Source: Pseudomonas phage Baskent_P6. Taken from it: a DNA stretch of 64,000 bases. The notes beneath the pieces are model-generated. The model worked only from the letters and a program-made list of their open reading frames with translations, was not told the DNA's origin and ran no database searches. Below, one piece after another: positions 1-64,000 of this stretch; within the stretch, counting starts at the first letter, position 1; each line of letters begins with the position of its first letter. The DNA lies in the sequence record PQ415074.1; one strand, written 5' to 3'. A program made the position numbers and the translations under genes.

Positions 1-200
1 GGAGAAAAATCCGAGGTCGGAAATTCTTCCGAGGTCGGAGAAAAATCCGATGCAGGCAGTTCGGAAAAATCTCCGACCAAGATCGGAAAAAAATCCGGGG
101 TAGGTCGGAAAAAAATCCGTTCAGGGTCGGAAAAATCTCCGACAAATCAGGTAACCAGTAATCAGGTAACCAGTAATCAGGGTACCAATCAGGATATTGC
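1..200 (+). repeat. Origin-like iteron array: about 7 copies of a TCGGAAAAAATCC-type unit followed by 2.5 copies of TCAGGTAACCAGTAA
   Basis: Direct repeats read from the sequence (ggagaaaaatccga / ttcggaaaaatctccga / atcggaaaaaaatccg ... ; aatcaggtaaccagtaatcaggtaaccagtaatcagggtaccaatcagg). They lie in an open reading frame with no stop codon from nt 1, as lambda ori iterons do inside gene O. Confidence 0.7.
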
Positions 201-675
201 CGGGGAGGCTGCGCCGGCCCCGGGCGGGGAATTCGTCGGCGCCGAGCAAGAGCCCGGGCCGCGCTGCCAGATACCGGCCGACATGCCAGGCCCGAAAGAC
301 CCGAACTGCAAGGCGTACCGCACATGGGCCAACTACGCCATGGCCTATCGCACTCGATACACCGCTTGGCCGGTTTGGAACGCATCGGTTGCCGGCAAGC
401 TTTCGAAGCTGATCGATCGTGTGGGCCAGGCCGACGCGCCAAAGGTGGCCGCGTTCTACGTCAAGTGCATCCACGATGCTCGACTGATTGCTCAGCACCA
501 TCCCCTCGGCCTGTTGCTGGCGAACGCTGAGGGCTACCACACGATGTGGTTGACCAATCGCCCGACCACCGGAACGCAGGCACGCCAGCAGGAGAACACC
601 GCATCGAACTTGTCCGCCGCTGAGCAGGCCCTGGCCGAGCAGAGAGCGAGGAGGGCTGCCCATGCTGACGCCTGA
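1..675 (+). CDS. Replication initiator (lambda O-like), 3' portion; 5'-partial at the window edge; iterons encode a low-complexity linker
   Basis: Frame 1 is open from nt 1 through the track ORF 283..675 (checked codon by codon). The repeats are coding (GEKSEVGNSSEVGEKSD...). The N-terminal part of a replication protein sits at the other window edge (63733..64000). Confidence 0.5.
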   Translation, partial: GEKSEVGNSSEVGEKSDAGSSEKSPTKIGKKSGVGRKKIRSGSEKSPTNQVTSNQVTSNQGTNQDIAGEAAPAPGGEFVGAEQEPGPRCQIPADMPGPKDPNCKAYRTWANYAMAYRTRYTAWPVWNASVAGKLSKLIDRVGQADAPKVAAFYVKCIHDARLIAQHHPLGLLLANAEGYHTMWLTNRPTTGTQARQQENTASNLSAAEQALAEQRARRAAHADA

Positions 676-1519
676 GCAACAAGACGAACTGCTGCTTTCC
701 CTTTTCGGCACCGCCGAGGCAATGGGTCAGCAACTCACGCCGGCCGCTGCCCAACTCATGGTTCAAGACCTGGCTGCCTACGAAGAGCCAGTGCTGACCG
801 CCGCATTGCAGGCCGTTCGCCGGGAGGGCGGACGATTCACGGTTGCCGCTGTACTCCGGCATGTCGAGTCCGCCGACGGTCGGCCCGAGCCGAACGAGGC
901 CTGGGCGATCGCCCTACAGAGCTTCGACGAGGCTGAAACGGTGCTTATGACGCCGGAAATCCAGCAGGCGGCTGTGGTAGCCGCACCGCTCATGAAGGGG
1001 CGTGGTGACCGGGTGGGCGCGCGCATGGCGTTCATTGCCGCCTACGAGCGCCTGCTCACTCGTGCCAGGCAGCAGGCGCTGCCCGCCAGGTGGTCGCTGT
1101 CGTTGGGCAGCGATGCGGGCCGCCGAGCTGCTGCGATCGAGGAAGCGGAACGCCTGGGGCGTCTGCCGGCGCCGGCAGCGCAGTTGCTGCTCGAACAGCA
1201 CGTACTCGAGCCAGTTACGCCGGCCGGCAGCGCAATCGCCGGGCTTCTGACTGGACCCTCCGACCGGCTACTGGCACTGACGAATGACCCACTGACCCGC
1301 AAAGCCCTTGCGAGGGAGGCTGCTGGTGGGGGGGATGTGCCAGACGACTTTCGCCGGCGGCTTGAAGACATCAAGAAGCGCTTGGTCCGCAGGGAAAAGG
1401 CGAAGGTCCGACTGCGTGATCGCCACCTGCGCCACGAGCGCGAAGACATGGACCGTCGGCGCGCCGCGGTTCTTCAAACCATCGATCAGCTACAGAGCCA
1501 GGAGGTTCAACATGGCTGA
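662..1519 (+). CDS. Replication-module protein, possibly lambda P-like helicase loader; function not established
   Basis: 285-aa ORF overlapping the end of the O-like gene by 14 nt. Sits where lambda P sits. No diagnostic motif recognised. Confidence 0.4.
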   Translation: MLTPEQQDELLLSLFGTAEAMGQQLTPAAAQLMVQDLAAYEEPVLTAALQAVRREGGRFTVAAVLRHVESADGRPEPNEAWAIALQSFDEAETVLMTPEIQQAAVVAAPLMKGRGDRVGARMAFIAAYERLLTRARQQALPARWSLSLGSDAGRRAAAIEEAERLGRLPAPAAQLLLEQHVLEPVTPAGSAIAGLLTGPSDRLLALTNDPLTRKALAREAAGGGDVPDDFRRRLEDIKKRLVRREKAKVRLRDRHLRHEREDMDRRRAAVLQTIDQLQSQEVQHG

Positions 1520-2063
1520 AGCACTATCAACCCAGGCGCCGGCCAAGAGCGCGGCGGCGAAGAGGAAGCGCGCCGGGCGGCCGATCTACCTGGAGTTCAA
1601 GCGCATGGTCGACCCGGACACCGGCGAGGTTCGCCTGGCCCTGGTCGCCGACAGCGGCATCGACAAGTTCCTGCTGAAGGAGCGCGGGTATAAGGCTGGC
1701 GCAAAAGTGCGCGCGGAGCTGAAGCAGCCGCGGGACGTTCGCAAGCACCGCCTGGTCCACCGCCTGGGCCAACTGGTCGCGCGCAATGCGGATGGGTTCC
1801 AGGGGATGGATGCGCACTCGGTGATCAAGAAGCTACAGGGAGACGCAGGGGTCTGCTGTAGCTCGGAGTATTTCGACCTGGGCGGGCTGGGGCGCGTGTC
1901 GCGCCTGGTGCCGGAGTCGTTGGCGTTCGACGAAATGCCCGAGGAGCGGTTCCTGGAGTTCTGGAGGGGCATCTGCCAGCACCTGATCGAGCACTACTGG
2001 ACGGGCATGAGCGAAGAGCAGATCGGCGACATGATCAACATGATGCCCGAGGAGGTGGTGTGA
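1512..2063 (+). CDS. Hypothetical phage protein of the nin region (NinB/DUF1367-like position)
   Basis: ATG at 1512 follows the RBS caggaggttcaac. Basic N-terminus (AKRKRAGRP). Stop overlaps the NinG start (ATGA-type coupling). Confidence 0.5.
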   Translation: MAEALSTQAPAKSAAAKRKRAGRPIYLEFKRMVDPDTGEVRLALVADSGIDKFLLKERGYKAGAKVRAELKQPRDVRKHRLVHRLGQLVARNADGFQGMDAHSVIKKLQGDAGVCCSSEYFDLGGLGRVSRLVPESLAFDEMPEERFLEFWRGICQHLIEHYWTGMSEEQIGDMINMMPEEVV

Positions 2064-2677
2064 TGCTGGTCGCCGCGAAGAAGCCTCGCAAGAAGACGTG
2101 CAAGGCGTGCCGGGAGGTATTCACTCCAGAGCGATCGCTACAGTCAGTGTGCAGTCCGAAGTGCGGATTGGCGTTGGCGGCTGCCAAGCGAGAGAGAGAG
2201 CGGAAGTCTCTGGCGAAGATGGAGCGCCGCGAGATCCGTGCGGCCAAGGAACGTTTCAAGACCCGTTCGGACCATATGCGTGAGGCTCAGGCCGCTTTCA
2301 ACGAGTGGGTTCGCCTGCGAGACGCCGACAAGCCATGTATCAGTTGCGATTCCATGGCCTGTGACACAGGGCTGATCACCGGCAGTCGCTGGGATGCAGG
2401 GCATTACCGCTCCGTCGGTGCTTGTCAGGCTCTGCGCTTCGAGCCGCTGAACGTGCATCGGCAGTGCGTGCGTTGCAACAGGGACATGTCCGGCAACGCG
2501 GTGGAGTACCGCATTCGCTTGGTCCAGCGCATCGGCGCCGAGAAAGTCGAATGGCTAGAGGGGCCGCACGAGCCCCGGCGGTTTCCTATCGATGAACTGA
2601 AGGAGATCAAGGCCAAGTATCGAGCGCTGTCTCGGGAGCTGAAGCGCAAGATGGGGAGGGGAGTAGGGCATGGCTGA
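2060..2677 (+). CDS. ninG: NinG/Rap-family recombination protein
   Basis: 205 aa. Cys-rich layout typical of lambda NinG (CKACREVF..C..C..., CISCDS, HYRS..., CVRCNRDMSGN) and matching order and size. Confidence 0.8.
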   Translation: MMLVAAKKPRKKTCKACREVFTPERSLQSVCSPKCGLALAAAKRERERKSLAKMERREIRAAKERFKTRSDHMREAQAAFNEWVRLRDADKPCISCDSMACDTGLITGSRWDAGHYRSVGACQALRFEPLNVHRQCVRCNRDMSGNAVEYRIRLVQRIGAEKVEWLEGPHEPRRFPIDELKEIKAKYRALSRELKRKMGRGVGHG

Positions 2678-2755
2678 CCCTCGGTTCAAGGAGTGGCTGC
2701 AGGAGCAGTGGCGCATTCTGCGTCAACACGGGCTCATCGCTGAAGGGGAGAGCAG

Positions 2756-3250
2756 ATGAAGAAATCTTCGACCCAGGTTGTACTCGACGCAGTTCGGGAA
2801 CTGCACAGCCAGCAGCAGATCGTCACTCGCCAGACCCTGGTCGAACTCACGGGGTTGAAGCCCGGCGTTGTCGATGACCGCCTGTCCGTCCTGGTGGACG
2901 ACTTGCTGGTGCTGCGCGTCGAGCGCGGAGTGTTCGTACCGGCACCGCAGTTCGATCCGCCCAGGCCGATCACTATCACGCAGATACCAGGTGGCTGGGC
3001 GAAGGTCGAGATCAGCGATGATCACGTCATTACGCTTACGCCAGCGGAGAAGCGGATGCTCGGTGAACTTCTGGCGGGTGCGGCTCAGCAGTTCGCAGCG
3101 ATCGATATCGGGCATTCGAACCAGATACTGGCCGCAGAGCTGGCGATCAAGATACGGAAGCTGGAAAGAGAAGTGGCAGCATTGCGCGCAGACAGGACCG
3201 ATGGCGGGCAACTCGCCTTAGCCATGAGTGATGTCGCTGCTGTGCAATAG
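2756..3250 (+). CDS. Putative DNA-binding protein (winged-helix-like); candidate late-gene regulator by position
   Basis: 164-aa ORF between the nin region and the late operon. Regulator role is inferred from position only. Confidence 0.45.
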   Translation: MKKSSTQVVLDAVRELHSQQQIVTRQTLVELTGLKPGVVDDRLSVLVDDLLVLRVERGVFVPAPQFDPPRPITITQIPGGWAKVEISDDHVITLTPAEKRMLGELLAGAAQQFAAIDIGHSNQILAAELAIKIRKLEREVAALRADRTDGGQLALAMSDVAAVQ

Positions 3251-3252
3251 AC

Positions 3253-3489
3253 TCAGCATAGGGCGACGATATCACCAGCGGCCACTCGCTCAGACAGAGC
3301 CGTCAACCTGCCGATTCCTTCCTGCAGGAATCGGCTCAGTTGCTCAATGCACTCGTGCTGATCCTGAGTGAGGTGAAACTCCGACTCCATGGCTGCCATC
3401 AAGTCCAGGCAGCACTGATTGAGGAAACCTACCTCTAGCAGTTCTGCCCGTAATCGACGCCTCAGTATCTCGTCCATTCCAACGTCCAT
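3253..3489 (-). CDS. Hypothetical small protein (78 aa), convergent with the upstream gene
   Basis: ORF only; acidic, no motif. Confidence 0.3.
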   Translation of the reverse strand: MDVGMDEILRRRLRAELLEVGFLNQCCLDLMAAMESEFHLTQDQHECIEQLSRFLQEGIGRLTALSERVAAGDIVALC

Positions 3490-3578
3490 CTACTTCGCAT
3501 AAGCAGGTGGGGACCGTAGCAAAAACGAGATGCCTGTCACAATTATCAGAACGATTAGGGTTTTCGCCAACCTGCATG

Positions 3579-3629
3579 ATCCCCCTGTAAGGTTCGACCC
3601 ATCCCCTCTGGCCCGGACAATTCCGGGTC
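3579..3629 (+). promoter_or_regulatory. Late-operon control region: motif atCCCCCTGTAAGGtt (3579..3594) followed by GC hairpin CCCGGAcaatTCCGGG (3612..3627) abutting the TerS start
   Basis: Related copies of the motif in three other late-region intergenic spaces (7849, 25175, 38795). Hairpin read directly. Confidence 0.4.
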
Positions 3630-4196
3630 ATGACTCAGAAGCCCAGCACCAAACCGAAGAAGGCCCCGGTAGCGAAGAAGCGCGCTACTGGGGCTTCCGC
3701 ACGTCCCCCAGCCAAGACCGCAGCGAAACGGCCACCGGGTCGCCCGAGCAGGTATACGCCCACTGTCGGCCTGGCTGTCTGTACCGCGCTTGCCGAGGGC
3801 ATGAGCCTGCGGAAGGTATGCCAGTTACCGGGTATGCCGGCGATGTCCACGTTCCTCCGGTGGCTGGCCGACGAGCAGCATGCAGATTTGCGAGAGCAGT
3901 ACGCGCGTGCGCGCGAGGCACAGGCCGACACGCTCGCCGAGGAGATCCTGCAGATCGCTGACGACGGCTCGAACGACACATACACGGACGATGAAGGCCG
4001 CACGCATGTCGACTACGACCATATCTCCAGGTCGAAGCTGCGCGTAGATGCTCGAAAGTGGTTGGCGTCGAAGATGGCGCCCAAGAAGTATGGCGACCGC
4101 ATCACCAACGAGCACACTGGCGCGAATGGTGGCGCCATAGAGGTCAAGAGCACAGTCACCTTCGTGCAGCCCAAGCCACGAGGTGACGACGAGTGA
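3630..4196 (+). CDS. terS: Terminase small subunit
   Basis: Motifs GRPSRYTPTVGLAVCTALAEGMSLRKVCQLPGMPAMSTFLRWL and KLRVDARKWLASKMAPKKYGDR are typical of phage small terminases. Immediately precedes TerL with a 4-nt overlap. Confidence 0.75.
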   Translation: MTQKPSTKPKKAPVAKKRATGASARPPAKTAAKRPPGRPSRYTPTVGLAVCTALAEGMSLRKVCQLPGMPAMSTFLRWLADEQHADLREQYARAREAQADTLAEEILQIADDGSNDTYTDDEGRTHVDYDHISRSKLRVDARKWLASKMAPKKYGDRITNEHTGANGGAIEVKSTVTFVQPKPRGDDE

Positions 4197-5476
4197 CCAC
4201 CTTCGTCGCTGCGCCTCTCAACCTGAACATCACGCTCCCCTTCAAACTGGCGCCACTGTACGAGGCGCGCCGGTACAAGGTCATGCGTGGTGGGCGCGGC
4301 GGCGGTAAGTCCCATGGCGTGGCCCAGGTGCTGCTCGACATGGGCGCGCGCAACCCCCTGCGCATCCTCTGCGCGCGGGAAATCCAGAAGTCTATGCGCG
4401 ACTCGGTTCACCGGCTGCTGCGCGACTACATCGTCAAGCTCGGCCTGACCGAGTTCTACGAGGTGCTGGACACCGAGATTCGTGGACGCAACGGCACGCT
4501 GTTCCTGTTCTCCGGACTGCAAGGGCACACCGTCGATTCCATCAAGTCCTTTGAGGGCGTGGACATCGTATGGGTGGAAGAAGCCCAGGGCGTGTGCAAG
4601 AAGTCCTGGGATGTGCTGATCCCGACCATCCGCAAGGACGGATCGGAGATATGGCTGACGCTCAACCCGGGGATGGACACCGACGACACCTACGTGCGGT
4701 TCTGCGCCGCGCCGGATGACGACGTGTGGCTCTGCGAAATCAACTGGCGCGACAACCCGTGGTTCCCTGATGTCCTCAACCAGGAGCGCCTGCGCGCCAA
4801 GCGCTCCATGTCGCAGGAGGACTACGAGCACATATGGGAAGGCAAGCCGCGCACCGTGGCCGAGGGTGCCATCTACCGCCATGAAATCCTGGACCTGATG
4901 GAAAGCGGGCGCGTTCGCCCGGTGCCATACGACCCTCTGCTACCCGTCCACACCGTATGGGATTTGGGCTGGAACGACGCCATGACCATCGGCTTTGTCC
5001 AGCGCGGGCCGATGGACGTGCGAATCATCGACTACATCGAGGACAGCCATCGCACGCTGGATTGGTACGTGGCGCAGATCGAGAAACGCCCGTATCGCTG
5101 GGGCATCGACTACCTGCCGCACGACGGTCGTACCCGCAACTACCAGACCGGCAAGAGCACCGAGGAACAGCTACAGGCGATGGGCCGCAAGGTCCACGTC
5201 CTGGCCGCCACCAGCATAGAGGAAGGCATCAAGGCCGTGCGCATGCTGTTCCCGCGCTGCTACTTCGACAAGGACAAGACCGGGCGTCTGGTGGAGTGCC
5301 TGAAGCGCTACCGCCGCGCCCTGCACCAGCATACCGGAGAGGCCATGGCTCCCCTGCACGACGAATACAGCCACGGCTCCGACATGTTCCGCTACGTCGG
5401 CCAGGCCGTGGAAATCATGCCCAACGAAATGGAACGCACCTACGAGGAAGCGGAAGCGCCTGACTGGCGACTGTGA
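4193..5476 (+). CDS. terL: Terminase large subunit (PBSX/Terminase_6-like)
   Basis: Walker A RGGRGGGKS near the N-terminus; 427 aa; gene order. Confidence 0.9.
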   Translation: MTTFVAAPLNLNITLPFKLAPLYEARRYKVMRGGRGGGKSHGVAQVLLDMGARNPLRILCAREIQKSMRDSVHRLLRDYIVKLGLTEFYEVLDTEIRGRNGTLFLFSGLQGHTVDSIKSFEGVDIVWVEEAQGVCKKSWDVLIPTIRKDGSEIWLTLNPGMDTDDTYVRFCAAPDDDVWLCEINWRDNPWFPDVLNQERLRAKRSMSQEDYEHIWEGKPRTVAEGAIYRHEILDLMESGRVRPVPYDPLLPVHTVWDLGWNDAMTIGFVQRGPMDVRIIDYIEDSHRTLDWYVAQIEKRPYRWGIDYLPHDGRTRNYQTGKSTEEQLQAMGRKVHVLAATSIEEGIKAVRMLFPRCYFDKDKTGRLVECLKRYRRALHQHTGEAMAPLHDEYSHGSDMFRYVGQAVEIMPNEMERTYEEAEAPDWRL

Positions 5477-5485
5477 GGACACGAC

Positions 5486-7804
5486 ATGCAGATCACTGAG
5501 AATGACCGCCAGTACATGAATGGCCTGCCACCGGCCGGCGACACGCCGCTGACCGTGGACGAGTACGCCGACATCAACTACGAAATCGAGGACCAGCCCG
5601 CGTGGCGCGCCGTCGCCGACAAGGAAATGGATTACGCGGACGGGAACCAGCTCGACACCGACCTGCTGCGTCGCCAGCAGGCACTGGGCATCCCGCCCGC
5701 GGTAGAAGACCTGATTGGCCCGGCCCTGCTGTCCCTGCAAGGCTACGAGGCCGTCACTCGCACAGACTGGCGCGTGACGCCGAACGGTGACGTGGGTGGC
5801 CAGGACGTGGCCGACGCCCTGAACTACCGGCTGAACACGGCAGAGCGCCAGTCTGGTGCCGACCGCGCATGCTCCGAAGCGTTCCGGCCGCAGATCGCGT
5901 GCGGTATCGGCTGGGTAGAAGTCAGCCGCGAGTCGGACCCGTTCAAGTTCCCGTACCGCTGCCGGCCTATCCGCCGCGACGAAATTCACTGGGACATGAA
6001 GTGCGGCGACGACTGGGAGGCCTGCCGCTTCCTGCGCCGGCAGCGCTGGCTGTCACCTGATCGCATTGCCCTGGTGTTCCCGGAGCATGCCGAGCTGATC
6101 GGCATGGTAGGTAAGTACGGCAGCACCTGGTGGGGCCAGCCCGATCTCGGAATGATGGAAGGCGGCACATCCACCGGTCTGCACAACGCATGGAACGAGG
6201 CGCGGGCCTGGACCGTGCAGGAGGACCGCTGGTACAACCCTAGCAGCAAGGAAATCTGCCTGGTGGAACTCTGGTATCGCCGCTGGGTGCAGGTCCACGT
6301 CCTGAAATCGCCCGATGGCCGAGTCGTCGAGTACGACCCGAACAACCTGGCGCACAACATCGCGCTGGCGTCCGGCCGCATTTCACCGAAGAAGGTGACG
6401 GTATCCCGCGTGCGCCGCTCCTACTGGCTCGGGCCGCACTGCCTGCACGATGGGCCAAGCCCATACACACATCGCCACTTCCCCTACGTGCCGTTCTTCG
6501 GCTTCCGCGAGGATGCCACCGGAATTCCATACGGGTACGTGCGCGGCATGAAATACGCCCAGGACAGCCTGAATAGCGGTATGTCCAAGCTCCGCTGGGG
6601 CATGAGCGTCACTCGAGTGGAGCGTACCAAGGGCGCGGTGGACATGACCGACGCACAACTACGCCGGCAGATCGCACGTCCGGATGCCGACATCGTGCTG
6701 AACGCTGAGCACTTCGCTAGCAACAGGGGCGCTCGCTTCGAGGTAAAGCGCGACTACACCCTGACCGACCAGCATTTCCAGATGCTTCAGGACAACCGCG
6801 CCACCATCGAGCGCGTAAGCAACATCACGGCCGGTTTCCAGGGGCGCAAAGGCACGGCCACCAGCGGCATCCAGGAACAGCAGCAGATCGAGCAGAGCAA
6901 CCAGTCCATTGGCCGGATCATGGACAACTTCCGCGCCGGCCGGACTCTGGTGGGCGAACTGCTGCTGGCAATGATCGTCGAGGACATCGGCCAGGAGCGC
7001 ACTGAGGTGGTTATCGAAGGCGATGCCGTGACCGCCGATCGTGTCGTGGTGCTCAACGAGCCGCAGCGCGATCCTCAGACCGGCGCCGCCTACCTGTCCA
7101 ATGATCTGCTGCGCACTCGGATCAAGGTCGCCCTCGAGGACGTTCCCAGCACCAACAGCTACCGCGGCCAGCAGCTCAATGCGATGTCCGAGGCCGTCAA
7201 GAGCATGCCGCCGCAGTACCAGGCTGCTGTCCTGCCGTTCCTGGTCAGCCTCATGGACGTGCCGTTCAAGCGCGACGTGGTGGAGGCCATCCGAGCCGTT
7301 GATCAACAGCAGACCCCGGAGCAGATCCAGCAGCAGATCGACCAGGCCGTGCAGGACGCCCTGGCCAAGGCCGGAAACGACATCAAGCTGCGCGAACTGG
7401 AGATCAAGGAGCGTAAGGCGGATAGCGAAATCAGTGGGATGAACGCCAAGGCAGTGCAGATCGGGGTGCAGGCCGCATTCAGTGCCATGCAGGCCGGCGC
7501 CCAGATTGCGCAGATGCCGATGATCGCGCCGATCGCCGACGCCGTGATGCAGAGCGCCGGATACCAGCGCCCGAACCCTGCTGGTGACGACCCGAATTAC
7601 CCCGTAGCCGACCAGACGGCGGCAATGAACATCAAGTCGCCCTACATCCAAGGGCAGGGGCCGGCAGCGGCAGAAGCTGAGGCCGAGGAAGCTCCGGTAC
7701 GCAGGAACACCAGCCCGACATATCCGCCGGTGCCGGCCGAAGCCCCGACCGGCCAGCGCGGAATAGAGACGCCGAGTACGGCTGACAACCTGCCGCAGCC
7801 CTGA
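5486..7804 (+). CDS. Portal protein
   Basis: 772 aa directly after TerL; size and position as for the P22 gp1-type portal. Confidence 0.75.
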   Translation: MQITENDRQYMNGLPPAGDTPLTVDEYADINYEIEDQPAWRAVADKEMDYADGNQLDTDLLRRQQALGIPPAVEDLIGPALLSLQGYEAVTRTDWRVTPNGDVGGQDVADALNYRLNTAERQSGADRACSEAFRPQIACGIGWVEVSRESDPFKFPYRCRPIRRDEIHWDMKCGDDWEACRFLRRQRWLSPDRIALVFPEHAELIGMVGKYGSTWWGQPDLGMMEGGTSTGLHNAWNEARAWTVQEDRWYNPSSKEICLVELWYRRWVQVHVLKSPDGRVVEYDPNNLAHNIALASGRISPKKVTVSRVRRSYWLGPHCLHDGPSPYTHRHFPYVPFFGFREDATGIPYGYVRGMKYAQDSLNSGMSKLRWGMSVTRVERTKGAVDMTDAQLRRQIARPDADIVLNAEHFASNRGARFEVKRDYTLTDQHFQMLQDNRATIERVSNITAGFQGRKGTATSGIQEQQQIEQSNQSIGRIMDNFRAGRTLVGELLLAMIVEDIGQERTEVVIEGDAVTADRVVVLNEPQRDPQTGAAYLSNDLLRTRIKVALEDVPSTNSYRGQQLNAMSEAVKSMPPQYQAAVLPFLVSLMDVPFKRDVVEAIRAVDQQQTPEQIQQQIDQAVQDALAKAGNDIKLRELEIKERKADSEISGMNAKAVQIGVQAAFSAMQAGAQIAQMPMIAPIADAVMQSAGYQRPNPAGDDPNYPVADQTAAMNIKSPYIQGQGPAAAEAEAEEAPVRRNTSPTYPPVPAEAPTGQRGIETPSTADNLPQP

Positions 7805-7832
7805 CACACCTCCGCTACAACTCGCCAACCTG

Positions 7833-7863
7833 AAACCCTACCGGGCCACCCCCTGTAGGGTTT
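7833..7863 (+). terminator. Stem-loop AAACCCTAC-N13-GTAGGGTTT after the portal gene; a second inverted repeat GCGTCTC-N11-GAGACGC lies at 7898..7925
   Basis: Inverted repeats read directly, in the portal-scaffold intergenic region; the 3' arm contains the CCCCCTGTAGGG motif. Confidence 0.4.
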
Positions 7864-7989
7864 CGTTCTTCCTGCACCTGTCTCCGACACTGCCGCCCAA
7901 GCCAAGGCGTCTCCGAACGCCGGCGAGACGCGGAGTAATCCGCATTGCTGATGACCCTTGCGGCCACGGCGATATGTGGCGGGATAGGC

Positions 7990-9081
7990 ATGAAAAAAGA
8001 CGAGCTTTTCCAAGAGATAGACGGTGGACGGCCGACACCTGAACAGGCTGCCAGGATGATTGAACTGGCAATGGGCGATACCAGCAATTTCATGCTGGAC
8101 AGCGACGAGCCCAACGTCGCAGCCGACGCGGGTGCCGGCGATGCTGGCGAGGCCAGCGCCGATGCCGCCGATCAGGCAGACAACACCGAACAGAACACCG
8201 ACGCGCAGCAGGGTGCGGGTGACGCCGGCGCTTCGGCTGGTGGCGACCAACAGGGCAAGACGCCCGACGCCAAAGAGCTAAACGCCGAGAACGCCGTGAT
8301 CCTGGCCAAGGACGGCAAGCACACCATCGGCTACGAGAAGCTGGTGGAAGCGAGACAGGGAGAACAGCACTGGAAAGCCCAGGCCCAGGCCGCGCAGGCA
8401 GAGCTACAACGCCTGCGGGATGAGGCAGCAGCGCGCGCCACGGCAGGCGAGGCCCCGACGTCGCAGGACAACCAACTGGCGGCGGCTCAGGCTGCCATGG
8501 ATCAGGGGGTTGACCCGGCGATCTTCGGAGACTTCAGCGAGGAAGCGCTGGCCGCAGGCATCCAGAAGCTGATCGACGCGAAAGTGGAAGCGCGCGTGAG
8601 CGCACTCGTGGACCAGAAGCTGGCACCGATCCAGAAGAAGGAAGCCGAGAGCGCCGCGAGCGCCCACCTGAATGCGATCTACGAGGCCCACCCGGACGCC
8701 GACTCCATTGCGGAGAGCAAGGAGTTCGGGGACTGGGTGGCGTCCCGTCCGTCCTATGAGCGCGCGAGCATCGCCAAGGTGCTGGAAGACGGCACCGCGG
8801 CCGATGTCATCGAACTGTTCGGTTCGTTCAAGTCCGCCACCGGAAACGCTCAGCAGTCGCAGCAGCAGCCGAACGCGCAAGACGCGAAGGCTGCGGCCCA
8901 GGCTGCCATCAACAAAGCCAAGACCGAACCGCCGGCCAGTCTCTCGGATATCCCGGGCGGCAAGCCTCCGGCTGGCAACCGATTCGAGGCCATCGCCGCA
9001 ATGGATCCGGCATCCATGTCAGACGCCCTGCGCGGCATGAGCCCCGATCAGGTCGAGGCATTCCTGAACCGGAACATGTAA
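7990..9081 (+). CDS. Scaffolding protein
   Basis: Acidic, Ala/Gln-rich coiled-coil protein between portal and coat. ATG 7990 (MKKDELFQ) chosen inside track ORF 7945..9081. Confidence 0.6.
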   Translation: MKKDELFQEIDGGRPTPEQAARMIELAMGDTSNFMLDSDEPNVAADAGAGDAGEASADAADQADNTEQNTDAQQGAGDAGASAGGDQQGKTPDAKELNAENAVILAKDGKHTIGYEKLVEARQGEQHWKAQAQAAQAELQRLRDEAAARATAGEAPTSQDNQLAAAQAAMDQGVDPAIFGDFSEEALAAGIQKLIDAKVEARVSALVDQKLAPIQKKEAESAASAHLNAIYEAHPDADSIAESKEFGDWVASRPSYERASIAKVLEDGTAADVIELFGSFKSATGNAQQSQQQPNAQDAKAAAQAAINKAKTEPPASLSDIPGGKPPAGNRFEAIAAMDPASMSDALRGMSPDQVEAFLNRNM

Positions 9082-9093
9082 GGGAGCTACCCC

Positions 9094-10386
9094 ATGACCG
9101 CAAGCAAAACCACCATGCGTTACGGTGATCCGAACGCGATGATCCAACAGGCCGCCGGCTTGTTCGCGCTCTGCCAGGGCCGCAACTCGACCCTGAACCG
9201 TCTGACCGGCAAGATGCCGAGCGGCACCAGCGACGCCGAGAAGAAGACCAAGGGCCAGTCGAGCCTGGAGCTTCCCATCGTCCAGGCCCAGGACCTGGGC
9301 CGCAACAAGGGCGACGAGGTGCGTTTCCACTTCGTGCAGCCGGCGAACGCCTTCCCGATCATGGGTAGCGAGTACGCCGAGGGCAAGGGCACTGGCCTGA
9401 AGATCGGCAGCGACCAACTGCGCGTCAACCAAGCCCGCTTCCCGGTGGACCTGGGCGATGTGATGTCGCAGATTCGCAACCCCTACGACCTGCGCCGCCT
9501 CGGCCGTCCGAAGGCGAAGTGGTTCATGGACGCCTATCTGGACCAGTCCATGCTGGTTCACCTGGCCGGCGCCCGTGGTAACCACTACAACAAGGAGTGG
9601 TGCCTCCCGCTGGAGACGCACCCGAAGCTGGCTGACATGCTGGTCAACCGCGTCAAGGCGCCGACCAAGAACCGTCACTTCGTGGCCAGCGCCGATGCCA
9701 TCACTGGCGTTGCGCCGAATGCGGGGGAGTACAACATCACCACCGCCGACGTGCTGGACGTGGATGTGGTCGACTCCATCGCCACCTACATGGACCAGAT
9801 CGAGCTGCCGCCGCCGCCCGTGAAGTTCGAGGGCGACGAGGCCGCTGAGGATTCGCCGATCCGCGTCCTGCTGTGCTCGCCGGCCCAGTACAACAGCTTC
9901 GCCAAGCAGGAGAAGTTCCGTAGTTGGCAGGCTGCCGCACTGGCACGCGCGTCGAACGCCAAGCAGCACCCGATCTTCCGCGTCGATGCGGGCCTGTGGT
10001 CCAACACCCTCATCATCAAGATGCCGAAGCCGATCCGCTTCTACGCGGGCGACACCATCAAGTATTGCGCCGACTACAACTCGGAAGCCGAGTCGAGCGC
10101 CGTGGTGCCGGATAGCTTCGGCAATCAGTACGCGGTGGACCGCGCCCTGCTGCTGGGCGGTCAGGCCCTGGCGCAAGCCTGGGCGGCTTCCGAGCACTCC
10201 GGCATGCCGTTCTTCTGGTCCGAGAAGGACATGGACCACGGCGACAAGCTGGAACTGCTGATCGGCGCGATCCTCGGCTGCTCCAAGATTCGTTTCGCCG
10301 TCGAGGCGACCAACGGCCTGGAGTACACCGACCACGGCGTGATGGCGATCGACACCGCGGTCAAGATCATCGGCCCCCGCAAGTAA
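9094..10386 (+). CDS. Major capsid (coat) protein, P22 coat-like
   Basis: 430 aa right after the scaffold; order and size as for P22 gp5-type coat. Confidence 0.75.
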   Translation: MTASKTTMRYGDPNAMIQQAAGLFALCQGRNSTLNRLTGKMPSGTSDAEKKTKGQSSLELPIVQAQDLGRNKGDEVRFHFVQPANAFPIMGSEYAEGKGTGLKIGSDQLRVNQARFPVDLGDVMSQIRNPYDLRRLGRPKAKWFMDAYLDQSMLVHLAGARGNHYNKEWCLPLETHPKLADMLVNRVKAPTKNRHFVASADAITGVAPNAGEYNITTADVLDVDVVDSIATYMDQIELPPPPVKFEGDEAAEDSPIRVLLCSPAQYNSFAKQEKFRSWQAAALARASNAKQHPIFRVDAGLWSNTLIIKMPKPIRFYAGDTIKYCADYNSEAESSAVVPDSFGNQYAVDRALLLGGQALAQAWAASEHSGMPFFWSEKDMDHGDKLELLIGAILGCSKIRFAVEATNGLEYTDHGVMAIDTAVKIIGPRK

Positions 10387-10444
10387 GCGACAAGGGTCGG
10401 TGATCCCGGCCCTTTCCTTCGTCCAGATTGAAAGGAGGCCCGTT

Positions 10445-10924
10445 ATGGCCCAGTACAAGACCATCCCGCTCGGCGGCCAGTTCGGCGGTGTCACGCCGTA
10501 TGGCAACCTGACCACCCTGCGTTACCAGCTCGCGACCAACGCGGCCGGCGTTCTGCTCAACAGCAATGCCGCCGCCGCGCTGGCGGTTGGCGATGTCGTG
10601 GCGTTCGAGTTCCCGTTGCCCGCCGGCTTCGTCGCCGAAGACCTGCAACTGGTGATTTCCGACCACTTCGGTGCTGGCGTGACCGCTGACGTGGGCTTTG
10701 CCTACGCCGACGGCGTGGACGACGCGACCTATCCGCAGGACGCCGCATATTTCGGCGCTGGCCTGCTGCTGTCGGCCGCTGCGCGCCTGCGCACCAGTTC
10801 CAGCAAGGCGCTGTTCGCGCTGCCCAAGGACGCCAATCTGGTTATCACCATCAAAGGCGCTGCCGTCGCGGAGGCGGGCAAGCTCCAGGTGATCGTCCTC
10901 GGCGAGCGCCTCGGCGCAGTCTAA
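10445..10924 (+). CDS. Hypothetical head protein
   Basis: Strong RBS aaaggagg before ATG 10445; 159 aa. Confidence 0.5.
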   Translation: MAQYKTIPLGGQFGGVTPYGNLTTLRYQLATNAAGVLLNSNAAAALAVGDVVAFEFPLPAGFVAEDLQLVISDHFGAGVTADVGFAYADGVDDATYPQDAAYFGAGLLLSAAARLRTSSSKALFALPKDANLVITIKGAAVAEAGKLQVIVLGERLGAV

Positions 10925-10988
10925 GCGCCGCCGCCCCACGAAGGGCTGGCCCGTGCTGGCCCTTCTGTCACGCAGGAGTAGGACATTC

Positions 10989-11861
10989 ATGAAACCCATC
11001 CTCATCGCCACCATCGCCCACGCGATCAATTCCGCCTACTGCCTCGCCATCGGCGACAAGGTGGCACCACCGTTCGCCGAGTGCCCGGAAGACATGCAGC
11101 GCGGCATCCTGGCCGGCGTGCAACTCCACCTGGACAACCCAGACACCACCCCCGAGCAGTCCCATGAGTCCTGGCTGGCGGACAAGCTGGCCAACGGCTG
11201 GGTCCATGGCGAGGTCAAGGACTTCGAGGCGAAGACGCACCCGTGCTGCGTTCCCTACGCCGAGTTGCCCGAGTCGCAGAAGGTCAAGGACTATCTGTTC
11301 CGCGCCGTGGTTCATGCACTCAAGGACATCCCGGACGCTGGGAGCCTGGACGCCGACGCGCGCGTGGCTGAGTTGCAAGACCAACTCAACGAGGTGCTAG
11401 GCAAGAATGCGGCCCTGGTGGCGCAGATGGCGAGCGACGGCGTTCCCATGCTGGATAACGGCGTGCCCATCAAGTACATCGGCCCGCGGGAAAGCTTCAC
11501 CGACCGCCTGTATGGCTCCGGGCTGATGTTCACCCAAGGGCAGGTGCGTAGCGTGCCCGGCGACCTGGCGCGTCGATTCCTCAACCATCGCGACCTGTTC
11601 AAGCGCTCCACCGGCCCCGCGCCGGCCGGCGACGACACCAAGCAGGTGATCGCGCAGGCTCAGCAGGCCCAGCAGGAGCGCGCTCGCAAGGAGGAAGACC
11701 TATCGGCCCTGCACCGGGAGGTGGACAACTTCGCCGACTTCACCAGCCTGGCGGCATTCGCCAAGGACCGCTACGGCCTGAACCTGGTCAAGCAGCACGG
11801 CTTGGCGCGTTCCCGTGATGCCGTCCACGCGCGCATCGACCAGTTCGGTGGCGCGGTATGA
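10989..11861 (+). CDS. RyR (ryanodine-receptor) domain-containing phage protein
   Basis: N-terminal segment HAINSAYCLAIGDK...ESWLADKLANGWVHGEVKDFEAKTHPCCVPYAELPESQKVKDYLFRAVVHAL matches the RyR-domain pattern. Preceded by the CGCAGGAGT RBS motif. Confidence 0.65.
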   Translation: MKPILIATIAHAINSAYCLAIGDKVAPPFAECPEDMQRGILAGVQLHLDNPDTTPEQSHESWLADKLANGWVHGEVKDFEAKTHPCCVPYAELPESQKVKDYLFRAVVHALKDIPDAGSLDADARVAELQDQLNEVLGKNAALVAQMASDGVPMLDNGVPIKYIGPRESFTDRLYGSGLMFTQGQVRSVPGDLARRFLNHRDLFKRSTGPAPAGDDTKQVIAQAQQAQQERARKEEDLSALHREVDNFADFTSLAAFAKDRYGLNLVKQHGLARSRDAVHARIDQFGGAV

Positions 11862-12535
11862 CGCTGTCCGACCTGATCCGCCGAGTTCGCACGGACGCGA
11901 ACGACATGGTGGAGCCGTATTTCTGGTCGGACCAGGACGTGGCCGACTGGCTCAACGATGCAGTGCGCGAAGCCGCCGTGCGCGGCAGGCTGATCCACGA
12001 GAGCCAGGCCGACGCCGTGTGCCGCACCGAGGTGGTCGCCGGAACTGCCGTCTACCAGTTGCATGCGTCGCTATACGAACTGTCGCACCTGGGCTTCTAC
12101 CCGGCCGATATGTCGCGCCCGACCATGCCGGTGCTGAAGTCGGCCGAGGTGCTGGACGTGGAGCTGCCGGAATGGCGCGCATGCACCGGCAAGCCGCTGT
12201 ACGCAATCCAGGGCGACACTTCGCTGCGCCTGGTGCCAACCCCCGACCGGGCTGGCATTCTGCGCGTGGAGGGCTACCGCACGCCCCTGGCTGACATGGC
12301 GCTGGCCGACAAGGACACCGCGCAGCCGGAGATTCACGCCGAGCACCACCGGCATCTGGTCCAGTGGGCGCTGCATCGCGGCTTCAGCATCCCCGACATG
12401 GAGTCGTTCGATCCGAACCGCGCCGCGCTGGCCGAAGCCGCTTTCACGGCCTACTTCGGCGAGCGCCCCGACTCCGACCTGCGGCGCATCACCCGTGAGG
12501 ATGTTCCTCACCATGTAGAGGCATTCTGGCCATGA
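11858..12535 (+). CDS. Head-tail adaptor/connector-like protein
   Basis: 225 aa, start overlaps upstream stop; position after the head genes. Confidence 0.45.
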   Translation: MTLSDLIRRVRTDANDMVEPYFWSDQDVADWLNDAVREAAVRGRLIHESQADAVCRTEVVAGTAVYQLHASLYELSHLGFYPADMSRPTMPVLKSAEVLDVELPEWRACTGKPLYAIQGDTSLRLVPTPDRAGILRVEGYRTPLADMALADKDTAQPEIHAEHHRHLVQWALHRGFSIPDMESFDPNRAALAEAAFTAYFGERPDSDLRRITREDVPHHVEAFWP

Positions 12536-12738
12536 GCAAGAAGATGAGCGTGGACCTGAAGGTCGGAGAGGTACTGCTGATCGATGGTACTGCCATCCGC
12601 CTGGAAAAGAAGTCCGGGCAGGTGGCGCGCCTGCAGATTTCGGCCGACGAAGGCACCGTTATTCAAAACCCCGCAGCAGCGCGCAGGAGTGCGCTCCAAG
12701 ACCTGGAGCACACCCCTGATGGCAAATACCCTCTATGA
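12532..12738 (+). CDS. Small hypothetical protein (68 aa), translationally coupled
   Basis: ATGA overlap with upstream gene. Contains the GCGCAGGAGTGCG hairpin serving the next gene. Confidence 0.4.
   Translation: MSKKMSVDLKVGEVLLIDGTAIRLEKKSGQVARLQISADEGTVIQNPAAARRSALQDLEHTPDGKYPL
12680..12692 (+). promoter_or_regulatory. GCGCAGGAGTGCG hairpin-embedded Shine-Dalgarno, copy 1 of 3 exact copies (others at 13135..13147 and 18619..18631; weaker CGCAGGAGT at 10970..10978)
   Basis: Exact 13-mer occurs three times, each 3 to 30 nt upstream of a structural-gene start. Stem GCGC/GCGC with AGGAGT loop. Confidence 0.5.
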
Positions 12739-13126
12739 CTATGCCCGCCAGCGCTTCCTGGAGGGCCAGTTCAACTGGATGACCGACACGATCAAGGTGA
12801 TCCTGGTCGATACCGGCGCCTACACGCCGCAGACTGCGATCCACCAGTACCTGTCGGATATCCCGTCGTCGTCCCGGATCGCTGGCCCGGTCACTCTTAC
12901 CGCGAAGACCACCACTGGCGGCGCCGCCGACGGTGCGGATGTGACGTTCACCAGTGTGTCCGGCGCGAGCATCGAGGCAATCATCATCTACAAGGACACC
13001 GGTACCGAGTCCACCAGCCCGCTGATTGCATTCATCGACACGGCTACCGGCCTGCCGATCACCCCCAACGGCGGCGACATCATCGTCACCTGGGATAACG
13101 GCACCAACAAAATCTTCAAGGTCTGA
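12719..13126 (+). CDS. Hypothetical virion protein
   Basis: ATG 12719 (MANTLYDY) inside track ORF 12584..13126; preceded by the GCGCAGGAGTGCG motif. Confidence 0.5.
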   Translation: MANTLYDYARQRFLEGQFNWMTDTIKVILVDTGAYTPQTAIHQYLSDIPSSSRIAGPVTLTAKTTTGGAADGADVTFTSVSGASIEAIIIYKDTGTESTSPLIAFIDTATGLPITPNGGDIIVTWDNGTNKIFKV

Positions 13127-13149
13127 GCGCCTGCGCGCAGGAGTGCGAA

Positions 13150-13575
13150 ATGCAAGGGCATCAACACCCGCACGAGAAGAATGCCGGCTGTCACTGCGTG
13201 GCATGCCGGCCGCTTGAACGCCCCTGTGATTGTGAGGGCTGCATGAGGCTGATGAGTGGCTCGGGCAAGCCGCCAGCGCAGGGTATCGGTGTCAAGGGTA
13301 TCGAGCCCAGGCCCATTGAACTGACGCCGAGCCAGGAAATGTACGTCAACTGGAAGGCTGTAGGCGCCTTGCCTCCGTTCCAGATGTTCGTTCACGAGCA
13401 GGCTCCATGTCCGCCCGACCGCTGCCAGCAGCAGTGGGCTATCGACTACGGTGTGCGCTACGGCGCCCAGGTCGGAGACAGGGTGCTGCTGGAGCGCTAT
13501 GCCCAGTGGCACCAGGCGAAAGGCTACTGGCCAGACGAAACGATCCTCGGTCAACCGGTTGAAGGAGCGAATTAA
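13150..13575 (+). CDS. Cys-rich hypothetical protein (CHCVAC, CDCEGC)
   Basis: 141 aa; RBS embedded in the GCGCAGGAGTGCG motif 3 nt upstream. Confidence 0.5.
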   Translation: MQGHQHPHEKNAGCHCVACRPLERPCDCEGCMRLMSGSGKPPAQGIGVKGIEPRPIELTPSQEMYVNWKAVGALPPFQMFVHEQAPCPPDRCQQQWAIDYGVRYGAQVGDRVLLERYAQWHQAKGYWPDETILGQPVEGAN

Positions 13576-14432
13576 TGGCCGACACCATCGACCTGGACGG
13601 CGAAAAATTCGTCTCTCCATCATTCGTCACCAGTGCGACATCGCTCGACGACATCTATACCGCCTGGGTGGCCGACTTCCAAGGCTCAACGACTGCCTAT
13701 AACCCTAGCTGGCCGAGCACCGATGATAGTGCGACGCTGCTACCAATCCCGCCGTTGTGGACCGGCGGGGCCGATAGGTTGGTTGTTTCAACCGAGTGCG
13801 GTGTGGAGATTGTCCCCTACCAGTTCACCTCGGCCAGTACGCACTACTCACAGGCGATCGCAGGAGTTAGCCGGTACTACTCGATCAACTGCGGGCTGCG
13901 CCTGGCGATTATCTTCCACCCGACTGGTGTCGACTCAGGTATTACCAGCTTTTCGGGCAACTACAACGCCGACCTGGCGCTATTTCGCGGCACGCATAAC
14001 CGATCCAGTGAAAACGTCCAATTCGTGGCGCGTGTCGTTCCGGGCAGGCAAATTGATGTGGCCATCAAGAACACCGCCCAAACTGCTGGACTCCCCATCA
14101 AGCTGGTGGTCCTCAACGGCACCACTGTGGTGTCTTCCACCGACCTGACTACGATCGTTCAGGGTGGTGTCACACTGGTGACATGCTCCATCTACGGTGG
14201 AACCGTCTCGGGCACCGTCGTGGACCAGGCTGGCCAGCCTGCTACCCGCATCGTCCATGTTCACGAGCGCGAAACAGGGTCGGTGATCGGTAGAGGACGC
14301 AGCGACTCATCAGGTCTGTTCGAAATTCCGGTCATCGCGAAGGTGGGTACCACCATGTACGTAGTCGGCCTGGACGATGAGAACTCGCCGCTGATCAACG
14401 CTGTGATCGCCGATCGCATCGTGCTGGAGTAG
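13575..14432 (+). CDS. Virion structural protein (tail-associated)
   Basis: 285 aa, Ser/Thr/Gly-rich beta-type composition; in the tail module. Confidence 0.5.
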   Translation: MADTIDLDGEKFVSPSFVTSATSLDDIYTAWVADFQGSTTAYNPSWPSTDDSATLLPIPPLWTGGADRLVVSTECGVEIVPYQFTSASTHYSQAIAGVSRYYSINCGLRLAIIFHPTGVDSGITSFSGNYNADLALFRGTHNRSSENVQFVARVVPGRQIDVAIKNTAQTAGLPIKLVVLNGTTVVSSTDLTTIVQGGVTLVTCSIYGGTVSGTVVDQAGQPATRIVHVHERETGSVIGRGRSDSSGLFEIPVIAKVGTTMYVVGLDDENSPLINAVIADRIVLE

Positions 14433-14434
14433 CT

Positions 14435-17398
14435 ATGACCACGGGCGTAGAGCTGCGTTTTGACGCAGTACCCAGCGGCTACGTCCCCTCCAGCAGTCGC
14501 AACGTCACGCTGGGTGGCGGCCCGCCGGCGAACCTTCCCGAAGGAACCATCGGAGCTTGGGGCATTCAGCCACCGCTGCTCTCGCGCGATGCCCGGGTAG
14601 TGCGGACAATCCTTCCGGACCCGCACGCATCGGCGGATCTCGACTTCTCTACCGTTGACCCCGGCTACGTGCCGCCAGCGTCCAATGCTGTGCTGCTTCA
14701 GTGGGGTGAGTTGCCGCCGGTAGAGGGCCAAACGGTTTTCCCGGGCGGATTCAGCGATTCCATGGTACCGCCACCGGCGATCCGTACTCAGTATCGCTTT
14801 GTGTTGCCTGTAGGATCGTCGCACCAAGTGTTCGGCGCCGCCAAGGCTTGGAAGTACAGCACGTTCGTTTCGGCCTACGGCTTCAATTCGAACGTCATCG
14901 GATCCCACAACGCACAGAACAAGCACCGAACGGTTCAGCCGACCGGATTTGTCGCCTACCAAAGCGGGCAGGCGAACATCATCAACCGAAACCGCTATGT
15001 GGCGGCCGGCAACATTGCGCCGCCGCCGTGGGGCGCGAATCCCACGGTTTGGCTGTACACCCGCTACCTGAAGCCTGGCGGCCTACTGGCGACCGCGATC
15101 CCGGATGTCCACCGCATCAGCCACGAACGCCAGTTCGTGCAGCTCAATGCTGGTGTTCCAGCGCCAGGCATGGGGACGGCATGGGTCAGTCAGGGAACGC
15201 GCGTTCTGGAGCCCATTGGCACGTTTCTGGATGCCGTGGCCAGACCTATGGTCGGCGGCACGCGCTTCTTGGAGCCGCCAGGCTGGGATTCCTCGGCATT
15301 CGGCACGCGGATCATTCCCGAGTCGCAGACGGTCGCGCCTCAAGGCTTCGCCGAGTTGTGGGGGCAGCAGGCGATCAACAACTGGCTCACCTTTGCCGAG
15401 CCGGCCGGATTCCAGAGCACCGTCCAGGAAGAATACCGCTGGGGCCGCGCAGACGTGTGGAACCTGCGCCAGTACGTGGTCCAGGAGTACGACCCGGACA
15501 GCGAGTTGAACCCGCCACCCTGGTCGCAGTGGACGCTGGTGGAGAACCGAAACCGTCAAGTGGGCACCATCGGCATGCCTTCGCCGCCAGCCGGCTTCCC
15601 GCAGATCGACAACAATGCCAGGCCGATCCTGCCAGGCGGCGTGGCGCCGCCGCAGATCACCACCGCAGCCATGATTGCCTACGGCCGCCGTTACCTGCCG
15701 CTGGAAGGCATCGAACCGCCGCCGATCCTGAATTGGCATGCCGTCTACAACGGCGCGAGGGTGTTGGTGCCGACCGGGAATGCGCAAAGCGCTTTCGGTG
15801 TTGCGAGACTGGAGAACACGCGGCGTTACTTCGACCGCATCGGCGGCTTCGACTCGGCGGATATCGGCATCGCGTTCATCGATTTCGCCATTCGCGGTAT
15901 CAGCATCGAGCCGCGCTACAGCATCGAGCCGCCGGATATCAAGTTGCCCGAGGTCAAGCTGTACACGCGCTATGTCGATCCGGCAAGCAACGACATGCTG
16001 AACATGGGCCTGGCGGCTCTGTCGATCCACTTCAACGCGATCGGGCCGAGGTGGGCGCACAAAGACCTGTTCGGCGATCCGCGCATCCACAACGTGACGC
16101 CGGAGGTCGCGACCTTCGGGGCGAACGCCGAGGAATTCGGTTCGGCCTTCGTGCGCCTGCAATGGCGTCCGGTGGCGCCGGACGGCAGCAACATGCAGTT
16201 GTTCGGCCAGGCAAAGATCGCCGACCGCAAGCAGACCATCACGGTTCCAGGCACCAACCTGCTCAGGATGGGCGACAAGCTGGTGGTGACCAAGACCGGC
16301 GCGCCGCCGTACTCGCCGCAGAACATCATGGTTGATCAGGCGGTTAACACCGGAGCGGTGCTCGGAAAGCCCGGTCTGAATCAGTACGTCCTGTACGCGA
16401 CAGGCATCCGGGCGCCGGACATCGAGGAGCCAACGGTGCGCATCATGGGCGTGAACATCGACGCTGGCATCAAGGTGGACGGCTACGGCATGCCAGCCGT
16501 GAGCTTGAAGCTGCGCAAGCTGACGGTGGACGAGTGGCCCGATGCTGAAGTGTTCCAGCCATCCAAGCCGCGCATCACGCCGCACACCATCTGGGCGGTG
16601 AAGGAGGCACCCGAGCAGGCTAAGCAGAACCATCCAGCCGGTAACCTGCACTATGTAGGGGAAACGCTGGTTTATCCTCCGGGCGAGCGGTTCGGCTCGG
16701 CGCGCATCAGCACCTACTTGGGCATCCTCAAGCCATTCCCGCTGGGCGACGTGTCGAAGGTGGGTGAGCACGCGATCTACCTGAAACGTCGCTACCTAGA
16801 GCCGCGGGGTCTGCAGGCGTATCGCATGGGGTGGGCGATCGTGGGTGATGGCACCCAGTTCGTGGCGCAGTTCGCCGGTGCTGATTCGATGTCACTGGGG
16901 GCGCCTGCTGTAGCCCGTGGCCCCTACTACGGCCCGCAAACGGTTCGGCCTGCTGGTCTGCTGGCCCCTGGCCCAGGTGGGGCGACATGGGTATCGCTGC
17001 TGGATCGTCGACTCCAGATGACCGGACTCTCGTCGCTGGCTATGGGGTATTCGCGTGGAGAGGGTCCGTACCAGTGGCAGTCGCTGCATGTTGGGCCGCC
17101 GATGCCGACCATTCCAAGCGGTACCGACACATCAGCATTCGGCACAGCCTGGGTTTCGCTGCGGGTACGAGGGGTTGAGCCGGACGGCTGGGAGTCGTTC
17201 ATCTGCGAATACGACCCGTCGCACTTCGCGGATCGCATGCGAGTCCGCAACGTCTTCATCCCACCGGGTCCAAATGCCCAGTCCGTGGCACCTGTAGGGT
17301 TGGATTCAGTGGGTGTGGGCGTGCCCAATGTGCGGCCAGGTGTCCACTACATCCGCCCTGACGGCAACGCCGATCAGTACCGCAAAGGAGCCTTCTGA
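14435..17398 (+). CDS. Large virion structural protein (987 aa) with recurring R-x-LEP-x-G motifs
   Basis: Repeats TRVLEPIG, TRFLEPPG, RRYLPLEGIEPPP, KRRYLEPRG, RVRGVEPDGW read in the translation. Confidence 0.55.
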   Translation: MTTGVELRFDAVPSGYVPSSSRNVTLGGGPPANLPEGTIGAWGIQPPLLSRDARVVRTILPDPHASADLDFSTVDPGYVPPASNAVLLQWGELPPVEGQTVFPGGFSDSMVPPPAIRTQYRFVLPVGSSHQVFGAAKAWKYSTFVSAYGFNSNVIGSHNAQNKHRTVQPTGFVAYQSGQANIINRNRYVAAGNIAPPPWGANPTVWLYTRYLKPGGLLATAIPDVHRISHERQFVQLNAGVPAPGMGTAWVSQGTRVLEPIGTFLDAVARPMVGGTRFLEPPGWDSSAFGTRIIPESQTVAPQGFAELWGQQAINNWLTFAEPAGFQSTVQEEYRWGRADVWNLRQYVVQEYDPDSELNPPPWSQWTLVENRNRQVGTIGMPSPPAGFPQIDNNARPILPGGVAPPQITTAAMIAYGRRYLPLEGIEPPPILNWHAVYNGARVLVPTGNAQSAFGVARLENTRRYFDRIGGFDSADIGIAFIDFAIRGISIEPRYSIEPPDIKLPEVKLYTRYVDPASNDMLNMGLAALSIHFNAIGPRWAHKDLFGDPRIHNVTPEVATFGANAEEFGSAFVRLQWRPVAPDGSNMQLFGQAKIADRKQTITVPGTNLLRMGDKLVVTKTGAPPYSPQNIMVDQAVNTGAVLGKPGLNQYVLYATGIRAPDIEEPTVRIMGVNIDAGIKVDGYGMPAVSLKLRKLTVDEWPDAEVFQPSKPRITPHTIWAVKEAPEQAKQNHPAGNLHYVGETLVYPPGERFGSARISTYLGILKPFPLGDVSKVGEHAIYLKRRYLEPRGLQAYRMGWAIVGDGTQFVAQFAGADSMSLGAPAVARGPYYGPQTVRPAGLLAPGPGGATWVSLLDRRLQMTGLSSLAMGYSRGEGPYQWQSLHVGPPMPTIPSGTDTSAFGTAWVSLRVRGVEPDGWESFICEYDPSHFADRMRVRNVFIPPGPNAQSVAPVGLDSVGVGVPNVRPGVHYIRPDGNADQYRKGAF

Positions 17399-18588
17399 TG
17401 GCCACGACTTCCCTGGTGCCGCTGGCCGGCATCAACAACGTCGCCGAAGATGCCGCGCTGCAACGCGGCGGCGAGAGCCCGAGGCTCTATGTGCGTGACG
17501 CGGTGAACATAGACCTGTCGCCGGCCGGCAAGGCGCAACTGCGGGCCTCTTCGCGCCAGGTCACGGACCAGCCGTTCCGCCAACTCTGGCAAAGCCCACT
17601 GCACGGCGACGCCTTCGGCGCCCTGGGCGACCAGTGGGGAAAGGTCGATCCGCATTCATGGACGTTCGAGCCGCTCGCACAGATCGGCGAAGGGGACCTG
17701 TCCCACGAGGTGCTGAACAATCGGGTGTGCGTCGCCGGAACGGCGGGCATCTTCACCTACGATGGCGCGAAGGCCGAGCGCTTGACGCTGGACACCCCGG
17801 CGCCGCCGCTGCTGGTGGCAGGCGCCGGATCGTTGAGTCAAGGCACCTACGGCGCGGCTGTGGCGTGGCTGCGCGGCCCCCAAGAGTCGGCGCCGTCGCT
17901 GATCGCCTTCGCGGACGTGACCGATGCCGGCGCGCTGGAAGTCACCTTTCCGCTGTGCCTGGATGCCAGCGTTACCGGCGCGCGCCTCTACCTGACGCGA
18001 GCGAATGGCGGCGAGTTGCTGTTGGCCGGCGACTACCCGCTGGGCGCGGCCACGCTCATCCTGCCGACGCTACCGGAGCTGGGTCGACCGGCGCAGTTCC
18101 GCCACCTGTCGCCCATGCCCACCGGCAAGTACCTGGCGTACTGGCGCGGGCGCCTGCTGACCGCGCGCGCTAACGTGCTGCGATTCTCCGAAGCGCTGAC
18201 GTACCACCTGCATGATGAGCGTTACGGGTTCGTGCAGATGCCCCAGCGCATTACCTTCCTGCAGCCGGTGGACGGCGGGATCTGGGTGGGGCAGGTTGAT
18301 CACGTCGCCTTTCTCGATGGTATCGACCCGGCAAGCCTGAGCGTGTCGCGCCGTGCATCGCGGGCTCCGGTGCCTGGTAGTGCGATCCTGGTCCCCGCCG
18401 AGGCGGTAGGCACCAACGCATCACCGGATGGCTCGCCGGTCGCCGTGTGGCTGGCGGAGAACGGCTACGTCATGGGCACCAGCAGTGGCGCCATCGCCGA
18501 AGTTCATGCGGGCGTGCTCACCGGTATCACCGGCCGTGCCGGTACCTCTGTAGTGTTCGACCGCCGTCTGCTGACGGCTGTAAGCTGA
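17398..18588 (+). CDS. Virion structural protein
   Basis: 396 aa; ATGA overlap with upstream gene. Confidence 0.55.
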   Translation: MATTSLVPLAGINNVAEDAALQRGGESPRLYVRDAVNIDLSPAGKAQLRASSRQVTDQPFRQLWQSPLHGDAFGALGDQWGKVDPHSWTFEPLAQIGEGDLSHEVLNNRVCVAGTAGIFTYDGAKAERLTLDTPAPPLLVAGAGSLSQGTYGAAVAWLRGPQESAPSLIAFADVTDAGALEVTFPLCLDASVTGARLYLTRANGGELLLAGDYPLGAATLILPTLPELGRPAQFRHLSPMPTGKYLAYWRGRLLTARANVLRFSEALTYHLHDERYGFVQMPQRITFLQPVDGGIWVGQVDHVAFLDGIDPASLSVSRRASRAPVPGSAILVPAEAVGTNASPDGSPVAVWLAENGYVMGTSSGAIAEVHAGVLTGITGRAGTSVVFDRRLLTAVS

Positions 18589-18655
18589 ATCACCCCGAAT
18601 ATCGGGCCTTCAATCGCTGCGCAGGAGTGCGGCATGGGACTTCGGAGAGAACCCT

Positions 18656-19246
18656 ATGCAACGCATTAGCAGCGCTCTGCGCAAAGAACTGGCCGCCGAC
18701 CTGGCCACTGGTAGCTTCGACATCACCGAAAACGGCATTGCCTTCCCGCGGCTCAGCGTACTGGCCGGTGGCGAATACTTCGGCCGCATCAACAGCGGCG
18801 AGTGGGAGAAGGAAGGTGACAACCTGATCCCCACCGAGGGCCTGGCGCACATCCTCAACATTGCGCTGGGCAGCAAGCCCAAGGTGTCGTATTTCCTGGC
18901 CCTGTTCGCCGGGACGGCAGCACCTGCTGCCAACTGGACCGCCGCCAACTTCGCCGCGGTGGCCTCGGAGATCACCAGCATGACCGAGGGTTACACCAGC
19001 GCTACCCGCCCAGCCTGGACGCCGACCGATACCGCTACCGGTTCCATCGACAACATGAACGCGGTCGCGACCGTAACCATCGCCACGGCGTCGCAACTCA
19101 ACGTCAACGGCGCCGCGTTGCTGACCAACAGCACCAAGGGTGGCACCACGGGTGCGCTGGTATCGGCGTCGAAGTACGCGGCGACTCGTGTGTTCCAGAA
19201 CGGCGACACCTACGATATCGGCTACCGGCTGAACCTGACTGTCTAA
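18656..19246 (+). CDS. Virion structural protein
   Basis: 196 aa; GCGCAGGAGTGCG motif 25 nt upstream (18619..18631). Confidence 0.5.
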   Translation: MQRISSALRKELAADLATGSFDITENGIAFPRLSVLAGGEYFGRINSGEWEKEGDNLIPTEGLAHILNIALGSKPKVSYFLALFAGTAAPAANWTAANFAAVASEITSMTEGYTSATRPAWTPTDTATGSIDNMNAVATVTIATASQLNVNGAALLTNSTKGGTTGALVSASKYAATRVFQNGDTYDIGYRLNLTV

Positions 19247-19250
19247 GCCG

Positions 19251-21848
19251 ATGTATTCGCCGCGCCCCTACGGACGTTTCGCGGAAGACGCGGAGCTTTC
19301 CGCCGACGATGCCGCCGCTGTCGAGCGGCTGGCCAGGAACCTGACGAACTTCAAGCAGGCGTCTGACCTCGCCAACCTGAAGCGCGTTGCGGGCCTGCCC
19401 AGCGGCCGGCAGGCGGTGGCCATCGACATGGGCGGAGTGTTTCGCATCCTGGTGCTCGAGCAGCATGAGCTTCCGCAATTCCGTTTCGACGGGGTGGCAC
19501 AGACCAACATCCCCATGCTGTTCTCCGGCGTCATCACCCGCGCCCAGGTGCTGACCGATGGGCAGGGCGTTGGCATAAGGTTGACCGAGCAGGCCCGGCG
19601 CCGGCTGGTGGCCTACGACCCGAAAGCGGCGCTTCCGCCGAAGGACGTGGCGTTGCAACGCTTCGTCATCAAGTACGAACCTCGTTTCCAATACTTCGAG
19701 CCGCGCGAGCAGGGCATCTACACATTCACTCAGTACGTCAAGCAGCGCCCGACCTGGTACAGCGGCGCCATGGCCGAGGTCATGCAGGTGGCTGGCGGAT
19801 ATGGGCGGCAGGTCATGGCCGAACTGCCAGAGGACGACCTTGAGCGCGCAAGGATGCTGATTCCTGAGCGCTACATGCACCGCATCCGCCAGGAAGTCGG
19901 CAACGTTCGGCTGCCGGCCTACACAGGCTTTCCGGACGAGCAAGGCCAGTTCAAATGTGACTACCTCGCCAGCCGCTGCAACGCCGTCGCTTTCGATGCC
20001 GGCAACAGTCCGTGGTTGCTGCAGATCAATGCGCGGGGCGTCTACGCGATGCCGCTTCCTGTGGTGCCGGCCACCACCACCGAGGCTTTCCGTGACTACG
20101 TGCTGGATGTTGGTGACGACGAGCTGCTGAAGCTTCTGGACCGCTTCGGCGGCATGCCTACTGGTGAGGGGTTCCCACAGCCGGAACAGGAGTTCGAGGC
20201 GTGGCGCCGGGCCGGCGTCATCGTCAAGGTCTGCGACACCGCCGACTTCTACAATTTCGAGGCCATGTACGCGGCGTGTGGCTGGGCGGTGAACAGCCGA
20301 GGCACCGAGGGCTTCAACACCTGCTGGACCTATGACGACGCCGGCCTGATGCAGGTCCATGCGTACAAGATGAGTCTGTCGCTGGCCCCGGCGGAGAACC
20401 AGGGGCGACTGAAGAACACCTGGAATTTCGATGATCCAGACGATGCAGCGAAACTCAACGCCTACCTGGCCCAGGTCTATGGCGCGCTGACCGATGGCAC
20501 CGCCAGAGAACTGGCCATCAAGTATAAGATTCGGCGGGTGCCGGCTGGTGAGATTCTCTCGCGCGCCTCTTCGGCCAGCGGCCCGGATCTGGACTACTGG
20601 GACAGCCTGGAACTACCTCCCATCGCCACCCACCAGGGCCGAGTGTCGCGCGTCGCCAGTGGCCCTTTCTACTGGCCGTCCAAGGTCTTGAAGTCCTGCA
20701 CCCGCCTGAAGTTCCCCGAACTGACGGGGCAGGGGTGCGAGTCCTTCCCGCACATCTCGCCCGACTATTCCGGCGGCGCAGTGAAGTGCGACACCATAGT
20801 CTTCGGCTGCTATGTCGAGGACCAATTGCGTGTCATCAAGTATTTCTACGACGAACGCAAGTTCCAGCAGGAAACGACAAGTACGTTCGAGCAGTACATG
20901 ATCGTCGGCCAGTGGGAGAAGACCGAGACCTTCGGCCTCAGCGGGCTGATGGGGTTCTTCTACACGACCGACTTCGACGATCGGCAGGAGCAGCCGGCGG
21001 TAACGGTCCATACCAACATCGTCGGCACCGATATGGGCTACGGCAACCCGGCTTACTCCACTCCGCCGACGCTTTGGTGCGTCGGCGGCGTGAGCCGGTC
21101 CAGGTATTACATGCACCGCACCACGGTAGACACTACCGAGACGTTTACCCTGGACGTGGCGGCGCTGGTGCCGGTGTTCGAGCGCGATTGCATGCTCTAC
21201 GCCTACCAGGACCATACCGGGGGACGCAGTTCCCACGAGGAAACGACGCAGGGCTCTGTGCCTGATCCCACGTCCTACGAACTCTGGTGCTACGACGACA
21301 TCTGGCACTGGATGGGGCAGACGCGGAACGGGAACCGGGGCGACCCGCCATCCAAGGATGGGGTGCCTGTCTATGTCGACACGCTGGTCTACAGCCCCAC
21401 CGAAATCAGCGACTTCGCCGAGAGTGGCAACTGGCTGAACCTGCCACCTGGCGGGTTTCTGGATGTCACGGGCATCTGTGGGCCGTACACCTACCGCAAC
21501 TCCGTCCACAACGCCAACGGCGTCATCATCGGCGGCGAGGCGCCAGGCTTCGATCCGTACCGGAAGGACACCCAGTACCCCAACGAGAGTAGCGGGCGCC
21601 TGAGTGTGTGCCTGTCCGTGGCCGGCGCTGTTCAGGTCAACAAGGACATGCCGCACTCGTGGTACTGGGGCTTCTCGCCCGAGAACGACTTTTACTTCTA
21701 CCGCGACGCCGTGCATGTCGCCATCGGCGACGCCCGGTACGCCAGCATCTACGAGACGGGCCAGGATGGACTGCGCCGCCGCTGGGGGCATACCGCACTT
21801 GCCGATCACAAGGCGGCCCACCACTTCATAGGGGTTATCAATGAGTGA
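19251..21848 (+). CDS. Large tail protein (865 aa), possibly tail fibre/spike
   Basis: Size and position; no motif confirmed. Confidence 0.5.
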   Translation: MYSPRPYGRFAEDAELSADDAAAVERLARNLTNFKQASDLANLKRVAGLPSGRQAVAIDMGGVFRILVLEQHELPQFRFDGVAQTNIPMLFSGVITRAQVLTDGQGVGIRLTEQARRRLVAYDPKAALPPKDVALQRFVIKYEPRFQYFEPREQGIYTFTQYVKQRPTWYSGAMAEVMQVAGGYGRQVMAELPEDDLERARMLIPERYMHRIRQEVGNVRLPAYTGFPDEQGQFKCDYLASRCNAVAFDAGNSPWLLQINARGVYAMPLPVVPATTTEAFRDYVLDVGDDELLKLLDRFGGMPTGEGFPQPEQEFEAWRRAGVIVKVCDTADFYNFEAMYAACGWAVNSRGTEGFNTCWTYDDAGLMQVHAYKMSLSLAPAENQGRLKNTWNFDDPDDAAKLNAYLAQVYGALTDGTARELAIKYKIRRVPAGEILSRASSASGPDLDYWDSLELPPIATHQGRVSRVASGPFYWPSKVLKSCTRLKFPELTGQGCESFPHISPDYSGGAVKCDTIVFGCYVEDQLRVIKYFYDERKFQQETTSTFEQYMIVGQWEKTETFGLSGLMGFFYTTDFDDRQEQPAVTVHTNIVGTDMGYGNPAYSTPPTLWCVGGVSRSRYYMHRTTVDTTETFTLDVAALVPVFERDCMLYAYQDHTGGRSSHEETTQGSVPDPTSYELWCYDDIWHWMGQTRNGNRGDPPSKDGVPVYVDTLVYSPTEISDFAESGNWLNLPPGGFLDVTGICGPYTYRNSVHNANGVIIGGEAPGFDPYRKDTQYPNESSGRLSVCLSVAGAVQVNKDMPHSWYWGFSPENDFYFYRDAVHVAIGDARYASIYETGQDGLRRRWGHTALADHKAAHHFIGVINE

Positions 21849-23004
21849 CTACCGCGACGATTCCAACGACACGGCGGTAATCAGCGACTCGGCCTGGATC
21901 GGCCTGACCGCGATCAGCGAGGGAACCGCCAGGATCAGCGAGACGGTGCTGTTCGGCCTGCTGGTGCTGCATACCGACACCGCGGTGGCTTCCGACGAGG
22001 CAATTGACCGTCCGGGGCACCTCCTGGCGGACCAAGCACACGCCAGCGACGAGGTGACCGACCAGTTGCGCGCCAGGGTGCTGGTGGTTGAAACGGCTAC
22101 GGCGGGTGATCGCGTCACCGGCACGCTGCGCGTGCTGTATACCGATGGTGCAGTGGTCTCCGATGCCGTGATAGAGCGCGTTCGCAGCCTGGCCGTGGAC
22201 AACGCCCACCTGAGCGACGAGGCGCTGGGCACCCGCCACACCTTCACGCTGGTGGTCGATTCCGCGCGCATCAGCGACAGCACGGGCCAGGTCGCTGCCG
22301 CGCTGTTCGAAGACAGCGCCCTGGCGAGCGACGAGGCTTTCGGCAGGCTGCATGCTCGCGTGTTGCTGACGGACACCGCCGCGCTATCCGACGAGGTGCT
22401 GGACGCCCATCAGGCCGTCCAGGAACTGCTGGTTGATGGCGCCCGCGTCGCCGCCATGGTACTGGACCACCTGGCCGCACGTGACCTAGTGACGGACTTC
22501 GCTCTGGTCGATGGCGAACCCGTGGGCGGCGAGCAGGACGGCGGCCTGGCTTGGACGGCCAACGTCGATAGCTGGGCCATGAGCCGCTATGCCCCGTACA
22601 CCTTCAGCTCGCTGGCAGTGATCGACGGCAAGGTCTACGGTATCGCTGCGGATGGCGTCTATGCCCTGGAAGGCGGCAGCGACGCCGTGGCGGGCAGCAT
22701 CACCACCGGAAAGTTGGACCTGGGGCAGGGCGCACTAGTGCATCCGCATACCGCCTACTTGGAATACGACCTGGCCGCCGGCGGCCAGGTCACCATGGAC
22801 GTGACCACCACGCAAAGCGGCGCCGCCGCGACCTACAGCTACCCGCTAGAGAGCGAGCCCGCCGACGAACTGACTAACGGCCGGTTCAAGTTCGGCCGCG
22901 GCCTGCGCGGCAGGCACTTCGCCTTCACGCTGCGCTTGACGGGCCAGCGCGCCTACATCAACGACTTGAGCGTCGAATCGGCGCCGACCAACAGGAGAGT
23001 GTGA
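21841..23004 (+). CDS. Repeat protein: about 9 tandem units of roughly 20 aa with a conserved S-D-E-(A/V) core
   Basis: Units such as TAVASDEAIDRPGHLLADQAHASDEVTDQL..AVVSDAVIERV..AHLSDEALGT..ARISDSTGQV..ALASDEAFGR..AALSDEVLDA read in the translation; start overlaps upstream stop. Confidence 0.55.
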   Translation: MSDYRDDSNDTAVISDSAWIGLTAISEGTARISETVLFGLLVLHTDTAVASDEAIDRPGHLLADQAHASDEVTDQLRARVLVVETATAGDRVTGTLRVLYTDGAVVSDAVIERVRSLAVDNAHLSDEALGTRHTFTLVVDSARISDSTGQVAAALFEDSALASDEAFGRLHARVLLTDTAALSDEVLDAHQAVQELLVDGARVAAMVLDHLAARDLVTDFALVDGEPVGGEQDGGLAWTANVDSWAMSRYAPYTFSSLAVIDGKVYGIAADGVYALEGGSDAVAGSITTGKLDLGQGALVHPHTAYLEYDLAAGGQVTMDVTTTQSGAAATYSYPLESEPADELTNGRFKFGRGLRGRHFAFTLRLTGQRAYINDLSVESAPTNRRV

Positions 23005-24897
23005 ATGGGTATCGCACCGGATAGTATCCTTGGCGTAGCGGTGGACACCGTTACGGACAAGATGAACGATCTTGAGGCGCTGGGCAGCAAGTACAGCGCA
23101 GAACTGTCCGCCGCGCTGGCGAAGATCGGCGACATCACGGTGGCTGACGTGCCGGCACCGACGCGGCCGGATGCGCCTATCGCTTCGCCGCCGCCCGTCA
23201 ACCTGGGCGAGCAGCCGACCTACAACCCGTCTTCGCTGGTCAAGCCGGAAGCCCCTGGCGGCCTGAACATCGACGACCTGCTGGCCGACCTGGACGTGGG
23301 CGACATGGACGACCTGCCCGACGCGCCGACCATGATCCCGATCAACATCCCGGACGCGCCGAGCATGACGGCCATCCCGGTGCCGGAACGCCCGGACATC
23401 GACACCACGGTGGAGATTCCCGACGCGCCGCAGATCGCCATGCCGGACATGGAAGTGCTGGAACAGATCCGCCTGCCGGAATTCGTGTTCCCCGAGTTGC
23501 CCACGTTCGATGCCACGCCGCCGGACGCGAGCGGGATCACGGTGCCCAACGTCTTCATCAACTGGCTGGAACCGGAGTACCAGTCCGAGGTGCTGGACGA
23601 GTTGCAAGCGAAGATCAAGGAACTGATGGCGGGCGGCACCGGCCTGCCTGTACCCATCGAGCAGGCGCTGTTCGCCCGCTCCCGCGAGCGCGACAGCGGT
23701 GAAACCACCCGCGCCGTGCAGGAGGCGGTTGATACCTGGGCCGCCCGTAACTTCTCCATGCCGCCGGGGATGCTCGCCAGGCAGGTGGACGTGGTGCGCG
23801 AGCAGGGCCGGCTGAAAGCGGCCGAGCTGAACCGCGACATCCTAGTTCAGGCGGCCACCTGGGAAATCGAGAACCTGCGCTTCGCCGTGCAGCAGGGCCT
23901 GGCCCTCGAGCAGTTGACCGAGAACATGCACCAGAACATGGCGCAGCGCCTGTTCGAGGTCGCCCGCTTCCACGCGGAAAGCCAGATCAACGTGTTCAAC
24001 GCGCAGATCAGCCTGTTCAACGCGCAGAACGCGGCCTTCGAGACGCTGGCGCAGGTCTACCGCACCAAGCTGGATGCGGCTATCTCCAAGCTGACTGCCT
24101 ACAAGACCGCCGTGGAGGGCCAGGTGGCGCTGGGGCAGATCAACCAGCAGCGCGTCGAGGTGTTCAAGGCCAAGCTGGACGCCGTACAGTCGAGCGTCGA
24201 GGTCTACAAGGCGCTGATGCAGGGCGCTTCAGTGCGCGCCGAGACGATCAAGAACCAGTTCGATGCCTACCGCGCAGACGTGCAGGCGTATGCCGAGCAG
24301 ATCGGCGCCGAGAAGGTCAAGTTCGACGCCTACGAGGCCCGCGTCAAGGGCGAGTCGGCCAAGGCGGATGTGCTCGATGCGCAGGCCCGTGCCTACGCTT
24401 CAACCATCCAGGGGCTGGCGAACAAGGCCGATGTCAAGGTCAAGGGAGCGCAGATCAGGATGGAAGCGGCGCGCACCAAGGTGTCGAAGTTCTTGGCCGA
24501 CGTGGACGCCTACAAGGCCACCCTGCAGGCCAACCTGAGCGAGGTGCAGTACAACACGTCGGTGTTCCAGGCCCAAGTAGAAGCCTGGCGCGCAGCGGCC
24601 AGTGCCAACGTGGCCGACGCCGAAATGCAATCTCGCTTTGCCGACATGAACAGTCGGACCAACATCGCTTACGCGGAAATGCAGATCAGCGAGTACACGG
24701 CGAAGATGCAGAACGCTGTACAGCAGGCTCAGATCGCTCTGGAGGCGGCGAAGGCCCTGGGGCAATACACCGCTCAGCTCGCAGCCGGTGCCATGTCGGC
24801 GGCACATGTATCGGCCAGCATCAGCGGAACCGGAAGTGCCAGTACTCAGGAAAGCAAGAGCGAAAGCACGCAGACCAGTTACAACTACAGCTATTGA
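23005..24897 (+). CDS. Putative ejection/internal virion protein (coiled-coil rich, 630 aa)
   Basis: Long Ala/Gln/Glu-rich helical C-terminal half, Pro-rich N-terminal half; position before the other ejection-type proteins. Confidence 0.5.
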   Translation: MGIAPDSILGVAVDTVTDKMNDLEALGSKYSAELSAALAKIGDITVADVPAPTRPDAPIASPPPVNLGEQPTYNPSSLVKPEAPGGLNIDDLLADLDVGDMDDLPDAPTMIPINIPDAPSMTAIPVPERPDIDTTVEIPDAPQIAMPDMEVLEQIRLPEFVFPELPTFDATPPDASGITVPNVFINWLEPEYQSEVLDELQAKIKELMAGGTGLPVPIEQALFARSRERDSGETTRAVQEAVDTWAARNFSMPPGMLARQVDVVREQGRLKAAELNRDILVQAATWEIENLRFAVQQGLALEQLTENMHQNMAQRLFEVARFHAESQINVFNAQISLFNAQNAAFETLAQVYRTKLDAAISKLTAYKTAVEGQVALGQINQQRVEVFKAKLDAVQSSVEVYKALMQGASVRAETIKNQFDAYRADVQAYAEQIGAEKVKFDAYEARVKGESAKADVLDAQARAYASTIQGLANKADVKVKGAQIRMEAARTKVSKFLADVDAYKATLQANLSEVQYNTSVFQAQVEAWRAAASANVADAEMQSRFADMNSRTNIAYAEMQISEYTAKMQNAVQQAQIALEAAKALGQYTAQLAAGAMSAAHVSASISGTGSASTQESKSESTQTSYNYSY

Positions 24898-24962
24898 TGG
24901 CCAGGATCTGACTTGGGATATATTCAGCGCTTTCATTGTGTCCACGGCTATAAGGAAGAGTC

Positions 24963-25154
24963 ATGCACAGAGTCGTCGCTAGGCTTTTGGGGGCAGTAAT
25001 TGCGCTGTTTACCCCAATATTGGTTTTTGCAGACAAATACGGGGTTGATGAGTCAATTCGCGAAAGCTCGGGGAACCTAGAGTTAAGAGACGTAGTTGTC
25101 GGGGCTATTATAATTTTTGGTCTTATCTGGATTTGGAAGAAGATTACCGGGTAA
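24963..25154 (+). CDS. Small two-TM membrane protein (63 aa) on a low-GC moron
   Basis: Hydrophobic segments LLGAVIALFTPILVF and VVVGAIIIFGLIWIW. RBS aaggaagag. Local GC about 45% against about 63% around it. Own terminator downstream. Confidence 0.5.
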   Translation: MHRVVARLLGAVIALFTPILVFADKYGVDESIRESSGNLELRDVVVGAIIIFGLIWIWKKITG

Positions 25155-25199
25155 ACACATAGCCAAACGCTCCGCCCCCCGTAGGGTTAGCTCCGAAGC

Positions 25200-25242
25200 G
25201 GCCTGGACCGGAATATTGAACCGGTATCCAGGCCGTTTCTTT
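25200..25242 (+). terminator. Rho-independent terminator of the moron: GGCCTGGACCGG-aatattgaa-CCGGTATCCAGGCC then GTTTCTTT
   Basis: Inverted repeat plus T-rich tail read directly. Confidence 0.55.
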
Positions 25243-25253
25243 AGGGGCTTCAC

Positions 25254-27428
25254 ATGTACGGGTTCAAGAAGGGCGCCAAGCCCAAGCAACGATTTGCAGA
25301 TGGTGGGCGGGTGCGTGGTCCAGGCACTGGCACCTCCGACGACATCGACACCGAGGTACCTGCGGGCAGCTACATCATGCCGGCCGACTCGACCGAGCAG
25401 ATTGGGGAAGCGGCGTTGCAGGGTATGGGGGCGCCGGTCCCGGTCAGCCTGAGTAACGGCGAGTACCAGATGCCTCCCGAGCAGGTTCACGCCGTTGGCG
25501 TGCAGGCGCTGGACGCTGTGAAGAATGCCACTCATGTGCCGGTAGCCCAGCAGGCAAAAGGGTTCTCTCCGCGTAAAAGGGGAGGGAATGGCGCCGAGAA
25601 GCCAGAATTGTTCTTCGCCGACGGCGGGGTTGTTGATGGAGAGCGCAAAAAGCAGACCCGTTTCGACATCACCAACACGCCCGCCGCCCAGCGTGCTGCT
25701 GGCGTTGTGCCGGAGGCATCGGCTCCCGTAGCCACCAGCGGCTACAGTGCAGACCCCACCATGGCAAGGGCGCAGGCCAATATCGATGCTGAACGGCAAG
25801 CAATGGCTGTGCATCGGCAGCGCACTGCTGATGCCGCGAATCTTCAGCCAGGAGTGGCGCCTGGCTACAGCGACAACCTCTATACCGCCAACGCCCAGGC
25901 ACGTTCGGATGCAGCCCGACAGCAACAGGCTGTGGCGCAGTCCGGTGCGCTGCCAGATGCGCCGTCGGCGCAAGGCTTCGCGCCCTCGCGACAAGGTAAT
26001 GACCCGGCCAGAGCTGCAAGGATGCAGGCTCAGTTTGATCAACCGGTAACGGGCCCTGATCGATCTAAAGCTGCTGGTTTCACTCCGCAATACCGCACCG
26101 AGGGACCAGGCTGGCGAACCGATTCGGTTCTTCGCGGGACGGGTGACGACGTAGCGCAGCAGTGGGCATCGGGTGAGTATGCCCGTGGCTTTGGAACTGG
26201 CGTGCGTGGGGCTCTTGCGGCGGTTCCCGCAGCGTTCGCTGATGCTGGTGAGGATGTCGGTCGACTGGCGGAACCGGTGGTCAACTTCGGTAAAGGGCTA
26301 TTCGGATGGAATGACACTCCGCCGGCGCTTCGTGGTCAGCAGGCAGCCCAGGGTGCAGCGGCGCCAAGTTCCAGTGCTGCGCTGGGGCGAGGCCAGGTGT
26401 TGCCGGCTGCTGGTGCGCCAACCGGGGCGCTGGAGTCGGCGGCGAATACTGGAGCCGCTATGCCAAGCGCCGGAGGCTCGGACCTGCCCAACAACGTGAC
26501 GCGAGTGGGTAACAGCTTCTCCGGTACAACAATCCGCCCAGGCTACACCGTTAACGGGGAGGCTCAAGCTGCCGGGTTCACCCCAGGTGGTCAGCGGAGT
26601 GCTCAAAACCAACGCGCAGTGGAGAACCTGCTGGCCCGAACGCCTGATGTTGGTATGGGGTTCAGGCCGAGTTCTGTCTCCCAGGTACCGCCGATGGCCC
26701 CGGACGCGTTGGCTCAGTACAACGCCGGTAACTCCGGCGCGCCTCGGGTAACCGTGGTTCCCGATAGCTCTCGGGCCGATAGCGTTCGCCAAGCCGCCTT
26801 GAATGCAGCCTCAACACCTTATCGCGGTTCGCCGAACGGGCAGTTAACTGCCCGCCAGATCGACAACCTGTTCCGGCTGCAGCAGAGCGATGACCGCAAT
26901 GCTACGTCCCTGGCGAGCATTCGAGCGAATAACGACACGGCCTTGGCGCGGGAGCAGGTGCAGCAGCAGGGCGCCAATCAGCGCGCGGCCCTACAGGAAA
27001 TGGGGCAGGGCGCGCGCTTCCTCGCCTCCAACGAACTCGATCGCCAGCGCCTGGCTGGTGAGCAAGAGGCCAGGGGCTTCCAAACCCGCGCCGCCCAGCG
27101 CATCGAGAAGCTGTACGAGCAGTACGACAAGGCTGCTCCCGAAGACCGAGCCGCGATCGCCGAACAGATTCGTGTGCTAGCCGGTAAGGACGCTCCGAAT
27201 CGCTTCACCGTGGTACCCGGCGGCCAGGAGTACGACCCACAGGCCATGCAACTTCTGACGCGCCCTGCACGAGTACTCAACAATCAGACCGGCCAATTTA
27301 TCGACCAGCAGGGCCAGCCGGCAGCGGCCGCCGGCGGAATCCCGCAGCCGAAGACTGCGGCCGAATACGAGGCCCTTCCCAAGGGCACCCAGTACATGAA
27401 AGACGGCCAACTGCGCGTCAAGGGCTAA
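25254..27428 (+). CDS. Putative ejection/internal virion protein (724 aa, Gly/Ala/Gln-rich, FADGG repeats)
   Basis: MYGFKKGAKPKQRFADGG ... ELFFADGGVVDG. Low-complexity composition; position directly before the giant ORF. Confidence 0.55.
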   Translation: MYGFKKGAKPKQRFADGGRVRGPGTGTSDDIDTEVPAGSYIMPADSTEQIGEAALQGMGAPVPVSLSNGEYQMPPEQVHAVGVQALDAVKNATHVPVAQQAKGFSPRKRGGNGAEKPELFFADGGVVDGERKKQTRFDITNTPAAQRAAGVVPEASAPVATSGYSADPTMARAQANIDAERQAMAVHRQRTADAANLQPGVAPGYSDNLYTANAQARSDAARQQQAVAQSGALPDAPSAQGFAPSRQGNDPARAARMQAQFDQPVTGPDRSKAAGFTPQYRTEGPGWRTDSVLRGTGDDVAQQWASGEYARGFGTGVRGALAAVPAAFADAGEDVGRLAEPVVNFGKGLFGWNDTPPALRGQQAAQGAAAPSSSAALGRGQVLPAAGAPTGALESAANTGAAMPSAGGSDLPNNVTRVGNSFSGTTIRPGYTVNGEAQAAGFTPGGQRSAQNQRAVENLLARTPDVGMGFRPSSVSQVPPMAPDALAQYNAGNSGAPRVTVVPDSSRADSVRQAALNAASTPYRGSPNGQLTARQIDNLFRLQQSDDRNATSLASIRANNDTALAREQVQQQGANQRAALQEMGQGARFLASNELDRQRLAGEQEARGFQTRAAQRIEKLYEQYDKAAPEDRAAIAEQIRVLAGKDAPNRFTVVPGGQEYDPQAMQLLTRPARVLNNQTGQFIDQQGQPAAAAGGIPQPKTAAEYEALPKGTQYMKDGQLRVKG

Positions 27429-27443
27429 GAGAGTACAGAGGAC

Positions 27444-30400
27444 ATGGCAGATACCTGGGGCGAGAACGACAAGATCGTGGATACCGCGGACTTCGGTGCG
27501 AACGACGAGGTGGTTGGCAAGGGGGAAGAGGGTCGCGGTGTTATAGGGCATGCGCGCGACCTCGGCCTGTCTGTGGCCAAGGGGGTGATTGGGGTTCCGG
27601 AAGCGGCTGTTGGCCTCGCTGATATCCCAACAGAGGGCCGCGTAGGTAAGTTCCTCGAGAACCAGGACGGCATGCTCGGCTTCCGGCCCCGGGAGGCGAA
27701 GGATTTCCTGAGTGATCTGCACACCGATCAGTACAAACAGCAACAGCAGGACTTTCAGGATGCTGATGGCGTCGTAGACAAGACGCTGCATGCTGTACAG
27801 AACCCGTCGATGGTCGTGAACACCGTAGCGGAGTCTTTGCCTTCCATGTTGGCGGGGGGCGCGGTCGGTCGTGGCGTTCGGGCGCTGGCTCCAGCGTTGG
27901 CACCTGTGGCAGCCGGCGCGGCTGGCGAAGGGGCGGTTATGGCTGGTCAGCAAGCAGAGCAGATCCGCCAAGAAACTGATGACGGCTTGCTCACTCCGGC
28001 GCAGTCGGGAGCTGCGGTGGCCACTGGTGTGTTGGGAAGTCTGTTTTCCCTTGCCGGCGGTAGCTTGGCCAAGAAACTGGGTATCGGTGATGCGGATACC
28101 CTCCTCGCTGGTGGTGCCAACCCAGGACAACTGGTCAGCGAGCTGGCGTCCATGCCGGCGAAGAGCATTCCGCGGAAGGTGATAGAGGGCGCAATCTCCG
28201 AGGGCTTCCTTGAGGAACTGCCACAGTCCGCATCTGAGCAGGTTCTGCAAAACCTGGCGCTGGGACGGGACTGGGCCAGCGGCCTGGATGAAGCGATGGT
28301 AATGGGAACGCTGGCCGGGATGGCCATGGGTGGGCCGGCGGCGGTTCTACATGGCGGTCAGCCGGCAGCGTCCCGTGGCCTGGCGGATGCGGACGCTACC
28401 TTCGAGAGTACCCCGGGCCTTGAGGGGCAGACCGAGACGACTGCGCCACTGGCACTCCCAGCTCCAGTGTATGAGGCTGGTTCTGACGGCCAGGTCCGGA
28501 CCACGGTCGACCAGAACTCCGCTACCCAGGCACAGCGTCAGCAAGAGGCTGAACGTCTGGACCGAATCCGTCGAGGTGAAGTCACCGATGTGACTCCGGT
28601 CCCGGCGGCCCCAAAGCGCTCCGAGCAGATGGGTCTGGACCCGGCTGTTGGGCCACTGTCTGGTGCTGCTGCGCAGGCCGTGGACAGTGGCGCAACTGAC
28701 CAGATGGTGCAACAAGCCGCGCTCCAGCAGGCAGCCGAGGAGGCGCAGAAGAGCGGCAGGAAAGGTGATCAGGTCAACCCGGAAACCGGTGAGATTACAG
28801 CGGAGCAGGGTGATCTGCTGGCATCCGATCCTGTCACCGATCTGCAGGGCCGCTTGGAATTTGTACGCCGGCAAGCCCGTGCCACCGGATGGGACGCGAA
28901 GAAAATCGCCGAGCGCGATCGCTTGCAGGAGGAACTGGACAAGCTCGCGCCAGCGCCGGATGCCGGCTACATGCAGCGCGTCGGTGAGCGCGTGAAGCGT
29001 ATCGAGGCCGCGCAGAGCCCCGATGAAATTGCCGCGATCCTCGCCGAGGATCAGCAGGATGAGCAGCGCCACCAGAACGCCGCTGGCCGGGTGGAGCTAG
29101 CCGCCCGCGCTCGCGGCTTCGCCCTGGACCAGGCGGCGCAGCAGCAAGCCCCGACGCCAATCGGCGTGCAGGACGACATCCAGCAGGCCCAAGGCAAGGC
29201 TGACGCGCAGCAGGCGCAAGCCGCACAACCGGCTGTATCGCTGGCGCCGGCAGCGGAATCCGTACCGGCAGCACCTGCGACCGAGGCGAAAGCGACCAAC
29301 CTGAAGGACGCCATTTCGAAGGTACGCCAGGCCAAACAGAAGCCCGAGCAGCCTGCGGCGCTGCAGGCCGTGCGTCGCGGAGAGGTGGGCGGAAAGCTGG
29401 GCAGTGGCGAAGTAGTGACCACCAGCAGCGGGCGGCAGACGACGCCTTTCCCGAAGGTCAGCGTGGACTCCAGCCGCAAGGCGACCAGCACCATCAAGGC
29501 CGTGGACCAGTGGCTGATGCAGAATGCCCTGGATGAAGCGCGCTCGCGCGGCGACGAGTTCAACGCGCGCCAGTTCGAGGCGAACCTGGCGAAGCCGCAG
29601 CGGGCCGATAAGGACGCTGCCGAGGAATACCTGTTCGGCCAACAGCCTGCTGTGCAGCCCCGCGTGCTGAAGCCACTGGCGCCGAAGTCTACCGCCACCG
29701 ACAACAGCGCAAGCTGGGTCATCCGAAACAAGGAAACCGGTGAGGTGATCGCGGAAACGTTCGACCGTAAGAAGGTTGACGCGCTCAACACCGAGAAATA
29801 CGAAGCGGTGCCGATCCAGCAGCACCTGGCGAGCCTGAACAAGCCCAAGGTGCCCAGCATCGAAGGCAAGGACATCGGCGAAGGGTGGGCGGAGTTCAGC
29901 AAGGAATCGGGCACCGTGGGTATCCCTCGCGCCGACATGCCGCAGATCAAGGCCGAGCACCGCGGCGCGATGGTGAACTTCCTGAGCGCTCGTGGCGTGC
30001 AGCATCAGGAAGAGACAGTTCCCGCAGATACCCTCAAACCGACGCAGGCTGAATTCAGCCGCGACAAGGTGGCGAAGGCCAAGGACTTCGAGGGTGGCAA
30101 CCGCTCCATCTTGGTTTCGCGCGAAGGCAACGTGTTGGATGGGCATCACCAGTGGATGGCCGCCCGCGACAACGGCGAAGAGGTGAGGGTGATTCGCCTG
30201 GATGCCCCCATCCGCGACCTGGTGAAACTGGCCCACGAGTTTCCCAGTTCCACCACCGATGCCAGCAGCGGGCAGGGTGCCACGGTTGACGCGAGACAGG
30301 TGAGGCCCGTGCCTGAGCCAGCCGCTCCTGATGTGCCGAAGAAGAGGCCGCGCGGCGTGCTGGCAAAGAGGTTCCAGGCTGAGGCCCAGGCCCGCGCCGA

Positions 30401-33400
30401 ATACTTCACCCCCGGCAACGTGGTGCGAGGTTACGGCGCCAACTACGACAGGGTTATCAGCTACAACCCGACCGAATCGGGAAGCTGGACCGTCACGGTG
30501 CGCAGTGTACGCAAGGAAGGCGACACCTGGGTGGATGTCCCGGGCGAGAGCGAGCGCACTCACATGACGGCGCCGGATGCGCGCGACATGAAGCGCGGCC
30601 CGGCCGGCCGTATCGCAACACAGGGGGCGCCAACCACCGATGAGTTCCCCTTGAAGGAAGCCGCCGCCAGCTACTCCGGTATCTCGAACAGCAGCAGCCA
30701 GCGAGCGAAGTCCGATGCGGATGAGTTCCAGACCTACATCGACGTGGCCCGCGACGCGGGCGCTGTCGTGGCGCGCACCGATGCTCAGCAGGCGGCCGTG
30801 GAGCAAGCCACACGAGAGTTGCGCGCCGATTACCTGGCCCAGTACCGACGCCTGATGAACGTGCGCGCCGGCACCTACAGCGGTTATGTTGTCGGGCGTT
30901 CTGGACTGAACAGCAAGCAGGCGGACAGGCGCAACAGCGCCTACGACCGCGCCATCGACACATTCGTGGCCTGGCAGAAGGCCAATCAGGATCGCGTGCG
31001 CCAGGCGGCCCTGGACGCCCGTACCGACGAGGAAAAGGCGGCAGATCGCCAGGCCGCCGAGCAGGCCCGCGCCGACAAGGCGCAGCGCAAGGAAGACGGG
31101 GACCGCAGCCTGATGCGCAGGATTCTGTCCTGGAAGAAGGGCAGCGAGCCGGTGGCGATCACCAAGGCCGCGCACCTTGCCGGGGTGAACTTCGGCAAGG
31201 ATGGCTACCCGACCAGCATTAAGTTGACGCCGACCGATGGCAGCGTGCTGACCAGCGACAAGTTCGACCTGGCGGCGCTGTTCCGTGAGCGCGGCATGAG
31301 CGTGCCGGAGTCGAAACGCCGCGTGCGTGAACTGGTCGATTTCGTGCGCGCCGAGGATGCAGCCCGGCCCCAGTCCGAACCGGCAGAGGCACCCAAGCCC
31401 GAGCCCGCGCAGCCCAGCGATTCTAAAACCCCGACGCTCGATGCGCATGTAGCCCTGATGCAGCGCGCGCGCAGTGGGGAGGCGACCGCCGACGAGTTCC
31501 GCCAGGCATTCGAGCGTACGCAGAACGCCCGCGACGCCCTGGTGGCCGAGCTGGGCACTATGAAGAAGGATGACCTGCTGAAGTCAGGCGGCTACAGCTT
31601 CTTCCACCGCTACCGCAACGAGAAGAAGGCAGCGATTGTCGATGCCCTGGTCGGTCGCGTGCTGGAGGAATTTGCGCTGGGCCGCAGCTACGGCCCGAGC
31701 AGCTACGTGATGTCGGCTGCCGGCCTAGAAGCGCACCGCCAGGCCAAGGCCAGCGCGCTGGCCGAGCTGGTGGCGAACACCACCGACGACGACATCAAGG
31801 CGCACGCCGCCGAGGTCGCCGAGGCGCAGCAGGAAGTCCAGGCTCGCCGGGAAGCGCAGCAGAAGGCTGTCGCCAACCCGCAGACCCTCGCCGAGTTCCG
31901 CCAGGCAGTGAGCTACAACATGGAGACGCACGGGGAGTCCCTGCGGGAGGCGTTCATGCGCCTGACGCCGGAACAGCGTATTCGCTACGACGAACTGGAG
32001 GCCGAGAGCACTAAGGCCCTGCGTGAGCAGGCCAAGGCACAGGCCAAGACCCGCGTAGCCAGCGCCGGGCAGACTACGGCCGGCGACATCATCGAGACGA
32101 AGCACACCAAGCACGGGCATGACCTTTTCGTGGTGCAACTGGCCGAGCGCGTCAGCCGCGAGGACTACGACACCCTGAACAATTCGGCGAAGCGGCTGGG
32201 CGGCAGCTACAGCAGTTACCGTGGGAATGGTGCTGTCCCCGGCTTCCAGTTCCGCACCCGCGAGGCGGCCGAAGCATTCCGCAAGCTGGTGACCGGCGAC
32301 ACCGCCGACGCGCAGGCCGTTGCAGAAGCGCGCCGCGACGCCTTCGAGGATGACCGCAACCAGAGCGCCGCCCAGCGGCTGCGCACCATGGCCCAGGCTC
32401 TCAACGAGCGGGCCGATGATTCCCTGAGCCGCGTACGCAAGCAGAACACCGATCGCCGTGCGCGGATGGCCGCCAGTGCCGAAGCCTCGGCGCGCGCCGA
32501 CAAGGCACTGGCCGCCACCATGAACAACCTGGCTGCCGCCATCGAAGGCGGCAAGGCGAAGTTCCTGGACACCGTGCGGCAGAAAGTGCAAGTGGAGTTC
32601 CTGGCGCGGGAACTGCGCAATGCAAAGGACGCGCAAATTCGAGCGAAGTACCCGACTTATGGCGAGCAGGAGAAACACCGTGGCGAGCCGGTGGACGCCG
32701 AGACGGTGGACTACTCCACATTCCCCAGTTACACCGCCATGCGCTCCGACTTGGCGAGCCTGGCGCGCCAGATGGCGGAAGTGGACGGCCTGAAGAAACT
32801 GGCCGCGCGCCTGGAGAAGGTCGCCGACGATGTGACCGAGGCCTACACCGGCTGGGCCAAGCAGAACCTTCTGTCCGTCAGCCGCTTCACCCGCGGTGAC
32901 CAGTTCGCCGACTTTAAGAGTCGCGAGGATGCTGAGCGTGCCATTCGCCGCTCCGGCCTCACCGGCAAGGCCATCGTGCTTCCGGTGAAACGCGGGCAGA
33001 ACCGCATCGTCATGGCCCCCAGCGAAGCCATGAAGCTGGGCCTCTGGCAGGGCGACGGCGACAAGCGCATCACGCTGTCCGGCGAGTTCGGGGGCGAACT
33101 GGTGCAGGCCCTGGGCCGGCGCAGTGGCAGCAAGATCACCGTTCCGTGGGCGCTGGAGAGTGCGCACGAAAAGCGCAAGCGCCTGGAGAGCATGGGCATC
33201 CTCACCGGCAGCGAGTACCGCTCTGCACTGCGCGAGTTCGTAGCGCTGCGCGAGGCGCCCGCCGAGCCGGATAAGATCAAGCAGATGGAACGGGCGATGA
33301 TCGGTCGTCGCAATGACGGCCTGGACTTCTTCCCAACCTCGGCCGCCGTCACCGAGGAAGCCATCGACGCCGCCGACATCCAGGGAGGCATGGACGTGCT

Positions 33401-36400
33401 GGAGCCTTCCGCCGGCATGGGCCATATGGCCGACGCGATCCGCGAGCAGACCGGCGTGGAGCCCGAAGTGGTGGAGCTTTCCGGAGAACGCCGCGAGTTG
33501 CTGGAGGCCAAGGGCTACAACCTGGTCGGATCCGACTTCATGGAGGTGTCCGGCAAGCAGTACGACCGTATCGTGATGAACCCGCCGTTCTCCAAGGGGC
33601 GCGACATCCAGCACGTACAGCACGCCTACAGCCTGCTGAAGCCCGGCGGCCGCCTGGTTGCCATCATGAGCGAAGGCGCCTTCTTCCAGAGCAACAAGGC
33701 CGCCGAGAACTTCCGTGCCTGGCTGGACGGCCTGGGTGCCACCAGTGAACGGCTGCCGGAAGGTTCGTTTATGGACCCAGCGCTATCCGTCAATACCGGC
33801 GTGAACGCGCGCATGGTGGTGATCGACAAGCCGGCAGCCGAAGAGTCGGCAGCGCCGCAGCCCGGCGAACAACCGCCTGTGCAGTACTCGTTCACCGGAC
33901 GCAATGCCGTCGGCGCCAACCTGCATGCCCTGAGCACCGCGCAGCAGCGCATCGCCATGGGCGAAAACGCCGAGGCCGTTCGTCGAGATACCGGCTGGCA
34001 CCGCGGCACTGATGGCAAGTGGCGCTTCGAAATCAGCGATCATCAGGCCAGCATCGCCGTGGCCGGTGAGACTGCTGGCGCCATCATCGATATGGCCCAC
34101 CTCAATGCCATCAACGACGAGCGTAGTCGACCGACTGTAGGCGATGTGCTCAGCCATCCTCAACTGTTCGCTGCATATCCTGACCTGCAGCGTATCCCGG
34201 TGGCAGTGATGCCAGAGGGCGTCACTGCGCTGGCTCGCCTACGCCGGTTCGCCACTGGTAACCAAGTTGAGGTTCAGGCGAACATGCCGCGCACCGAGGT
34301 TGCCTCGGCGATCCTGCACGAACTCCAGCATGCGATACAGATCCGGGAAGGTTTCGCCATGGGTGGCTCGGCCAGGGCTTTCGTCAGCAACTTCGACAAG
34401 ACTGGTGCGGCGACCTATCGTCGTTTGGCTGGAGAGGTGGAGGCGCGCAACACGCAGGCTCGTCTGAAAATGACGCCGCGCCTGCGCCGGGACATTGCAC
34501 CCGATGAGTCGGCGGACATCCCTGCAAGTCAGGTGCTGGTGTCGTTCAATGGCCGCGACATCGAGAATGGCCCGTTGCCGCAGAACCTGACGGGGCGTCC
34601 GCCGATGACCTCGCACAGCCTGGTGCGTGCTTTCGACCTGCAGTTCCCAGCCCTGGGCCAGGCTGTGCGCAAGATGCTGAAGCGCGGCAAGGAAGGACAA
34701 CGGGGCGGCTTGGTGGTGATCGACAGCGCCGACCCGTTGCGCATCGCGCACACCTACGCGCGGAAATCCGGTACCGCACTGAGCGATGCCGTTCAACTGT
34801 TTGAGGATGGCGAGCGCATCAATGGCTTCTACGATGCCAGATCAGGTCTAACTTTTCTGGTCGGCCCGAACCTGAATCCGGTAACCGCCCCGGCCGTGGT
34901 GCTTCACGAAATGGTTCACGGCCAGCAGCGACAGAATCTCGACCAGGCTGCCCACGCCATGCTGATGAATCGCGGCAACGTGCGGAGCGCCGAACTGCGC
35001 ACCTTCCTGGACCGTGTGGCCAGCCGCATGATCGAGTCCGGCGAGAGCCGCAACATGAAGGAGGCCGCTCCGTATATCGTGGAGCAGGCTGTTATTGAAG
35101 GGCGAGAGCAGGGATTCGCCGAGGCTGATAGCCGGTTCCTGTCCTGGGTAGACAGTGCGCTGGGCAAGCAGGTGGGTGACTTCCTGCGTAGGTTCCTGGC
35201 CAACATCCGTCAGTGGATGCTGCGCCACGGTCTGCCGGTTGGCCGCATCAGCGTGGACGATCTGGTGCGATATGCGATGGCTGGTGTGGAAAGCGCCGCC
35301 GAAGGCCGGGTACGGGGCGACGGCCTAGCCATGAGCCAGGACGACATGCGAAAGGCGCGCGTGCTGCAAGGCCCGCCGGTGGCCATCCTGGAGGGGAATG
35401 AAGCACCACAGGGCTTCGCTGCGGTTCGCGAGTGGGCGGCGAAGCTATTCGAGTCTCAAGGTGGCAAGGCAGTGAACCCGGACCTGGGCGACGTGGTGCT
35501 GGATATGCGCGCTGTGCGCGACTCGATGGCGCATGGCAAGGCCAACCCATACAAGTTCTCGGCGTTCGCGGCCGTCAAGGACGTGCTGGAGCGAGGTGTG
35601 GTGGTTCACCGCGCGGACTATGAGAAGGGGGAGAGTTTCTACGTGTCGGCGCCGGTGGTGATCGACGATAAGGATGACATCGTGACTGTGTTGGTGCGCC
35701 GCGATCCGAACATGCAGCGCATGTATCTGCATTCGGTGGCCACAAAAGAATATCTCCTGAACCGTCGAGTATCCGGTGCTGATGCCATGATGGCAGCGCA
35801 GCCTTCCGGCTCGTCCAGTTCAGGAGACGTAGCCAGTGTACTCCAGCGGCTGCTGACCGCAAGCCTGAATGAACCCGAAGGTCCGCAGTTCAGTCGCTCC
35901 GGTCTGCGCGAACTCACCAGCAAGGCTACCGCCGAACTGAACAAGACCTTCAGCGCTCCGGGAGGCCTGTCCTGGTGGCACAAGACCATCGGCACCATGT
36001 ACAACCTCGCAGAGCGTTCCCCGGCATTCAAGCCGGTCTTCGAGTCGGCGCAAGGATTTATCGATGACGTGAGCTATTACGCCAGCGATGCGGCTGATCT
36101 GGCGCCGAAACTGCTGCCGAAGCTGGAAACCTGGCGCGACATTGCAAAGTCCCCGGTGGGCGCTGAGGACAACAAGGCGGTGGCCAAGCCGGTATTCGAG
36201 GGCACGCTGATGTGGGCGCGCGACGTGGACGGCAAGCCGGTGCGCGTCGATTCGCTGGCTGAGCGCGCCATGCGTCTGACGGCCGACGAGAAGGCGGACA
36301 TCCTGCTGAAGCAGGGCAAGATTCCCGAGGGACTGCTGCGCGCCTGGCGCGGCCTGAGCCCCGAGCAGTTCGCGAAGATGATCGACAGCCGCTACGAGTC

Positions 36401-38792
36401 GCAGATGCTCAAGGCAGGCATCGTCTGGACCGACGCTGAGCTGCGCGACATGTGGAAGCTCAACGATGCGCAGGTCGCGCTGTACCGCGAGTTCCGCGCC
36501 GCCACCGACCGTAGCCTGGACACCATGGCCCGCGCCGACATGCTGCGCTTCGGCGGCGAGGATGTGAAGGAACTGCGCGACCAGGTGATGGACGCGGCCG
36601 ATGCGCAGGAGGGGGCCGCGATACTGCGCGACCACCTGGCGCAGATGGCTGATGCATGGCCGGAACGCGCCACGAACCTGCTGAACCTGGCACACGGCAT
36701 GACGGATCGCGCCGAGAAGGTCGCCCAGTTGCAGGGCGAGGGCTATGCACCGCTGTCGCGCTTCGGCAAGTACACCGTGGATGTGGTGGACGCGAACGGC
36801 GAGCGCCAGTATTTCAGCCTGTTCGAGACCAAGCGCGAGGCGAACCTGATGGCCGAGCAGATGCGCGGCGCCTTCCCTGGCGCCACCGTCAGTCAGGGCA
36901 CGCTGTCCGAGGAAAGCTACAAGCTATTCGCCGGCATCACCCCGGAAACCCTGGAACTGTTCGGCAACGCCCTGGGCTTCGACTCGGAGGGCGACAGCGC
37001 CCGCGACCAGGCGTTCCAGGAATACCTGCGCCTGACCAAGACCAACCGTTCCGCGATGCGCCGGTTGATCCACCGCAAGGGCATCGCCGGCTACAGCGAG
37101 GACGTGGGCCGCGTGTTGGCATCGTTCATCTACTCCAACTCCCGGCAGACCGCCGCCGGCCTGCACATGGGCAACCTTTCCGAGGCTGTGAACGGCATCC
37201 CACAGGCGCAGGGCGAACTGAAGGACGCCGCGGTACGGCTGGCCGACTACATCAAGAACCCGCAAGAGGAGGGGCAGGCGGTGCGCGGACTGCTGTTTGC
37301 GCAGTACCTCGGCGGGTCCGTCGCGTCAGCCTTCGTCAACATGACCCAGCCGGTCCAAGTGACTTTTCCCTGGTTGAGTCAGTATTGCGGGGTGAAGCGC
37401 GCTGCGGCGGAACTGGGGCGGGCAGCACGACAGATGGCGCAGCGCTCCTATCAGTTCGAACCGGACCTGGCCCGGGCATTAAAGCGCGCAGAGGATGATG
37501 GGGTGGTGTCCCCGCAGGAGGTCCACCAGTTGATGGCGCAGGCCCGCGGCAGCGGCTCGCTGCGCGCCGGGGACGGGACGCGCTTGGGTGATGCTCGAGC
37601 ACTTGCGTCCAACAGCGTGGCGCGCCTGTCGATGGCCTGGGGCAAGTTGTTCGGCGCCGCAGAGCAGATCAACCGCCGCATGACTTACATCGCGTCGTAT
37701 CGCATCGCCAAAGCGCAGAACATGGCCAATCCTGACGAGTTCGCACGCCGGGCCGTGCGCGAGACGCAGTTCGTATACTCCAAGGCCAGCAAGATGCGCT
37801 GGGGGCGTGGTGCCGTCGGCGGCACCTTGATGACCTTCAAGACGTACAGCGTGGCCTATCTTGAGCTGATGCATCGCTTGTGGAATCAGGGTGAGCCTGG
37901 TTCGCAGGAGCGCAAGGACGGTCGGAAGGCTGCTGCCCTGATGATCGGCATGCTGCTGCTCGTCGGCGGCGCCGGTGGCTTGCCGTTCGCCGAAGACGCC
38001 GAAGACCTGATCGACGGTGCGGCGCAACTCATGGGCTACAACTTCTCTACCGCGAAGGCCAAACAGGAGTTTCTGGAAGGTCTGTTTGGTCGGGTGCTTG
38101 CCGACTTCATTGATCGCGGGGTGTCCGGACTGCCTGGTGCTCCGCTCGATGCCTCAGGCCGGCTGGGCATGGGGAACCTGATTCCTGGAACCCGGCTACT
38201 CCAGCCCGCCCCCGCGAATATTCGCGATGTGCTTGAAATAGCTGGCCCCATGGGGGACTTCGCGAATCGCATCCTTGAGGGCGGGAAAAAGATCGCCAGT
38301 GGCGACATCGGTAGCGGGTTGCTGGAAATATCCCCGGGGGCGGTACGAAACGCTGCCAAGGGTGTGGATATGCTCGCCACTGGGATGTACCGAGACACGA
38401 AGGGCTACAAGGTCTTGGATACCAACACGCTTGAGGCCGCGATGAAGATGATCGGTTTCCAGCCTGCCAGTGTGGCGACCATTCAGGAAGCCAACATGCT
38501 CAGTCAGAAGGCGAAGGCCTTCTACAACCTGAAGGCGCAAGAAATCCGCAGTATGTGGGCGGCCGGCATCTTCGAGAAAGACCAGGGCAAGGTTGAGCGC
38601 GCGCGGCAAGCAATAGCCGACTGGAATCGGCGCAACCCTGACCAGCCAATGGCCATCCGAGTGCCAGACATCATGCGACGAGTCCGCGAAATGTCGCTAT
38701 CGAAGGACGAACGGATAGCGAAGACCGCACCGAAAGCGATGCGGCAGCAGATGCGAGAGGATCTGGAGCGCACCCGCGCAGCGCTGGACTGA
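27444..38792 (+). CDS. Giant polyvalent virion protein (3782 aa) with ParB-like nuclease, N6-adenine methyltransferase, two HExxH zincin-like motifs and a PLxRFG-type motif
   Basis: Single uninterrupted ORF. ParB-like domain at about nt 29900..30240 (IPRADMPQIKAEHRG...ILVSREGNVLDGHHQWMAARDNGEEVRVIRLD). Gamma-class N6-adenine MTase at about 33320..33840 (FFPTSAAV; motif I VLEPSAGMGHM; motif IV NPPF at 33587..33598). HELQH at 34316..34330 and HEMVH at 34904..34918. YAPLSRFGKY at 36750..36767. Confidence 0.85.
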   Translation: MADTWGENDKIVDTADFGANDEVVGKGEEGRGVIGHARDLGLSVAKGVIGVPEAAVGLADIPTEGRVGKFLENQDGMLGFRPREAKDFLSDLHTDQYKQQQQDFQDADGVVDKTLHAVQNPSMVVNTVAESLPSMLAGGAVGRGVRALAPALAPVAAGAAGEGAVMAGQQAEQIRQETDDGLLTPAQSGAAVATGVLGSLFSLAGGSLAKKLGIGDADTLLAGGANPGQLVSELASMPAKSIPRKVIEGAISEGFLEELPQSASEQVLQNLALGRDWASGLDEAMVMGTLAGMAMGGPAAVLHGGQPAASRGLADADATFESTPGLEGQTETTAPLALPAPVYEAGSDGQVRTTVDQNSATQAQRQQEAERLDRIRRGEVTDVTPVPAAPKRSEQMGLDPAVGPLSGAAAQAVDSGATDQMVQQAALQQAAEEAQKSGRKGDQVNPETGEITAEQGDLLASDPVTDLQGRLEFVRRQARATGWDAKKIAERDRLQEELDKLAPAPDAGYMQRVGERVKRIEAAQSPDEIAAILAEDQQDEQRHQNAAGRVELAARARGFALDQAAQQQAPTPIGVQDDIQQAQGKADAQQAQAAQPAVSLAPAAESVPAAPATEAKATNLKDAISKVRQAKQKPEQPAALQAVRRGEVGGKLGSGEVVTTSSGRQTTPFPKVSVDSSRKATSTIKAVDQWLMQNALDEARSRGDEFNARQFEANLAKPQRADKDAAEEYLFGQQPAVQPRVLKPLAPKSTATDNSASWVIRNKETGEVIAETFDRKKVDALNTEKYEAVPIQQHLASLNKPKVPSIEGKDIGEGWAEFSKESGTVGIPRADMPQIKAEHRGAMVNFLSARGVQHQEETVPADTLKPTQAEFSRDKVAKAKDFEGGNRSILVSREGNVLDGHHQWMAARDNGEEVRVIRLDAPIRDLVKLAHEFPSSTTDASSGQGATVDARQVRPVPEPAAPDVPKKRPRGVLAKRFQAEAQARAEYFTPGNVVRGYGANYDRVISYNPTESGSWTVTVRSVRKEGDTWVDVPGESERTHMTAPDARDMKRGPAGRIATQGAPTTDEFPLKEAAASYSGISNSSSQRAKSDADEFQTYIDVARDAGAVVARTDAQQAAVEQATRELRADYLAQYRRLMNVRAGTYSGYVVGRSGLNSKQADRRNSAYDRAIDTFVAWQKANQDRVRQAALDARTDEEKAADRQAAEQARADKAQRKEDGDRSLMRRILSWKKGSEPVAITKAAHLAGVNFGKDGYPTSIKLTPTDGSVLTSDKFDLAALFRERGMSVPESKRRVRELVDFVRAEDAARPQSEPAEAPKPEPAQPSDSKTPTLDAHVALMQRARSGEATADEFRQAFERTQNARDALVAELGTMKKDDLLKSGGYSFFHRYRNEKKAAIVDALVGRVLEEFALGRSYGPSSYVMSAAGLEAHRQAKASALAELVANTTDDDIKAHAAEVAEAQQEVQARREAQQKAVANPQTLAEFRQAVSYNMETHGESLREAFMRLTPEQRIRYDELEAESTKALREQAKAQAKTRVASAGQTTAGDIIETKHTKHGHDLFVVQLAERVSREDYDTLNNSAKRLGGSYSSYRGNGAVPGFQFRTREAAEAFRKLVTGDTADAQAVAEARRDAFEDDRNQSAAQRLRTMAQALNERADDSLSRVRKQNTDRRARMAASAEASARADKALAATMNNLAAAIEGGKAKFLDTVRQKVQVEFLARELRNAKDAQIRAKYPTYGEQEKHRGEPVDAETVDYSTFPSYTAMRSDLASLARQMAEVDGLKKLAARLEKVADDVTEAYTGWAKQNLLSVSRFTRGDQFADFKSREDAERAIRRSGLTGKAIVLPVKRGQNRIVMAPSEAMKLGLWQGDGDKRITLSGEFGGELVQALGRRSGSKITVPWALESAHEKRKRLESMGILTGSEYRSALREFVALREAPAEPDKIKQMERAMIGRRNDGLDFFPTSAAVTEEAIDAADIQGGMDVLEPSAGMGHMADAIREQTGVEPEVVELSGERRELLEAKGYNLVGSDFMEVSGKQYDRIVMNPPFSKGRDIQHVQHAYSLLKPGGRLVAIMSEGAFFQSNKAAENFRAWLDGLGATSERLPEGSFMDPALSVNTGVNARMVVIDKPAAEESAAPQPGEQPPVQYSFTGRNAVGANLHALSTAQQRIAMGENAEAVRRDTGWHRGTDGKWRFEISDHQASIAVAGETAGAIIDMAHLNAINDERSRPTVGDVLSHPQLFAAYPDLQRIPVAVMPEGVTALARLRRFATGNQVEVQANMPRTEVASAILHELQHAIQIREGFAMGGSARAFVSNFDKTGAATYRRLAGEVEARNTQARLKMTPRLRRDIAPDESADIPASQVLVSFNGRDIENGPLPQNLTGRPPMTSHSLVRAFDLQFPALGQAVRKMLKRGKEGQRGGLVVIDSADPLRIAHTYARKSGTALSDAVQLFEDGERINGFYDARSGLTFLVGPNLNPVTAPAVVLHEMVHGQQRQNLDQAAHAMLMNRGNVRSAELRTFLDRVASRMIESGESRNMKEAAPYIVEQAVIEGREQGFAEADSRFLSWVDSALGKQVGDFLRRFLANIRQWMLRHGLPVGRISVDDLVRYAMAGVESAAEGRVRGDGLAMSQDDMRKARVLQGPPVAILEGNEAPQGFAAVREWAAKLFESQGGKAVNPDLGDVVLDMRAVRDSMAHGKANPYKFSAFAAVKDVLERGVVVHRADYEKGESFYVSAPVVIDDKDDIVTVLVRRDPNMQRMYLHSVATKEYLLNRRVSGADAMMAAQPSGSSSSGDVASVLQRLLTASLNEPEGPQFSRSGLRELTSKATAELNKTFSAPGGLSWWHKTIGTMYNLAERSPAFKPVFESAQGFIDDVSYYASDAADLAPKLLPKLETWRDIAKSPVGAEDNKAVAKPVFEGTLMWARDVDGKPVRVDSLAERAMRLTADEKADILLKQGKIPEGLLRAWRGLSPEQFAKMIDSRYESQMLKAGIVWTDAELRDMWKLNDAQVALYREFRAATDRSLDTMARADMLRFGGEDVKELRDQVMDAADAQEGAAILRDHLAQMADAWPERATNLLNLAHGMTDRAEKVAQLQGEGYAPLSRFGKYTVDVVDANGERQYFSLFETKREANLMAEQMRGAFPGATVSQGTLSEESYKLFAGITPETLELFGNALGFDSEGDSARDQAFQEYLRLTKTNRSAMRRLIHRKGIAGYSEDVGRVLASFIYSNSRQTAAGLHMGNLSEAVNGIPQAQGELKDAAVRLADYIKNPQEEGQAVRGLLFAQYLGGSVASAFVNMTQPVQVTFPWLSQYCGVKRAAAELGRAARQMAQRSYQFEPDLARALKRAEDDGVVSPQEVHQLMAQARGSGSLRAGDGTRLGDARALASNSVARLSMAWGKLFGAAEQINRRMTYIASYRIAKAQNMANPDEFARRAVRETQFVYSKASKMRWGRGAVGGTLMTFKTYSVAYLELMHRLWNQGEPGSQERKDGRKAAALMIGMLLLVGGAGGLPFAEDAEDLIDGAAQLMGYNFSTAKAKQEFLEGLFGRVLADFIDRGVSGLPGAPLDASGRLGMGNLIPGTRLLQPAPANIRDVLEIAGPMGDFANRILEGGKKIASGDIGSGLLEISPGAVRNAAKGVDMLATGMYRDTKGYKVLDTNTLEAAMKMIGFQPASVATIQEANMLSQKAKAFYNLKAQEIRSMWAAGIFEKDQGKVERARQAIADWNRRNPDQPMAIRVPDIMRRVREMSLSKDERIAKTAPKAMRQQMREDLERTRAALD

Positions 38793-38848
38793 ACCCCCTG
38801 TAAGGATTTGCCGTTCTCTGGCTGTACCGAAAACTACCTGCCCAAGAA

Positions 38849-38873
38849 GCCGGGGCGTGATGCCCCGGCCTTT
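38849..38873 (+). terminator. GC hairpin GCCGGGGC-gtgat-GCCCCGGC followed by CTTT, between the giant ORF and the holin; possible terminator/attenuator
   Basis: Perfect 8-bp inverted repeat read directly; preceded by the motif aaCCCCCTGTAAGGatt (38793..38809). Confidence 0.45.
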
Positions 38874-38886
38874 GGAGGATGGAGTT

Positions 38887-39144
38887 ATGTCGGAGAGGGC
38901 CGGAATGGCGGTAGAGGTGGTGGGCGTTTCGGTGGCCAACAAGACCACGCTGGCTGGCGCCCTTGCGGGCGCGTTGGGCTGGCTGGCGCAGATCAACTGG
39001 GTGGGGCTGATCGGCGTGCTGGTCGCCGTCATCGGCCTGCTGGCCAATATCTATTTCCAGGTTCGCCGCGACCGCCGCGAATCAGCCGAGAGCGCTGCCC
39101 GCATCGAGGCCATCCGGGGGCGTGGCGATGTCGAACAGCCGTAA
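38887..39144 (+). CDS. Holin, possible dual-start (M-S-E-R-A-G-M) holin/antiholin
   Basis: RBS ggaggatggag; hydrophobic spans LAGALAGALGWLAQINWVGLIGVLVAVIGLLANIYF; charged C-terminus; directly upstream of the endolysin. Confidence 0.7.
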   Translation: MSERAGMAVEVVGVSVANKTTLAGALAGALGWLAQINWVGLIGVLVAVIGLLANIYFQVRRDRRESAESAARIEAIRGRGDVEQP

Positions 39145-39661
39145 CCGCGTGCTGGTTGCTGCGCTGACCGTCAGCCTGGCCGGCTTCGGCGCCTGGATGA
39201 AGTCGGAGGATTTCAGCGCGAAACCATACGTGCCAACCAAGGGCGACGTTCCGACCATCGGTTACGGCTCCACCCGCTACGAGAATGGCCAATCGGTGAA
39301 GCTGACCGATCCGCCGATCACCCGCCAGCGCGGCGAACAACTCGCGCGCAACCTGATGGCGAAGGACGAACAGCAGTTCCGCGACTCGTTGCCCGGCGTG
39401 AAGCTGTTCCAGGAGGAGTATGACCTGTACCTGGATTTCACGGGCCAGTTCGGCATCACCAACTGGCGCGGTAGCTCGATGCGCCGCGACTTGCTCGCCG
39501 GCAACTACCAGCAGGCGTGCGACGACCTGCTGAAGTGGCGCAACCAGGCAGGCCGCGACTGCTCGCTGCCGAAGAACTGGGGGCCGAGGGGCTGCAAAGG
39601 CGTGTGGACCAGACAGCAGGAGCGGCATGCGCAATGCATCGCCGTGCAGGTGCCGCAATGA
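39128..39661 (+). CDS. SAR endolysin, GH24 lysozyme family
   Basis: N-terminal weakly hydrophobic Gly/Ala-rich signal-anchor VLVAALTVSLAGFGAW. Catalytic region E..D..T with PTIGYG resembling T4/P21 lysozymes. Overlaps holin 3' end. Confidence 0.8.
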   Translation: MSNSRNRVLVAALTVSLAGFGAWMKSEDFSAKPYVPTKGDVPTIGYGSTRYENGQSVKLTDPPITRQRGEQLARNLMAKDEQQFRDSLPGVKLFQEEYDLYLDFTGQFGITNWRGSSMRRDLLAGNYQQACDDLLKWRNQAGRDCSLPKNWGPRGCKGVWTRQQERHAQCIAVQVPQ

Positions 39662-40176
39662 CCGCCCGCGAACTGGGCGTAGTCCTGGCTGCGATAGCGC
39701 TGGCTGGCCTGGTGGCCAGCACGCTGACCTATCGGCACCTGTACCAGGACGCCACCGCCAACCTGAAGTCGCTGAGCGACCAGGTGGAGCGGCAGAACGC
39801 CGAGGCTGACGCCAAGCTGGCCGAGCTGACCGCGCAGCGCGACATGAAACAGGCAGCGCTCAATAAGGCCGCTGCCGACCAAGAGAGGAAGGACAACGAT
39901 GCTCAGGCTGAAATCGCTCGCCTTGCTGGTGAGCTGCGCGACCGCCCTGTGCGCGTGCGCATCGTCCCCGCCGCAGGTGGGGGCTGTAGTGGTGGCGCCG
40001 CAGGTGACGCAGCCGGCACCGCCGAAGCTGGTGCAGGAGACTCCGCCTCGGCCTACGGGCTACTACCGGAAGAAAATTCTCGACGCTTTAACGACTCCCT
40101 GAGCGAAGTCGAAACCCTGAGCGCGGCCTACAACTCGTGTCGCGCCCGGTTGATTCCCCAAGAGCCGACCCCGTAG
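39658..40176 (+). CDS. i-spanin (Rz-like)
   Basis: N-terminal TM (LGVVLAAIALAGLVASTL) then coiled-coil periplasmic region; ATG 39658 inside track ORF 39517..40176; overlaps endolysin end. Confidence 0.65.
   Translation: MTARELGVVLAAIALAGLVASTLTYRHLYQDATANLKSLSDQVERQNAEADAKLAELTAQRDMKQAALNKAAADQERKDNDAQAEIARLAGELRDRPVRVRIVPAAGGGCSGGAAGDAAGTAEAGAGDSASAYGLLPEENSRRFNDSLSEVETLSAAYNSCRARLIPQEPTP
39899..40102 (+). CDS. o-spanin (Rz1-like lipoprotein) embedded in the +1 frame of the i-spanin gene
   Basis: Signal peptide with lipobox LVSC, Pro-rich mature part; RBS gaggaagga; fully embedded in the Rz gene. Confidence 0.65.
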   Translation: MLRLKSLALLVSCATALCACASSPPQVGAVVVAPQVTQPAPPKLVQETPPRPTGYYRKKILDALTTP

Positions 40177-40186
40177 GGAGGAAACC

Positions 40187-40780
40187 ATGGCCTACACCGC
40201 ATATCGGGTGCTCAAGGCACCTATCGACCAGATCGAGCGCTTCATGACCGAGGCCATCGCCGATGGCTGGCAGCCGCTCGGTGCACCTATCCTGCTTTAC
40301 CCCGACGACAAGGCCGTCTACCAGGCTTTGGTCAAGGGCACGCCGGATGGTAGTGGCACCGGACCTGTCACCATCGTGGTGGAGGACATCACCGATGCTT
40401 CTGTCATCGGCAAATCTCTGCTGACGGCCGTCAACGAGGAAGACGGGCGTGCAGCAATCGGGGCCGGCACTTCTAATCTGCAGTTGGGCATTACCGCAAC
40501 CACCGCCAAAGCGGGAAACTATGCGCCTGCCTGGGGGGATGTGACAGGGAAACCGGCTGTTATTGCGGCTGGTGCTGATGCCGCAACAGCAAGGGAGGCT
40601 ATTGGCGCGGGAACATCCAGCCTTGCGATCGGTACAACCGCTACTACCGCAGCGGCTGGCAACCACAACCATGCAATCGCCGAAGACGCTGGTAGCGGTC
40701 TGGCGGCAGCACCGGATCTGCAAACTGCATTTATAGCGCTTTCCACCCGAATCAAGGCGCTGGAATCCGCAGCGCCATAA
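40187..40780 (+). CDS. DUF1737-type N-terminal domain fused to tail-fibre-like AIGAGTS..G.TATTA.AGNH.H repeats
   Basis: MAYTAYRVLKAPIDQIERFMTEAIADGWQPLG (DUF1737-like), then repeats RAAIGAGTSNLQLGITATTAKAGN / REAIGAGTSSLAIGTTATTAAAGNHNH. RBS gggagg. Confidence 0.5.
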   Translation: MAYTAYRVLKAPIDQIERFMTEAIADGWQPLGAPILLYPDDKAVYQALVKGTPDGSGTGPVTIVVEDITDASVIGKSLLTAVNEEDGRAAIGAGTSNLQLGITATTAKAGNYAPAWGDVTGKPAVIAAGADAATAREAIGAGTSSLAIGTTATTAAAGNHNHAIAEDAGSGLAAAPDLQTAFIALSTRIKALESAAP

Positions 40781-40856
40781 GGCTGTCGTCACAGCGCTGC
40801 ATGGCTGATGCTGGTACGCTTGATACGTACGGAGCTTCAACCAAAGGAAGTTGGTC

Positions 40857-41486
40857 ATGCAGCACCTCAAGGGTTTCTATCGAGCAACGGCCTCACTTGC
40901 CGTGCTCGCTTTGCTGTCTTTCCCTTCAGCCTCGGCAGCTCAGGTATACCGATGCGTCGATGCCGCTGGAAAGGTCACATTTTCGGATCAAGGTTGCGCG
41001 GGCGGTCACTCGTCCTCGGCCATTGATGTCGCCCCCGCGAACACCCTCGACAGCTCGCAGTACCGAAGTCCGTTGCCTCAACCTGAGGTGCCATATCGCG
41101 TTGCGCCTTCGGTGCGGTCTGGCGTTCAAGTCAACGTCGTCGGGGGCGACAACGATGCAGAACGTGAGCGGAAAAGGCTTTGCAAAGAGGCCTCGACGCC
41201 CTATCCCGGATCTCGTGGAGGGCTGACCTCTGCTCAGCTTGCCGCCGCCGCGCAGTTGTGCGCGGGTGTTTCAGTTCCTATGCCTGCTACACCCGCGCCG
41301 GCCGGTGGCAGTGCAAGGCGAGCACCGACGGCACCTGGAGCACCAGGAGTCCTTACCAGTTGTGATGACAGTGGGTGCTGGGACAGCAACGGGGCTAGGT
41401 ACAACCGAGGCGCTGGAAATACTCACTTCCCGGCGAATGGTGGGCCAGCGTGTGAGCTTGTTGGCGGGAACATGGTGTGCCCCTGA
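40857..41486 (+). CDS. Secreted DUF4124-like protein (moron)
   Basis: Signal peptide LAVLALLSFPSASAAQ then VYRCVDAAGKVTFSDQGC, the characteristic DUF4124 N-terminus. Confidence 0.6.
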   Translation: MQHLKGFYRATASLAVLALLSFPSASAAQVYRCVDAAGKVTFSDQGCAGGHSSSAIDVAPANTLDSSQYRSPLPQPEVPYRVAPSVRSGVQVNVVGGDNDAERERKRLCKEASTPYPGSRGGLTSAQLAAAAQLCAGVSVPMPATPAPAGGSARRAPTAPGAPGVLTSCDDSGCWDSNGARYNRGAGNTHFPANGGPACELVGGNMVCP

Positions 41487-41523
41487 AGTTGTAGACTACG
41501 GCCTTTTCCTACGGAGCAGGGCG

Positions 41524-41790
41524 ATGCTGGTGATTCGATTGGCGGGGAAGTGGACGTTAAAGCTGGACCGCCAGATAGGCAGTTCCGGCAAGCACGGGAT
41601 ATGGGCATTCCACTGCTCTGAAAGCACTTTCGCGCCGTCTTCGAACGACCTCCGGCGCACTGCGGCGATACTTCCAGCCGAGCCCAAAGAGGGCCAGGCA
41701 GTGGAAGTGTCGATCTGCGAAAGCCCGCACTCGCCGGATGGATGGATCGCCGTCGGCTCAGGCGTAGCAGCCTACGAAGCGGAGCGCTGA
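41524..41790 (+). CDS. Hypothetical small protein (88 aa)
   Basis: Internal ATG of track ORF 41239..41790; weak support. Confidence 0.25.
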   Translation: MLVIRLAGKWTLKLDRQIGSSGKHGIWAFHCSESTFAPSSNDLRRTAAILPAEPKEGQAVEVSICESPHSPDGWIAVGSGVAAYEAER

Positions 41791-41793
41791 AAG

Positions 41794-42306
41794 TCAGGCC
41801 CACCGCCATGGCCGGAAGTCGCTGGGGATCTGCTCGTCAAGCAGCAGCGTGCCGCCGGCGTCGAGTTCGATCACCAGGCCACGCACGACGCCGGCGCGCT
41901 CAAGCGCCTGGCCCAGGCGCAGATAGGTCATTCCATCCAGCGGATCCCGGCTGATGCAGCCCAGGCGCTGTCGCCCAGGAGCAGGCGCATGGTAGATCCC
42001 CTCGCTATCCACCGCCCCAACGACATTGCCGGCGTCGATCACGTCGTAGCAGCAGTCGGCGCAGTAGTGCGTCTCGCGCGTTATGCCGTGCTCGATCGCC
42101 CATGAGTACATGCCAAGTGCATCCGTGACCATATCGTGGCGGTCCTGCAGGCTCACTATTCCGCACTGGTAGAGCTCGTTTGCCTCGCCCACCAGGTACA
42201 GGTACTGCTCATTCGCGGCGTACAGCCATGCTGCGTGCTGACGTATCGCAGCGAGCCATCGTGTGACACGCTCGTGCTGGCGGCGGCGGGGGTCGGAGTA
42301 GGACAT
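41794..42306 (-). CDS. Hypothetical 170-aa protein with a LexA box in its upstream region (motif HYCADCCYD)
   Basis: ATG at 42306; perfect LexA box 37 nt upstream; last gene before attP. Confidence 0.55.
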   Translation of the reverse strand: MSYSDPRRRQHERVTRWLAAIRQHAAWLYAANEQYLYLVGEANELYQCGIVSLQDRHDMVTDALGMYSWAIEHGITRETHYCADCCYDVIDAGNVVGAVDSEGIYHAPAPGRQRLGCISRDPLDGMTYLRLGQALERAGVVRGLVIELDAGGTLLLDEQIPSDFRPWRWA

Positions 42307-42309
42307 GGG

Positions 42310-42726
42310 AATCTCCGGCAGTCGGGTGGGCCGGAAATTATGCTGTATGAATATACAGTGTATGTGACTGACCGACGAATGGATCGGTTCGGGGTCACCA
42401 TGAAAACAGTCCCATGCAATAGCAGTTTCTGCGTGTTAAAGGTAGAATTTCGCAGCCAAAATGAAATAGTACATTGACTAGTACATTTTCCTTTTGATAA
42501 ATTCATTTTAGCTTTACAAATCAAGGTGTTAGGCGCTCGGTTGGGTTCTCTCCGTCCGCACCATACTTCTCTTTCGCTATCCTTCGCGATCCTTCGCAAG
42601 CGCAGTAACTCCGGGGCTTTCAGCCGATTAGTCTCTTCCGTTGGCTTCCGCCACAATTCGCCACCAGCCGCGTTTTTTTAGTACATTCCTTAGTACATCT
42701 GAATTTGGTTTTTCCGGGAATGTACT
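42310..42726. other. attP region: AT-rich, non-coding, 4 direct and 1 inverted AGTACAT(T) arm-type repeats and an ATCCTTCGC direct duplication
   Basis: atagtacattgactagtacatttt (42459..42486), tttttagtacattccttagtacatctg (42676..42703), gaatgtactatg (42718..42729, inverted); ctatccttcgcgatccttcgcaag (42574..42597). Immediately 5' of the integrase. Confidence 0.6.
42343..42358. promoter_or_regulatory. LexA/SOS box CTGTATGAATATACAG (perfect CTGT-N8-ACAG palindrome)
   Basis: Read directly at 42343..42358, upstream of the - strand gene 41794..42306. Confidence 0.65.
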
Positions 42727-43962
42727 ATGCCGCTCACGGATACTGCTGTCCGCCAGGCAAAAGCAGAAGCTAAAGACTACACCCTCGCCGACATTGACGG
42801 CCTCTCTCTCTTCGTTTCTCACAAGGGCACCAAAAGCTGGCACTTCCGCTTTTCGTTGAATGGCCAGCAGAAGCGAGTGTCGCTTGGGACGTATCCCGAG
42901 TTGAGCCTGCGTGATGCCCGGCAGCGCCGTGACGAGGCACGTTCGTTGGTGGCCCAAGGTATCGATCCGCGGGGGCAGCATCGAGCGGACCGGAAGACGG
43001 TCAGCGTCGAGGAGACGTTTCGACACGTGGCTGAACAGTGGCTGGAGTTGAAACAGGGGCGCTGGGCGGACGATAGCCGGAAAGGCAGCGCAAACCAGGC
43101 GCGCAGAGTACTGGACAATGACCTATACCCGGCCCTGGCGAACATGAAGTTTCGCGAAATTCACCGTCGTGACCTGGCTGCGGTTGTCGGAGCCATCGAG
43201 CGCCGGGGAGCGCTGCACGTCGCGGAGAAGGCGCGGAGTTGGTTACGCCAGATCTTCCGCGTTGGGATCGCGGCCGGATTACGAGAGGACAACCCTGCCT
43301 CGGACCTGGACATTCTGGCGAAAGAACAGCCGCCGACTGAGCACAATCCGATTCTTGCGCATGATGGCGAAGAGCTTCCAGCCCTTCTTGTGAGACTGCG
43401 GTCTTACCAAGGGTCCGAGATCACAAGGATCGCCGTTCGTCTGATGCTTCTGACCGCGGTACGTACGATTGAGCTTCGAAAGGCTGCGCCGGCAGACTTC
43501 GATCTAGAAAAGGGGATATGGACTGTCCCGCCCGGAAGGGTGAAGCAATTGCGCGGCAAGGTGCGCAAGGACGGGGAAGAGGTGCCTCCGTACATCGTGC
43601 CGCTGTCGCGGCAAGCGATTGAGGAGGTCAGGCGGTTGCTGCAGAAGACGGGAAAATACCCGTTCGCGTTCGCAGGTCGAAATGATCCGACGAAGATGAT
43701 GAGCGAGAACACCATCAACCAGGCGATCAAGCGCCTTGGGTTCGATGGGCTGCTGACTGGTCATGGGTTGCGAGGGACTTTCTCCACTGCGCTGCATGAA
43801 ATGGGCTACGACACGACGTTGATCGAGGGCCAGCTTTCCCATGCCGATCCCAACAAGACGCGGGCGGCATACAACCATGCCGCGCACGTTGAGCGTCGAA
43901 GGGCGATGATGCAAGACTGGGCTGATTATCTTGATCGGTTGGAGCAGGCTGCCCCGGAGTGA
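42727..43962 (+). CDS. int: Tyrosine integrase (P4-type, DUF4102-like N-terminal arm-binding domain)
   Basis: N-terminal LTDTAVRQAK...DGLSLFVSHKGTKSWHFRF (DUF4102 type); catalytic box R...HGLRGT...ER..HA...Y near the C-terminus. Confidence 0.9.
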   Translation: MPLTDTAVRQAKAEAKDYTLADIDGLSLFVSHKGTKSWHFRFSLNGQQKRVSLGTYPELSLRDARQRRDEARSLVAQGIDPRGQHRADRKTVSVEETFRHVAEQWLELKQGRWADDSRKGSANQARRVLDNDLYPALANMKFREIHRRDLAAVVGAIERRGALHVAEKARSWLRQIFRVGIAAGLREDNPASDLDILAKEQPPTEHNPILAHDGEELPALLVRLRSYQGSEITRIAVRLMLLTAVRTIELRKAAPADFDLEKGIWTVPPGRVKQLRGKVRKDGEEVPPYIVPLSRQAIEEVRRLLQKTGKYPFAFAGRNDPTKMMSENTINQAIKRLGFDGLLTGHGLRGTFSTALHEMGYDTTLIEGQLSHADPNKTRAAYNHAAHVERRRAMMQDWADYLDRLEQAAPE

Positions 43963-44196
43963 TCACTCCGGGGCTCCCGCTTCGTTTGCCGGCGCCGGCG
44001 GCGTCCAGGTTCCGTTGCAGTACTGGTCGATTTCAACCTCTGCCCAGCGAGTGGCGCGGCCAAACTTGCGCCCTTTGGGGAAGTCCCCTTTCTTCATATG
44101 GTCGTAGATGAACGTGGTACCCATCCCCGTTCTCAACTTGACCATATTCAAGTCGATGAAGCGGGGGACGTCTTGGTGCTGCTGGGTGTTGCGCAT
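43963..44196 (-). CDS. alpA: AlpA-family phage transcriptional regulator/excisionase
   Basis: RFIDLNMVKLRTGMGTTFIYDHMKKGDFPKGRKFGRATRWAEVEIDQY matches the AlpA HTH pattern; convergent with int. Confidence 0.75.
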   Translation of the reverse strand: MRNTQQHQDVPRFIDLNMVKLRTGMGTTFIYDHMKKGDFPKGRKFGRATRWAEVEIDQYCNGTWTPPAPANEAGAPE

Positions 44197-44570
44197 AGAG
44201 ATACCTCCCGGGTCCATTGATACGGACCGGGTGAAAGTTGGGTTTCGAGGTAACGGTTAGTCAGTACCGGCCCGGCCGGAAACGGCGTTCCCGGCAGGAT
44301 GCCCAGGGCGTCGGTGGCGCGTTGGACGATGTTGAGCGCCACTTGCAGCGCCGCCGCGTCGTCTTGCATTCGCATGAGCGCGGTCATCTTGGGCCGGTGC
44401 TCGGCACACACTCTGTCGCGAAGCTGACCGGCGGCGCGGCGAACAGCGTCGGCCGTGCCGTGGTGCTGGAGCACCAGGGCCATGACCAGTACCACGTCGA
44501 CGCTGTGCATTTGCATCGTTGTGGTCCGCAGGAGCCAGCGGGGAAGGGCGATGCCTGGTTTCTGCTTCAT
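44148..44570 (-). CDS. Hypothetical protein; overlaps the alpA start by about 49 nt, so boundaries uncertain
   Basis: ORF only. Confidence 0.25.
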   Translation of the reverse strand: MKQKPGIALPRWLLRTTTMQMHSVDVVLVMALVLQHHGTADAVRRAAGQLRDRVCAEHRPKMTALMRMQDDAAALQVALNIVQRATDALGILPGTPFPAGPVLTNRYLETQLSPGPYQWTREVSLCATPSSTKTSPASST

Positions 44571-44681
44571 CCGAAGCACCCCGTCTGCCAGGCCGCCAGC
44601 GTGCGGAGGATCGGGAATATCTCCACCAGCCCTACCACGGCCAGGGCGAGGGCAGCGATGATGCCGAGGGCGGTCAGCGCT

Positions 44682-46676
44682 CTACGCATCGCTTGGCCCT
44701 CCCTGACTCGCCGCTGCCCGGTCAAGGCGCTCGATCTCAGCCAGCGCCAGGGCACAGGCCTTGACCATATCGCGTCGAGCAGTGCTCGGCTTCCACCACT
44801 GTTCATCCCACGGCCATGCCAGCGACACCAGCAGGGCGGCGGTTCCATCGTTCGGAGCGCTGGAGCCGGCCAGGGCGTAGCAGGCGGCGGCGCGGGCCAT
44901 CTGGCCGTGGCTGTGCGCATCGTCATGCTCCGGCGTCCAGCCCTCGACCTCGACCTGCCGCTTCCGCTCTGCCTGCACGTCGAGCCATGCTTGCGGCACT
45001 TCCTTGCCGGGCGCGGCGGCGAGAGATCGCAGGCCATCATGGATGGCTCGCAGGTCGTCGTCGGTCGGCTCTGTGCGCAGGTACAGAACTACGGAGCGCG
45101 GATAGGCGAAGTCTCGTCCGATCCCTGACACCTCCGGCACGCAGTGCTGAGCCTGGGCGGGCGGGGCGGTGATGTTCGCCTCCGCGACCAACTCGTAACG
45201 GCCCCCACACTCCGGGCACGCCGCGACCATGCAGTTCTCGCGTCCGCATCTTGGGCACTTGTCCTCGTCCGGTTCCGGTCCAGTCCAGCGGCAATCGTGG
45301 CAAGCGGCGTATTCGGCGGAATCGTTGATGCCGATGTGCCGGCAGTTCACGCACTGGCGAGCCTCGGCATAGCCCGCGCTGTGCTGAGCCTGGGCTACAG
45401 GGGTTGTGTAGAGCGGAGCGAAGCAATCATCGTCTGGCATGGCATACGCATAGCTGCTTGCGGCGGCATCAGCGTTCCCGGCACGATGCTCGGCGAACCG
45501 GTCAAGTGCTTTGCGCGTCATCCATGCCGCAGGCTCCTGCTTCTCCAGTTCGGCCAGCTTCGCCTCCAGCTCCGCGACCCTGGCCTGGGCGGCGGCGCGC
45601 TCTTGCTCTGCCGTTGCGCAGGCCGTTGCTACTTCGTGCAGGCGGGAGTTGGCGGCGTCGCGTTCGGAGCGCAGCCGCTCGTAGGAGTAGCCGCCCTCGA
45701 AAGCTCGGATGATTGCGCGTAGACGCCCGACCTCGGCCATAGCTGCGTCGTAGCGGTCTCGCACTTCTTCGTAGTCGCGGGCCTCCGCAGAGGAGGGTTG
45801 CGCCAGGGCGGCGCGGGCTTGCCACGCGGCCCAGCAGCGTTGCGTCAAGGGGTCATCGTAGACGAACTGACCGAAGCAGGCGGCTTCGAGATAGCGCTCG
45901 TCGGCGAAGGTTTCGCCATCCAACTGAGGCGGGAGGTCAAAGGTGTGCATCCACGCCTCGAACTCCTCGCGCTCATCCCCGCCTGCCTGCTCTACCAATG
46001 CAGGCGAGTCACGAAGCGGTGTGCCGGCCAGGCCCTTGGCGGCCAGGTAGTTGGTGGCGCGCGCCACCAGGTTGCTTTCCGGGGCATGCCGCTTCAGGGA
46101 ACTGGCCAGCATGCGAACCAGCATTGCTAGTTCCTGGGTGCGTTGTCCCTCGGCGCGGCCGATGTCGTAGAACGGACGAAGCCAGTGATCCGCCGCCGGC
46201 GGCTGGCTGGCCTGGGCGCCGAAGGCCAGCGCGCCGGTGATGGCGTCTGCGATGACCTGGCGCTGGTCGATTGCCGACTGGGCAGGCATGTCATTGCCGT
46301 GCGCATTGCAAATCGCCGCCATGTTGCGTAGAGACTCCAGCAACTCTTCCTTGTCAGGGTTTATTCCGGTGTCATGGCCGATGGCTTCCCATGCTTCCAG
46401 TACCGTGATCACCTCCGACCGGAAACCGGAGTACCAGAGTTTCACGGCATCTTCCTTGGCGAGCGGGTAGCTGAGGCCTGCGGCGATCAACTGGTCTTCG
46501 GACGGCGGCGCCTGGTCATTGATGAGGGCCAGCAGGCTCTCGGCTGAGGAGTGAACGTCGTCGAGGTCCGTTGACCAGCGCTGCGGGCTGGTCTCGTGGA
46601 TGTTGTCCAGGGCTTCGACGATGCCGCGCAGGCGGATGGTGCACTGCTCGATCAGTTGGTGTTGGGTAGAGGACAT
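44682..46676 (-). CDS. Hypothetical 664-aa early protein with clustered Zn-ribbon motifs
   Basis: CVNCRH..CHDCRW....CPRCGRENCMVAACPECGG read in the translation; Met MSSTQHQ chosen as start. Confidence 0.5.
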   Translation of the reverse strand: MSSTQHQLIEQCTIRLRGIVEALDNIHETSPQRWSTDLDDVHSSAESLLALINDQAPPSEDQLIAAGLSYPLAKEDAVKLWYSGFRSEVITVLEAWEAIGHDTGINPDKEELLESLRNMAAICNAHGNDMPAQSAIDQRQVIADAITGALAFGAQASQPPAADHWLRPFYDIGRAEGQRTQELAMLVRMLASSLKRHAPESNLVARATNYLAAKGLAGTPLRDSPALVEQAGGDEREEFEAWMHTFDLPPQLDGETFADERYLEAACFGQFVYDDPLTQRCWAAWQARAALAQPSSAEARDYEEVRDRYDAAMAEVGRLRAIIRAFEGGYSYERLRSERDAANSRLHEVATACATAEQERAAAQARVAELEAKLAELEKQEPAAWMTRKALDRFAEHRAGNADAAASSYAYAMPDDDCFAPLYTTPVAQAQHSAGYAEARQCVNCRHIGINDSAEYAACHDCRWTGPEPDEDKCPRCGRENCMVAACPECGGRYELVAEANITAPPAQAQHCVPEVSGIGRDFAYPRSVVLYLRTEPTDDDLRAIHDGLRSLAAAPGKEVPQAWLDVQAERKRQVEVEGWTPEHDDAHSHGQMARAAACYALAGSSAPNDGTAALLVSLAWPWDEQWWKPSTARRDMVKACALALAEIERLDRAAASQGGPSDA

Positions 46677-46773
46677 GGTGGTGTCTCCGGTTGCTCCGGC
46701 GCCGGCGGCCGGCAGCGGAAGCATTTGCACAGGCCTATCCGTTGGCCCGTGGTGCGGCAGATGGTGGGGCGGT

Positions 46774-47280
46774 TCATTTCGTGGCGTCTTGCTTCATGGC
46801 TTTGGCGTGGCCGACGCAGGTGCGGACCGGGCTGCCCTGGTCGTCTAGGTCGGCGTGGCAGTAGAACCGGCTGAGTTCCTGCCGGCAGTAGATGGCATCG
46901 GAGGTGGTGACCGGCGAGGTGTTCGCCGGGGTGCCGAGACGATAGGCACAGCCGGCGCACGTGCCGCGTGGGTCCACAGTGGCGGCCAGGACAACACCTT
47001 GCAGCGCTCCGAACATCGTCGGCAGGTTCGCCTGCTCCGCGGTGTGCGGGTGTTCGCCACGCTCGATGAGGATCAACTCGACCATCGCTCGGCAGTTCTC
47101 GGCGATGGCGTTGGCCATGCCCAGCACCTGGGCGAACAGGTCGAGCATGGCGGCCAGGTTGCGCTGGGCGGCCATTTTCTCCAGCACCTGGCGGCGCAGG
47201 TCCGCCGGCAGAAGAACGGCACCGGCCAGTTCGTGCGCGTCGGCGGCACTGATCTGGTAGTCGACAGGGGGCTCAGCCAT
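46774..47280 (-). CDS. Hypothetical protein (168 aa)
   Basis: ORF; overlaps downstream start. Confidence 0.45.
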   Translation of the reverse strand: MAEPPVDYQISAADAHELAGAVLLPADLRRQVLEKMAAQRNLAAMLDLFAQVLGMANAIAENCRAMVELILIERGEHPHTAEQANLPTMFGALQGVVLAATVDPRGTCAGCAYRLGTPANTSPVTTSDAIYCRQELSRFYCHADLDDQGSPVRTCVGHAKAMKQDATK

Positions 47281-47467
47281 AGTTCCTCCTGGGGGTTATT
47301 CGTAGGGACCGGCCATGGTTGAGCTGTCGGAACTCGGTGCAGATGACGATCACGTCGGGACCGTCACGGCGGTGGACCGGCATCGTGCTGAAGTCGAAGC
47401 TCGAACAGTCGTCCAGGCGTCGCTCGCAGGCGCGGCAGCGCCCGCCCTTGGGGTAGAAGTTGGGCAT
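47273..47467 (-). CDS. Small Cys-containing hypothetical protein (64 aa)
   Basis: Internal ATG (MPNFYPKGGRCRACERRLDDC); weak. Confidence 0.3.
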   Translation of the reverse strand: MPNFYPKGGRCRACERRLDDCSSFDFSTMPVHRRDGPDVIVICTEFRQLNHGRSLRITPRRNYG

Positions 47468-47474
47468 GGTTGGC

Positions 47475-48233
47475 TCAGGTGAAGAGGGTGGGCTGGGCGC
47501 TCTTGTCCAGCGACTGCTGGATCTTGGTGAAGGCCTCGGGGTGCTGCTGGTCGAACGCTGGCATGCGGGGCGACTCAACCCAGGTGCCGCGCTCGGCGCC
47601 CTTGTCGAGCCAGGATCGTGTCCAGTTCGTCGCGCTGACGCCGCATTCGGCGATCTGCTTCGTGGTGATGAAGCCCTGGCGGCGTAGCGTGGCGATCACC
47701 TTCAGCGCGCCTTCCTTCCATTGGGTGAGCCGCAGCGGAGCCGGAACGCCGGCGGGCACGTCGGGGACCACGATCGGGACATGGCAGCGTTCCGCGGGGT
47801 TCCAGTCGAAGATGTTGGGCTCGTTGAAGTGCTTGACCCAATGGGATAGGCCGAAGTCGGGCCCTTCGACGTAACCCCCGTTGCGTCGCACGTAGCCACG
47901 GTGCGGCGCAAGAACCGCTACGCCGCACATTTCAAGCAGGCGCGCGATTCTGTGGCTGGCCTCGGTGATCCGCCCGACAATGACCAGGCGGTGATCTGGC
48001 CCGGGCGCCCCGTACCGGTCCTGCCAGTACTGCGGCAGGATCTGGTCGGCCACCTTGGCGTTCAACTGCAGCTTGGCCTCGACGCCGATCTGCCGGCCAT
48101 CCTCATGGACCACCAGGATGTCGAACCCTGCAGTCTCCGGGTAGCAGGTCCAGCCAGGGACTCGGTTGAACTCGTCGATGAACGCCGCGCAGAGTTCGGC
48201 CTCGCTCTGCACCAGCGGGGCCTGGCTCTTCAT
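47475..48233 (-). CDS. PD-(D/E)xK-type nuclease-like protein
   Basis: DFDILVVHEDGRQIGVEAKLQ contains a D-x(n)-E-x-K signature; ATGA coupling to the upstream gene. Confidence 0.45.
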   Translation of the reverse strand: MKSQAPLVQSEAELCAAFIDEFNRVPGWTCYPETAGFDILVVHEDGRQIGVEAKLQLNAKVADQILPQYWQDRYGAPGPDHRLVIVGRITEASHRIARLLEMCGVAVLAPHRGYVRRNGGYVEGPDFGLSHWVKHFNEPNIFDWNPAERCHVPIVVPDVPAGVPAPLRLTQWKEGALKVIATLRRQGFITTKQIAECGVSATNWTRSWLDKGAERGTWVESPRMPAFDQQHPEAFTKIQQSLDKSAQPTLFT

Positions 48234-48529
48234 GTCGGTATCTCCGCAGGACCGGTGATGTGCTCCGCGTGCAGAGCGCGCATTCCCAGCCTGGCGCCCT
48301 TCGAATCCATCCAGCCGGGCAGCAGGGCGATTGCCTGGCAGGTGAGCAGCTTCTGCAGGTCGAGCCGCAGGTAGTCGGCCCACTCGAAGCCCGGAATCTC
48401 GCCGTGCTCGGCGGGGTTCTCGACCTGGTACCCGAGGCTGCGCAGGCGCGCGGCTTCGGCGTGGAACGCGGGGAAGTTGTGTTCCGGCAGGCCGGTCATG
48501 GGGCCGGCGAGGTAGATGCGCTGGGTCAT
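48230..48529 (-). CDS. DUF4406-like (nucleoside 2-deoxyribosyltransferase-like) protein
   Basis: MTQRIYLAGPMTGLPEHNFPAF...QAIALLPGWMDSKGARLGMRA matches the DUF4406 pattern; internal ATG of track ORF 48230..49096. Confidence 0.55.
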   Translation of the reverse strand: MTQRIYLAGPMTGLPEHNFPAFHAEAARLRSLGYQVENPAEHGEIPGFEWADYLRLDLQKLLTCQAIALLPGWMDSKGARLGMRALHAEHITGPAEIPT

Positions 48530-49392
48530 TCTCCGCGCGCCTCCTGAATATCGGCCTCGGTCAGGGTGTAACTGGTAACCCCGTCGACGAGATAGAAGTC
48601 CGGCGGGCAGTTCGCCCTGGCCCAGCCGCGCAGGAAGCTTCCCAGGTCGGCCATTGCTTCCTTGCTGGCCTGCGGCCAGTCGTCCACCCATTCCCCGGCA
48701 TCGCTGCAACTGGCGTTGTCGTTCATGCTGCTGATCAGGCTGTCCGGATCGACGAAGCCAGCGGGATCGAGGTAGCGCTTCGTTCCGAAGTACACGGTGG
48801 AGCCTGCCTGCAACTCGTCGTAGCTGGTGATGAGTTCTGAGAGATCCTCGTTGTGCCAGTCCTCTCCGTTGGCGCTCCAGGTGATTTCCCCTGACCGTGG
48901 ATCGCTGTAAGCGACGGCCGGAGCATCCCCAGTGCGGTCGTGCTCGATCGCCTTGTCGACTGGCACCGTGCGCCAGTCCGGCCAGGTGCGCGCCTCGTTC
49001 TTCGTCTGCTTGGCGACCAGGGCTTCGATGATCTGCGCGGGAGTGGCGCCGGTGCGCCAAGCCCCGTCCAGGGCCAGGATCACAACGTCGATCCACTCGG
49101 CCAGGTCGCCAGGGTTCTCCTCGATCTCGCGCAACTCCTTCCGGATGTGGTCGACGACGCCAGCGGCGCGCGACCCAGGCCCGAACGTGCGTTCGCTGAA
49201 ACGGCGCTGGCGCTCCAGGTGCAGGTCGAGACGGAACACGTCCAGCCGCCCGCGGGCGCGGCCAAGCGCGTAAGCCTCGTCCTGGAACATCAGGAGGTGA
49301 TCGCTGGTGCGTCCGGTCAGGACATTGAGATAGCGGCTGTGGAGCGCCTCAATTGCAAGATGATCGTCGGGGTGGTTCTGGTTCGTCGTCAT
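48526..49392 (-). CDS. MazG/DUF550-like nucleotide pyrophosphohydrolase with C-terminal extension
   Basis: DLAEWIDVVILALDGAWRTGATPAQIIEALVAKQTKNEARTWPD resembles phage MazG-like/DUF550 proteins; ATG 49392 (MTTNQNH). Confidence 0.5.
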   Translation of the reverse strand: MTTNQNHPDDHLAIEALHSRYLNVLTGRTSDHLLMFQDEAYALGRARGRLDVFRLDLHLERQRRFSERTFGPGSRAAGVVDHIRKELREIEENPGDLAEWIDVVILALDGAWRTGATPAQIIEALVAKQTKNEARTWPDWRTVPVDKAIEHDRTGDAPAVAYSDPRSGEITWSANGEDWHNEDLSELITSYDELQAGSTVYFGTKRYLDPAGFVDPDSLISSMNDNASCSDAGEWVDDWPQASKEAMADLGSFLRGWARANCPPDFYLVDGVTSYTLTEADIQEARGE

Positions 49393-49840
49393 GGCTGCAC
49401 CTGCTGCTGTGAGCGGTTCCAGGGATGCCGGCGCCCGGGCTTGGGCTGCTGGCGCGGGGTGATGAGGGCGTCGCGCAGGCTCATGCCGGCGGCGACGCGG
49501 CGGCGGACGGTCGTTGCGTGGACCGGGCTCTGGAAGTGCTCCACCAGCTCGGCGATGGTCCCGGTCACGCCGTCGACGGTGAAGCGTCGGCTCTCGCTCC
49601 AGCGTTCGTGCGCGCGCTCCAGCGCTGCGGCCTGCGCCGGCGTGCAGCGTCCGCGCTTCTGCTCGTTCGCACGCTGGTGGTCGGTTGAGCATCCGCGTGC
49701 TGGCCAGGTGATCTCCGGCATCAGGGTCAGCAGCTCTCGGAACTTCCAGGGGCCCATGCCGAGCGCGTGCATGGTGGCGCGCCGGGAAAGCCCGCGCGCG
49801 GCCGCGTTGCGAATGAACTGTTCGGTGTTCACGGGTTCAC
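49389..49840 (-). CDS. Hypothetical protein with C-terminal HTH-like segment; GTG start assumed
   Basis: TTVRRRVAAGMSLRDAL; start ambiguous. Confidence 0.35.
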
Positions 49841-51637
49841 CTCCTGTTGCGCGACGCTCAACCCCACCGCTACCTGCCGCACCCAGATCGGCGTATTGCT
49901 GAGCATGAAGGTTTCGCCGGCCTCGGCCAGCAGCAGCGTTGTACCCATCACGCCGGCGATGGCCTCGGCCGCGGCCGGCGGTACGGCGTTGCCGATGCGC
50001 TCGCGCCAGTCGCTGTCGCTCAGGCCGTCGAGGATCAACTGTTCTTCCGGGTCCACCAGGCTCTGCAGCGCGGCCAACTCCAGGGTGGTGAAGGGCCGGT
50101 GCCAAGTGCCGTCCAGCGACTGGATGATGCAGGTGAGCCGGTCGTTCGCCGTCGGCATGCGCGGGTCGGCGACGCTCCACCGGCCATTGTCGTGCCGCGC
50201 GCTGGCGGATACTGCGCCGGCGGACTGGTCGAACCCGACGACACCGTAGTGCCCGCCGGTCAGGTAGGCGTCGCCCTTGGTGCGATCGAGCACGCGCGGA
50301 TCAGCGATCGACAGCGCGCCGCTGGCCACCTGCTGGGAGCCGGTGACCGTGCCGGTAGCGCTTCCCCACTCGCCGACGTGCAATTTGCGGCTGCTCGCCC
50401 CTGGGTGCCAGTTGTGGTACCTGGGATCGGCAACAGCCTGGCCTCCGGAACTGGGTGAGTGCCCGCCGGTGACGGTTCCGGCGTGGCTCCCCATGCTGAC
50501 GACGCGAAACACGTTGTTGTGCCGGACGCCGCCTGGGCGCGGGTCGGCGACGCTGAATGTGCCTTGGCCTGGCATCGTTTGCCCTGGGATAGTCGGCGCT
50601 GATTCGGCCCAGCGGATCACCCCGAACTGCTGGCCGTGGTTCCAGTTTGCGGCTTGGCGGTAGCGAGGATCGGCTACCGAAAATGCGCCGTTGGTAGGGC
50701 CGGAGCGGCCGGCGATAGTGCTGGCAGTGTCGTCCCACCCATGCACCCCCATGTAGCCGGAGCGGTACTCCGGCACGATTACCAGGTCGCGCAGGTGGCC
50801 GTCCTCGATCGCCAGCTTGTTCAGGCTCCGCCAGTCGCTGCCGGCCTCTACCAAGGCCAGGCGCACCCAGGTCTTCCAGTGCAGCGATGGGATGCGGTGC
50901 ATTGGCCCCGCGGCATCGATGTCGCCCGGCAGCGGCATGCGGCCGAGGATGTCGCCGACGGCGCGCAGGCTCTTCTTCTCTGGCTCGTACAGGAAGGGGG
51001 GCACTTTTTCGACGTGCCGCGCGACAAGCAGGAAGCGCTTCCGGGACTGCGCCAGGCCGCCGAGTTCGCCGCAGTCGTGAGTGGTTTCCGCCACTGCGTA
51101 GCCGAAGCCGCCGAGCAGGCTATTGATCTGGTCCAGCAGGTGCCGGCCGCGGCTGGCAAGGCGTGGGACGTTCTCGAAGACGATCAGCGGTACCGGGTCA
51201 TCAGCCCATGCCTCGCCCATCAGCCAGATGCAGCGCAGCGTCAACTCGTTCAGCGCCTGGTACTTTGGAGTCAGGCTCATCTTCTCCGACAGCAGGCCGC
51301 TGGCGCCTTTGCAGGGCGAGCTGATGAACACGGCATCCGGCCGGCGCCCGCCGGCGGCGCGACGAATATCCTCCGGAGTCGCCTCCCGCCAACCGGCGGG
51401 CGGCTCCTTTCCATGGAAGCGGATGTATTGGTCGCGGGTGAACAGGTCCAGCAGGGTACCCGGGACACCGGCCAGGCGCTCGAAGTCGCGCAGGCCGGCC
51501 GGGTCCACGTCGATCCCGCCGAGGCAGACCCATTCAGCCTCGACGTTGCCGACCCGCGGGCGCGCCCGGTTGAAACCGGCGGCGCCGCCGCCCAGGCCGC
51601 AGCAGAAGTGGAAGTGGTACAGAGTGCGCTTGATCAT
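49829..51637 (-). CDS. DNA (cytosine-5)-methyltransferase with about 340-aa variable region holding five ADPR-containing repeats
   Basis: Motif I FCCGLGGG, IV SSPCKGAS, VI FENV, VIII QSRKR, X GNAVPP. Repeats FSVADPRY.., FSVADPRPG.., AVADPRYH.., LSIADPRVL.., WSVADPRMP.. between motifs VIII and IX (about nt 50080..50690). Confidence 0.8.
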   Translation of the reverse strand: MIKRTLYHFHFCCGLGGGAAGFNRARPRVGNVEAEWVCLGGIDVDPAGLRDFERLAGVPGTLLDLFTRDQYIRFHGKEPPAGWREATPEDIRRAAGGRRPDAVFISSPCKGASGLLSEKMSLTPKYQALNELTLRCIWLMGEAWADDPVPLIVFENVPRLASRGRHLLDQINSLLGGFGYAVAETTHDCGELGGLAQSRKRFLLVARHVEKVPPFLYEPEKKSLRAVGDILGRMPLPGDIDAAGPMHRIPSLHWKTWVRLALVEAGSDWRSLNKLAIEDGHLRDLVIVPEYRSGYMGVHGWDDTASTIAGRSGPTNGAFSVADPRYRQAANWNHGQQFGVIRWAESAPTIPGQTMPGQGTFSVADPRPGGVRHNNVFRVVSMGSHAGTVTGGHSPSSGGQAVADPRYHNWHPGASSRKLHVGEWGSATGTVTGSQQVASGALSIADPRVLDRTKGDAYLTGGHYGVVGFDQSAGAVSASARHDNGRWSVADPRMPTANDRLTCIIQSLDGTWHRPFTTLELAALQSLVDPEEQLILDGLSDSDWRERIGNAVPPAAAEAIAGVMGTTLLLAEAGETFMLSNTPIWVRQVAVGLSVAQQEVNP

Positions 51638-54264
51638 GCGGCGGGTTCCTTATGGATAATGTCGGCCTCGGCCTCGAGCAGGGCGAACAGGTCGGGCATG
51701 GCCATCTCTTCCTCGGCAGACTTGCAATAGCCGGCACCGTCCAGGAAGTAGCGGGAGTTCAGTTCGTGGGCGCGGGCTCTGCGCTTGAGCTTCAGCGCGC
51801 AGTACGGGACGGTCATGATCCCGCCGAAGGGATCGAAGACCAGGTCTCCTTCCATGGAGTACTGCACGATGGCCCGGTCGACGATGTCGAACTGCAGCGG
51901 GCACAGGTGCATTTCCTGGCCCTTGCTGTACTGCTGGGCGTTGAGCGTCCGCATGCGGGCGACGTCGGTCCATACGTCCGGGTGCCAGGACTGCGGTGGC
52001 AGCAGCATGAAGCCGGTGGGCAGCTTCCCGGTGACCTCCAGCGATTCGCCGATGCGGACGTGGTGCTCGAAGTCGTAGACGGTGGACAGGCTGTAGTCGC
52101 GGTACAGCTTGAACATCACGTCGTGCGGAATGCCTTCGAAGTCCGCTTCAGTCAGCGGACGGTTGCCGTTGCTGCGGGTGAAGCCGTGGGCGTCCAACTG
52201 CCAGCGTGCCCGGCTGTAGCCGTTGCCGCGGGTGACGGTGAGCTTCTTGTCCATGGCGAAGGGGACGATCTGGCCGTCTTCGTCGATGCACAGGGGCTTG
52301 GCCTTGACCACCGGAATGTCGCCGTAGGCGTTGGAGTTGTCGGTGGGGGGCTTGCGGAAGATCAGCAGGTACTCGGGCATGCCGACACCCATCTTGGTGC
52401 CGTCCTTGCACTGTTCCGTCCACGAGAGGCGGTAGGTCTGGGCGTTCTCGCGAACCACGTCGGTGACGATGGTCTTCATGCCCATATAGGCCCAGCCATG
52501 CTTGACGAAGGCTCGAGTCACTTCCATGTGGAAGGGGTAGACGGTCTGGAAGCCAAGGCCGGTCATTCCGCCGGGAATGATGCGATCCTTCACGTGGATG
52601 CAGGCCAGACGCCCGGGGATGGTCACGCGCAGCAGTTCCGGGATCAGATAGTCCATCTGCTCGAAGAAGTGCGCGTTGTCGTCGGTGTGGCCGAAGTCGG
52701 CGTAGTTCGGCGAGTACTCGTACTGGGTGCTGAAGGGGATGCTGGTGATGGTCAAGCCGACGCTGTTGCTTTCCATGCGGCAGGTTTCGAGCACGGTGTC
52801 GTTGTTGACGATGGTGTAGTCCTTGCCCTTGATCTCGACGCGCTCCACGCCCATGGAGCGGGTGAGGGTCTGTGCCATGGCGGCCACGGACAGGCCGTAC
52901 TGCTTGATGATCTCGGTCATGCGCTGAACCATGGTGTTGTGCTGCTGCCACTTCCGTTCGAGTTGGCGGCGGATGTCGCGCTCGGCCTCGGTATAGATCA
53001 GGTCGATGCGCACACGGCCTGTCTGCAGGAATCGGTGCAGGCGGTGAATGGACTGGATGAAGTCGTTGAACTTGAAGCCGATGCCCAGGTAGATGGCCCA
53101 CGAGCAGTGGCGCTGGAAGTTGCAGCCGCTGCCTGCGATCACTGGTTTGGCAGCCAGTTCCTGGAACTCGCCGTCGCTGAACTGGACAATCGCGCGCTCG
53201 CGCTCCTCCAGATCCTGGGCGCCGTAGACGCTGATGGCGGTGGGGATAGCGGCCTCGATCGCGTGGCGTTCCGCCTCGAGGTCATGCCAGATGATCCGGT
53301 GAGCATCTGGAGCCTCGGCCCGGATCTCCATCAGTTTGGCGATCCGGGCAGGAAGGCTCTCGCGCTTCTCTGCGGCGGCGTCCTGCACGCCAATGGCGGT
53401 GTTGCGAAGCAGGCGGCCCTGGCCGTTACGCTCATGGCCAGCGTGCGAGTGGTCGGACGGTACTTCGTGCCAGCGGATGTCCAGTTCCGGTAGCGCGTAG
53501 CCTTCGTCGCTGAACCCGAGGTCGCTGGGGCGCTGAACGAAGATCGCCCAGGATGCCACCCACATCCAGAACTCGCCCTCTTTGTGGGCATGGATGGTGA
53601 GTTGGTCGGCCTTCTCAGAGTTGCGTTTGAAGAACCTGGTCTTGGCCTGGCCGACATCCATCACGCCGAGGAAGGCCGAGTAAGCCAGTAGCTCGATGTA
53701 TTCGTTCGGGCTTGGCGTGGCAGTGGCCACGTACCGGTACCGGACGCCATCGCCGCGGACGCCGGCGGCGCGATCGTCACCAGCGAACAGAGCCATGAAC
53801 TCGCGGAACGTCTTGCTGCCGCCGAAGCCGCGAAGGCAACTGGCTTCGTCCAGGCTTGCCACGCTGAACCGGCGAGGGTCGAGCTTGCCGTCGCGGACGG
53901 TCTCGTAATTGGTCAGGTAGATGGTGGCGGGGTCGTCTACCTCGTCGAAACTGCGGATGAACCGGACGGTGATGCCGAGCATCGCGGCGTCGCGGTAGAA
54001 CTCCTGGCGCACACCCAGCGGAATGGTGATGAGAGCGTAGCCGCCGGCTAGGTCGCGGGTGACGCGCACCACCTCAAGCTGCATTACCGACTTGCCCAGG
54101 CCGAAGGCCGCGAAACAGGCCGCGCGGCCTTGGCGCACCAGCCAGGTGGCGATGGCGCGCTGGTGCGGCTTGAGCAGGGGGTTGAAGGCCGAGGGCTCCA
54201 CTTCGAAGCCTTTCGGCTCGGCGAGGCGGACCTTCGCTCGCAAGAAGTCTTCATAGGCGGTCAT
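51634..54264 (-). CDS. SF2 helicase fused to a beta-class N6/N4 DNA methyltransferase domain
   Basis: Helicase motif I AAFGLGKS, II LDEAS, III TATPSPN, VI QSIHRLHRF (nt about 54120..52980). C-terminal MTase motif IFRKPPTD then FDPFGGIMTVPYCA (nt about 52350..51800). ATGA-coupled to the C5-MTase gene. Confidence 0.75.
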   Translation of the reverse strand: MTAYEDFLRAKVRLAEPKGFEVEPSAFNPLLKPHQRAIATWLVRQGRAACFAAFGLGKSVMQLEVVRVTRDLAGGYALITIPLGVRQEFYRDAAMLGITVRFIRSFDEVDDPATIYLTNYETVRDGKLDPRRFSVASLDEASCLRGFGGSKTFREFMALFAGDDRAAGVRGDGVRYRYVATATPSPNEYIELLAYSAFLGVMDVGQAKTRFFKRNSEKADQLTIHAHKEGEFWMWVASWAIFVQRPSDLGFSDEGYALPELDIRWHEVPSDHSHAGHERNGQGRLLRNTAIGVQDAAAEKRESLPARIAKLMEIRAEAPDAHRIIWHDLEAERHAIEAAIPTAISVYGAQDLEERERAIVQFSDGEFQELAAKPVIAGSGCNFQRHCSWAIYLGIGFKFNDFIQSIHRLHRFLQTGRVRIDLIYTEAERDIRRQLERKWQQHNTMVQRMTEIIKQYGLSVAAMAQTLTRSMGVERVEIKGKDYTIVNNDTVLETCRMESNSVGLTITSIPFSTQYEYSPNYADFGHTDDNAHFFEQMDYLIPELLRVTIPGRLACIHVKDRIIPGGMTGLGFQTVYPFHMEVTRAFVKHGWAYMGMKTIVTDVVRENAQTYRLSWTEQCKDGTKMGVGMPEYLLIFRKPPTDNSNAYGDIPVVKAKPLCIDEDGQIVPFAMDKKLTVTRGNGYSRARWQLDAHGFTRSNGNRPLTEADFEGIPHDVMFKLYRDYSLSTVYDFEHHVRIGESLEVTGKLPTGFMLLPPQSWHPDVWTDVARMRTLNAQQYSKGQEMHLCPLQFDIVDRAIVQYSMEGDLVFDPFGGIMTVPYCALKLKRRARAHELNSRYFLDGAGYCKSAEEEMAMPDLFALLEAEADIIHKEPAA

Positions 54265-54532
54265 GCTGTTTCCTTGAGGAACGGCACGCACCGGACGCCG
54301 CCCTGCCTGACAGGGCGGCCCACGAGGCATGGTTGAATCGCCCACAGGGCGGCGTCCGGTGCGTGCTGGAAGAGAAAGCGCCCCGGGTGGGGCGCTGTAT
54401 CGAGGGTCAGGTCGCAGCCTGGAGCTGGTGACCACGACCTAGAGGAATAAACTGAGCTTGAAATGCAGATCGATTGCCCTAAAACTCGATGGTGAAGTCA
54501 CGGTGCTATTACTTGACCAACTAGGGGGATCT

Positions 54533-54847
54533 ATGCCTATCAAGATGAATCTGTCTGGCCTGAAGCGTCTGCAGCAAAACCTCAAACAACTCGATGGCAC
54601 GCATCAAGTGCCGTTTAGCGAGATCATGAGTCCCAGCTTTATTTCGTCTAACAGCAAGTTTGCGAATTTCGACGAGTTTGCTCGTGGTGCCGGTTATAAG
54701 GTTGAAACTGCGGAAGATCTACGGGCGATTCCAGACGAGCCATGGGACGCTTATGTCCGTAGTGAGACTCCTTTCGAGAGTTGGGCAGAAATGCTCAAGG
54801 CCGGCATAGTCGCGCATGCCAAGCGCTCACTTCAAAAGGGGTTGTAA
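54533..54847 (+). CDS. Hypothetical 104-aa protein on a low-GC moron, opposite in orientation to the early operon
   Basis: RBS aactagggggatct before ATG 54533. Local GC about 48%. Followed by hairpin at 54900..54926. Confidence 0.5.
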   Translation: MPIKMNLSGLKRLQQNLKQLDGTHQVPFSEIMSPSFISSNSKFANFDEFARGAGYKVETAEDLRAIPDEPWDAYVRSETPFESWAEMLKAGIVAHAKRSLQKGL

Positions 54848-54899
54848 CTCGCCGTCTCTACTGAAACCGAATGCTGCACGTGTGGCCTTTCTCCGCCCA

Positions 54900-54926
54900 G
54901 AACGCTCGGATGTGCCCGAGCGTTTC
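54900..54926. terminator. Hairpin GAACGCTCGG-atgtg-CCGAGCGTTtC between the convergent moron and rdgC genes
   Basis: Inverted repeat read directly; no strong T-run, so only a putative bidirectional terminator. Confidence 0.35.
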
Positions 54927-54952
54927 GTTCTGCATCGTCGAGGGGGCTGACT

Positions 54953-56173
54953 TCACGACAGAACCTCGCGAGATCCGTCTCCCTTCATCGGCCCGACGAT
55001 ATCCAGCAATTCCATTTCCTCGACCAGGCGGGCCGCGCGGTTGTAGCCGATCTTGAGTTTGCGTTGGATGGCGGAGATCGAAGCGCGGCGCGTCTCGTGG
55101 ACGAAGCGGATAGCCTCCTTCAGCAGCGGGTCGTCACCGGGCCCGTTGGCCTGGGGGATATGGAGGGTCGCGGTGATACCGTCGCGCATCCCTAGCGCCT
55201 TGGTTACGTCGATGCCGGCGCCAGGCGCTGGCTCGGGCTCATCGTACGCACCGTCGATTCCCTGCGGGAACTCTTCGCCGCCCAAGGCCTCCAGCAGTTG
55301 CGGTATGAACTCGCGGAAGGTGAGCATCATCAGGACGAAGCTGGCGTCGAGCTGGCCGGCGGCATCGTCGCCGCCGTCCTTCTCAGCCTGCTCCTGCAGC
55401 AGGTCGTCGAAGCGCAGGCGCTTGATCGCCAGCTTGGTGTCGAGCACGAAGCTGAGCTTGTCCGACCAGGCCAGGGCCACCTGGGTGACCAGCTTCCCGG
55501 AGGACAGGTGTAACTGCATTTCCTCGCTGGTCATGTCCTGGCGGGTGGCCACGACCTTGCCGCCGTCCTCGTGGGTGTCGGCGAGTACCGCGCTGTCCAG
55601 CACGTGGAAGTCGCCGCCGGCGGCCTGGTCCTTCATCCAGTCGGTGAGGGTTGCACTGGGCGCGACCTTCACGCTGAGCGGGCGTACCGGCAGCGAGCCC
55701 AGGGCTTCGCGCAGGGTGGACAGTAGGTCCTCGGCCTTCTTTGCGCTGTTGGTGTCGATCAGCACCAGGCCTTGCTCAAGGTCCAGCGCGGCGAACGTGC
55801 TGGACTTGCGAATGAAAGCCCGTGGCAGCAGCGTCTGGACGATCTCGTCCTTGAGCTGGTCGCGCTCCTTCTTGAACACCTTGCGCATCTGGTCGGTTTC
55901 GATTTGCTCGACCTTCTCGGCCAGTTCGTCGCGCACTACGCTGCCGGGCAGCAGGCGCTCCTGCTTTCGGGTGGAGATGAGCAGGAAGCCGCGGCTGGCG
56001 TGCACCAGCGGTGCGTTCGGGCCCTTGCCGAACGGAGCGGCGAAGCCGTAGGTGGTCAGTTCCTGGCTTTCGCAGGGGCGTGCCGGCTTGCTGGCCAGGG
56101 CCTGCTCCAGCGCCGCGGCGTCGATTTGCAGGTCTTGGGTGAGGCGGTAGATTTGCAGGTTGCGGAACCACAT
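54953..56173 (-). CDS. rdgC: RdgC recombination-associated protein fused to a C-terminal FtsK-gamma (KOPS-binding winged-helix) domain
   Basis: N-terminus [11 protein letters not shown]... and length track E. coli RdgC over about 300 aa. Extra C-terminal about 60 aa [58 protein letters not shown] closely matches the FtsK gamma domain (nt about 54953..55135). Confidence 0.8.
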
Positions 56174-56199
56174 GGGGTGTCTCCTGGGTGGCCTGGCGC

Positions 56200-56697
56200 T
56201 TACACGAGACGCCAGAGCAGGCGATAGGGGTCATCGAACGGAATGTCGTCGTCGTAGCTGTCGTAGTCGGTTGCCGGTTGCGGCTGGTGGTGAGTGGTCG
56301 GCCGCGGTGGCGGCTCGCGGCCAGGGCCACGCGACTGGCCTGCCTGCTCAGGCTTGCCGCCGAGCAGTTGCATGTTGCCGTTGATGTCCACCACTACCTC
56401 GGTGCTGTAGTGGTCCTGGCCGTCCTGGCCCTGCCACTTGCGGGTGCGTAGGCTGCCTTCGATGTAGACCTGGGAGCCCTTTCGCAGGTATTGCGCTGCG
56501 ATTTCGGCCAGCCGGCCAAAGAGCACGACCCGGTGCCACTCGGTGCGCTCCTGCTGCTGGCCGGTCTGCTTGTCTTTCCAGCTTTCGCTAGTGGCCAGGC
56601 TGAGGGACGTAACTGCCTTCCCGCTGGGGGTAGATCTTGCGTCTGGATCCTGGCCCAGATGGCCGACCAGGATTACCTTGTTCACTCCGCGTGCCAT
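56200..56697 (-). CDS. ssb: Single-stranded DNA-binding protein
   Basis: OB-fold N-terminus [29 protein letters not shown]...; acidic C-terminal tail ending DDDIPF. Confidence 0.9.
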
Positions 56698-56700
56698 GGC

Positions 56701-57306
56701 TCAGGCCTCCGCCTCAGCCGGCGGCACCGAACTGGCCGGCGCCACATCGGCTCCCTGCAAAGCGAAGTAGATGCGGGCGCAAGCTTGGGCGTCCGGCATC
56801 GCGCGGTGAGCCTCCACCAGGTCCTCCCCGGTGAAGTGCTTGTATGCCTCGGCCAAGGTCGGCAGCTTGTTGCGGGGAAGCGCGACCTGTGCGCGGGAGC
56901 GATAGCAGGTGCAGAACTTCTCACCCGATTCCTTGAAGGCGTTGGCCGCATCCTCGTCCTGGTAGCGCATCAGCGCGATGCGAGTGATACGGTCGTCGAA
57001 GCTGATGTTGTGCGCCGCGCGGCGGGCTGCGCGGCCGTTGATCGCAAGAAAGCCCTCCAGAGCCTCGGCCTCGCTGATGCCAACATCCATCGCCTGTTCG
57101 TGGCTGATGCCGTGGATCGCGGTCATTTCGGGGGTGATTTCCCAGCCGTTGGGTCGCACGATCGCCTCAAAGCGATCGATGGTGTTGCCGGCGGCATCGC
57201 AGAGCAGAGCGGCAACTTCCACGATGTGGGGCTGGCACGGGTCTTCACTGGGCAACTTCCACTCGGGAATACCCGTCGTTTCGAAGTCGAAAATGTTGGT
57301 GAGCAT
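56701..57306 (-). CDS. DnaQ-like 3'-5' exonuclease (DEDDh)
   Basis: Exo I FDFETTG, Exo III HRAMPDAQA. Confidence 0.8.
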   Translation of the reverse strand: MLTNIFDFETTGIPEWKLPSEDPCQPHIVEVAALLCDAAGNTIDRFEAIVRPNGWEITPEMTAIHGISHEQAMDVGISEAEALEGFLAINGRAARRAAHNISFDDRITRIALMRYQDEDAANAFKESGEKFCTCYRSRAQVALPRNKLPTLAEAYKHFTGEDLVEAHRAMPDAQACARIYFALQGADVAPASSVPPAEAEA

Positions 57307-57435
57307 GGTCTGTCCTCAGTGGTTGGGCATCCGGGTGCGCGCTCGATGAACGCGCACCCGGATGCCGCACCGGCGGCGGGCGCCGGCGCAGGCGGTTCGG
57401 AGGGATAGGGAGTCGGGGTCAGGCGGAGGGAATGG

Positions 57436-58452
57436 TCAGGCTGCTTTCGCGGGTGACTTCTCGACGATCACGCCCGGCAGATTCAGCGTTTGGCCCTTGC
57501 TGTTGGCCAGGCTGTCCAGTGCCGGCTGGTCGACAACGAGCAAGTCCTCGGTGGCCAGGCCTTCGGCGATGGCGGCGATGAACGCGGTTTTATCGACGAC
57601 GCGGGCGCGCCACTGGGTAGCGCTGGGCTCTGCTGCCTTGCCGGCGGGCTTGATCTGGGCGGGCGCTGGTGCAACCTCGGCCTTCGGCGCCTCCGGCTCG
57701 ACAGCGACGGGCGTGTCCTGCTCGGCGAGCTGCTGGCGCGCGGCGGCAAGCTCCTGCTGCTGGCGCGCCAGTTCTTCGCGTTGGCGTTGCATTTCCTCTT
57801 GCTGCCGGCGCATTTCCGCCTGTTGCTCCTCCATGCGGCGGCGCATTTCGGCTTGCTGGGCTTCCAACTCCTGCCGCTGGCGCTCCGCTTGCTCGAAGGC
57901 CAGGCGGTCGGTCAGCATTTGGGTCAGTTCGTCCATGGCCGTCTGCTGTGCGGCTTGGGCTTCCTTCGTCAAGTCGTAGAAGTCGTGTGCTGTGTCGATT
58001 TCGCCACAGCGGTCGATCATCGCGGCAATCTCGTCGCTGGTCTTGCCGCGTACCTGGGCCGGCATCCCTTTGATGGCGTCGACCTTCGACAGCAGGCGTG
58101 CGATCCGTTCCTGGCGCTCGCGTTCGACGCGATCGTCGACCTCCTTCTTGGCGGCCTTCATCGGATCTTCCAACGTCACCAGTGCGGCGGTGATCCGCTT
58201 CGCCTCGGCGTCGATGATCTGGCCTGCCTCGATGTAAGGCGCCTTTTCACGCTTGCGAGCGGCTTCCAGGCTGGTGCGCAGTGTGGTCAATTCCTTGATA
58301 CCGGCCTTGATGAACTCGTAGCCATCGGCGGTATTGGCGTCCGGCAGCGTCGCGTACTTCTCGCGAAGTTTTGCCAGGGCGGCGTTGGTTGCGTTGTACT
58401 CGGCGACCTCGACGGTACCGTTTTCCAGGTCAACATTTTTCAGGATGGTCAT
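57436..58452 (-). CDS. Coiled-coil protein of the recombination module (DUF1351-like position)
   Basis: Start MTILKNVDLENG chosen inside track ORF 57436..58518; long QAEMRRRMEEQQAEMRRQQEEMQRQREEL coiled coil. Confidence 0.5.
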   Translation of the reverse strand: MTILKNVDLENGTVEVAEYNATNAALAKLREKYATLPDANTADGYEFIKAGIKELTTLRTSLEAARKREKAPYIEAGQIIDAEAKRITAALVTLEDPMKAAKKEVDDRVERERQERIARLLSKVDAIKGMPAQVRGKTSDEIAAMIDRCGEIDTAHDFYDLTKEAQAAQQTAMDELTQMLTDRLAFEQAERQRQELEAQQAEMRRRMEEQQAEMRRQQEEMQRQREELARQQQELAAARQQLAEQDTPVAVEPEAPKAEVAPAPAQIKPAGKAAEPSATQWRARVVDKTAFIAAIAEGLATEDLLVVDQPALDSLANSKGQTLNLPGVIVEKSPAKAA

Positions 58453-58456
58453 GGTG

Positions 58457-59212
58457 TCATTCCTCGGGGCTGGTAGGAGCGGGGGAAAGCTGGCGCAGGC
58501 GCTCATCGGCGGCTTCATTCACGCGCAGCTCAATCTCTGAGGGGTTGAAGTTGACGACTGGCGCTTTGGCGCGGGCCTTCTCGGCGACTTGCTTACGCAT
58601 TAACTCCAGGGCGCGGGAGTTCGGTGCCGCGGCGATCGCGTCGAGTTGTGCGCGAAGCCAGGTCTTGAATTCGTCCTTGGCTTCGTCCAGGGCTGTCTCG
58701 GGATCGCCGGCATCGGCCAGGCGCTCTTTCAGCTTCAGGCCTTCGACATAGGTCGTGTCGTCGAACATGCCCATGTGAATGTCGGCGCTGAACCCGAGGA
58801 GTGACAGACACTTCTTGATGGCGTCGGTGAGTGACTTCTTGCCGTAGTCGTGGTCGGTCTTGAAGCCCCACTCGGTCTTGTAGACGTAGGGGGTGTGCCC
58901 GTATTGACGGGCGTGATTGATCGTCCCGTCGTGGCGGTACCAGAGTTCGATGTACAGGGTGTGGGTCTTGTCGTGGCAGATGACCGCACCGTTCTTATCG
59001 AGGTGCGGTGCGCCTTCATCGAAGCGCTCTACCAAGACCTTCCAGCCCCAGCCCTTGCCGACGGGGCCGAATAGCTCAGTCGCACGACGGACGATGTACA
59101 AGCCGTTGATGGACGTCATGTCCTGACCGTTGAGCTTCGCCTGCCTTGTGTACCTGGTGTCCGTTTCTTTCACTTGGTCCCAGATAGCCATGTTGCTATT
59201 CAAGTTCGTCAT
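58457..59212 (-). CDS. Rad52-family single-strand annealing protein (Sak-like)
   Basis: KKSLTDAIKKCLSLLGFSADIHMG resembles the K.A.SDA.KRA...FG.G Rad52-family signature; sits beside exonuclease and SSB. Confidence 0.5.
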   Translation of the reverse strand: MTNLNSNMAIWDQVKETDTRYTRQAKLNGQDMTSINGLYIVRRATELFGPVGKGWGWKVLVERFDEGAPHLDKNGAVICHDKTHTLYIELWYRHDGTINHARQYGHTPYVYKTEWGFKTDHDYGKKSLTDAIKKCLSLLGFSADIHMGMFDDTTYVEGLKLKERLADAGDPETALDEAKDEFKTWLRAQLDAIAAAPNSRALELMRKQVAEKARAKAPVVNFNPSEIELRVNEAADERLRQLSPAPTSPEE

Positions 59213-59477
59213 GGTGTTGCTCGCTTGACGGCTGCCGGCGCCGTGGCTGGTTGTTCCGCGGTAATCAGTCCGCCCCAGATCGGGCCTAGGGCGAGAATGA
59301 GCAGGAAGAGGAGGCCGCCGATCAGGCCGCCCACCCAGATGGCTTTGCGCTTCGCGTTCATGTCGGGAGCATCCTGTAGATCAGCCAGCCGTAGAACGGA
59401 GCCACCAGGGCCAGCACGCCGATGGCCGACGCAACTTCGGTGAGCGCCCGCCGGGCGCCAGTCGCATTTGGCTTCAT
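59209..59477 (-). CDS. Two tiny overlapping ORFs (about 50 and 40 aa) each with one hydrophobic helix (59358..59477 and 59209..59361)
   Basis: MKPNATGARRALTEVASAIGVLALVAPFYGWLIYRMLPT and MNAKRKAIWVGGLIGGLLFLLILALGPIWGGLIT...; ATGA overlap between them; below the 60-aa track threshold. Confidence 0.3.
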
Positions 59478-59845
59478 GCGGAGGCCCCTCCCTTGGCTTT
59501 GTCGATTGCGCTTCGGGCCGCCTCGATCGCCGCAGTTGTGATCGCGTTGCGATGCTGCGGCAGATAGCCGACCAGCGCGCAGTACGCCTGCTCCAGGGCG
59601 ATGAGTAATTCGGGGCCGTAGCTTTCAACGCGCCGCCGTGCTGCGCATTCCGCCCGCTTGCGGTTGTCGCGCTCGATTGCAGACTGCGCTTCCTGTTCGG
59701 TGGCGTAGAACCTGTACCAGTCAGCGCGCTTCGCGATGCGCGTGCCGTCGGCTCGAACGTAGTAGGCCTTCGTTTCCCGAACGAACTCACAGCGGCTAGC
59801 TGCGTCTCGGCCGGCCCGGACTTGAAAGCGGGTGATTGGATTCAT
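59474..59845 (-). CDS. Hypothetical protein (123 aa)
   Basis: ORF. Confidence 0.45.
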   Translation of the reverse strand: MNPITRFQVRAGRDAASRCEFVRETKAYYVRADGTRIAKRADWYRFYATEQEAQSAIERDNRKRAECAARRRVESYGPELLIALEQAYCALVGYLPQHRNAITTAAIEAARSAIDKAKGGASA

Positions 59846-60063
59846 ACCCGAGTGCTCCTGAGTTCTGCCCAGCGGGCGTCCGACGCGGCGTCGAGCCGGT
59901 GGCGCATGTCGTCGTAAATACGGGTGTCGATGAAGCCGACCGCATAGGCCAGTTCAATTTGGCCGTGGATGAACTTCTGGTCCGGGCGCGGGAACGGTGA
60001 TCGGCGCATCGCCGTAATGCCTTCCTCGATCATCAGCACCGCGCGTTCATTCGCCCAGGCCAT
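59842..60063 (-). CDS. Hypothetical protein (73 aa); a 48-aa acidic ORF (60046..60192) is coupled upstream
   Basis: Internal ATG MAWANERAV; GATGGCCTGGGCGAATGA stop/start overlap. Confidence 0.4.
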   Translation of the reverse strand: MAWANERAVLMIEEGITAMRRSPFPRPDQKFIHGQIELAYAVGFIDTRIYDDMRHRLDAASDARWAELRSTRV

Positions 60064-60317
60064 CGTCGTCCTCCTGCTCGTCCTCGGGCTCCGGTTCCGG
60101 CTGGTCCCAGAGCGGGTCGACGGCACGGTCGTAAGCCAGTTGCGCGTTGCTGAAAGCCGCGCGGTTGCGGCACTCGCGGTATGTCCACATCGGGATGCTC
60201 TCCGTGGTTCACCTGCATTCGGCAGCACCCGGGCACGACTGCCGTGTGCCTGGGTGCTCTCGAATGGAGGTTGAAAAAAGCCCGGCCGGAGCCGGGCAAG
60301 GGGGGGATGAAACGGGC

Positions 60318-60689
60318 TCAGGAAACAGCAGTGCAGTTGCGCAGCAGCACCGGCGTGGCCTGACCTTCTAGCCAGATCACCGCCATGCCGGAGGCGGAAA
60401 CTTTGGCTTGAGTGAGCGTTCTGGTGCGGATGGGGATGGAGTCGCGGAGCGGACGGTACTCAACGGCCACCTGGGCCGGGTGCGTGCGATTCCACTCTTC
60501 AACCAGGTCTTTGGGTGAGGCGGACCGGACGGCGCCAACCCGGGCGTAGATCTCGGCGCGATGAATGGCCATCGCTTCCGGAGCAACGATTCCGAGGCGG
60601 ATCTGGCCGCCTCTGTTCTCGACGACGGTCACGGTGATGTCGTCGCCAATGTGCAGGGTTTCGCCGACTCGGCGAGTGAGGATCAGCAT
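60318..60689 (-). CDS. CsrA/RsmA-family RNA-binding protein homolog with about 70-aa C-terminal extension
   Basis: [48 protein letters not shown] matches the CsrA fold sequence (MLILTRR.GE...IG..I.V.V......VR.GI.AP....I.R.EIY). RBS ggagg. Confidence 0.7.
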
Positions 60690-60723
60690 GTGTGCCTCCG
60701 TTCAGGATGCTGGGCGCGCGGGC

Positions 60724-60936
60724 TCAAGCCGGCTCGCAGTGGGAAAGGGCAACGCAACCAGACACGCCCGCGAGCCAGACGACAGCGGTGTGGCCGCCGA
60801 GGACCTGGGCTTCGGTTGTCGTCCGGGTGCGCTTCGGCGTGGCGTGGCGATGAAACCGATAGTTGACCTCGGTGCCGGCGGGGTATGCGGAATTCCAGGC
60901 AGCAACGGTCGCCGCCGGGTTGGCGTTTCGCTTCAT
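60724..60936 (-). CDS. Hypothetical small protein (70 aa)
   Basis: Internal ATG of track ORF 60724..61203. Confidence 0.3.
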   Translation of the reverse strand: MKRNANPAATVAAWNSAYPAGTEVNYRFHRHATPKRTRTTTEAQVLGGHTAVVWLAGVSGCVALSHCEPA

Positions 60937-61153
60937 CGTGTGTCTCCGGATAGAGTTCGGTGGGGCTGGTGATGCCCTGCTACGGGCAGGGCTGCGGGTT
61001 AAAGCGGGAAGGCCGCACGCACGCTGCCAGCTCGAATAAAGAGAATCGCCAGCTTGCGAACCTTCAGATACTTGGCTCTTGTCTGGCGGCCGCTGCGGCT
61101 CAGCTTGTCCATTTCGCCAACCCAAGCGTTGTAGATGTTCAGCGCGTAGTTGC

Positions 61154-61378
61154 TCATGTCCTTTCCTCGGTGATGCCCCGGCGAACCGGGGCAGTGTTCT
61201 CACAGGCGTAACAAATTCCGGTAGCCGTCACCCCCAGGCGCCCACACTCGGGGCAGCTCGCATCGCTGCGCACCTGCTCCTGCGCCTCCTCGTAGCAACC
61301 ATCGCAGCGGAATCCGTCGGACGTCTCGATCACGCGACCGGGCGCGTTGCACCGGTCGCATTCGTGAATGATTGTCAT
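61154..61378 (-). CDS. Small double Zn-ribbon protein (74 aa)
   Basis: CDRC...CDGC and CPEC...CYAC. Confidence 0.5.
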   Translation of the reverse strand: MTIIHECDRCNAPGRVIETSDGFRCDGCYEEAQEQVRSDASCPECGRLGVTATGICYACENTAPVRRGITEERT

Positions 61379-61395
61379 CGGGTCGACTCCTTACA

Positions 61396-61602
61396 TCACG
61401 CATGCATCCGCACGGTGATGTAGCCGTTGCTGGCAACTACGTGCTCCCAACAATTGAAGAAGACGGACTGTCCGAACTTCTTCATGGCCGCCTGGCGAAC
61501 CTTCACCTCAACGTCCAGAGGCTGTTCACCAGCGTCCGGCAGAGCAAGCCATTGCAGGCTCTTTCCGTCACTCAGGTGGGAATCGATGTTGAATTGAGCC
61601 AT
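61396..61602 (-). CDS. Hypothetical small protein (68 aa)
   Basis: ORF. Confidence 0.45.
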   Translation of the reverse strand: MAQFNIDSHLSDGKSLQWLALPDAGEQPLDVEVKVRQAAMKKFGQSVFFNCWEHVVASNGYITVRMHA

Positions 61603-61612
61603 TTCAGTCTCC

Positions 61613-61819
61613 TTACCAGGGTTTACCGGCGTTGATGTATGCGCTTCCTGCTAGCTCGGTTAGAGCTAATAGCTGCCAGGAATCGATCGCTCCGCCGTAG
61701 TGCAATCCGCGCAACATCCCGACCGTTTCGTAGTACTCGATGCGCGCTCGGTGTACATCGCTCTCCCTGCGAATGATTCGAAGAGACTGACGTAAAGCCA
61801 GTAAGGCCTTTTCATTCAT
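61613..61819 (-). CDS. Hypothetical small protein (68 aa), first gene of the leftward early operon
   Basis: Internal Met (MNEKALL) of track ORF 61613..62125; the longer form would start upstream of the inferred pL -10. Confidence 0.4.
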   Translation of the reverse strand: MNEKALLALRQSLRIIRRESDVHRARIEYYETVGMLRGLHYGGAIDSWQLLALTELAGSAYINAGKPW

Positions 61820-62104
61820 CGTCTTGCCCTCCAGGGCGTGTTGACTTCTTCGATGCCCCTCTTGCGAAGGGCATCTGAGAAATCGGTGTTGCTGGCCGGC
61901 GTTACGCGCCACCTCCGGCTGGGCGAATGCTTTCTCGGGGGACCTGAGATCCCGACAGCCGGCCACGCTTTGCTGCCGACTCTCGCTTGCGGTGCTCGAA
62001 GCTGCACACCCGGGGCGAGGCGTCCCCTGAATCCCGTTCTGCCTGTCGGCAAGGCCTTGGCTCGCTGTGGCCTGTTCTGTCGTCACGATGTTCTGTGTCG
62101 ATGA

Positions 62105-62160
62105 GATAAAAATTACCAGTGGCATTTAAGTAATGTCAATGCTGATGGTAATAAAATTTT
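62105..62160 (-). promoter_or_regulatory. pL/OL-like region: leftward TTGACA-N17/18-TAATTT promoter overlapping operator-like half-sites (ccactggtaatt; tggtaataaaatt)
   Basis: Read on the - strand: cattgacattacttaaatgccactggtaatttttatc; similarity to the CACAGGTAATATT operators at the cI/cro side. Confidence 0.45.
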
Positions 62161-62181
62161 CCAACGCTCATCAGGCACAGG

Positions 62182-62222
62182 TTGAATGGGTGAGGTGGTG
62201 GGTATACTGTATTTATATACAG
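62182..62222 (+). promoter_or_regulatory. Rightward sigma70-like promoter (TTGAAT-N15-TATACT) overlapped by a perfect LexA/SOS box CTGTATTTATATACAG (62207..62222)
   Basis: Read directly; box fits CTGT-N8-ACAG; the -10 hexamer overlaps the box. Confidence 0.6.
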
Positions 62223-62238
62223 CTAACGGGAGGTGCTT

Positions 62239-62508
62239 ATGGCTAAGCAACAGAAGAAGCAGCAGGTGGTGAAACCGCTGACGGCAGCCGAACGGCTGGG
62301 CCTGCGCGTTTCAGAGATGATCAATTCACCGAAGGCTCAGGATCTGAGGATGGTGACAATTCACCGGCTGGACACGGATTCCGATGAAGCCTGGGAGGGA
62401 GTGATGGGAGTACTTGCCGAGACGGACGGTCTTGAGCTGATCTTTAACGATGACGGTACCGTCACTCTTAAGTGGGAGAAGCAGGAGAGGGAGGAGGAGG
62501 CCTGGTAG
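62239..62508 (+). CDS. Small acidic hypothetical protein (90 aa), LexA-box controlled, in the immunity region
   Basis: RBS gggaggtg before ATG 62239; ends at the shared terminator. Confidence 0.5.
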   Translation: MAKQQKKQQVVKPLTAAERLGLRVSEMINSPKAQDLRMVTIHRLDTDSDEAWEGVMGVLAETDGLELIFNDDGTVTLKWEKQEREEEAW

Positions 62509-62520
62509 GCTGGATACGAA

Positions 62521-62543
62521 AAGCCCCGCGTGGGGCGGGGCTT
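62521..62543. terminator. Rho-independent terminator AAGCCCCGC-gtggg-GCGGGGCTT shared by cI (- strand, T-run present) and gene 62239..62508
   Basis: 9-bp stem; on the - strand it is followed by TTTTCGT. Confidence 0.65.
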
Positions 62544-62560
62544 GTTAAGCAAGGCGCGTA

Positions 62561-63346
62561 TCAGTGCTTCCTACGTCTGAGTACCGACCACCAGAATACC
62601 CAGCCCATGATGCTGAGGTTGTTCTCGCGCATCTGGTCCTTGGTGTACTCCTCGTCTGGGTATTCGTCACGGTTAAAACTGCGTAGGCGGATGCCACCAC
62701 CAGGCAATCGGTAGACGAACTTCACCCGTAGCATGTCATCGTGTTTCAACGCATAAATCTCGCCATCGATTATCGTATGGGCGGATAGGTCAACCCCGAT
62801 GATGGCGCCATCGGCAATCAGAGGCTCCATGCTGTTGCCACTGACATTCACGCAGACCGAATGTTTTGGATCCACCCCCGACTCGCGCAGACCAGCCTTC
62901 GCGAACCTGATTTTTTGCTTGGCCTGCTCACGGTCGGGATAGCGACCGTCCCCCGCGGCGATTTGGATCTCGTCGAAGTACGGTATTTCAACCTCATCCG
63001 GGTCGAGCGGGTCCCCCACCTCGAAACTGGACATGGGCGTAAGTTCGCCCTCTGTCTCCGCTTTAGGCGCCGGCCGGAGAGTCTTCGCCATATCCGTTAT
63101 TTCGTCCGCTAGGCGCGGACTGAACTCCCGAACATGAACCTGGAGAATTTCTGCGAATGCCGCCGCTGCCTGGGCGTTCAAAGGGTTCACGCCATTCAGG
63201 TAGTGGCTAACGGAGCTTTGGTTGATCCCAAGGAGGTGGGCGAGCTTCTCCTGCGTTAGACCGAGGTCACGCTTTCTGCTGTTGAAGATGGCCTTCAGTT
63301 GAAGGCACTCGTCTTTTCTGTCTGGTGGAAGAGGTTTTTTGCTCAT
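62561..63346 (-). CDS. cI: CI-like repressor (N-terminal HTH, C-terminal S24 LexA-like autopeptidase domain)
   Basis: HTH LGLTQEKLAHLLGINQSSVSHYLNG; C-terminal GNSMEPLIADGAIIGVD...K (Ser/Lys dyad context). Start MSKKPLPP inside track ORF 62561..63382. Confidence 0.85.
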   Translation of the reverse strand: MSKKPLPPDRKDECLQLKAIFNSRKRDLGLTQEKLAHLLGINQSSVSHYLNGVNPLNAQAAAAFAEILQVHVREFSPRLADEITDMAKTLRPAPKAETEGELTPMSSFEVGDPLDPDEVEIPYFDEIQIAAGDGRYPDREQAKQKIRFAKAGLRESGVDPKHSVCVNVSGNSMEPLIADGAIIGVDLSAHTIIDGEIYALKHDDMLRVKFVYRLPGGGIRLRSFNRDEYPDEEYTKDQMRENNLSIMGWVFWWSVLRRRKH

Positions 63347-63362
63347 CTTCGAATCGTATTCC

Positions 63363-63424
63363 CACAGGTAATATTTCAGCAAATGCCTATAGCATTGAAA
63401 TGTTTAAATGCCACAGGTAATATT
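63363..63424. promoter_or_regulatory. OR-like operators: two exact copies of CACAGGTAATATT (63363..63375, 63412..63424) in the cI/cro intergenic region
   Basis: tcccacaggtaatatttc and tgccacaggtaatattct read directly. Confidence 0.6.
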
Positions 63425-63454
63425 CTGGTGTGAGGAACACTTTGGAGAGCGGTC

Positions 63455-63655
63455 ATGAACCGAGTACACATCAAGACATTTGCCTCCGAGCACGGGCAGT
63501 CCAGGGCTGCGGCGCTACTCGGCATCACTCAAGGGGCACTCAGCAAGGCTTTGCGTGTTGGTCGTGACATCTACGTCACCGCGCATGCTGATGGGACTTT
63601 CACTGCCGAGGAGGTGCGCACCTTTCCGGCCCAGAAGGTGCGCTTCGTTTCTTGA
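63455..63655 (+). CDS. cro: Cro-like repressor (66 aa)
   Basis: Small HTH protein (GQSRAAALLGITQGALSKAL) divergent from cI. Confidence 0.6.
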   Translation: MNRVHIKTFASEHGQSRAAALLGITQGALSKALRVGRDIYVTAHADGTFTAEEVRTFPAQKVRFVS

Positions 63656-63732
63656 CATGGACTGGTTCGTAGCAGGCGTGACTGCTGCAAGTAGATGCGT
63701 CAGCCAGCGCTTGGCGCAGGAGAACCAGGGCC

Positions 63733-64000
63733 TATGGGAACCGAGAACAGGGCTGACATGCAGTTCACCGTGACGATCAATCAAGCGAAAGCGCTCGAGT
63801 GGGGGCTGAACTCGCAGCAGGCGCTGCTGTTCGCCTTCGTCTACGAGTGCCCGAGTTGGGCGCGCCTGGTTCAGACGCCCGCAGGTGATTTCTACGCCCT
63901 GAGCAAAGCGAAGATCCTCGAGGAGTTGCCGCTGCTGACGGACAAGCCGGACACGGCGTACCGCTTGCTGAAGCAGATCGCTGCGGCCGGTGTGATCGAT
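63733..64000 (+). CDS. Replication initiator, N-terminal DNA-binding part; 3'-partial at the window edge
   Basis: Open to the window end; winged-helix-like N-terminus, as in O-type initiators; position after cro. Confidence 0.45.

Follow-up and report, generated by a model that had tools for sequence, protein, structure and literature searches.

For Snf2 ATPases that occur together with methyltransferases in mobile elements, a counter-restriction role has been proposed (Iyer et al. 2017, PMC5512222). DarB of phage P1 is the archetypal pair: in this 2255-aa protein, an LPD36 domain is followed by a gamma-class NPP(Y/F) methyltransferase (PF02384) and then by a Snf2 helicase. DarB is a component of the virion head, and its gene lies among late virion genes. 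M.EcoGIX and M.BceJIII are plasmid-encoded, single-strand-specific orphan methyltransferases of relaxed specificity that block restriction (PMC7736820).

Beta-class amino-methyltransferases, including TTHA0409 (2zie), N4CMT, M.PvuII, M.MboIIA, CcrM and Type III Mod, share a circularly permuted order of motifs IV-VIII, variable region, X and I; they act as dimers and have no fused Snf2 motor, and Snf2 fusions are not treated in the review of this class that we consulted (PMC7544214). Proteins that carry both a Snf2-family ATPase and a beta-class domain are nevertheless already catalogued in phages as PHROG 16, and in actinobacteriophages they are annotated as 'DNA helicase/methylase' (the Cheoctovirus gp63 type). 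Our literature search found no experimental study of this family, and no measured methyltransferase or ATPase activity, target sequence or phenotype. In a paper on the Paracoccus virome, the Pthi1 homologue was left out of the tally of methyltransferases.

Here we describe a member of this family encoded by an F116-like (Hollowayvirus) Pseudomonas phage, Baskent_P6. The window, that is, the whole stretch of DNA that was analysed, comprises 64,000 nucleotides of record PQ415074.1.

The fusion gene and its family

The open reading frame proposed by the first-pass annotation is present on the minus strand of the window and lies directly upstream of a gene for a C5-cytosine methyltransferase:

51634-54264, minus strand: coding sequence of an 876-aa Snf2 ATPase / beta-class methyltransferase fusion (open reading frame, sequence, PHROG 16, Pfam PF01555)
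54377-54396, minus strand: GC-rich hairpin with a weak T tract, upstream of the fusion-gene start (terminator-like scan)
51634-51637, minus strand: ATGA stop/start overlap between the fusion gene and the C5-methyltransferase gene (sequence)

The ATG at 54264 is preceded by a Shine-Dalgarno-like 'aagga', with the hairpin just upstream; a longer, GTG-initiated frame reaching 54435 would run through this hairpin. The start is shared by the homologues, in which Y4 is invariant. The hairpin is also where similarity to the closest phages stops: the megablast match to vB_Pae_CF24a ends at 54396.

The protein, of 97 kDa, is 100% identical to the deposited CF24a protein, named 'SNF2 family helicase', and 99.4% identical to phi297 gp10; identity is ~50% with the mycobacteriophage and Arthrobacter phage homologues and falls to 29-41% for those of Flavobacterium phages. 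It matches PHROG 16 over aa 4-875 (E 1.1e-131) and shares its domain order, linker length and motifs, making it a full-length member. The strength of this profile match (E 1e-131), together with more than 8000 matching database proteins and 877 representative clusters (50% identity) at E <= 1e-30, excludes chance, and on these comparisons the gene is real.

Matches to the protein were found in 323 of 50,697 phage records, 294 of which cover at least 80% of the query, and in only 11 of 72,556 plasmids. From this distribution the family appears to be phage-specific, and we dropped a role in conjugative elements because the plasmid search was almost empty. Among Pseudomonas phages, the fusion gene is present in 22 records and the gene for a giant polyvalent protein, described below, in 37. 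The corresponding locus of phage LKA5 carries unrelated ORFs instead; by this comparison the fusion gene is accessory within the genus.

The N-terminal Snf2 motor

The first-pass annotation described an SF2 helicase on the basis of four motifs. These motifs are all present, and the domain can be assigned more exactly to the Snf2/Rad54 ATPases within SF2:

53005-54177, minus strand: Snf2-family ATPase core, aa ~30-420 (motifs I, II, III and VI; profile search against PDB; Foldseek)
54088-54102, minus strand: motif I, GLGKS (invariant columns)

GLGKS (I; G55-L-G57-K58-S), DEAS (II; D139-E140-A-S), TATP (III; T181-A-T183-P184) and QSIHRLHRFLQ (VI; Q404..R408..R411) fall on columns (G-x-G-K, D-E, T-P and Q..R..R) that are invariant in an alignment of 53 diverse homologues with 29-71% identity. 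A search of the PDB with the family profile recovered SsoRad54 (1z63, 3e-23) and also INO80, ISWI and DDM1. An AF2 model of the fusion protein (pLDDT 84.6, pTM 0.77) gave a Foldseek top 50 made up entirely of Snf2-family ATPases, including Mot1, CSB and RapA, with E values down to 8e-17; DDM1 and HELLS rank among the best structural matches. Pfam detected the methyltransferase alone and returned no helicase match for this protein, its SNF2 model matching weakly in one homologue, P0212; the motor assignment therefore comes from PHROGs, the family profile against PDB and the fold search. As a Snf2-type domain, it is expected to be a double-stranded DNA translocase and not an unwinding helicase.

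The motor type also bears on the comparison with Type III restriction-modification, in which Mod partners with Res, an SF2 helicase carrying a PD-(D/E)XK nuclease. The fusion protein has no nuclease domain, its motor is of Snf2 type, and neither Pfam nor PADLOC returned ResIII or Type III matches.

The linker and the methyltransferase domain

A beta-class methyltransferase following the helicase had been proposed from the letters alone, and the domain scans recovered both folds, by PF01555, PHROG 16 and the profile search against PDB. The C-terminal half of the protein is organised as follows:

52765-53004, minus strand: linker, aa ~421-500 (AF2 secondary structure, segment lengths)
52345-52764, minus strand: catalytic half of the methyltransferase, motifs IV-VIII (alignment to 2zie)
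52732-52743, minus strand: motif IV, S-I-P-F (aligns to TSPPY of PDB 2zie)
51973-52344, minus strand: variable region from motif VIII to W765, aa ~641-764, presumed target-recognition domain (length variation, low pLDDT)
51730-51972, minus strand: SAM-binding half, H786-x-C-P-L-Q followed by motif I, FDPFGG (aligns to 2zie, N4CMT 8s9n and M.MboIIA)

The linker consists of a long helix and a small beta unit in the AF2 model (pLDDT mostly 83-93, falling to 75 over aa 461-470). It is about 95 aa long, within a family range of 86-98 aa. The methyltransferase domain occupies aa ~500-845. PF01555 matches aa 504-840 at 35.1 bits (cut-off 26.7), and the family profile matches 2zie at 9e-31. Motif IV precedes motif I (FDPFGG, aa 810-815) in the sequence, giving the beta-class order IV-VIII, target-recognition domain, X-I, and, position 509 apart, the catalytic and SAM-binding residues are those of the beta-class enzymes listed above. 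The 'PPT' that had been taken for the catalytic motif proved to be a different element: it occupies aa 639-641 and follows motif VIII (LLIFRK), and motif IV is S508-I509-P510-F511.

S508, F511, H786 and G815 are invariant in 53/53 homologues, and P510 and F813 are conserved in 52/53. Position 509 is more permissive (P 34, I 12, W 3, V 3, T 1), so that S-I-P-F stands here in place of the family consensus S-P-P-F and of the canonical beta-class tetrapeptide (S/D)PP(Y/F); the Ile variant is common to a large clade that includes actinobacteriophage homologues. In N4CMT, whose motif IV is SPPY, the modelled position of the target N4 is contacted by the hydroxyl of the Ser and by the first Pro through its main-chain carbonyl (PMC10406627). 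Because this Pro acts through its main chain, replacement by Ile at 509 should be tolerable.

The invariant Ser of the S-x-P-F motif indicates that the target is probably the N4 of cytosine; this Ser rule is a correlation, and the N6 of adenine is also possible. The ranking of PDB matches does not separate m4C from m6A, because M.MboIIA and N4CMT obtain similar scores and 2zie is itself uncharacterised, and a sub-threshold NCBIfam match to a YhdJ-like adenine methyltransferase over motif I is uninformative on base specificity.

Segment lengths differ sharply across the domain. The catalytic segment IV-VIII is 126 aa long in most members, and the variable region ranges from 24 to 194 aa across the 53 homologues; in the query, a member of the S-I-P-F sub-clade of PHROG 16, it is long (126 aa). 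This region is also the least confident part of the AF2 model (pLDDT 48-78). A region of variable length, together with a linker and catalytic segments of near-constant length, is the pattern that would be expected of an enzyme diversifying its specificity on a fixed chassis.

An early operon shared with a C5 methyltransferase

The fusion gene lies in a leftward operon with the following genes, the last feature being located elsewhere in the window:

49829-51637, minus strand: 602-aa C5-cytosine methyltransferase ('type A') (Pfam PF00145; PHROG 116, E 1.5e-59)
62561-63382, minus strand: cI-type repressor (HTH and S24 peptidase), head of the leftward early operon (Pfam; F1Pa and D14I annotations)
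27444-38792, plus strand: 3782-aa polyvalent virion-type protein with a gamma-class NPPF methyltransferase domain (Pfam LPD23, LPD3, MTS)

The cI repressor and an integrase mark the two ends of the operon, and recombination genes lie upstream of the fusion gene. By this gene order, the fusion gene is part of the cI-proximal early-left operon, a position from which expression on infection or induction would be expected.

The TGA of the fusion gene overlaps the ATG of the C5 enzyme, as had been noted. Translational coupling of the two had been read into this overlap; the overlap is there, and the reading is overstated, such junctions being the operon default. The next two genes of the operon are likewise joined by GTGA and ATGA junctions, and for that reason we rejected the overlap as a specific argument for functional coupling. 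The ATGA junction is kept in phi297, F1Pa and PA8 despite a different downstream gene.

A link at the level of the family is a separate matter. We counted C5 methyltransferases of at least 300 aa within 7 kb of the family gene in 80 viral loci from IMG/VR, and found one in 29 (20/43 among loci whose flanks were complete). These 29 genes always share the strand of the family gene, often overlap it and in 13 cases lie directly next to it; they occur on either side of it and belong to three unrelated C5 types. The C5 methyltransferase is the sole strongly conserved neighbour across the 80 loci. In Rhodoplanes, three genes that overlap one another encode the helicase, the C5 enzyme and the beta enzyme, and in Moonbeam and S-LBS1 helicase and methylase are separate, adjacent genes. 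Judged from these neighbourhoods, the association of the fusion protein with C5 methyltransferases is real. The C5 enzyme of the window has a variable region holding five repeated modules, and we found no earlier description in the literature of a recurrent pairing with long multi-module C5 methyltransferases.

Three independent methylating activities acting at different times had been proposed for this phage. Three methyltransferase domains are indeed encoded, the gamma-class NPPF domain of the giant protein, the beta-class domain of the fusion and the C5 enzyme; the difference in timing is a matter of inference.

Comparison with DarB and other systems

The architecture of the fusion had been likened to that of P1 DarB, an analogy that did not survive comparison. 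The likeness to DarB and the polyvalent methylase-helicase dyad is that of a Snf2-family ATPase and a DNA amino-methyltransferase in a mobile element (PMC5512222); unlike that dyad, the fusion family is nearly absent from plasmids. The domain order is reversed, since in DarB the methyltransferase is N-terminal to the helicase and follows LPD36. DarB matches PF02384 and Eco57I in Pfam, whereas the fusion protein matches PF01555 and no LPD domain. BLASTP of the fusion protein against DarB gave no significant similarity (best E = 2), and the PHROG 10089 'DarB-like antirestriction' profile did not match it. That profile matches instead the 3782-aa ORF (E 4e-36), whose methyltransferase segment aligns to that of DarB at E 0.011. 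For the fusion protein the DarB analogy should be dropped; in this phage it is the 3782-aa ORF that encodes the polyvalent protein scoring as DarB-like.

M.EcoGIX and M.BceJIII, compared here by description, resemble the fusion as orphan mobile-element methyltransferases acting at DNA entry or replication, but they are plasmid-borne, PolI-associated m6A enzymes for which no Snf2 domain is reported (PMC7736820).

Proposed role and alternatives

The observed basis for a functional reading consists of the domain identities, the conservation of catalytic residues, the operon position, the accessory distribution and the linkage to C5 enzymes. With moderate confidence, we propose that the fusion protein is an early-expressed, motor-coupled methyltransferase and that, together with the C5 enzyme, it makes up a methylation module for self-protection. 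A Snf2 ATPase and a beta-class amino-methyltransferase, connected by a linker of conserved length, would constitute an accessory phage DNA-modification enzyme, made from the leftward early operon on infection or induction. The motor would carry the enzyme along replicating or recombining phage DNA, where the methyltransferase domain may modify exocyclic amino groups, likely the N4 of cytosine. Progeny DNA, and possibly the replicating pool, would thereby be shielded from restriction, both in the current host and in the one infected next, with the fusion enzyme and the long multi-module C5 enzyme perhaps cooperating physically as one module. The motor appears to be dedicated rather than replicative, because related elements have their own DnaB or a second SF2/Snf2 helicase. 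An anti-restriction role is plausible on this comparative evidence.

Several points count against this proposal. The query has S-I-P-F in place of the S-P-P-F consensus, and Pfam returns no helicase match for it. An enzyme synthesised after infection could not guard the incoming genome at first entry. The gene's constant location amid recombination and replication genes is also compatible with a role in DNA metabolism.

We consider the latter role unlikely. The motor would then serve recombination or replication, through branch migration or protein displacement, and methylation would be regulatory rather than protective: like Dam at the pac site of P1, the methyltransferase would tag DNA that has been replicated, as a signal for timing, packaging or strand discrimination. 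In all contexts examined, the gene does lie inside a recombination module: the window encodes RdgC, SSB and a DnaQ-like exonuclease, its Cheoctovirus neighbours are a RecA-like protein and an HNH protein, prophages carry RecT and YqaJ beside it, and its Rhodoplanes neighbours are VRR-NUC, a Sak4-like ATPase and DUF669. However, the gene is accessory in the genus, LKA5 being viable without it, and other helicases are present in the same elements. The strongest linkage is to a second methyltransferase and not to a recombinase, and the eight-fold change in the length of the variable region is easier to reconcile with diversifying specificity than with a regulatory site that stays fixed.

It is very improbable that the methyltransferase is dead and acts as a DNA- or SAM-binding module of a Snf2 remodeler whose task would be to clear phage DNA of host proteins. 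Replacement of the first Pro of motif IV in the query clade and the modest Pfam score (35 bits) would fit such a module, but across the 53 sequences motif IV retains its Ser, its Phe and its second Pro, and H786 and the residues of motif I are conserved as well; the Ile variant marks a large clade, and the residue at that position contacts the substrate by its main chain in both N4CMT and CcrM.

We give as little credence to a prophage defence or exclusion component of BREX/DISARM type, which would mark resident DNA while a partner effector attacks unmethylated invaders, a possibility that the first-pass annotation had named as telling against its own reading. HNH endonuclease genes adjoin some homologues, and PADLOC gave a weak match to DrmD, the DISARM Snf2 helicase (E 0.0017 over 136 aa). 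The remaining PADLOC matches are to generic type II (MTase_II) or orphan methyltransferases, the operon is repressed in the lysogen, and C5 methyltransferases are the only conserved neighbours. No drmA, drmB or drmC gene adjoins the family gene in the window or the 80 loci, nor was a PglZ-like neighbour found; the defence-system reading from PADLOC was rejected because these partner genes are missing.

Least probable of all is a DarB-type protein packaged in the virion and injected to act in cis on the incoming genome, since two broad domain types in common with the archetype weigh little against the lack of homology, the reversed order, the beta class, the missing LPD domains, a 'DarB-like' profile that selects the late-region ORF, and an early-left operon position that speaks against packaging.

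Returning to the self-protective methylation module, we raise a more far-reaching form of it that we regard as rather doubtful. The Snf2 motor may be a shared, ATP-driven processivity engine for both the fused m4C domain and the C5 enzyme, giving dense, multi-site cytosine methylation on replicating DNA. In eukaryotes, DNMT5, with its fused Snf2 domain, and the partner proteins DDM1 and HELLS couple Snf2 ATPases to DNA methylation; these systems involve C5 methyltransferases on chromatin and evolutionarily unrelated fusions, and the comparison is one of analogy only. If true, a shared motor would be a viral counterpart of such Snf2-dependent methylation (DNMT5, DDM1) and a broad-spectrum restriction shield in GC-rich hosts.

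The family is large, with at least 599 IMG/VR stretches and hundreds of cultured Pseudomonas, Mycobacterium, Arthrobacter, Flavobacterium and cyanobacterial phages, and its members are inconsistently annotated as 'helicase', 'methylase', 'restriction endonuclease' or 'hypothetical'. The motor requirement, the modified base and its sites, once known, would account for an accessory module that is common among temperate phages. They would also bear on the host range of phage therapy candidates, as F116-like phages are studied for P. aeruginosa.

The gene and its operon

Pseudomonas phage vB_Pae_CF24a and its relatives, F116-like podoviruses in the genus Hollowayvirus, match the region at 99.4% identity. 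The gene encoding the 876-aa Snf2/methyltransferase protein lies between the repressor and the integrase, in a leftward string of genes for an exonuclease, a DUF1351 protein, a DnaQ-like exonuclease and SSB, followed by an RdgC-FtsK-gamma fusion, the gene itself, a C5 methyltransferase and several small genes. Judged by synteny with lambdoid phages this string is the early-left operon, and the gene is probably expressed early.

Features of the window
62561..63382, minus strand, cI-type repressor (HTH and S24 peptidase)
54953..56173, minus strand, RdgC (recombination-associated protein) with a C-terminal FtsK-gamma winged-helix domain
51634..54264, minus strand, Snf2/methyltransferase gene, 876 aa (ORF call)
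51634..51637, minus strand, overlap of TGA stop and ATG start (ATGA; window sequence)
48526..49392 and 49389..49832, minus strand, F116p08-like protein and dATP/dGTP pyrophosphohydrolase (PF04447)-domain protein, downstream in the same operon
42727..43962, plus strand, tyrosine integrase
27444..38792, plus strand, 3782-aa polyvalent virion-type ORF, late region

The F116p08-like protein belongs to PHROG 3190 (unknown function). The three junctions from the gene through the 49389..49832 and 48526..49392 ORFs are each 4-nt overlaps. At the position of the RdgC fusion, the unrelated temperate phage phi297 has a separate FtsK-gamma protein adjoining a Rad50-like ATPase.

Upstream of the ATG at 54264 stands 'aagga', and this start residue is common to the homologues, in which Y4 is invariant. 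A longer, GTG-initiated ORF reaching 54435 is therefore unlikely; a GC-rich hairpin (54396..54377) would also fall within the extension. Likeness to the closest phages stops at this hairpin. A low-GC island at 54400..54850 (49-51% GC versus ~65%) is absent from those phages; its plus-strand ORF, 54458..54847, is a gene remnant or moron, since its match to PHROG 2211, a family of unknown function, is confined to the C-terminal quarter of that family. Within the gene lies a 613-aa antisense ORF (51652..53493, plus strand), with counterpart shadow ORFs in 75 of 80 related loci. Their recurrence is due solely to conservation of the coding frame in DNA of high GC content, and they call for caution in any ORF-based reading of the window.

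The first-pass annotation proposed translational coupling to the C5 methyltransferase through an ATGA overlap. The overlap is present at 51634..51637, and its downstream partner is a 602-aa C5-cytosine methyltransferase (Pfam PF00145, PHROG 116). As a specific sign of coupling it was rejected: the next two junctions in the window overlap likewise (GTGA at 49829-49832, ATGA at ~49389), as do most junctions in the F1Pa annotation, so overlap is the default packing of this operon. Among related phages the ATGA junction is kept and the downstream gene changes. The window carries a C5 enzyme that we term type A, and a C-5 methylase is annotated adjoining the gene in D14I too. The PA8 sequence starts like type A, but the annotated protein there has only 265 aa. 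Phage P52 has a 664-aa C5 enzyme with no sequence relation to type A (type B), and F1Pa has a 129-aa type B remnant whose start is common to phi297.

A Snf2-type motor fused to a beta-class methyltransferase

All four helicase motifs reported earlier were found, on columns (G55/G57/K58, D139/E140, T183/P184, Q404/R408/R411) that do not vary among 53 aligned homologues (29-71% identity). Pfam returned no helicase domain on the protein; PHROG 16 ('DNA helicase') matched aa 4-875 (E 1.1e-131). When a 53-sequence profile was compared with the PDB, the N-terminal half matched SsoRad54 1z63 (3e-23), INO80, ISWI, DDM1, Snf2, Mot1 and CSB, and the C-terminal half matched 2zie (9e-31), M.MboIIA and the N4-cytosine enzyme N4CMT. 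The best 50 Foldseek PDB matches of an AlphaFold2 model (mean pLDDT 84.6, pTM 0.77) were Snf2-family ATPases throughout, including Mot1, CSB and RapA. Together, the profile and Foldseek matches identify the motor as Snf2-type. In keeping with that family, it is predicted to be a duplex-DNA translocase and not an unwinding helicase.

PF01555 matched aa 504-840 above its cut-off (35.1 versus 26.7 bits), and the earlier beta-class assignment, made on sequence, was borne out. The 'PPT' previously read as the catalytic motif (aa 639-641) is not catalytic: it comes after motif VIII (LLIFRK), and T507-S-I-P-F511 is the segment aligned opposite TSPPY, motif IV of the solved beta-class enzyme 2zie. Across the 53 homologues, motif IV position 1 is Ser in all, position 2 is Pro (34), Ile (12), Trp (3), Val (3) or Thr (1), position 3 is Pro in 52 and position 4 is Phe in all. 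Because position 2 varies in this way, its Ile in the query is a clade character, not a lesion. Known N4-cytosine enzymes have Ser at this invariant site, a correlation only. The invariant Ser thus predicts m4C as the product, with adenine the less likely target. In N4CMT and CcrM the position-2 residue touches the target amino group via its main-chain carbonyl, and the side-chain contact is made by the Ser hydroxyl, or by Asp in adenine enzymes (PMC10406627).

Linkage to C5 methyltransferases

We surveyed the neighbours of the gene in 80 IMG/VR loci with 47-98% identity and flanks of up to 7 kb, calling and clustering ORFs and then setting aside shadow ORFs within the gene itself; counts are raw. 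A long C5 methyltransferase was the only neighbour to recur beyond roughly a dozen loci; SSB, DnaB, RecT, YqaJ, DUF1351 and DUF5131 each occurred in at most 12 of 80. C5 enzymes 300 aa or longer lay within 7 kb in 29/80 loci, and in 20/43 of those whose flanks reached 6 kb or more on each side. They were on the strand of the gene in 29/29, upstream in 15 and downstream in 14, and belonged to three sequence-unrelated types. Thirteen lay within 150 nt, nine of them with a 4-nt overlap. The pairing also occurs in Comamonas and Paraburkholderia prophages. The link between the gene family and C5 METHYLTRANSFERASES is real.

On a 53.8-kb Rhodoplanes serenus 'plasmid' (L098, 3992..7180), a helicase, a 298-aa C5 methyltransferase and a beta methyltransferase are consecutive overlapping genes; here the module is split, and the C5 gene separates the other two. 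With VRR-NUC, a Sak4-like ATPase and DUF669 beside the trio, this replicon resembles a phage or phage-plasmid; a second DEAD-box helicase lies there too. Several elements with the gene encode a DnaB of their own or a further SF2/Snf2 helicase, which argues that the fused motor is dedicated to the methyltransferase(s) and is not the replication helicase.

The variable region of the type A enzyme (gene 49829..51637) contains five ~42-aa repeats at 50153..50740 on the minus strand, each ending in [SA][VI]ADPR (aa 320, 362, 401, 443, 488); in homologues of 528-695 aa the copy number is 3-6. The type B enzyme of P52 (L010:1510-3504) has seven '[DE]xP[LM]xT[IV]' repeats. Such repeats resemble arrays of target-recognition modules; if they are, these C5 enzymes would probably be multispecific.

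An accessory, phage-specific family and its probable role

More than 8000 proteins in a 90%-clustered database match the 876-aa protein, as do 4106 representative clusters at E <= 0.001 (877 at E <= 1e-30), 323 phage records and at least 599 IMG/VR stretches. Only 11 of 72,556 plasmid records match, several of them phage-sized replicons; the family is phage-specific. Among 53 full-length members the motor segment spans 337-403 aa, the linker 86-98 aa and the catalytic segment (motifs IV-VIII) 126 aa in most, and the stretch from motif VIII to W765 ranges from 24 to 194 aa (126 in the query). That stretch is the lowest-confidence region of the AlphaFold2 model. These lengths fit a constant chassis that carries a diversifying, putative target-recognition region. 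Several members contain inteins (Hint_2, LAGLIDADG_3), among them P0047, P0074 and the mycobacteriophage proteins of Doug, Minnie, Job42 and Veteran; some intein-bearing genes are mislabelled 'anaerobic ribonucleoside reductase large subunit', and the homologue in Pseudanabaena phage Pan5 bears the name 'restriction endonuclease'. Others are split into adjoining helicase and methylase genes (Moonbeam gp65/gp66, S-LBS1 A50/A49).

Among Pseudomonas phage records the gene occurs in 22 and the 3782-aa ORF in 37. LKA5, also a Hollowayvirus, has two unrelated plus-strand ORFs at this site and retains the C5 methyltransferase. The gene is thus accessory.

The reading we favour, and think fairly probable, is that an early-expressed Snf2 translocase would move the amino-methyltransferase along phage DNA during lytic replication, modifying it, probably to m4C, and that this enzyme and the multi-module C5 enzyme would form a self-protective methylation module, in which the two may cooperate physically. 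A role in DNA metabolism or regulation would fit the constant recombination context around the gene, but the gene is dispensable and its variable region is diversifying, and we consider such a role improbable. Less likely still is a DISARM/BREX-type defence component, for which a marginal DrmD match is the sole support and whose partner genes were not found in the window or the 80 loci. Conservation of the catalytic residues leaves an equally slim chance that the methyltransferase domain is dead.

Relation to P1 DarB

The protein had been described as DarB-type. DarB-type dyads are ordered LPD36, a gamma-class EcoKI/TaqI-like adenine methyltransferase with NPP(Y/F), then a Snf2-like helicase, housed in large polyvalent proteins delivered together with DNA (Iyer et al., PMC5512222). 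In P1 DarB, Pfam matches to N6_Mtase (PF02384) and Eco57I cover aa 145-290, and those to SNF2-rel/Helicase_C cover aa 833-1517. The 876-aa protein differs in methyltransferase class, domain order, accessory domain and sequence (no significant BLASTP similarity to P1 DarB; best E 2), and its gene sits in an early operon. On these grounds the DarB label is wrong, and DarB-type virion delivery is hardly credible.

DarB-like features reside instead in the 3782-aa ORF, the 'virion MTase' of the first-pass annotation. It contains LPD23, LPD3 and a small methyltransferase domain (Pfam), which is gamma-class, has an NPPF motif and spans aa ~1980-2110; the NPPF segment matches the DarB methyltransferase at E 0.011, and the C-terminal third matches PHROG 10089 ('DarB-like antirestriction', E 4e-36). 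As a Pfam search (E <= 0.001) detected no Snf2 domain in this ORF, we regard it as a polyvalent relative, not a strict DarB orthologue.

The Snf2/methyltransferase fusion is real but already known. The exact protein is in GenBank (100% identity to the CF24a product, labelled 'SNF2 family superfamily II DNA/RNA helicase'; 99.4% to phi297 gp10, 'putative DNA methylase N-4/N-6 domain protein'), annotations of this architecture exist for hundreds of phages, and a 2017 study (PMC5512222) had already described mobile elements that couple Snf2 to methyltransferases. The most interesting leads are the recurrent module of helicase, beta methyltransferase and C5 methyltransferase, and the variable regions, with their multiple repeats, in the C5 partners.

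What the first reader, a model, noticed from the sequence alone, without database searches (positions are those of the whole stretch)
54953..56173. RdgC fused to an FtsK-gamma (KOPS-binding) domain
The first about 300 aa align convincingly by eye with RdgC (MWFRNL..YRL start, conserved central and C-terminal blocks). The gene then continues for about 100 aa ending in [52 protein letters not shown], an almost canonical FtsK gamma winged-helix. That domain normally reads KOPS polarity motifs and contacts XerD. A recombination-modulating RecA antagonist carrying a KOPS-reading module is not an architecture I know of. It could target the protein to the chromosome terminus/dif region or to oriented sequences during phage recombination.
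Basis: partly seen in the sequence, partly recalled or inferred. Interest (0 to 1): 0.7.

Follow-up and report, generated by a model that had tools for sequence, protein, structure and literature searches.

The report
Phage RdgC with an FtsK-gamma tail
A temperate Pseudomonas phage encodes, as one intact gene, the DNA-ring protein RdgC (a RecA antagonist) tethered to a copy of the small DNA-reading domain of the host's FtsK; this fusion is real and widespread on phages and plasmids, was not found in the searched literature, and is often mis-annotated.

Summary
Window 54953-56173 (-) is one uninterrupted 406-aa ORF: RdgC (residues 1-300, Pfam E 8e-108, about 81% identical to P. aeruginosa RdgC), a roughly 40-aa disordered linker, and an FtsK gamma winged helix (347-405, E 1e-24, 67% identical to P. 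aeruginosa FtsK gamma). The window is an F116-like (Hollowayvirus) temperate phage, and the gene lies in its early recombination operon after SSB.

The architecture is not unique. It occurs in 19 F116-like phage records, many Vibrio phages, large Pseudomonas plasmids, 69 of the 120 best database clusters and 34 of the 150 best 50%-identity representatives. The tail is modular. It is swapped between RdgC alleles, gained or lost at least 20 times on the RdgC tree, and replaced in H66/LKA5 by an NdpA gene that still carries a gamma relic.

The KOPS/XerD-contact surface is nearly invariant, including three residues needed for KOPS reading but not for XerD activation. KOPS motifs are neither enriched nor specifically skewed in the phage, and there is no dif-like site. 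The best reading is a tethered KOPS-type DNA reader that helps load the RdgC ring. That mechanism is inferred, not shown. No paper describing the fusion was found.

The parts
54953..56173 (-). Complete rdgC-gamma fusion gene (406 codons plus TGA)
   Evidence: Single ORF; both Pfam domains; annotated as one CDS in phage PA8
56181..56185 (-). AGGAG ribosome-binding site, 7 nt upstream of the ATG and 15 nt after the SSB stop codon
   Evidence: Sequence read; an RBS is annotated at the same place in H66
55256..56173 (-). RdgC domain (residues 1-306): ring-forming, dsDNA-binding RecA antagonist fold
   Evidence: 99% identical to the unfused RdgC of phage H66. DNA homology with H66 ends at 55261
55136..55255 (-). 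Linker (residues 307-346), acidic and Pro/Gly-rich, predicted disordered; contains the semi-conserved element [21 protein letters not shown]
   Evidence: pLDDT 36-67. Length 16-60 aa and hypervariable across the family. Motif present in 27 of 70 fused proteins
54959..55135 (-). FtsK gamma winged-helix domain (residues 347-405)
   Evidence: 100% identical to the tail of P0004, whose RdgC part is only 68% identical
55010..55066 (-). [19 protein letters not shown] (residues 370-388): end of helix 2, loop and recognition helix 3; the KOPS-contact and XerD-contact surface
   Evidence: [10 protein letters not shown] is identical to P. aeruginosa FtsK. Q370, N378, R379 are invariant; R371, Y377, A380, A381, R382, E385, E388 are at least 94% conserved in 69 fused homologues. 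Residue roles from PMC5052618 and PMC2680272
54879..54995 (-). Recombination scar shared with H66/LKA5: last 14 codons of gamma plus the start of the downstream LexA-like gene. In H66/LKA5 the same DNA forms the C-terminus of NdpA
56200..56697 (-). SSB gene immediately upstream in the same operon (context)
   Evidence: Pfam SSB E 4.7e-40. SSB-RdgC adjacency is conserved in PA8, H66, LKA5 and L007-L009; in L010/L011 one 125-aa ORF intervenes
56701..57306 (-). RNase_T / DnaQ-like 3'-5' exonuclease gene (context)
   Evidence: Pfam
57436..59212 (-). DUF1351 protein and phage exonuclease genes, the upstream part of the early recombination operon (context)

Best explanation
This is one real gene of a temperate F116-like Pseudomonas phage. 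It encodes a mobile-element variant of RdgC. RdgC is a dimeric ring that encircles duplex DNA and antagonises RecA. Each subunit here carries, on a flexible tether of about 40 residues, an FtsK-gamma winged helix captured from the host lineage. I propose that gamma does for RdgC what it does for FtsK. It recognises KOPS-type G-rich octamers (GGGNAGGG, GGGCAGGG in Pseudomonas) and so raises the local concentration of the ring on duplex DNA and nucleates its loading. RdgC's dimeric scaffold, which coats DNA, would supply the multivalency that single gamma domains need. The gene is expressed from the early operon with the phage's own exonucleases and SSB. The loaded RdgC would keep host RecA off phage and host duplex DNA. 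That would favour the phage's own recombination pathway and damp RecA-dependent responses such as cleavage of its S24-type repressor and SOS functions. Shown here: the fusion, the domain identities, conservation of the recognition surface, modularity of the tail, and mobile-element context. Inferred: KOPS binding, assisted loading, and the RecA-related benefit.
For: Fusion and domains. Mobile-element context in every locus examined: F116-like phages, a lambdoid prophage with ERF/YqaJ, an 81-kb integrase-bearing element, other prophages, and large plasmids. Chromosomal Pseudomonas RdgC is 306 aa and unfused. Selection on the gamma surface: in 69 fused homologues whose gamma domains are only 47-78% identical to the window's and whose linkers are 14-60% identical, Q370, N378, R379, G400 and R402 are invariant, and R371, Y377, A380, A381, R382, E385 and E388 are at least 94% conserved. 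The same holds in 92 sequences that include 34-57%-identity representatives. R382, E385 and E388 correspond to E. coli R1300, E1303 and E1306. Mutating those abolishes KOPS recognition but leaves XerCD-dif activation intact (PMC2680272), so their conservation points to DNA reading and not only XerD contact. Monomeric gamma binds KOPS poorly, while covalent trimers bind well (PMC3384302), so a multimerising scaffold makes sense. RdgC is a ring with a 30-angstrom pore that binds dsDNA non-specifically (PMC1885664). Its dimer-interface residues F120 and Q212 are invariant in the fused family. Modularity under selection: an identical tail sits on 68%-divergent RdgC alleles; at least 20 gain/loss events on the RdgC tree against 36 for random labels; both halves track the host clade in Pseudomonas and Vibrio phages. 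Precedent for gamma reuse as a phage DNA-recognition module: the small terminase of Bacillus phage Sam46 (PMC8190038).
Against: No binding or loading data exist. KOPS motifs are at chance frequency in the phage (11 against 12.75 expected) and their strand bias is not motif-specific, so nothing marks the phage genome as a special target. The XerD-contact residues are a subset of the DNA-contact residues (PMC5052618), so conservation cannot exclude XerD binding. R1300, E1303 and E1306 might also be conserved for structural reasons. The tail is dispensable in close relatives: H66 and Atpa001 have a 98-99% identical RdgC without it. An RdgC dimer supplies two gamma domains, whereas three bind one KOPS in the FtsK complex. 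Two of the eight pore residues shown to matter for DNA binding are changed (A198, V208). Unfused H66 shares the window's RdgC half at 99% identity and presumably both substitutions, so this probably says nothing about compensation by gamma.
Confidence: 0.42

Rival explanations
1. XerD engagement. The gamma tail contacts host XerD, as FtsK gamma does. It would either trigger XerCD recombination at the host dif independently of FtsK, or recruit XerCD to DNA held by RdgC.
For: The ten residues [10 protein letters not shown] are identical to P. aeruginosa FtsK. They cover the minimal nonapeptide that activates XerD and the critical R1289 equivalent (PMC5052618). Isolated gamma, or gamma fused to other proteins, activates XerCD-dif without the motor (PMC3130261). 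Gamma tracks the host clade, as expected if it must fit host XerD.
Against: There is no dif-like site in the window at up to 3 mismatches, and the phage has its own integrase. Free gamma works only at high concentration and yields topologically complex products. Residues needed only for KOPS reading are equally conserved. The R1292 and G1294 equivalents are somewhat relaxed in the fused family (76% and 89%), though that comparison is biased by how the sequences were retrieved. No benefit to the phage is evident.
Confidence: 0.2
2. Generic DNA-affinity booster. The winged helix simply adds non-specific duplex binding to a phage RdgC whose pore is weakened, and KOPS specificity has no functional role.
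For: Pore residues are relaxed in the fused family: R208 retained in 19/69 and R211 in 28/69, K146 basic in 34/69. The tail is frequently gained, lost or replaced by another DNA-binding protein gene, NdpA. KOPS are not enriched in the phage.
Against: The recognition helix is held nearly invariant, including acidic E385 and E388, which would not help non-specific binding. Unfused H66 RdgC is 99% identical over this half, so the weakened pore is probably not tied to having the tail. Many simpler DNA-binding modules exist, yet gamma recurs with RdgC in distant lineages.
Confidence: 0.17
3. KOPS decoy. RdgC-gamma occupies KOPS sites and blocks or misdirects host FtsK loading, disturbing late chromosome segregation or division during infection or plasmid establishment.
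For: The KOPS-contact residues match those of host FtsK. RdgC would hold gamma stably on DNA. Early phage operons often carry host-takeover functions (general knowledge).
Against: KOPS-blind ftsK has no growth-rate defect in E. coli (PMC2680272), so blocking KOPS reading alone should have little effect. FtsK strips proteins from DNA (abstract of PMC2800217). No direct evidence exists.
Confidence: 0.08
4. Artefact or passenger. The reading frame is really two genes, or gamma is a decaying remnant of captured host DNA.
For: RefSeq often annotates only a 76-83-codon 'DNA translocase FtsK' ORF at such loci. Relatives exist without the tail.
Against: The full ORF is intact in the window and in all 7 re-translated loci. 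16 independent phage genomes carry it at 97-99% identity. The gamma functional surface is under strong purifying selection across very diverged members. The internal Met used by the short gene calls is not conserved.
Confidence: 0.02

Closest known systems
Chromosomal RdgC (P. aeruginosa PA3263, PDB 2OWY; E. coli RdgC, PDB 2OWL)
   Same: Full-length, ungapped match over residues 1-306 (E 8.5e-156, about 81% identity). It passes the NCBIfam equivalog cutoff. Dimer-interface residues F120 and Q212, and 6 of 8 pore residues implicated in DNA binding, are retained.
   Different: It carries a 100-residue C-terminal extension (linker plus gamma). It is encoded on a phage in an early recombination operon, not at the chromosomal locus. 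Pore residues R198 and R208 are replaced by A and V.
FtsK gamma subdomain (P. aeruginosa, PDB 2VE8/2VE9; E. coli, PDB 2J5P and 5DCF)
   Same: 67% identical to host FtsK gamma. Same three-helix-plus-wing topology in the AF2 model. All KOPS-blind positions (R1300, E1303, E1306 equivalents) and XerD-contact positions are present.
   Different: It is not attached to an FtsK alpha/beta translocase motor or membrane anchor. It is presented by a dimeric ring rather than a hexameric pump, so it cannot direct translocation.
Unfused RdgC followed by NdpA in phages H66, LKA5 and F116 (Hollowayvirus)
   Same: Same operon and position. H66's RdgC is 99% identical over residues 1-300. The downstream LexA-like gene is shared.
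   Different: There RdgC stops at residue 306 and a separate NA37/NdpA nucleoid-associated protein gene follows. Its last 14 codons are a relic of the gamma wing, which indicates that the fused form is ancestral at this locus.
Gamma-domain small terminase of Bacillus phages Sam46 and Sam112 (PMC8190038)
   Same: It is a phage protein that has captured a host-like FtsK gamma domain and joined it to a different DNA-handling protein. The authors also infer host origin and KOPS-like site recognition.
   Different: The partner is a terminase small subunit, gamma is N-terminal, and the host is a Firmicute. The proposed role is packaging-site recognition, not recombination control.
Lambda RexA (RdgC-like fold; PMC11077077)
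   Same: It is a phage-encoded protein with an RdgC-like structure and non-specific DNA binding, in a temperate phage (abstract; comment in PMC12315714).
   Different: RexA is expressed from the lysogenic transcript, is not detectably similar in sequence here, and has no gamma domain. I did not test structural similarity to it.

Membership tests
RdgC (PF04381 / NCBIfam NF001461) | Full-length match to the family profile above the curated cutoff | tested here: met
   Pfam 360.7 bits (cutoff 25) over 1-298/298. NF001461 equivalog 540 bits (cutoff 470). 2owy E 8.5e-156
RdgC (PF04381 / NCBIfam NF001461) | Dimer-interface residues that hold the ring together (F120 in interface A; R211 and Q212 in interface B; PMC1885664) | tested here: met
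   The window has F120, R211 and Q212. F120 and Q212 are invariant in 69 fused and 52 unfused homologues
RdgC (PF04381 / NCBIfam NF001461) | Basic residues lining the pore that are needed for dsDNA binding (R4, K70, R81, R122, K146, R198, R208, R252) | tested here: inconclusive
   6 of 8 are kept; positions 198 and 208 are A and V. Unfused H66 RdgC is 99% identical over this half and presumably shares them
RdgC (PF04381 / NCBIfam NF001461) | Ring-shaped dimer, dsDNA binding and inhibition of RecA strand exchange | not testable with these tools
   Needs biochemistry. The AF2 monomer model is confident (pLDDT above 90)
FtsK gamma domain (PF09397) | Profile match above the gathering score | tested here: met
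   86.1 bits (cutoff 30.6), residues 347-405 over profile 3-61/63. 2ve8 E 4.1e-21
FtsK gamma domain (PF09397) | Winged-helix topology: three helices followed by a beta wing | tested here: met
   AF2 helices 351-361, 366-373 and 377-389 plus wing strands, pLDDT about 89
FtsK gamma domain (PF09397) | KOPS-recognition residues (E. coli R1300, E1303, E1306; PMC2680272) | tested here: met
   R382, E385 and E388 are present; 97%, 97% and 94% conserved in 69 fused homologues
FtsK gamma domain (PF09397) | XerD-contact residues (E. coli Q1288, R1289, R1292, I1293, G1294, N1296; PMC5052618) | tested here: met
   Q370, R371, K374, I375, G376 and N378 are identical to P. aeruginosa FtsK
FtsK gamma domain (PF09397) | Actual binding to GGGNAGGG DNA and/or XerD | not testable with these tools
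   Needs EMSA or interaction assays
FtsK/SpoIIIE DNA translocase (the name RefSeq gives many copies) | RecA-fold alpha/beta motor domain with P-loop (FtsK_SpoIIIE) and N-terminal membrane anchor | tested here: not met
   There is no such Pfam or NCBIfam domain. Only the last 59 residues match the FtsK model NF007615 (51 bits against a cutoff of 1566). The protein is not an FtsK translocase
KOPS-guided system (polarised target motifs on the replicon) | Over-representation and motif-specific strand skew of GGGNAGGG on the element's own DNA | tested here: not met
   11 found against 12.75 expected. 10:1 strand bias against 262:80 for 55 control octamers, p = 0.23
Xer-dependent mobile element (IMEX-like) | A dif-like XerCD site on the element | tested here: not met
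   No match to the dif core at up to 3 mismatches. The phage has its own tyrosine integrase at 42727-43962

The most novel reading that the evidence does not exclude
RdgC-gamma may be a mobile-element device that reuses the host's chromosome-polarity code. On this reading, KOPS reading by two tethered gamma domains directs sequence-guided loading of a RecA-blocking ring, or alternatively recruits or activates host XerD at RdgC-bound DNA. Phages and plasmids would thereby link control of homologous recombination to the FtsK/KOPS/XerCD chromosome-maintenance system. The evidence does not exclude this. The full KOPS/XerD surface is under strong selection, and the fusion has been assembled or exchanged repeatedly in distant gammaproteobacterial elements.
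Probability: 0.2. Interest if true: 0.75.

Novelty: new variant of a known kind. Interest (0 to 1): 0.5.

Why it matters
RdgC is one of the less understood RecA modulators, and its role on phages and plasmids is essentially unstudied. FtsK gamma is a textbook example of a domain that reads chromosome polarity. This fusion is naturally widespread and repeatedly reshuffled. It gives a direct handle on two questions: how a closed RdgC ring gets onto DNA, and whether KOPS reading is used by anything other than FtsK. The conserved 'KOPS-blind' positions allow clean separation-of-function experiments. In practice, the family is systematically mis-annotated, either as plain RdgC or as an 80-aa 'DNA translocase FtsK' fragment. 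That hides it from comparative studies and could mislead anyone counting FtsK genes on plasmids and prophages.

Tried and rejected
1. KOPS targeting of the phage genome. GGGNAGGG is not enriched. Its striking 10:1 strand bias disappeared against a control of 55 same-composition octamers.

2. A dif-like XerCD site in the window. None at up to 3 mismatches.

3. Split genes. 64-79-aa gamma-only proteins (95-97% identical for P0121-P0123, 75% for P0126) suggested a stand-alone gamma. Re-translation showed the full fused ORF intact in all five loci (L007-L011) and on two plasmids (L012, L013), so these are truncated gene calls.

4. Compensation hypothesis (gamma makes up for a weakened RdgC pore). 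Pore residues are relaxed in the fused family, but unfused H66 RdgC is 99% identical to the window's RdgC half and presumably carries the same A198/V208, so this is inconclusive.

5. Relaxation of XerD-only contacts in fused gamma relative to FtsK gamma. There is a small effect at two positions, but both samples are biased by word-based retrieval, so this is inconclusive.

6. Internal translation start giving free gamma. The Met is not conserved.

7. Literature. Searches found no description of the fusion. The ShosTA paper mentions RdgC and XerD only as co-purifying proteins. 'RdgC histones' are an operon association, not a fusion with RdgC proper.

8. I did not run a fold search, because sequence matches to solved structures were already decisive.
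Full report
**1.

Window 54953-56173 on the minus strand is one open reading frame of 406 codons with an ATG start and no internal stop. An AGGAG ribosome-binding site lies 7 nt upstream, and the start is 26 nt after the stop of an SSB gene.

- **RdgC.** Pfam places RdgC on residues 1-300 (E 7.8e-108, whole profile). NCBIfam's RdgC equivalog model is passed at 540 bits against a cutoff of 470.
- **Gamma.** Pfam places FtsK_gamma on residues 347-405 (E 1.3e-24, 86 bits against a cutoff of 30.6).
- **Solved structures.** The N-terminal 306 residues align without gaps to P. aeruginosa RdgC (2OWY, E 8.5e-156). Residues 343-405 align to the P. aeruginosa FtsK gamma domain crystallised with KOPS DNA (2VE8/2VE9, E 4e-21, 42/63 identical by my count).
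- **Predicted structure.** An AlphaFold2 model built on 65 family members gives two confident domains: pLDDT about 90-96 for 1-300, and about 89 for 350-400 with three helices and a wing. A low-confidence linker (306-345) joins them.

There is no FtsK motor domain, so the protein is not a translocase.

**2. What the element is**

The window is an F116-like (Hollowayvirus) temperate phage of P. aeruginosa, 99.4% identical over this region to phages such as vB_Pae_CF24a and 97% to PA8. It has its own tyrosine integrase (42727-43962) and a CI-type S24 repressor (62561-63382).

The fusion gene lies in the leftward early operon. The gene order is exonuclease, DUF1351 protein, RNase_T exonuclease, SSB, RdgC-gamma, then DNA methylases.

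The same 406-codon gene is present at 97-99% identity in 16 phage records (15 at 99.3%, CF63a at 97.3%) and at about 73% in three more. It is annotated as one CDS in PA8.

**3. The architecture is common, not singular**

- In the 5.8-billion-protein collection, 69 of the 120 best clusters carry both PF04381 and PF09397. They are 375-425 aa long and mostly from Pseudomonas (lengths).
- In an exhaustive HMMER search of 1.84 billion 50%-identity representatives, 35 of the best 150 are at least 360 aa. Of these, 34 have both domains, with a mean column identity of only 27%.
- Among phage records, gamma-like domains occur in 376. In Vibrio phages of 83, 60 and 40 kb and in a Pararheinheimera phage, the hit lies inside a gene annotated only as RdgC. 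One representative comes from Spongiibacter.
- Thirty-three plasmid records, large Pseudomonas plasmids among those listed, also carry the fusion.

Every context I inspected is a mobile element:

- F116-like phages;
- a lambdoid prophage with ERF and YqaJ;
- an 81-kb integrase-bearing element that also carries NA37 and a RecA-dependent nuclease;
- other prophages;
- plasmids of 192 and 199 kb.

Chromosomal Pseudomonas RdgC is 306 aa and unfused. I found no paper that mentions the fusion.

**4. The tail is a mobile module under selection**

- **Chimera.** The window's RdgC part is 99% identical to the unfused RdgC of phage H66 but only 68% identical to cluster P0004. Its linker and gamma are 95% and 100% identical to P0004. 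The same tail therefore sits on diverged RdgC alleles.
- **Relic.** DNA homology with H66 stops at the H66 RdgC stop codon (window 55261) and resumes at 54995. In H66 and LKA5 a separate NdpA (NA37) gene occupies the gap. Its NA37 domain ends at residue 325 of 351, and the protein ends in [13 protein letters not shown]. The DNA for that tail is nearly identical to the last codons of the window's gamma wing. A free-standing NA37 protein elsewhere lacks this tail. The fused state is therefore ancestral at this locus, and the NdpA cassette replaced the linker and most of gamma.
- **Repeated gain and loss.** On a neighbour-joining tree of RdgC domains (154 taxa, 41 fused), at least 20 fused/unfused transitions are needed (observed 24, bootstrap range 20-28). 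Randomly assigned labels need 36 on average.
- **Host tracking.** Both halves follow the host clade:

| Protein | RdgC half, bits vs P. aeruginosa / E. coli | Gamma, bits vs P. aeruginosa / E. coli |
|---|---|---|
| Window | 522 / 255 | 78.7 / 55.4 |
| Vibrio phage K478b | 218 / 299 | 52-56 / 59-64 |

The K478b wing loop also resembles the E. coli type. This fits repeated capture from, or gene conversion with, host genes.

**5. What is conserved**

Across 69 fused homologues, linkers are 14-60% identical to the window's and 16-60 residues long. The gamma surface is held almost fixed:

- Q370, N378, R379, G400 and R402 are invariant.
- R371, Y377, A380, A381, R382, E385 and E388 are at least 94% conserved.

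Keller et al. (PMC5052618) show that XerD is contacted by E. coli Q1288, R1289, R1292, I1293, G1294 and N1296. The nonapeptide RQFRIGYNR suffices for activation. These contacts are a subset of the KOPS-DNA contacts, so one gamma cannot bind both at once. The window's [10 protein letters not shown] is identical to host FtsK.

The useful discriminator comes from Sivanathan et al. (PMC2680272). R1300A, E1303A and the R1300A/E1303A/E1306A 'blind' mutant lose KOPS recognition yet still support XerCD-dif recombination. Their equivalents here (R382, E385, E388) are 94-97% conserved. That points to selection for DNA reading itself.

Monomeric gamma binds KOPS poorly, while covalent trimers bind well (PMC3384302). 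Attachment to a multimeric scaffold on DNA is therefore functionally sensible. In the RdgC half, the ring-interface residues F120 and Q212 are invariant, and 6 of the 8 pore residues needed for DNA binding are kept (PMC1885664).

**6.

- **KOPS.** GGGNAGGG occurs 11 times in 64 kb against 12.75 expected. Ten of the 11 are on the + strand, which looked promising. But 55 control octamers of the same composition are biased 262:80 to the same strand, so the KOPS bias is not specific (p = 0.23).
- **dif.** No dif-like site exists at up to 3 mismatches, and the phage integrates with its own integrase.

Nothing therefore supports targeting to the terminus or dif, or oriented motifs on the phage genome. 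If gamma reads KOPS, its targets are ordinary KOPS on host, phage or plasmid DNA.

**7. Most likely mechanism (inferred, confidence about 0.4)**

RdgC is a closed dimeric ring that must get around duplex DNA. In FtsK, gamma-KOPS binding is what nucleates assembly of a ring on DNA. I propose the same logic here. Two gamma domains on tethers of about 40 residues capture KOPS-type sites, concentrate the protein on duplex DNA and assist ring loading or retention.

The protein is made early, together with SSB and the phage's own exonucleases. The loaded ring would keep host RecA off duplex DNA. That would favour phage-directed recombination and limit RecA-dependent responses, including cleavage of the phage's S24 repressor. 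The benefit is inference from the known RdgC activity and the operon context, not something shown here.

Rivals:

- XerD engagement (0.2). The contact peptide is identical to the host's, and free or fused gamma can activate XerCD. But there is no substrate site on the phage, and the KOPS-only residues are equally conserved.
- A non-specific DNA-affinity boost (0.17).
- A KOPS decoy that blocks FtsK (0.08). KOPS-blind ftsK has no growth-rate defect.
- An artefact or passenger domain (0.02).

**8. Comparison with known systems, and verdict**

The N-terminal part is a member of the RdgC family and the C-terminal part is a member of the FtsK gamma family. The protein is not an FtsK translocase, although RefSeq repeatedly labels a truncated 76-83-codon ORF at these loci 'DNA translocase FtsK' while leaving the RdgC portion uncalled. 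I re-translated seven such loci and all are intact fusions.

The nearest documented analogue of gamma reuse is the gamma-domain small terminase of Bacillus phages Sam46 and Sam112 (PMC8190038).

I rate this a new variant of a known kind. Both domains are familiar. The combination is widespread but apparently undescribed, its biology is untested, and it offers clean separation-of-function experiments. Interest is moderate (0.5).

Noticed in passing
window 54396-54956: The 69-aa LexA_DNA_bind-like gene that follows rdgC-gamma in PA8, H66 and LKA5 is cut to 32 codons here (54858-54956, minus strand). Window 54396-54882 has no counterpart in PA8 or H66. It carries a + strand ORF (54458-54847, 129 aa) that matches only the C-terminal quarter of phrog_2211, so it looks like a remnant of a larger inserted gene.
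   Followed up: partly
L007-L011 (gene at 6001-6240) and L012 7904-8155, L013 6949-7179: RefSeq/PGAP annotates only the last 76-83 codons of intact RdgC-gamma ORFs as 'DNA translocase FtsK' and leaves about 900 nt of RdgC coding sequence without a listed protein. This is a systematic mis-annotation on P. aeruginosa prophages and Pseudomonas plasmids.
   Followed up: yes
L002 4961-5003 (H66) and L014 about 4466-4509 (LKA5); window 54953-54995: The NdpA (NA37) proteins of H66 and LKA5 end in a 14-residue relic of the FtsK-gamma wing ([13 protein letters not shown]). This shows that an NdpA cassette replaced the linker and gamma of an ancestral fusion.
   Followed up: yes
window 1-64000: All G-rich octamers of composition G6A plus one free position are about 3.3-fold more frequent on the + strand across the window. 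Cumulative GC skew rises almost monotonically from about 16 kb to 64 kb, although AT skew and gene orientation flip near 42-44 kb. The cause (replication or packaging asymmetry) is unexplained.
   Followed up: no
window 55160-55222 (residues 318-338 of the fusion): A semi-conserved linker element, GIDVTxxLGxxxG[IVL]TATLHxP, is present in 27 of 70 fused proteins. AF2 gives it a weak beta pair (321-322 with 336-337, pLDDT 55-67). It could be a docking motif; its function is unknown.
   Followed up: partly
window 51634-54435 and 49829-51637 (minus strand): Downstream of the fusion lie a 933-codon ORF with an N6_N4 methylase domain (annotated as an SNF2-family helicase in relatives) and a 602-aa C5-cytosine methylase. 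In other phages with the fusion this slot holds different methylase or PAPS-reductase genes, so it looks like a variable anti-restriction region.
   Followed up: no
L005 and L006 (81-82 kb Pseudomonas elements): In these integrase-bearing elements, one deposited as a plasmid, the fusion gene sits a few kb from an NA37/NdpA gene and a RecA-dependent nuclease (PF16786, Ref-like). This is another association between mobile-element RdgC and RecA-related functions.
   Followed up: no
phage collection; PHROGs 22882, 6576, 13700, 6152, 4212: FtsK-gamma modules occur in 376 phage records, fused to many partners: mycobacteriophage and Gordonia FtsK-like translocases, a small terminase, and small stand-alone proteins. 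Most of the matching PHROG families have unknown function.
   Followed up: partly
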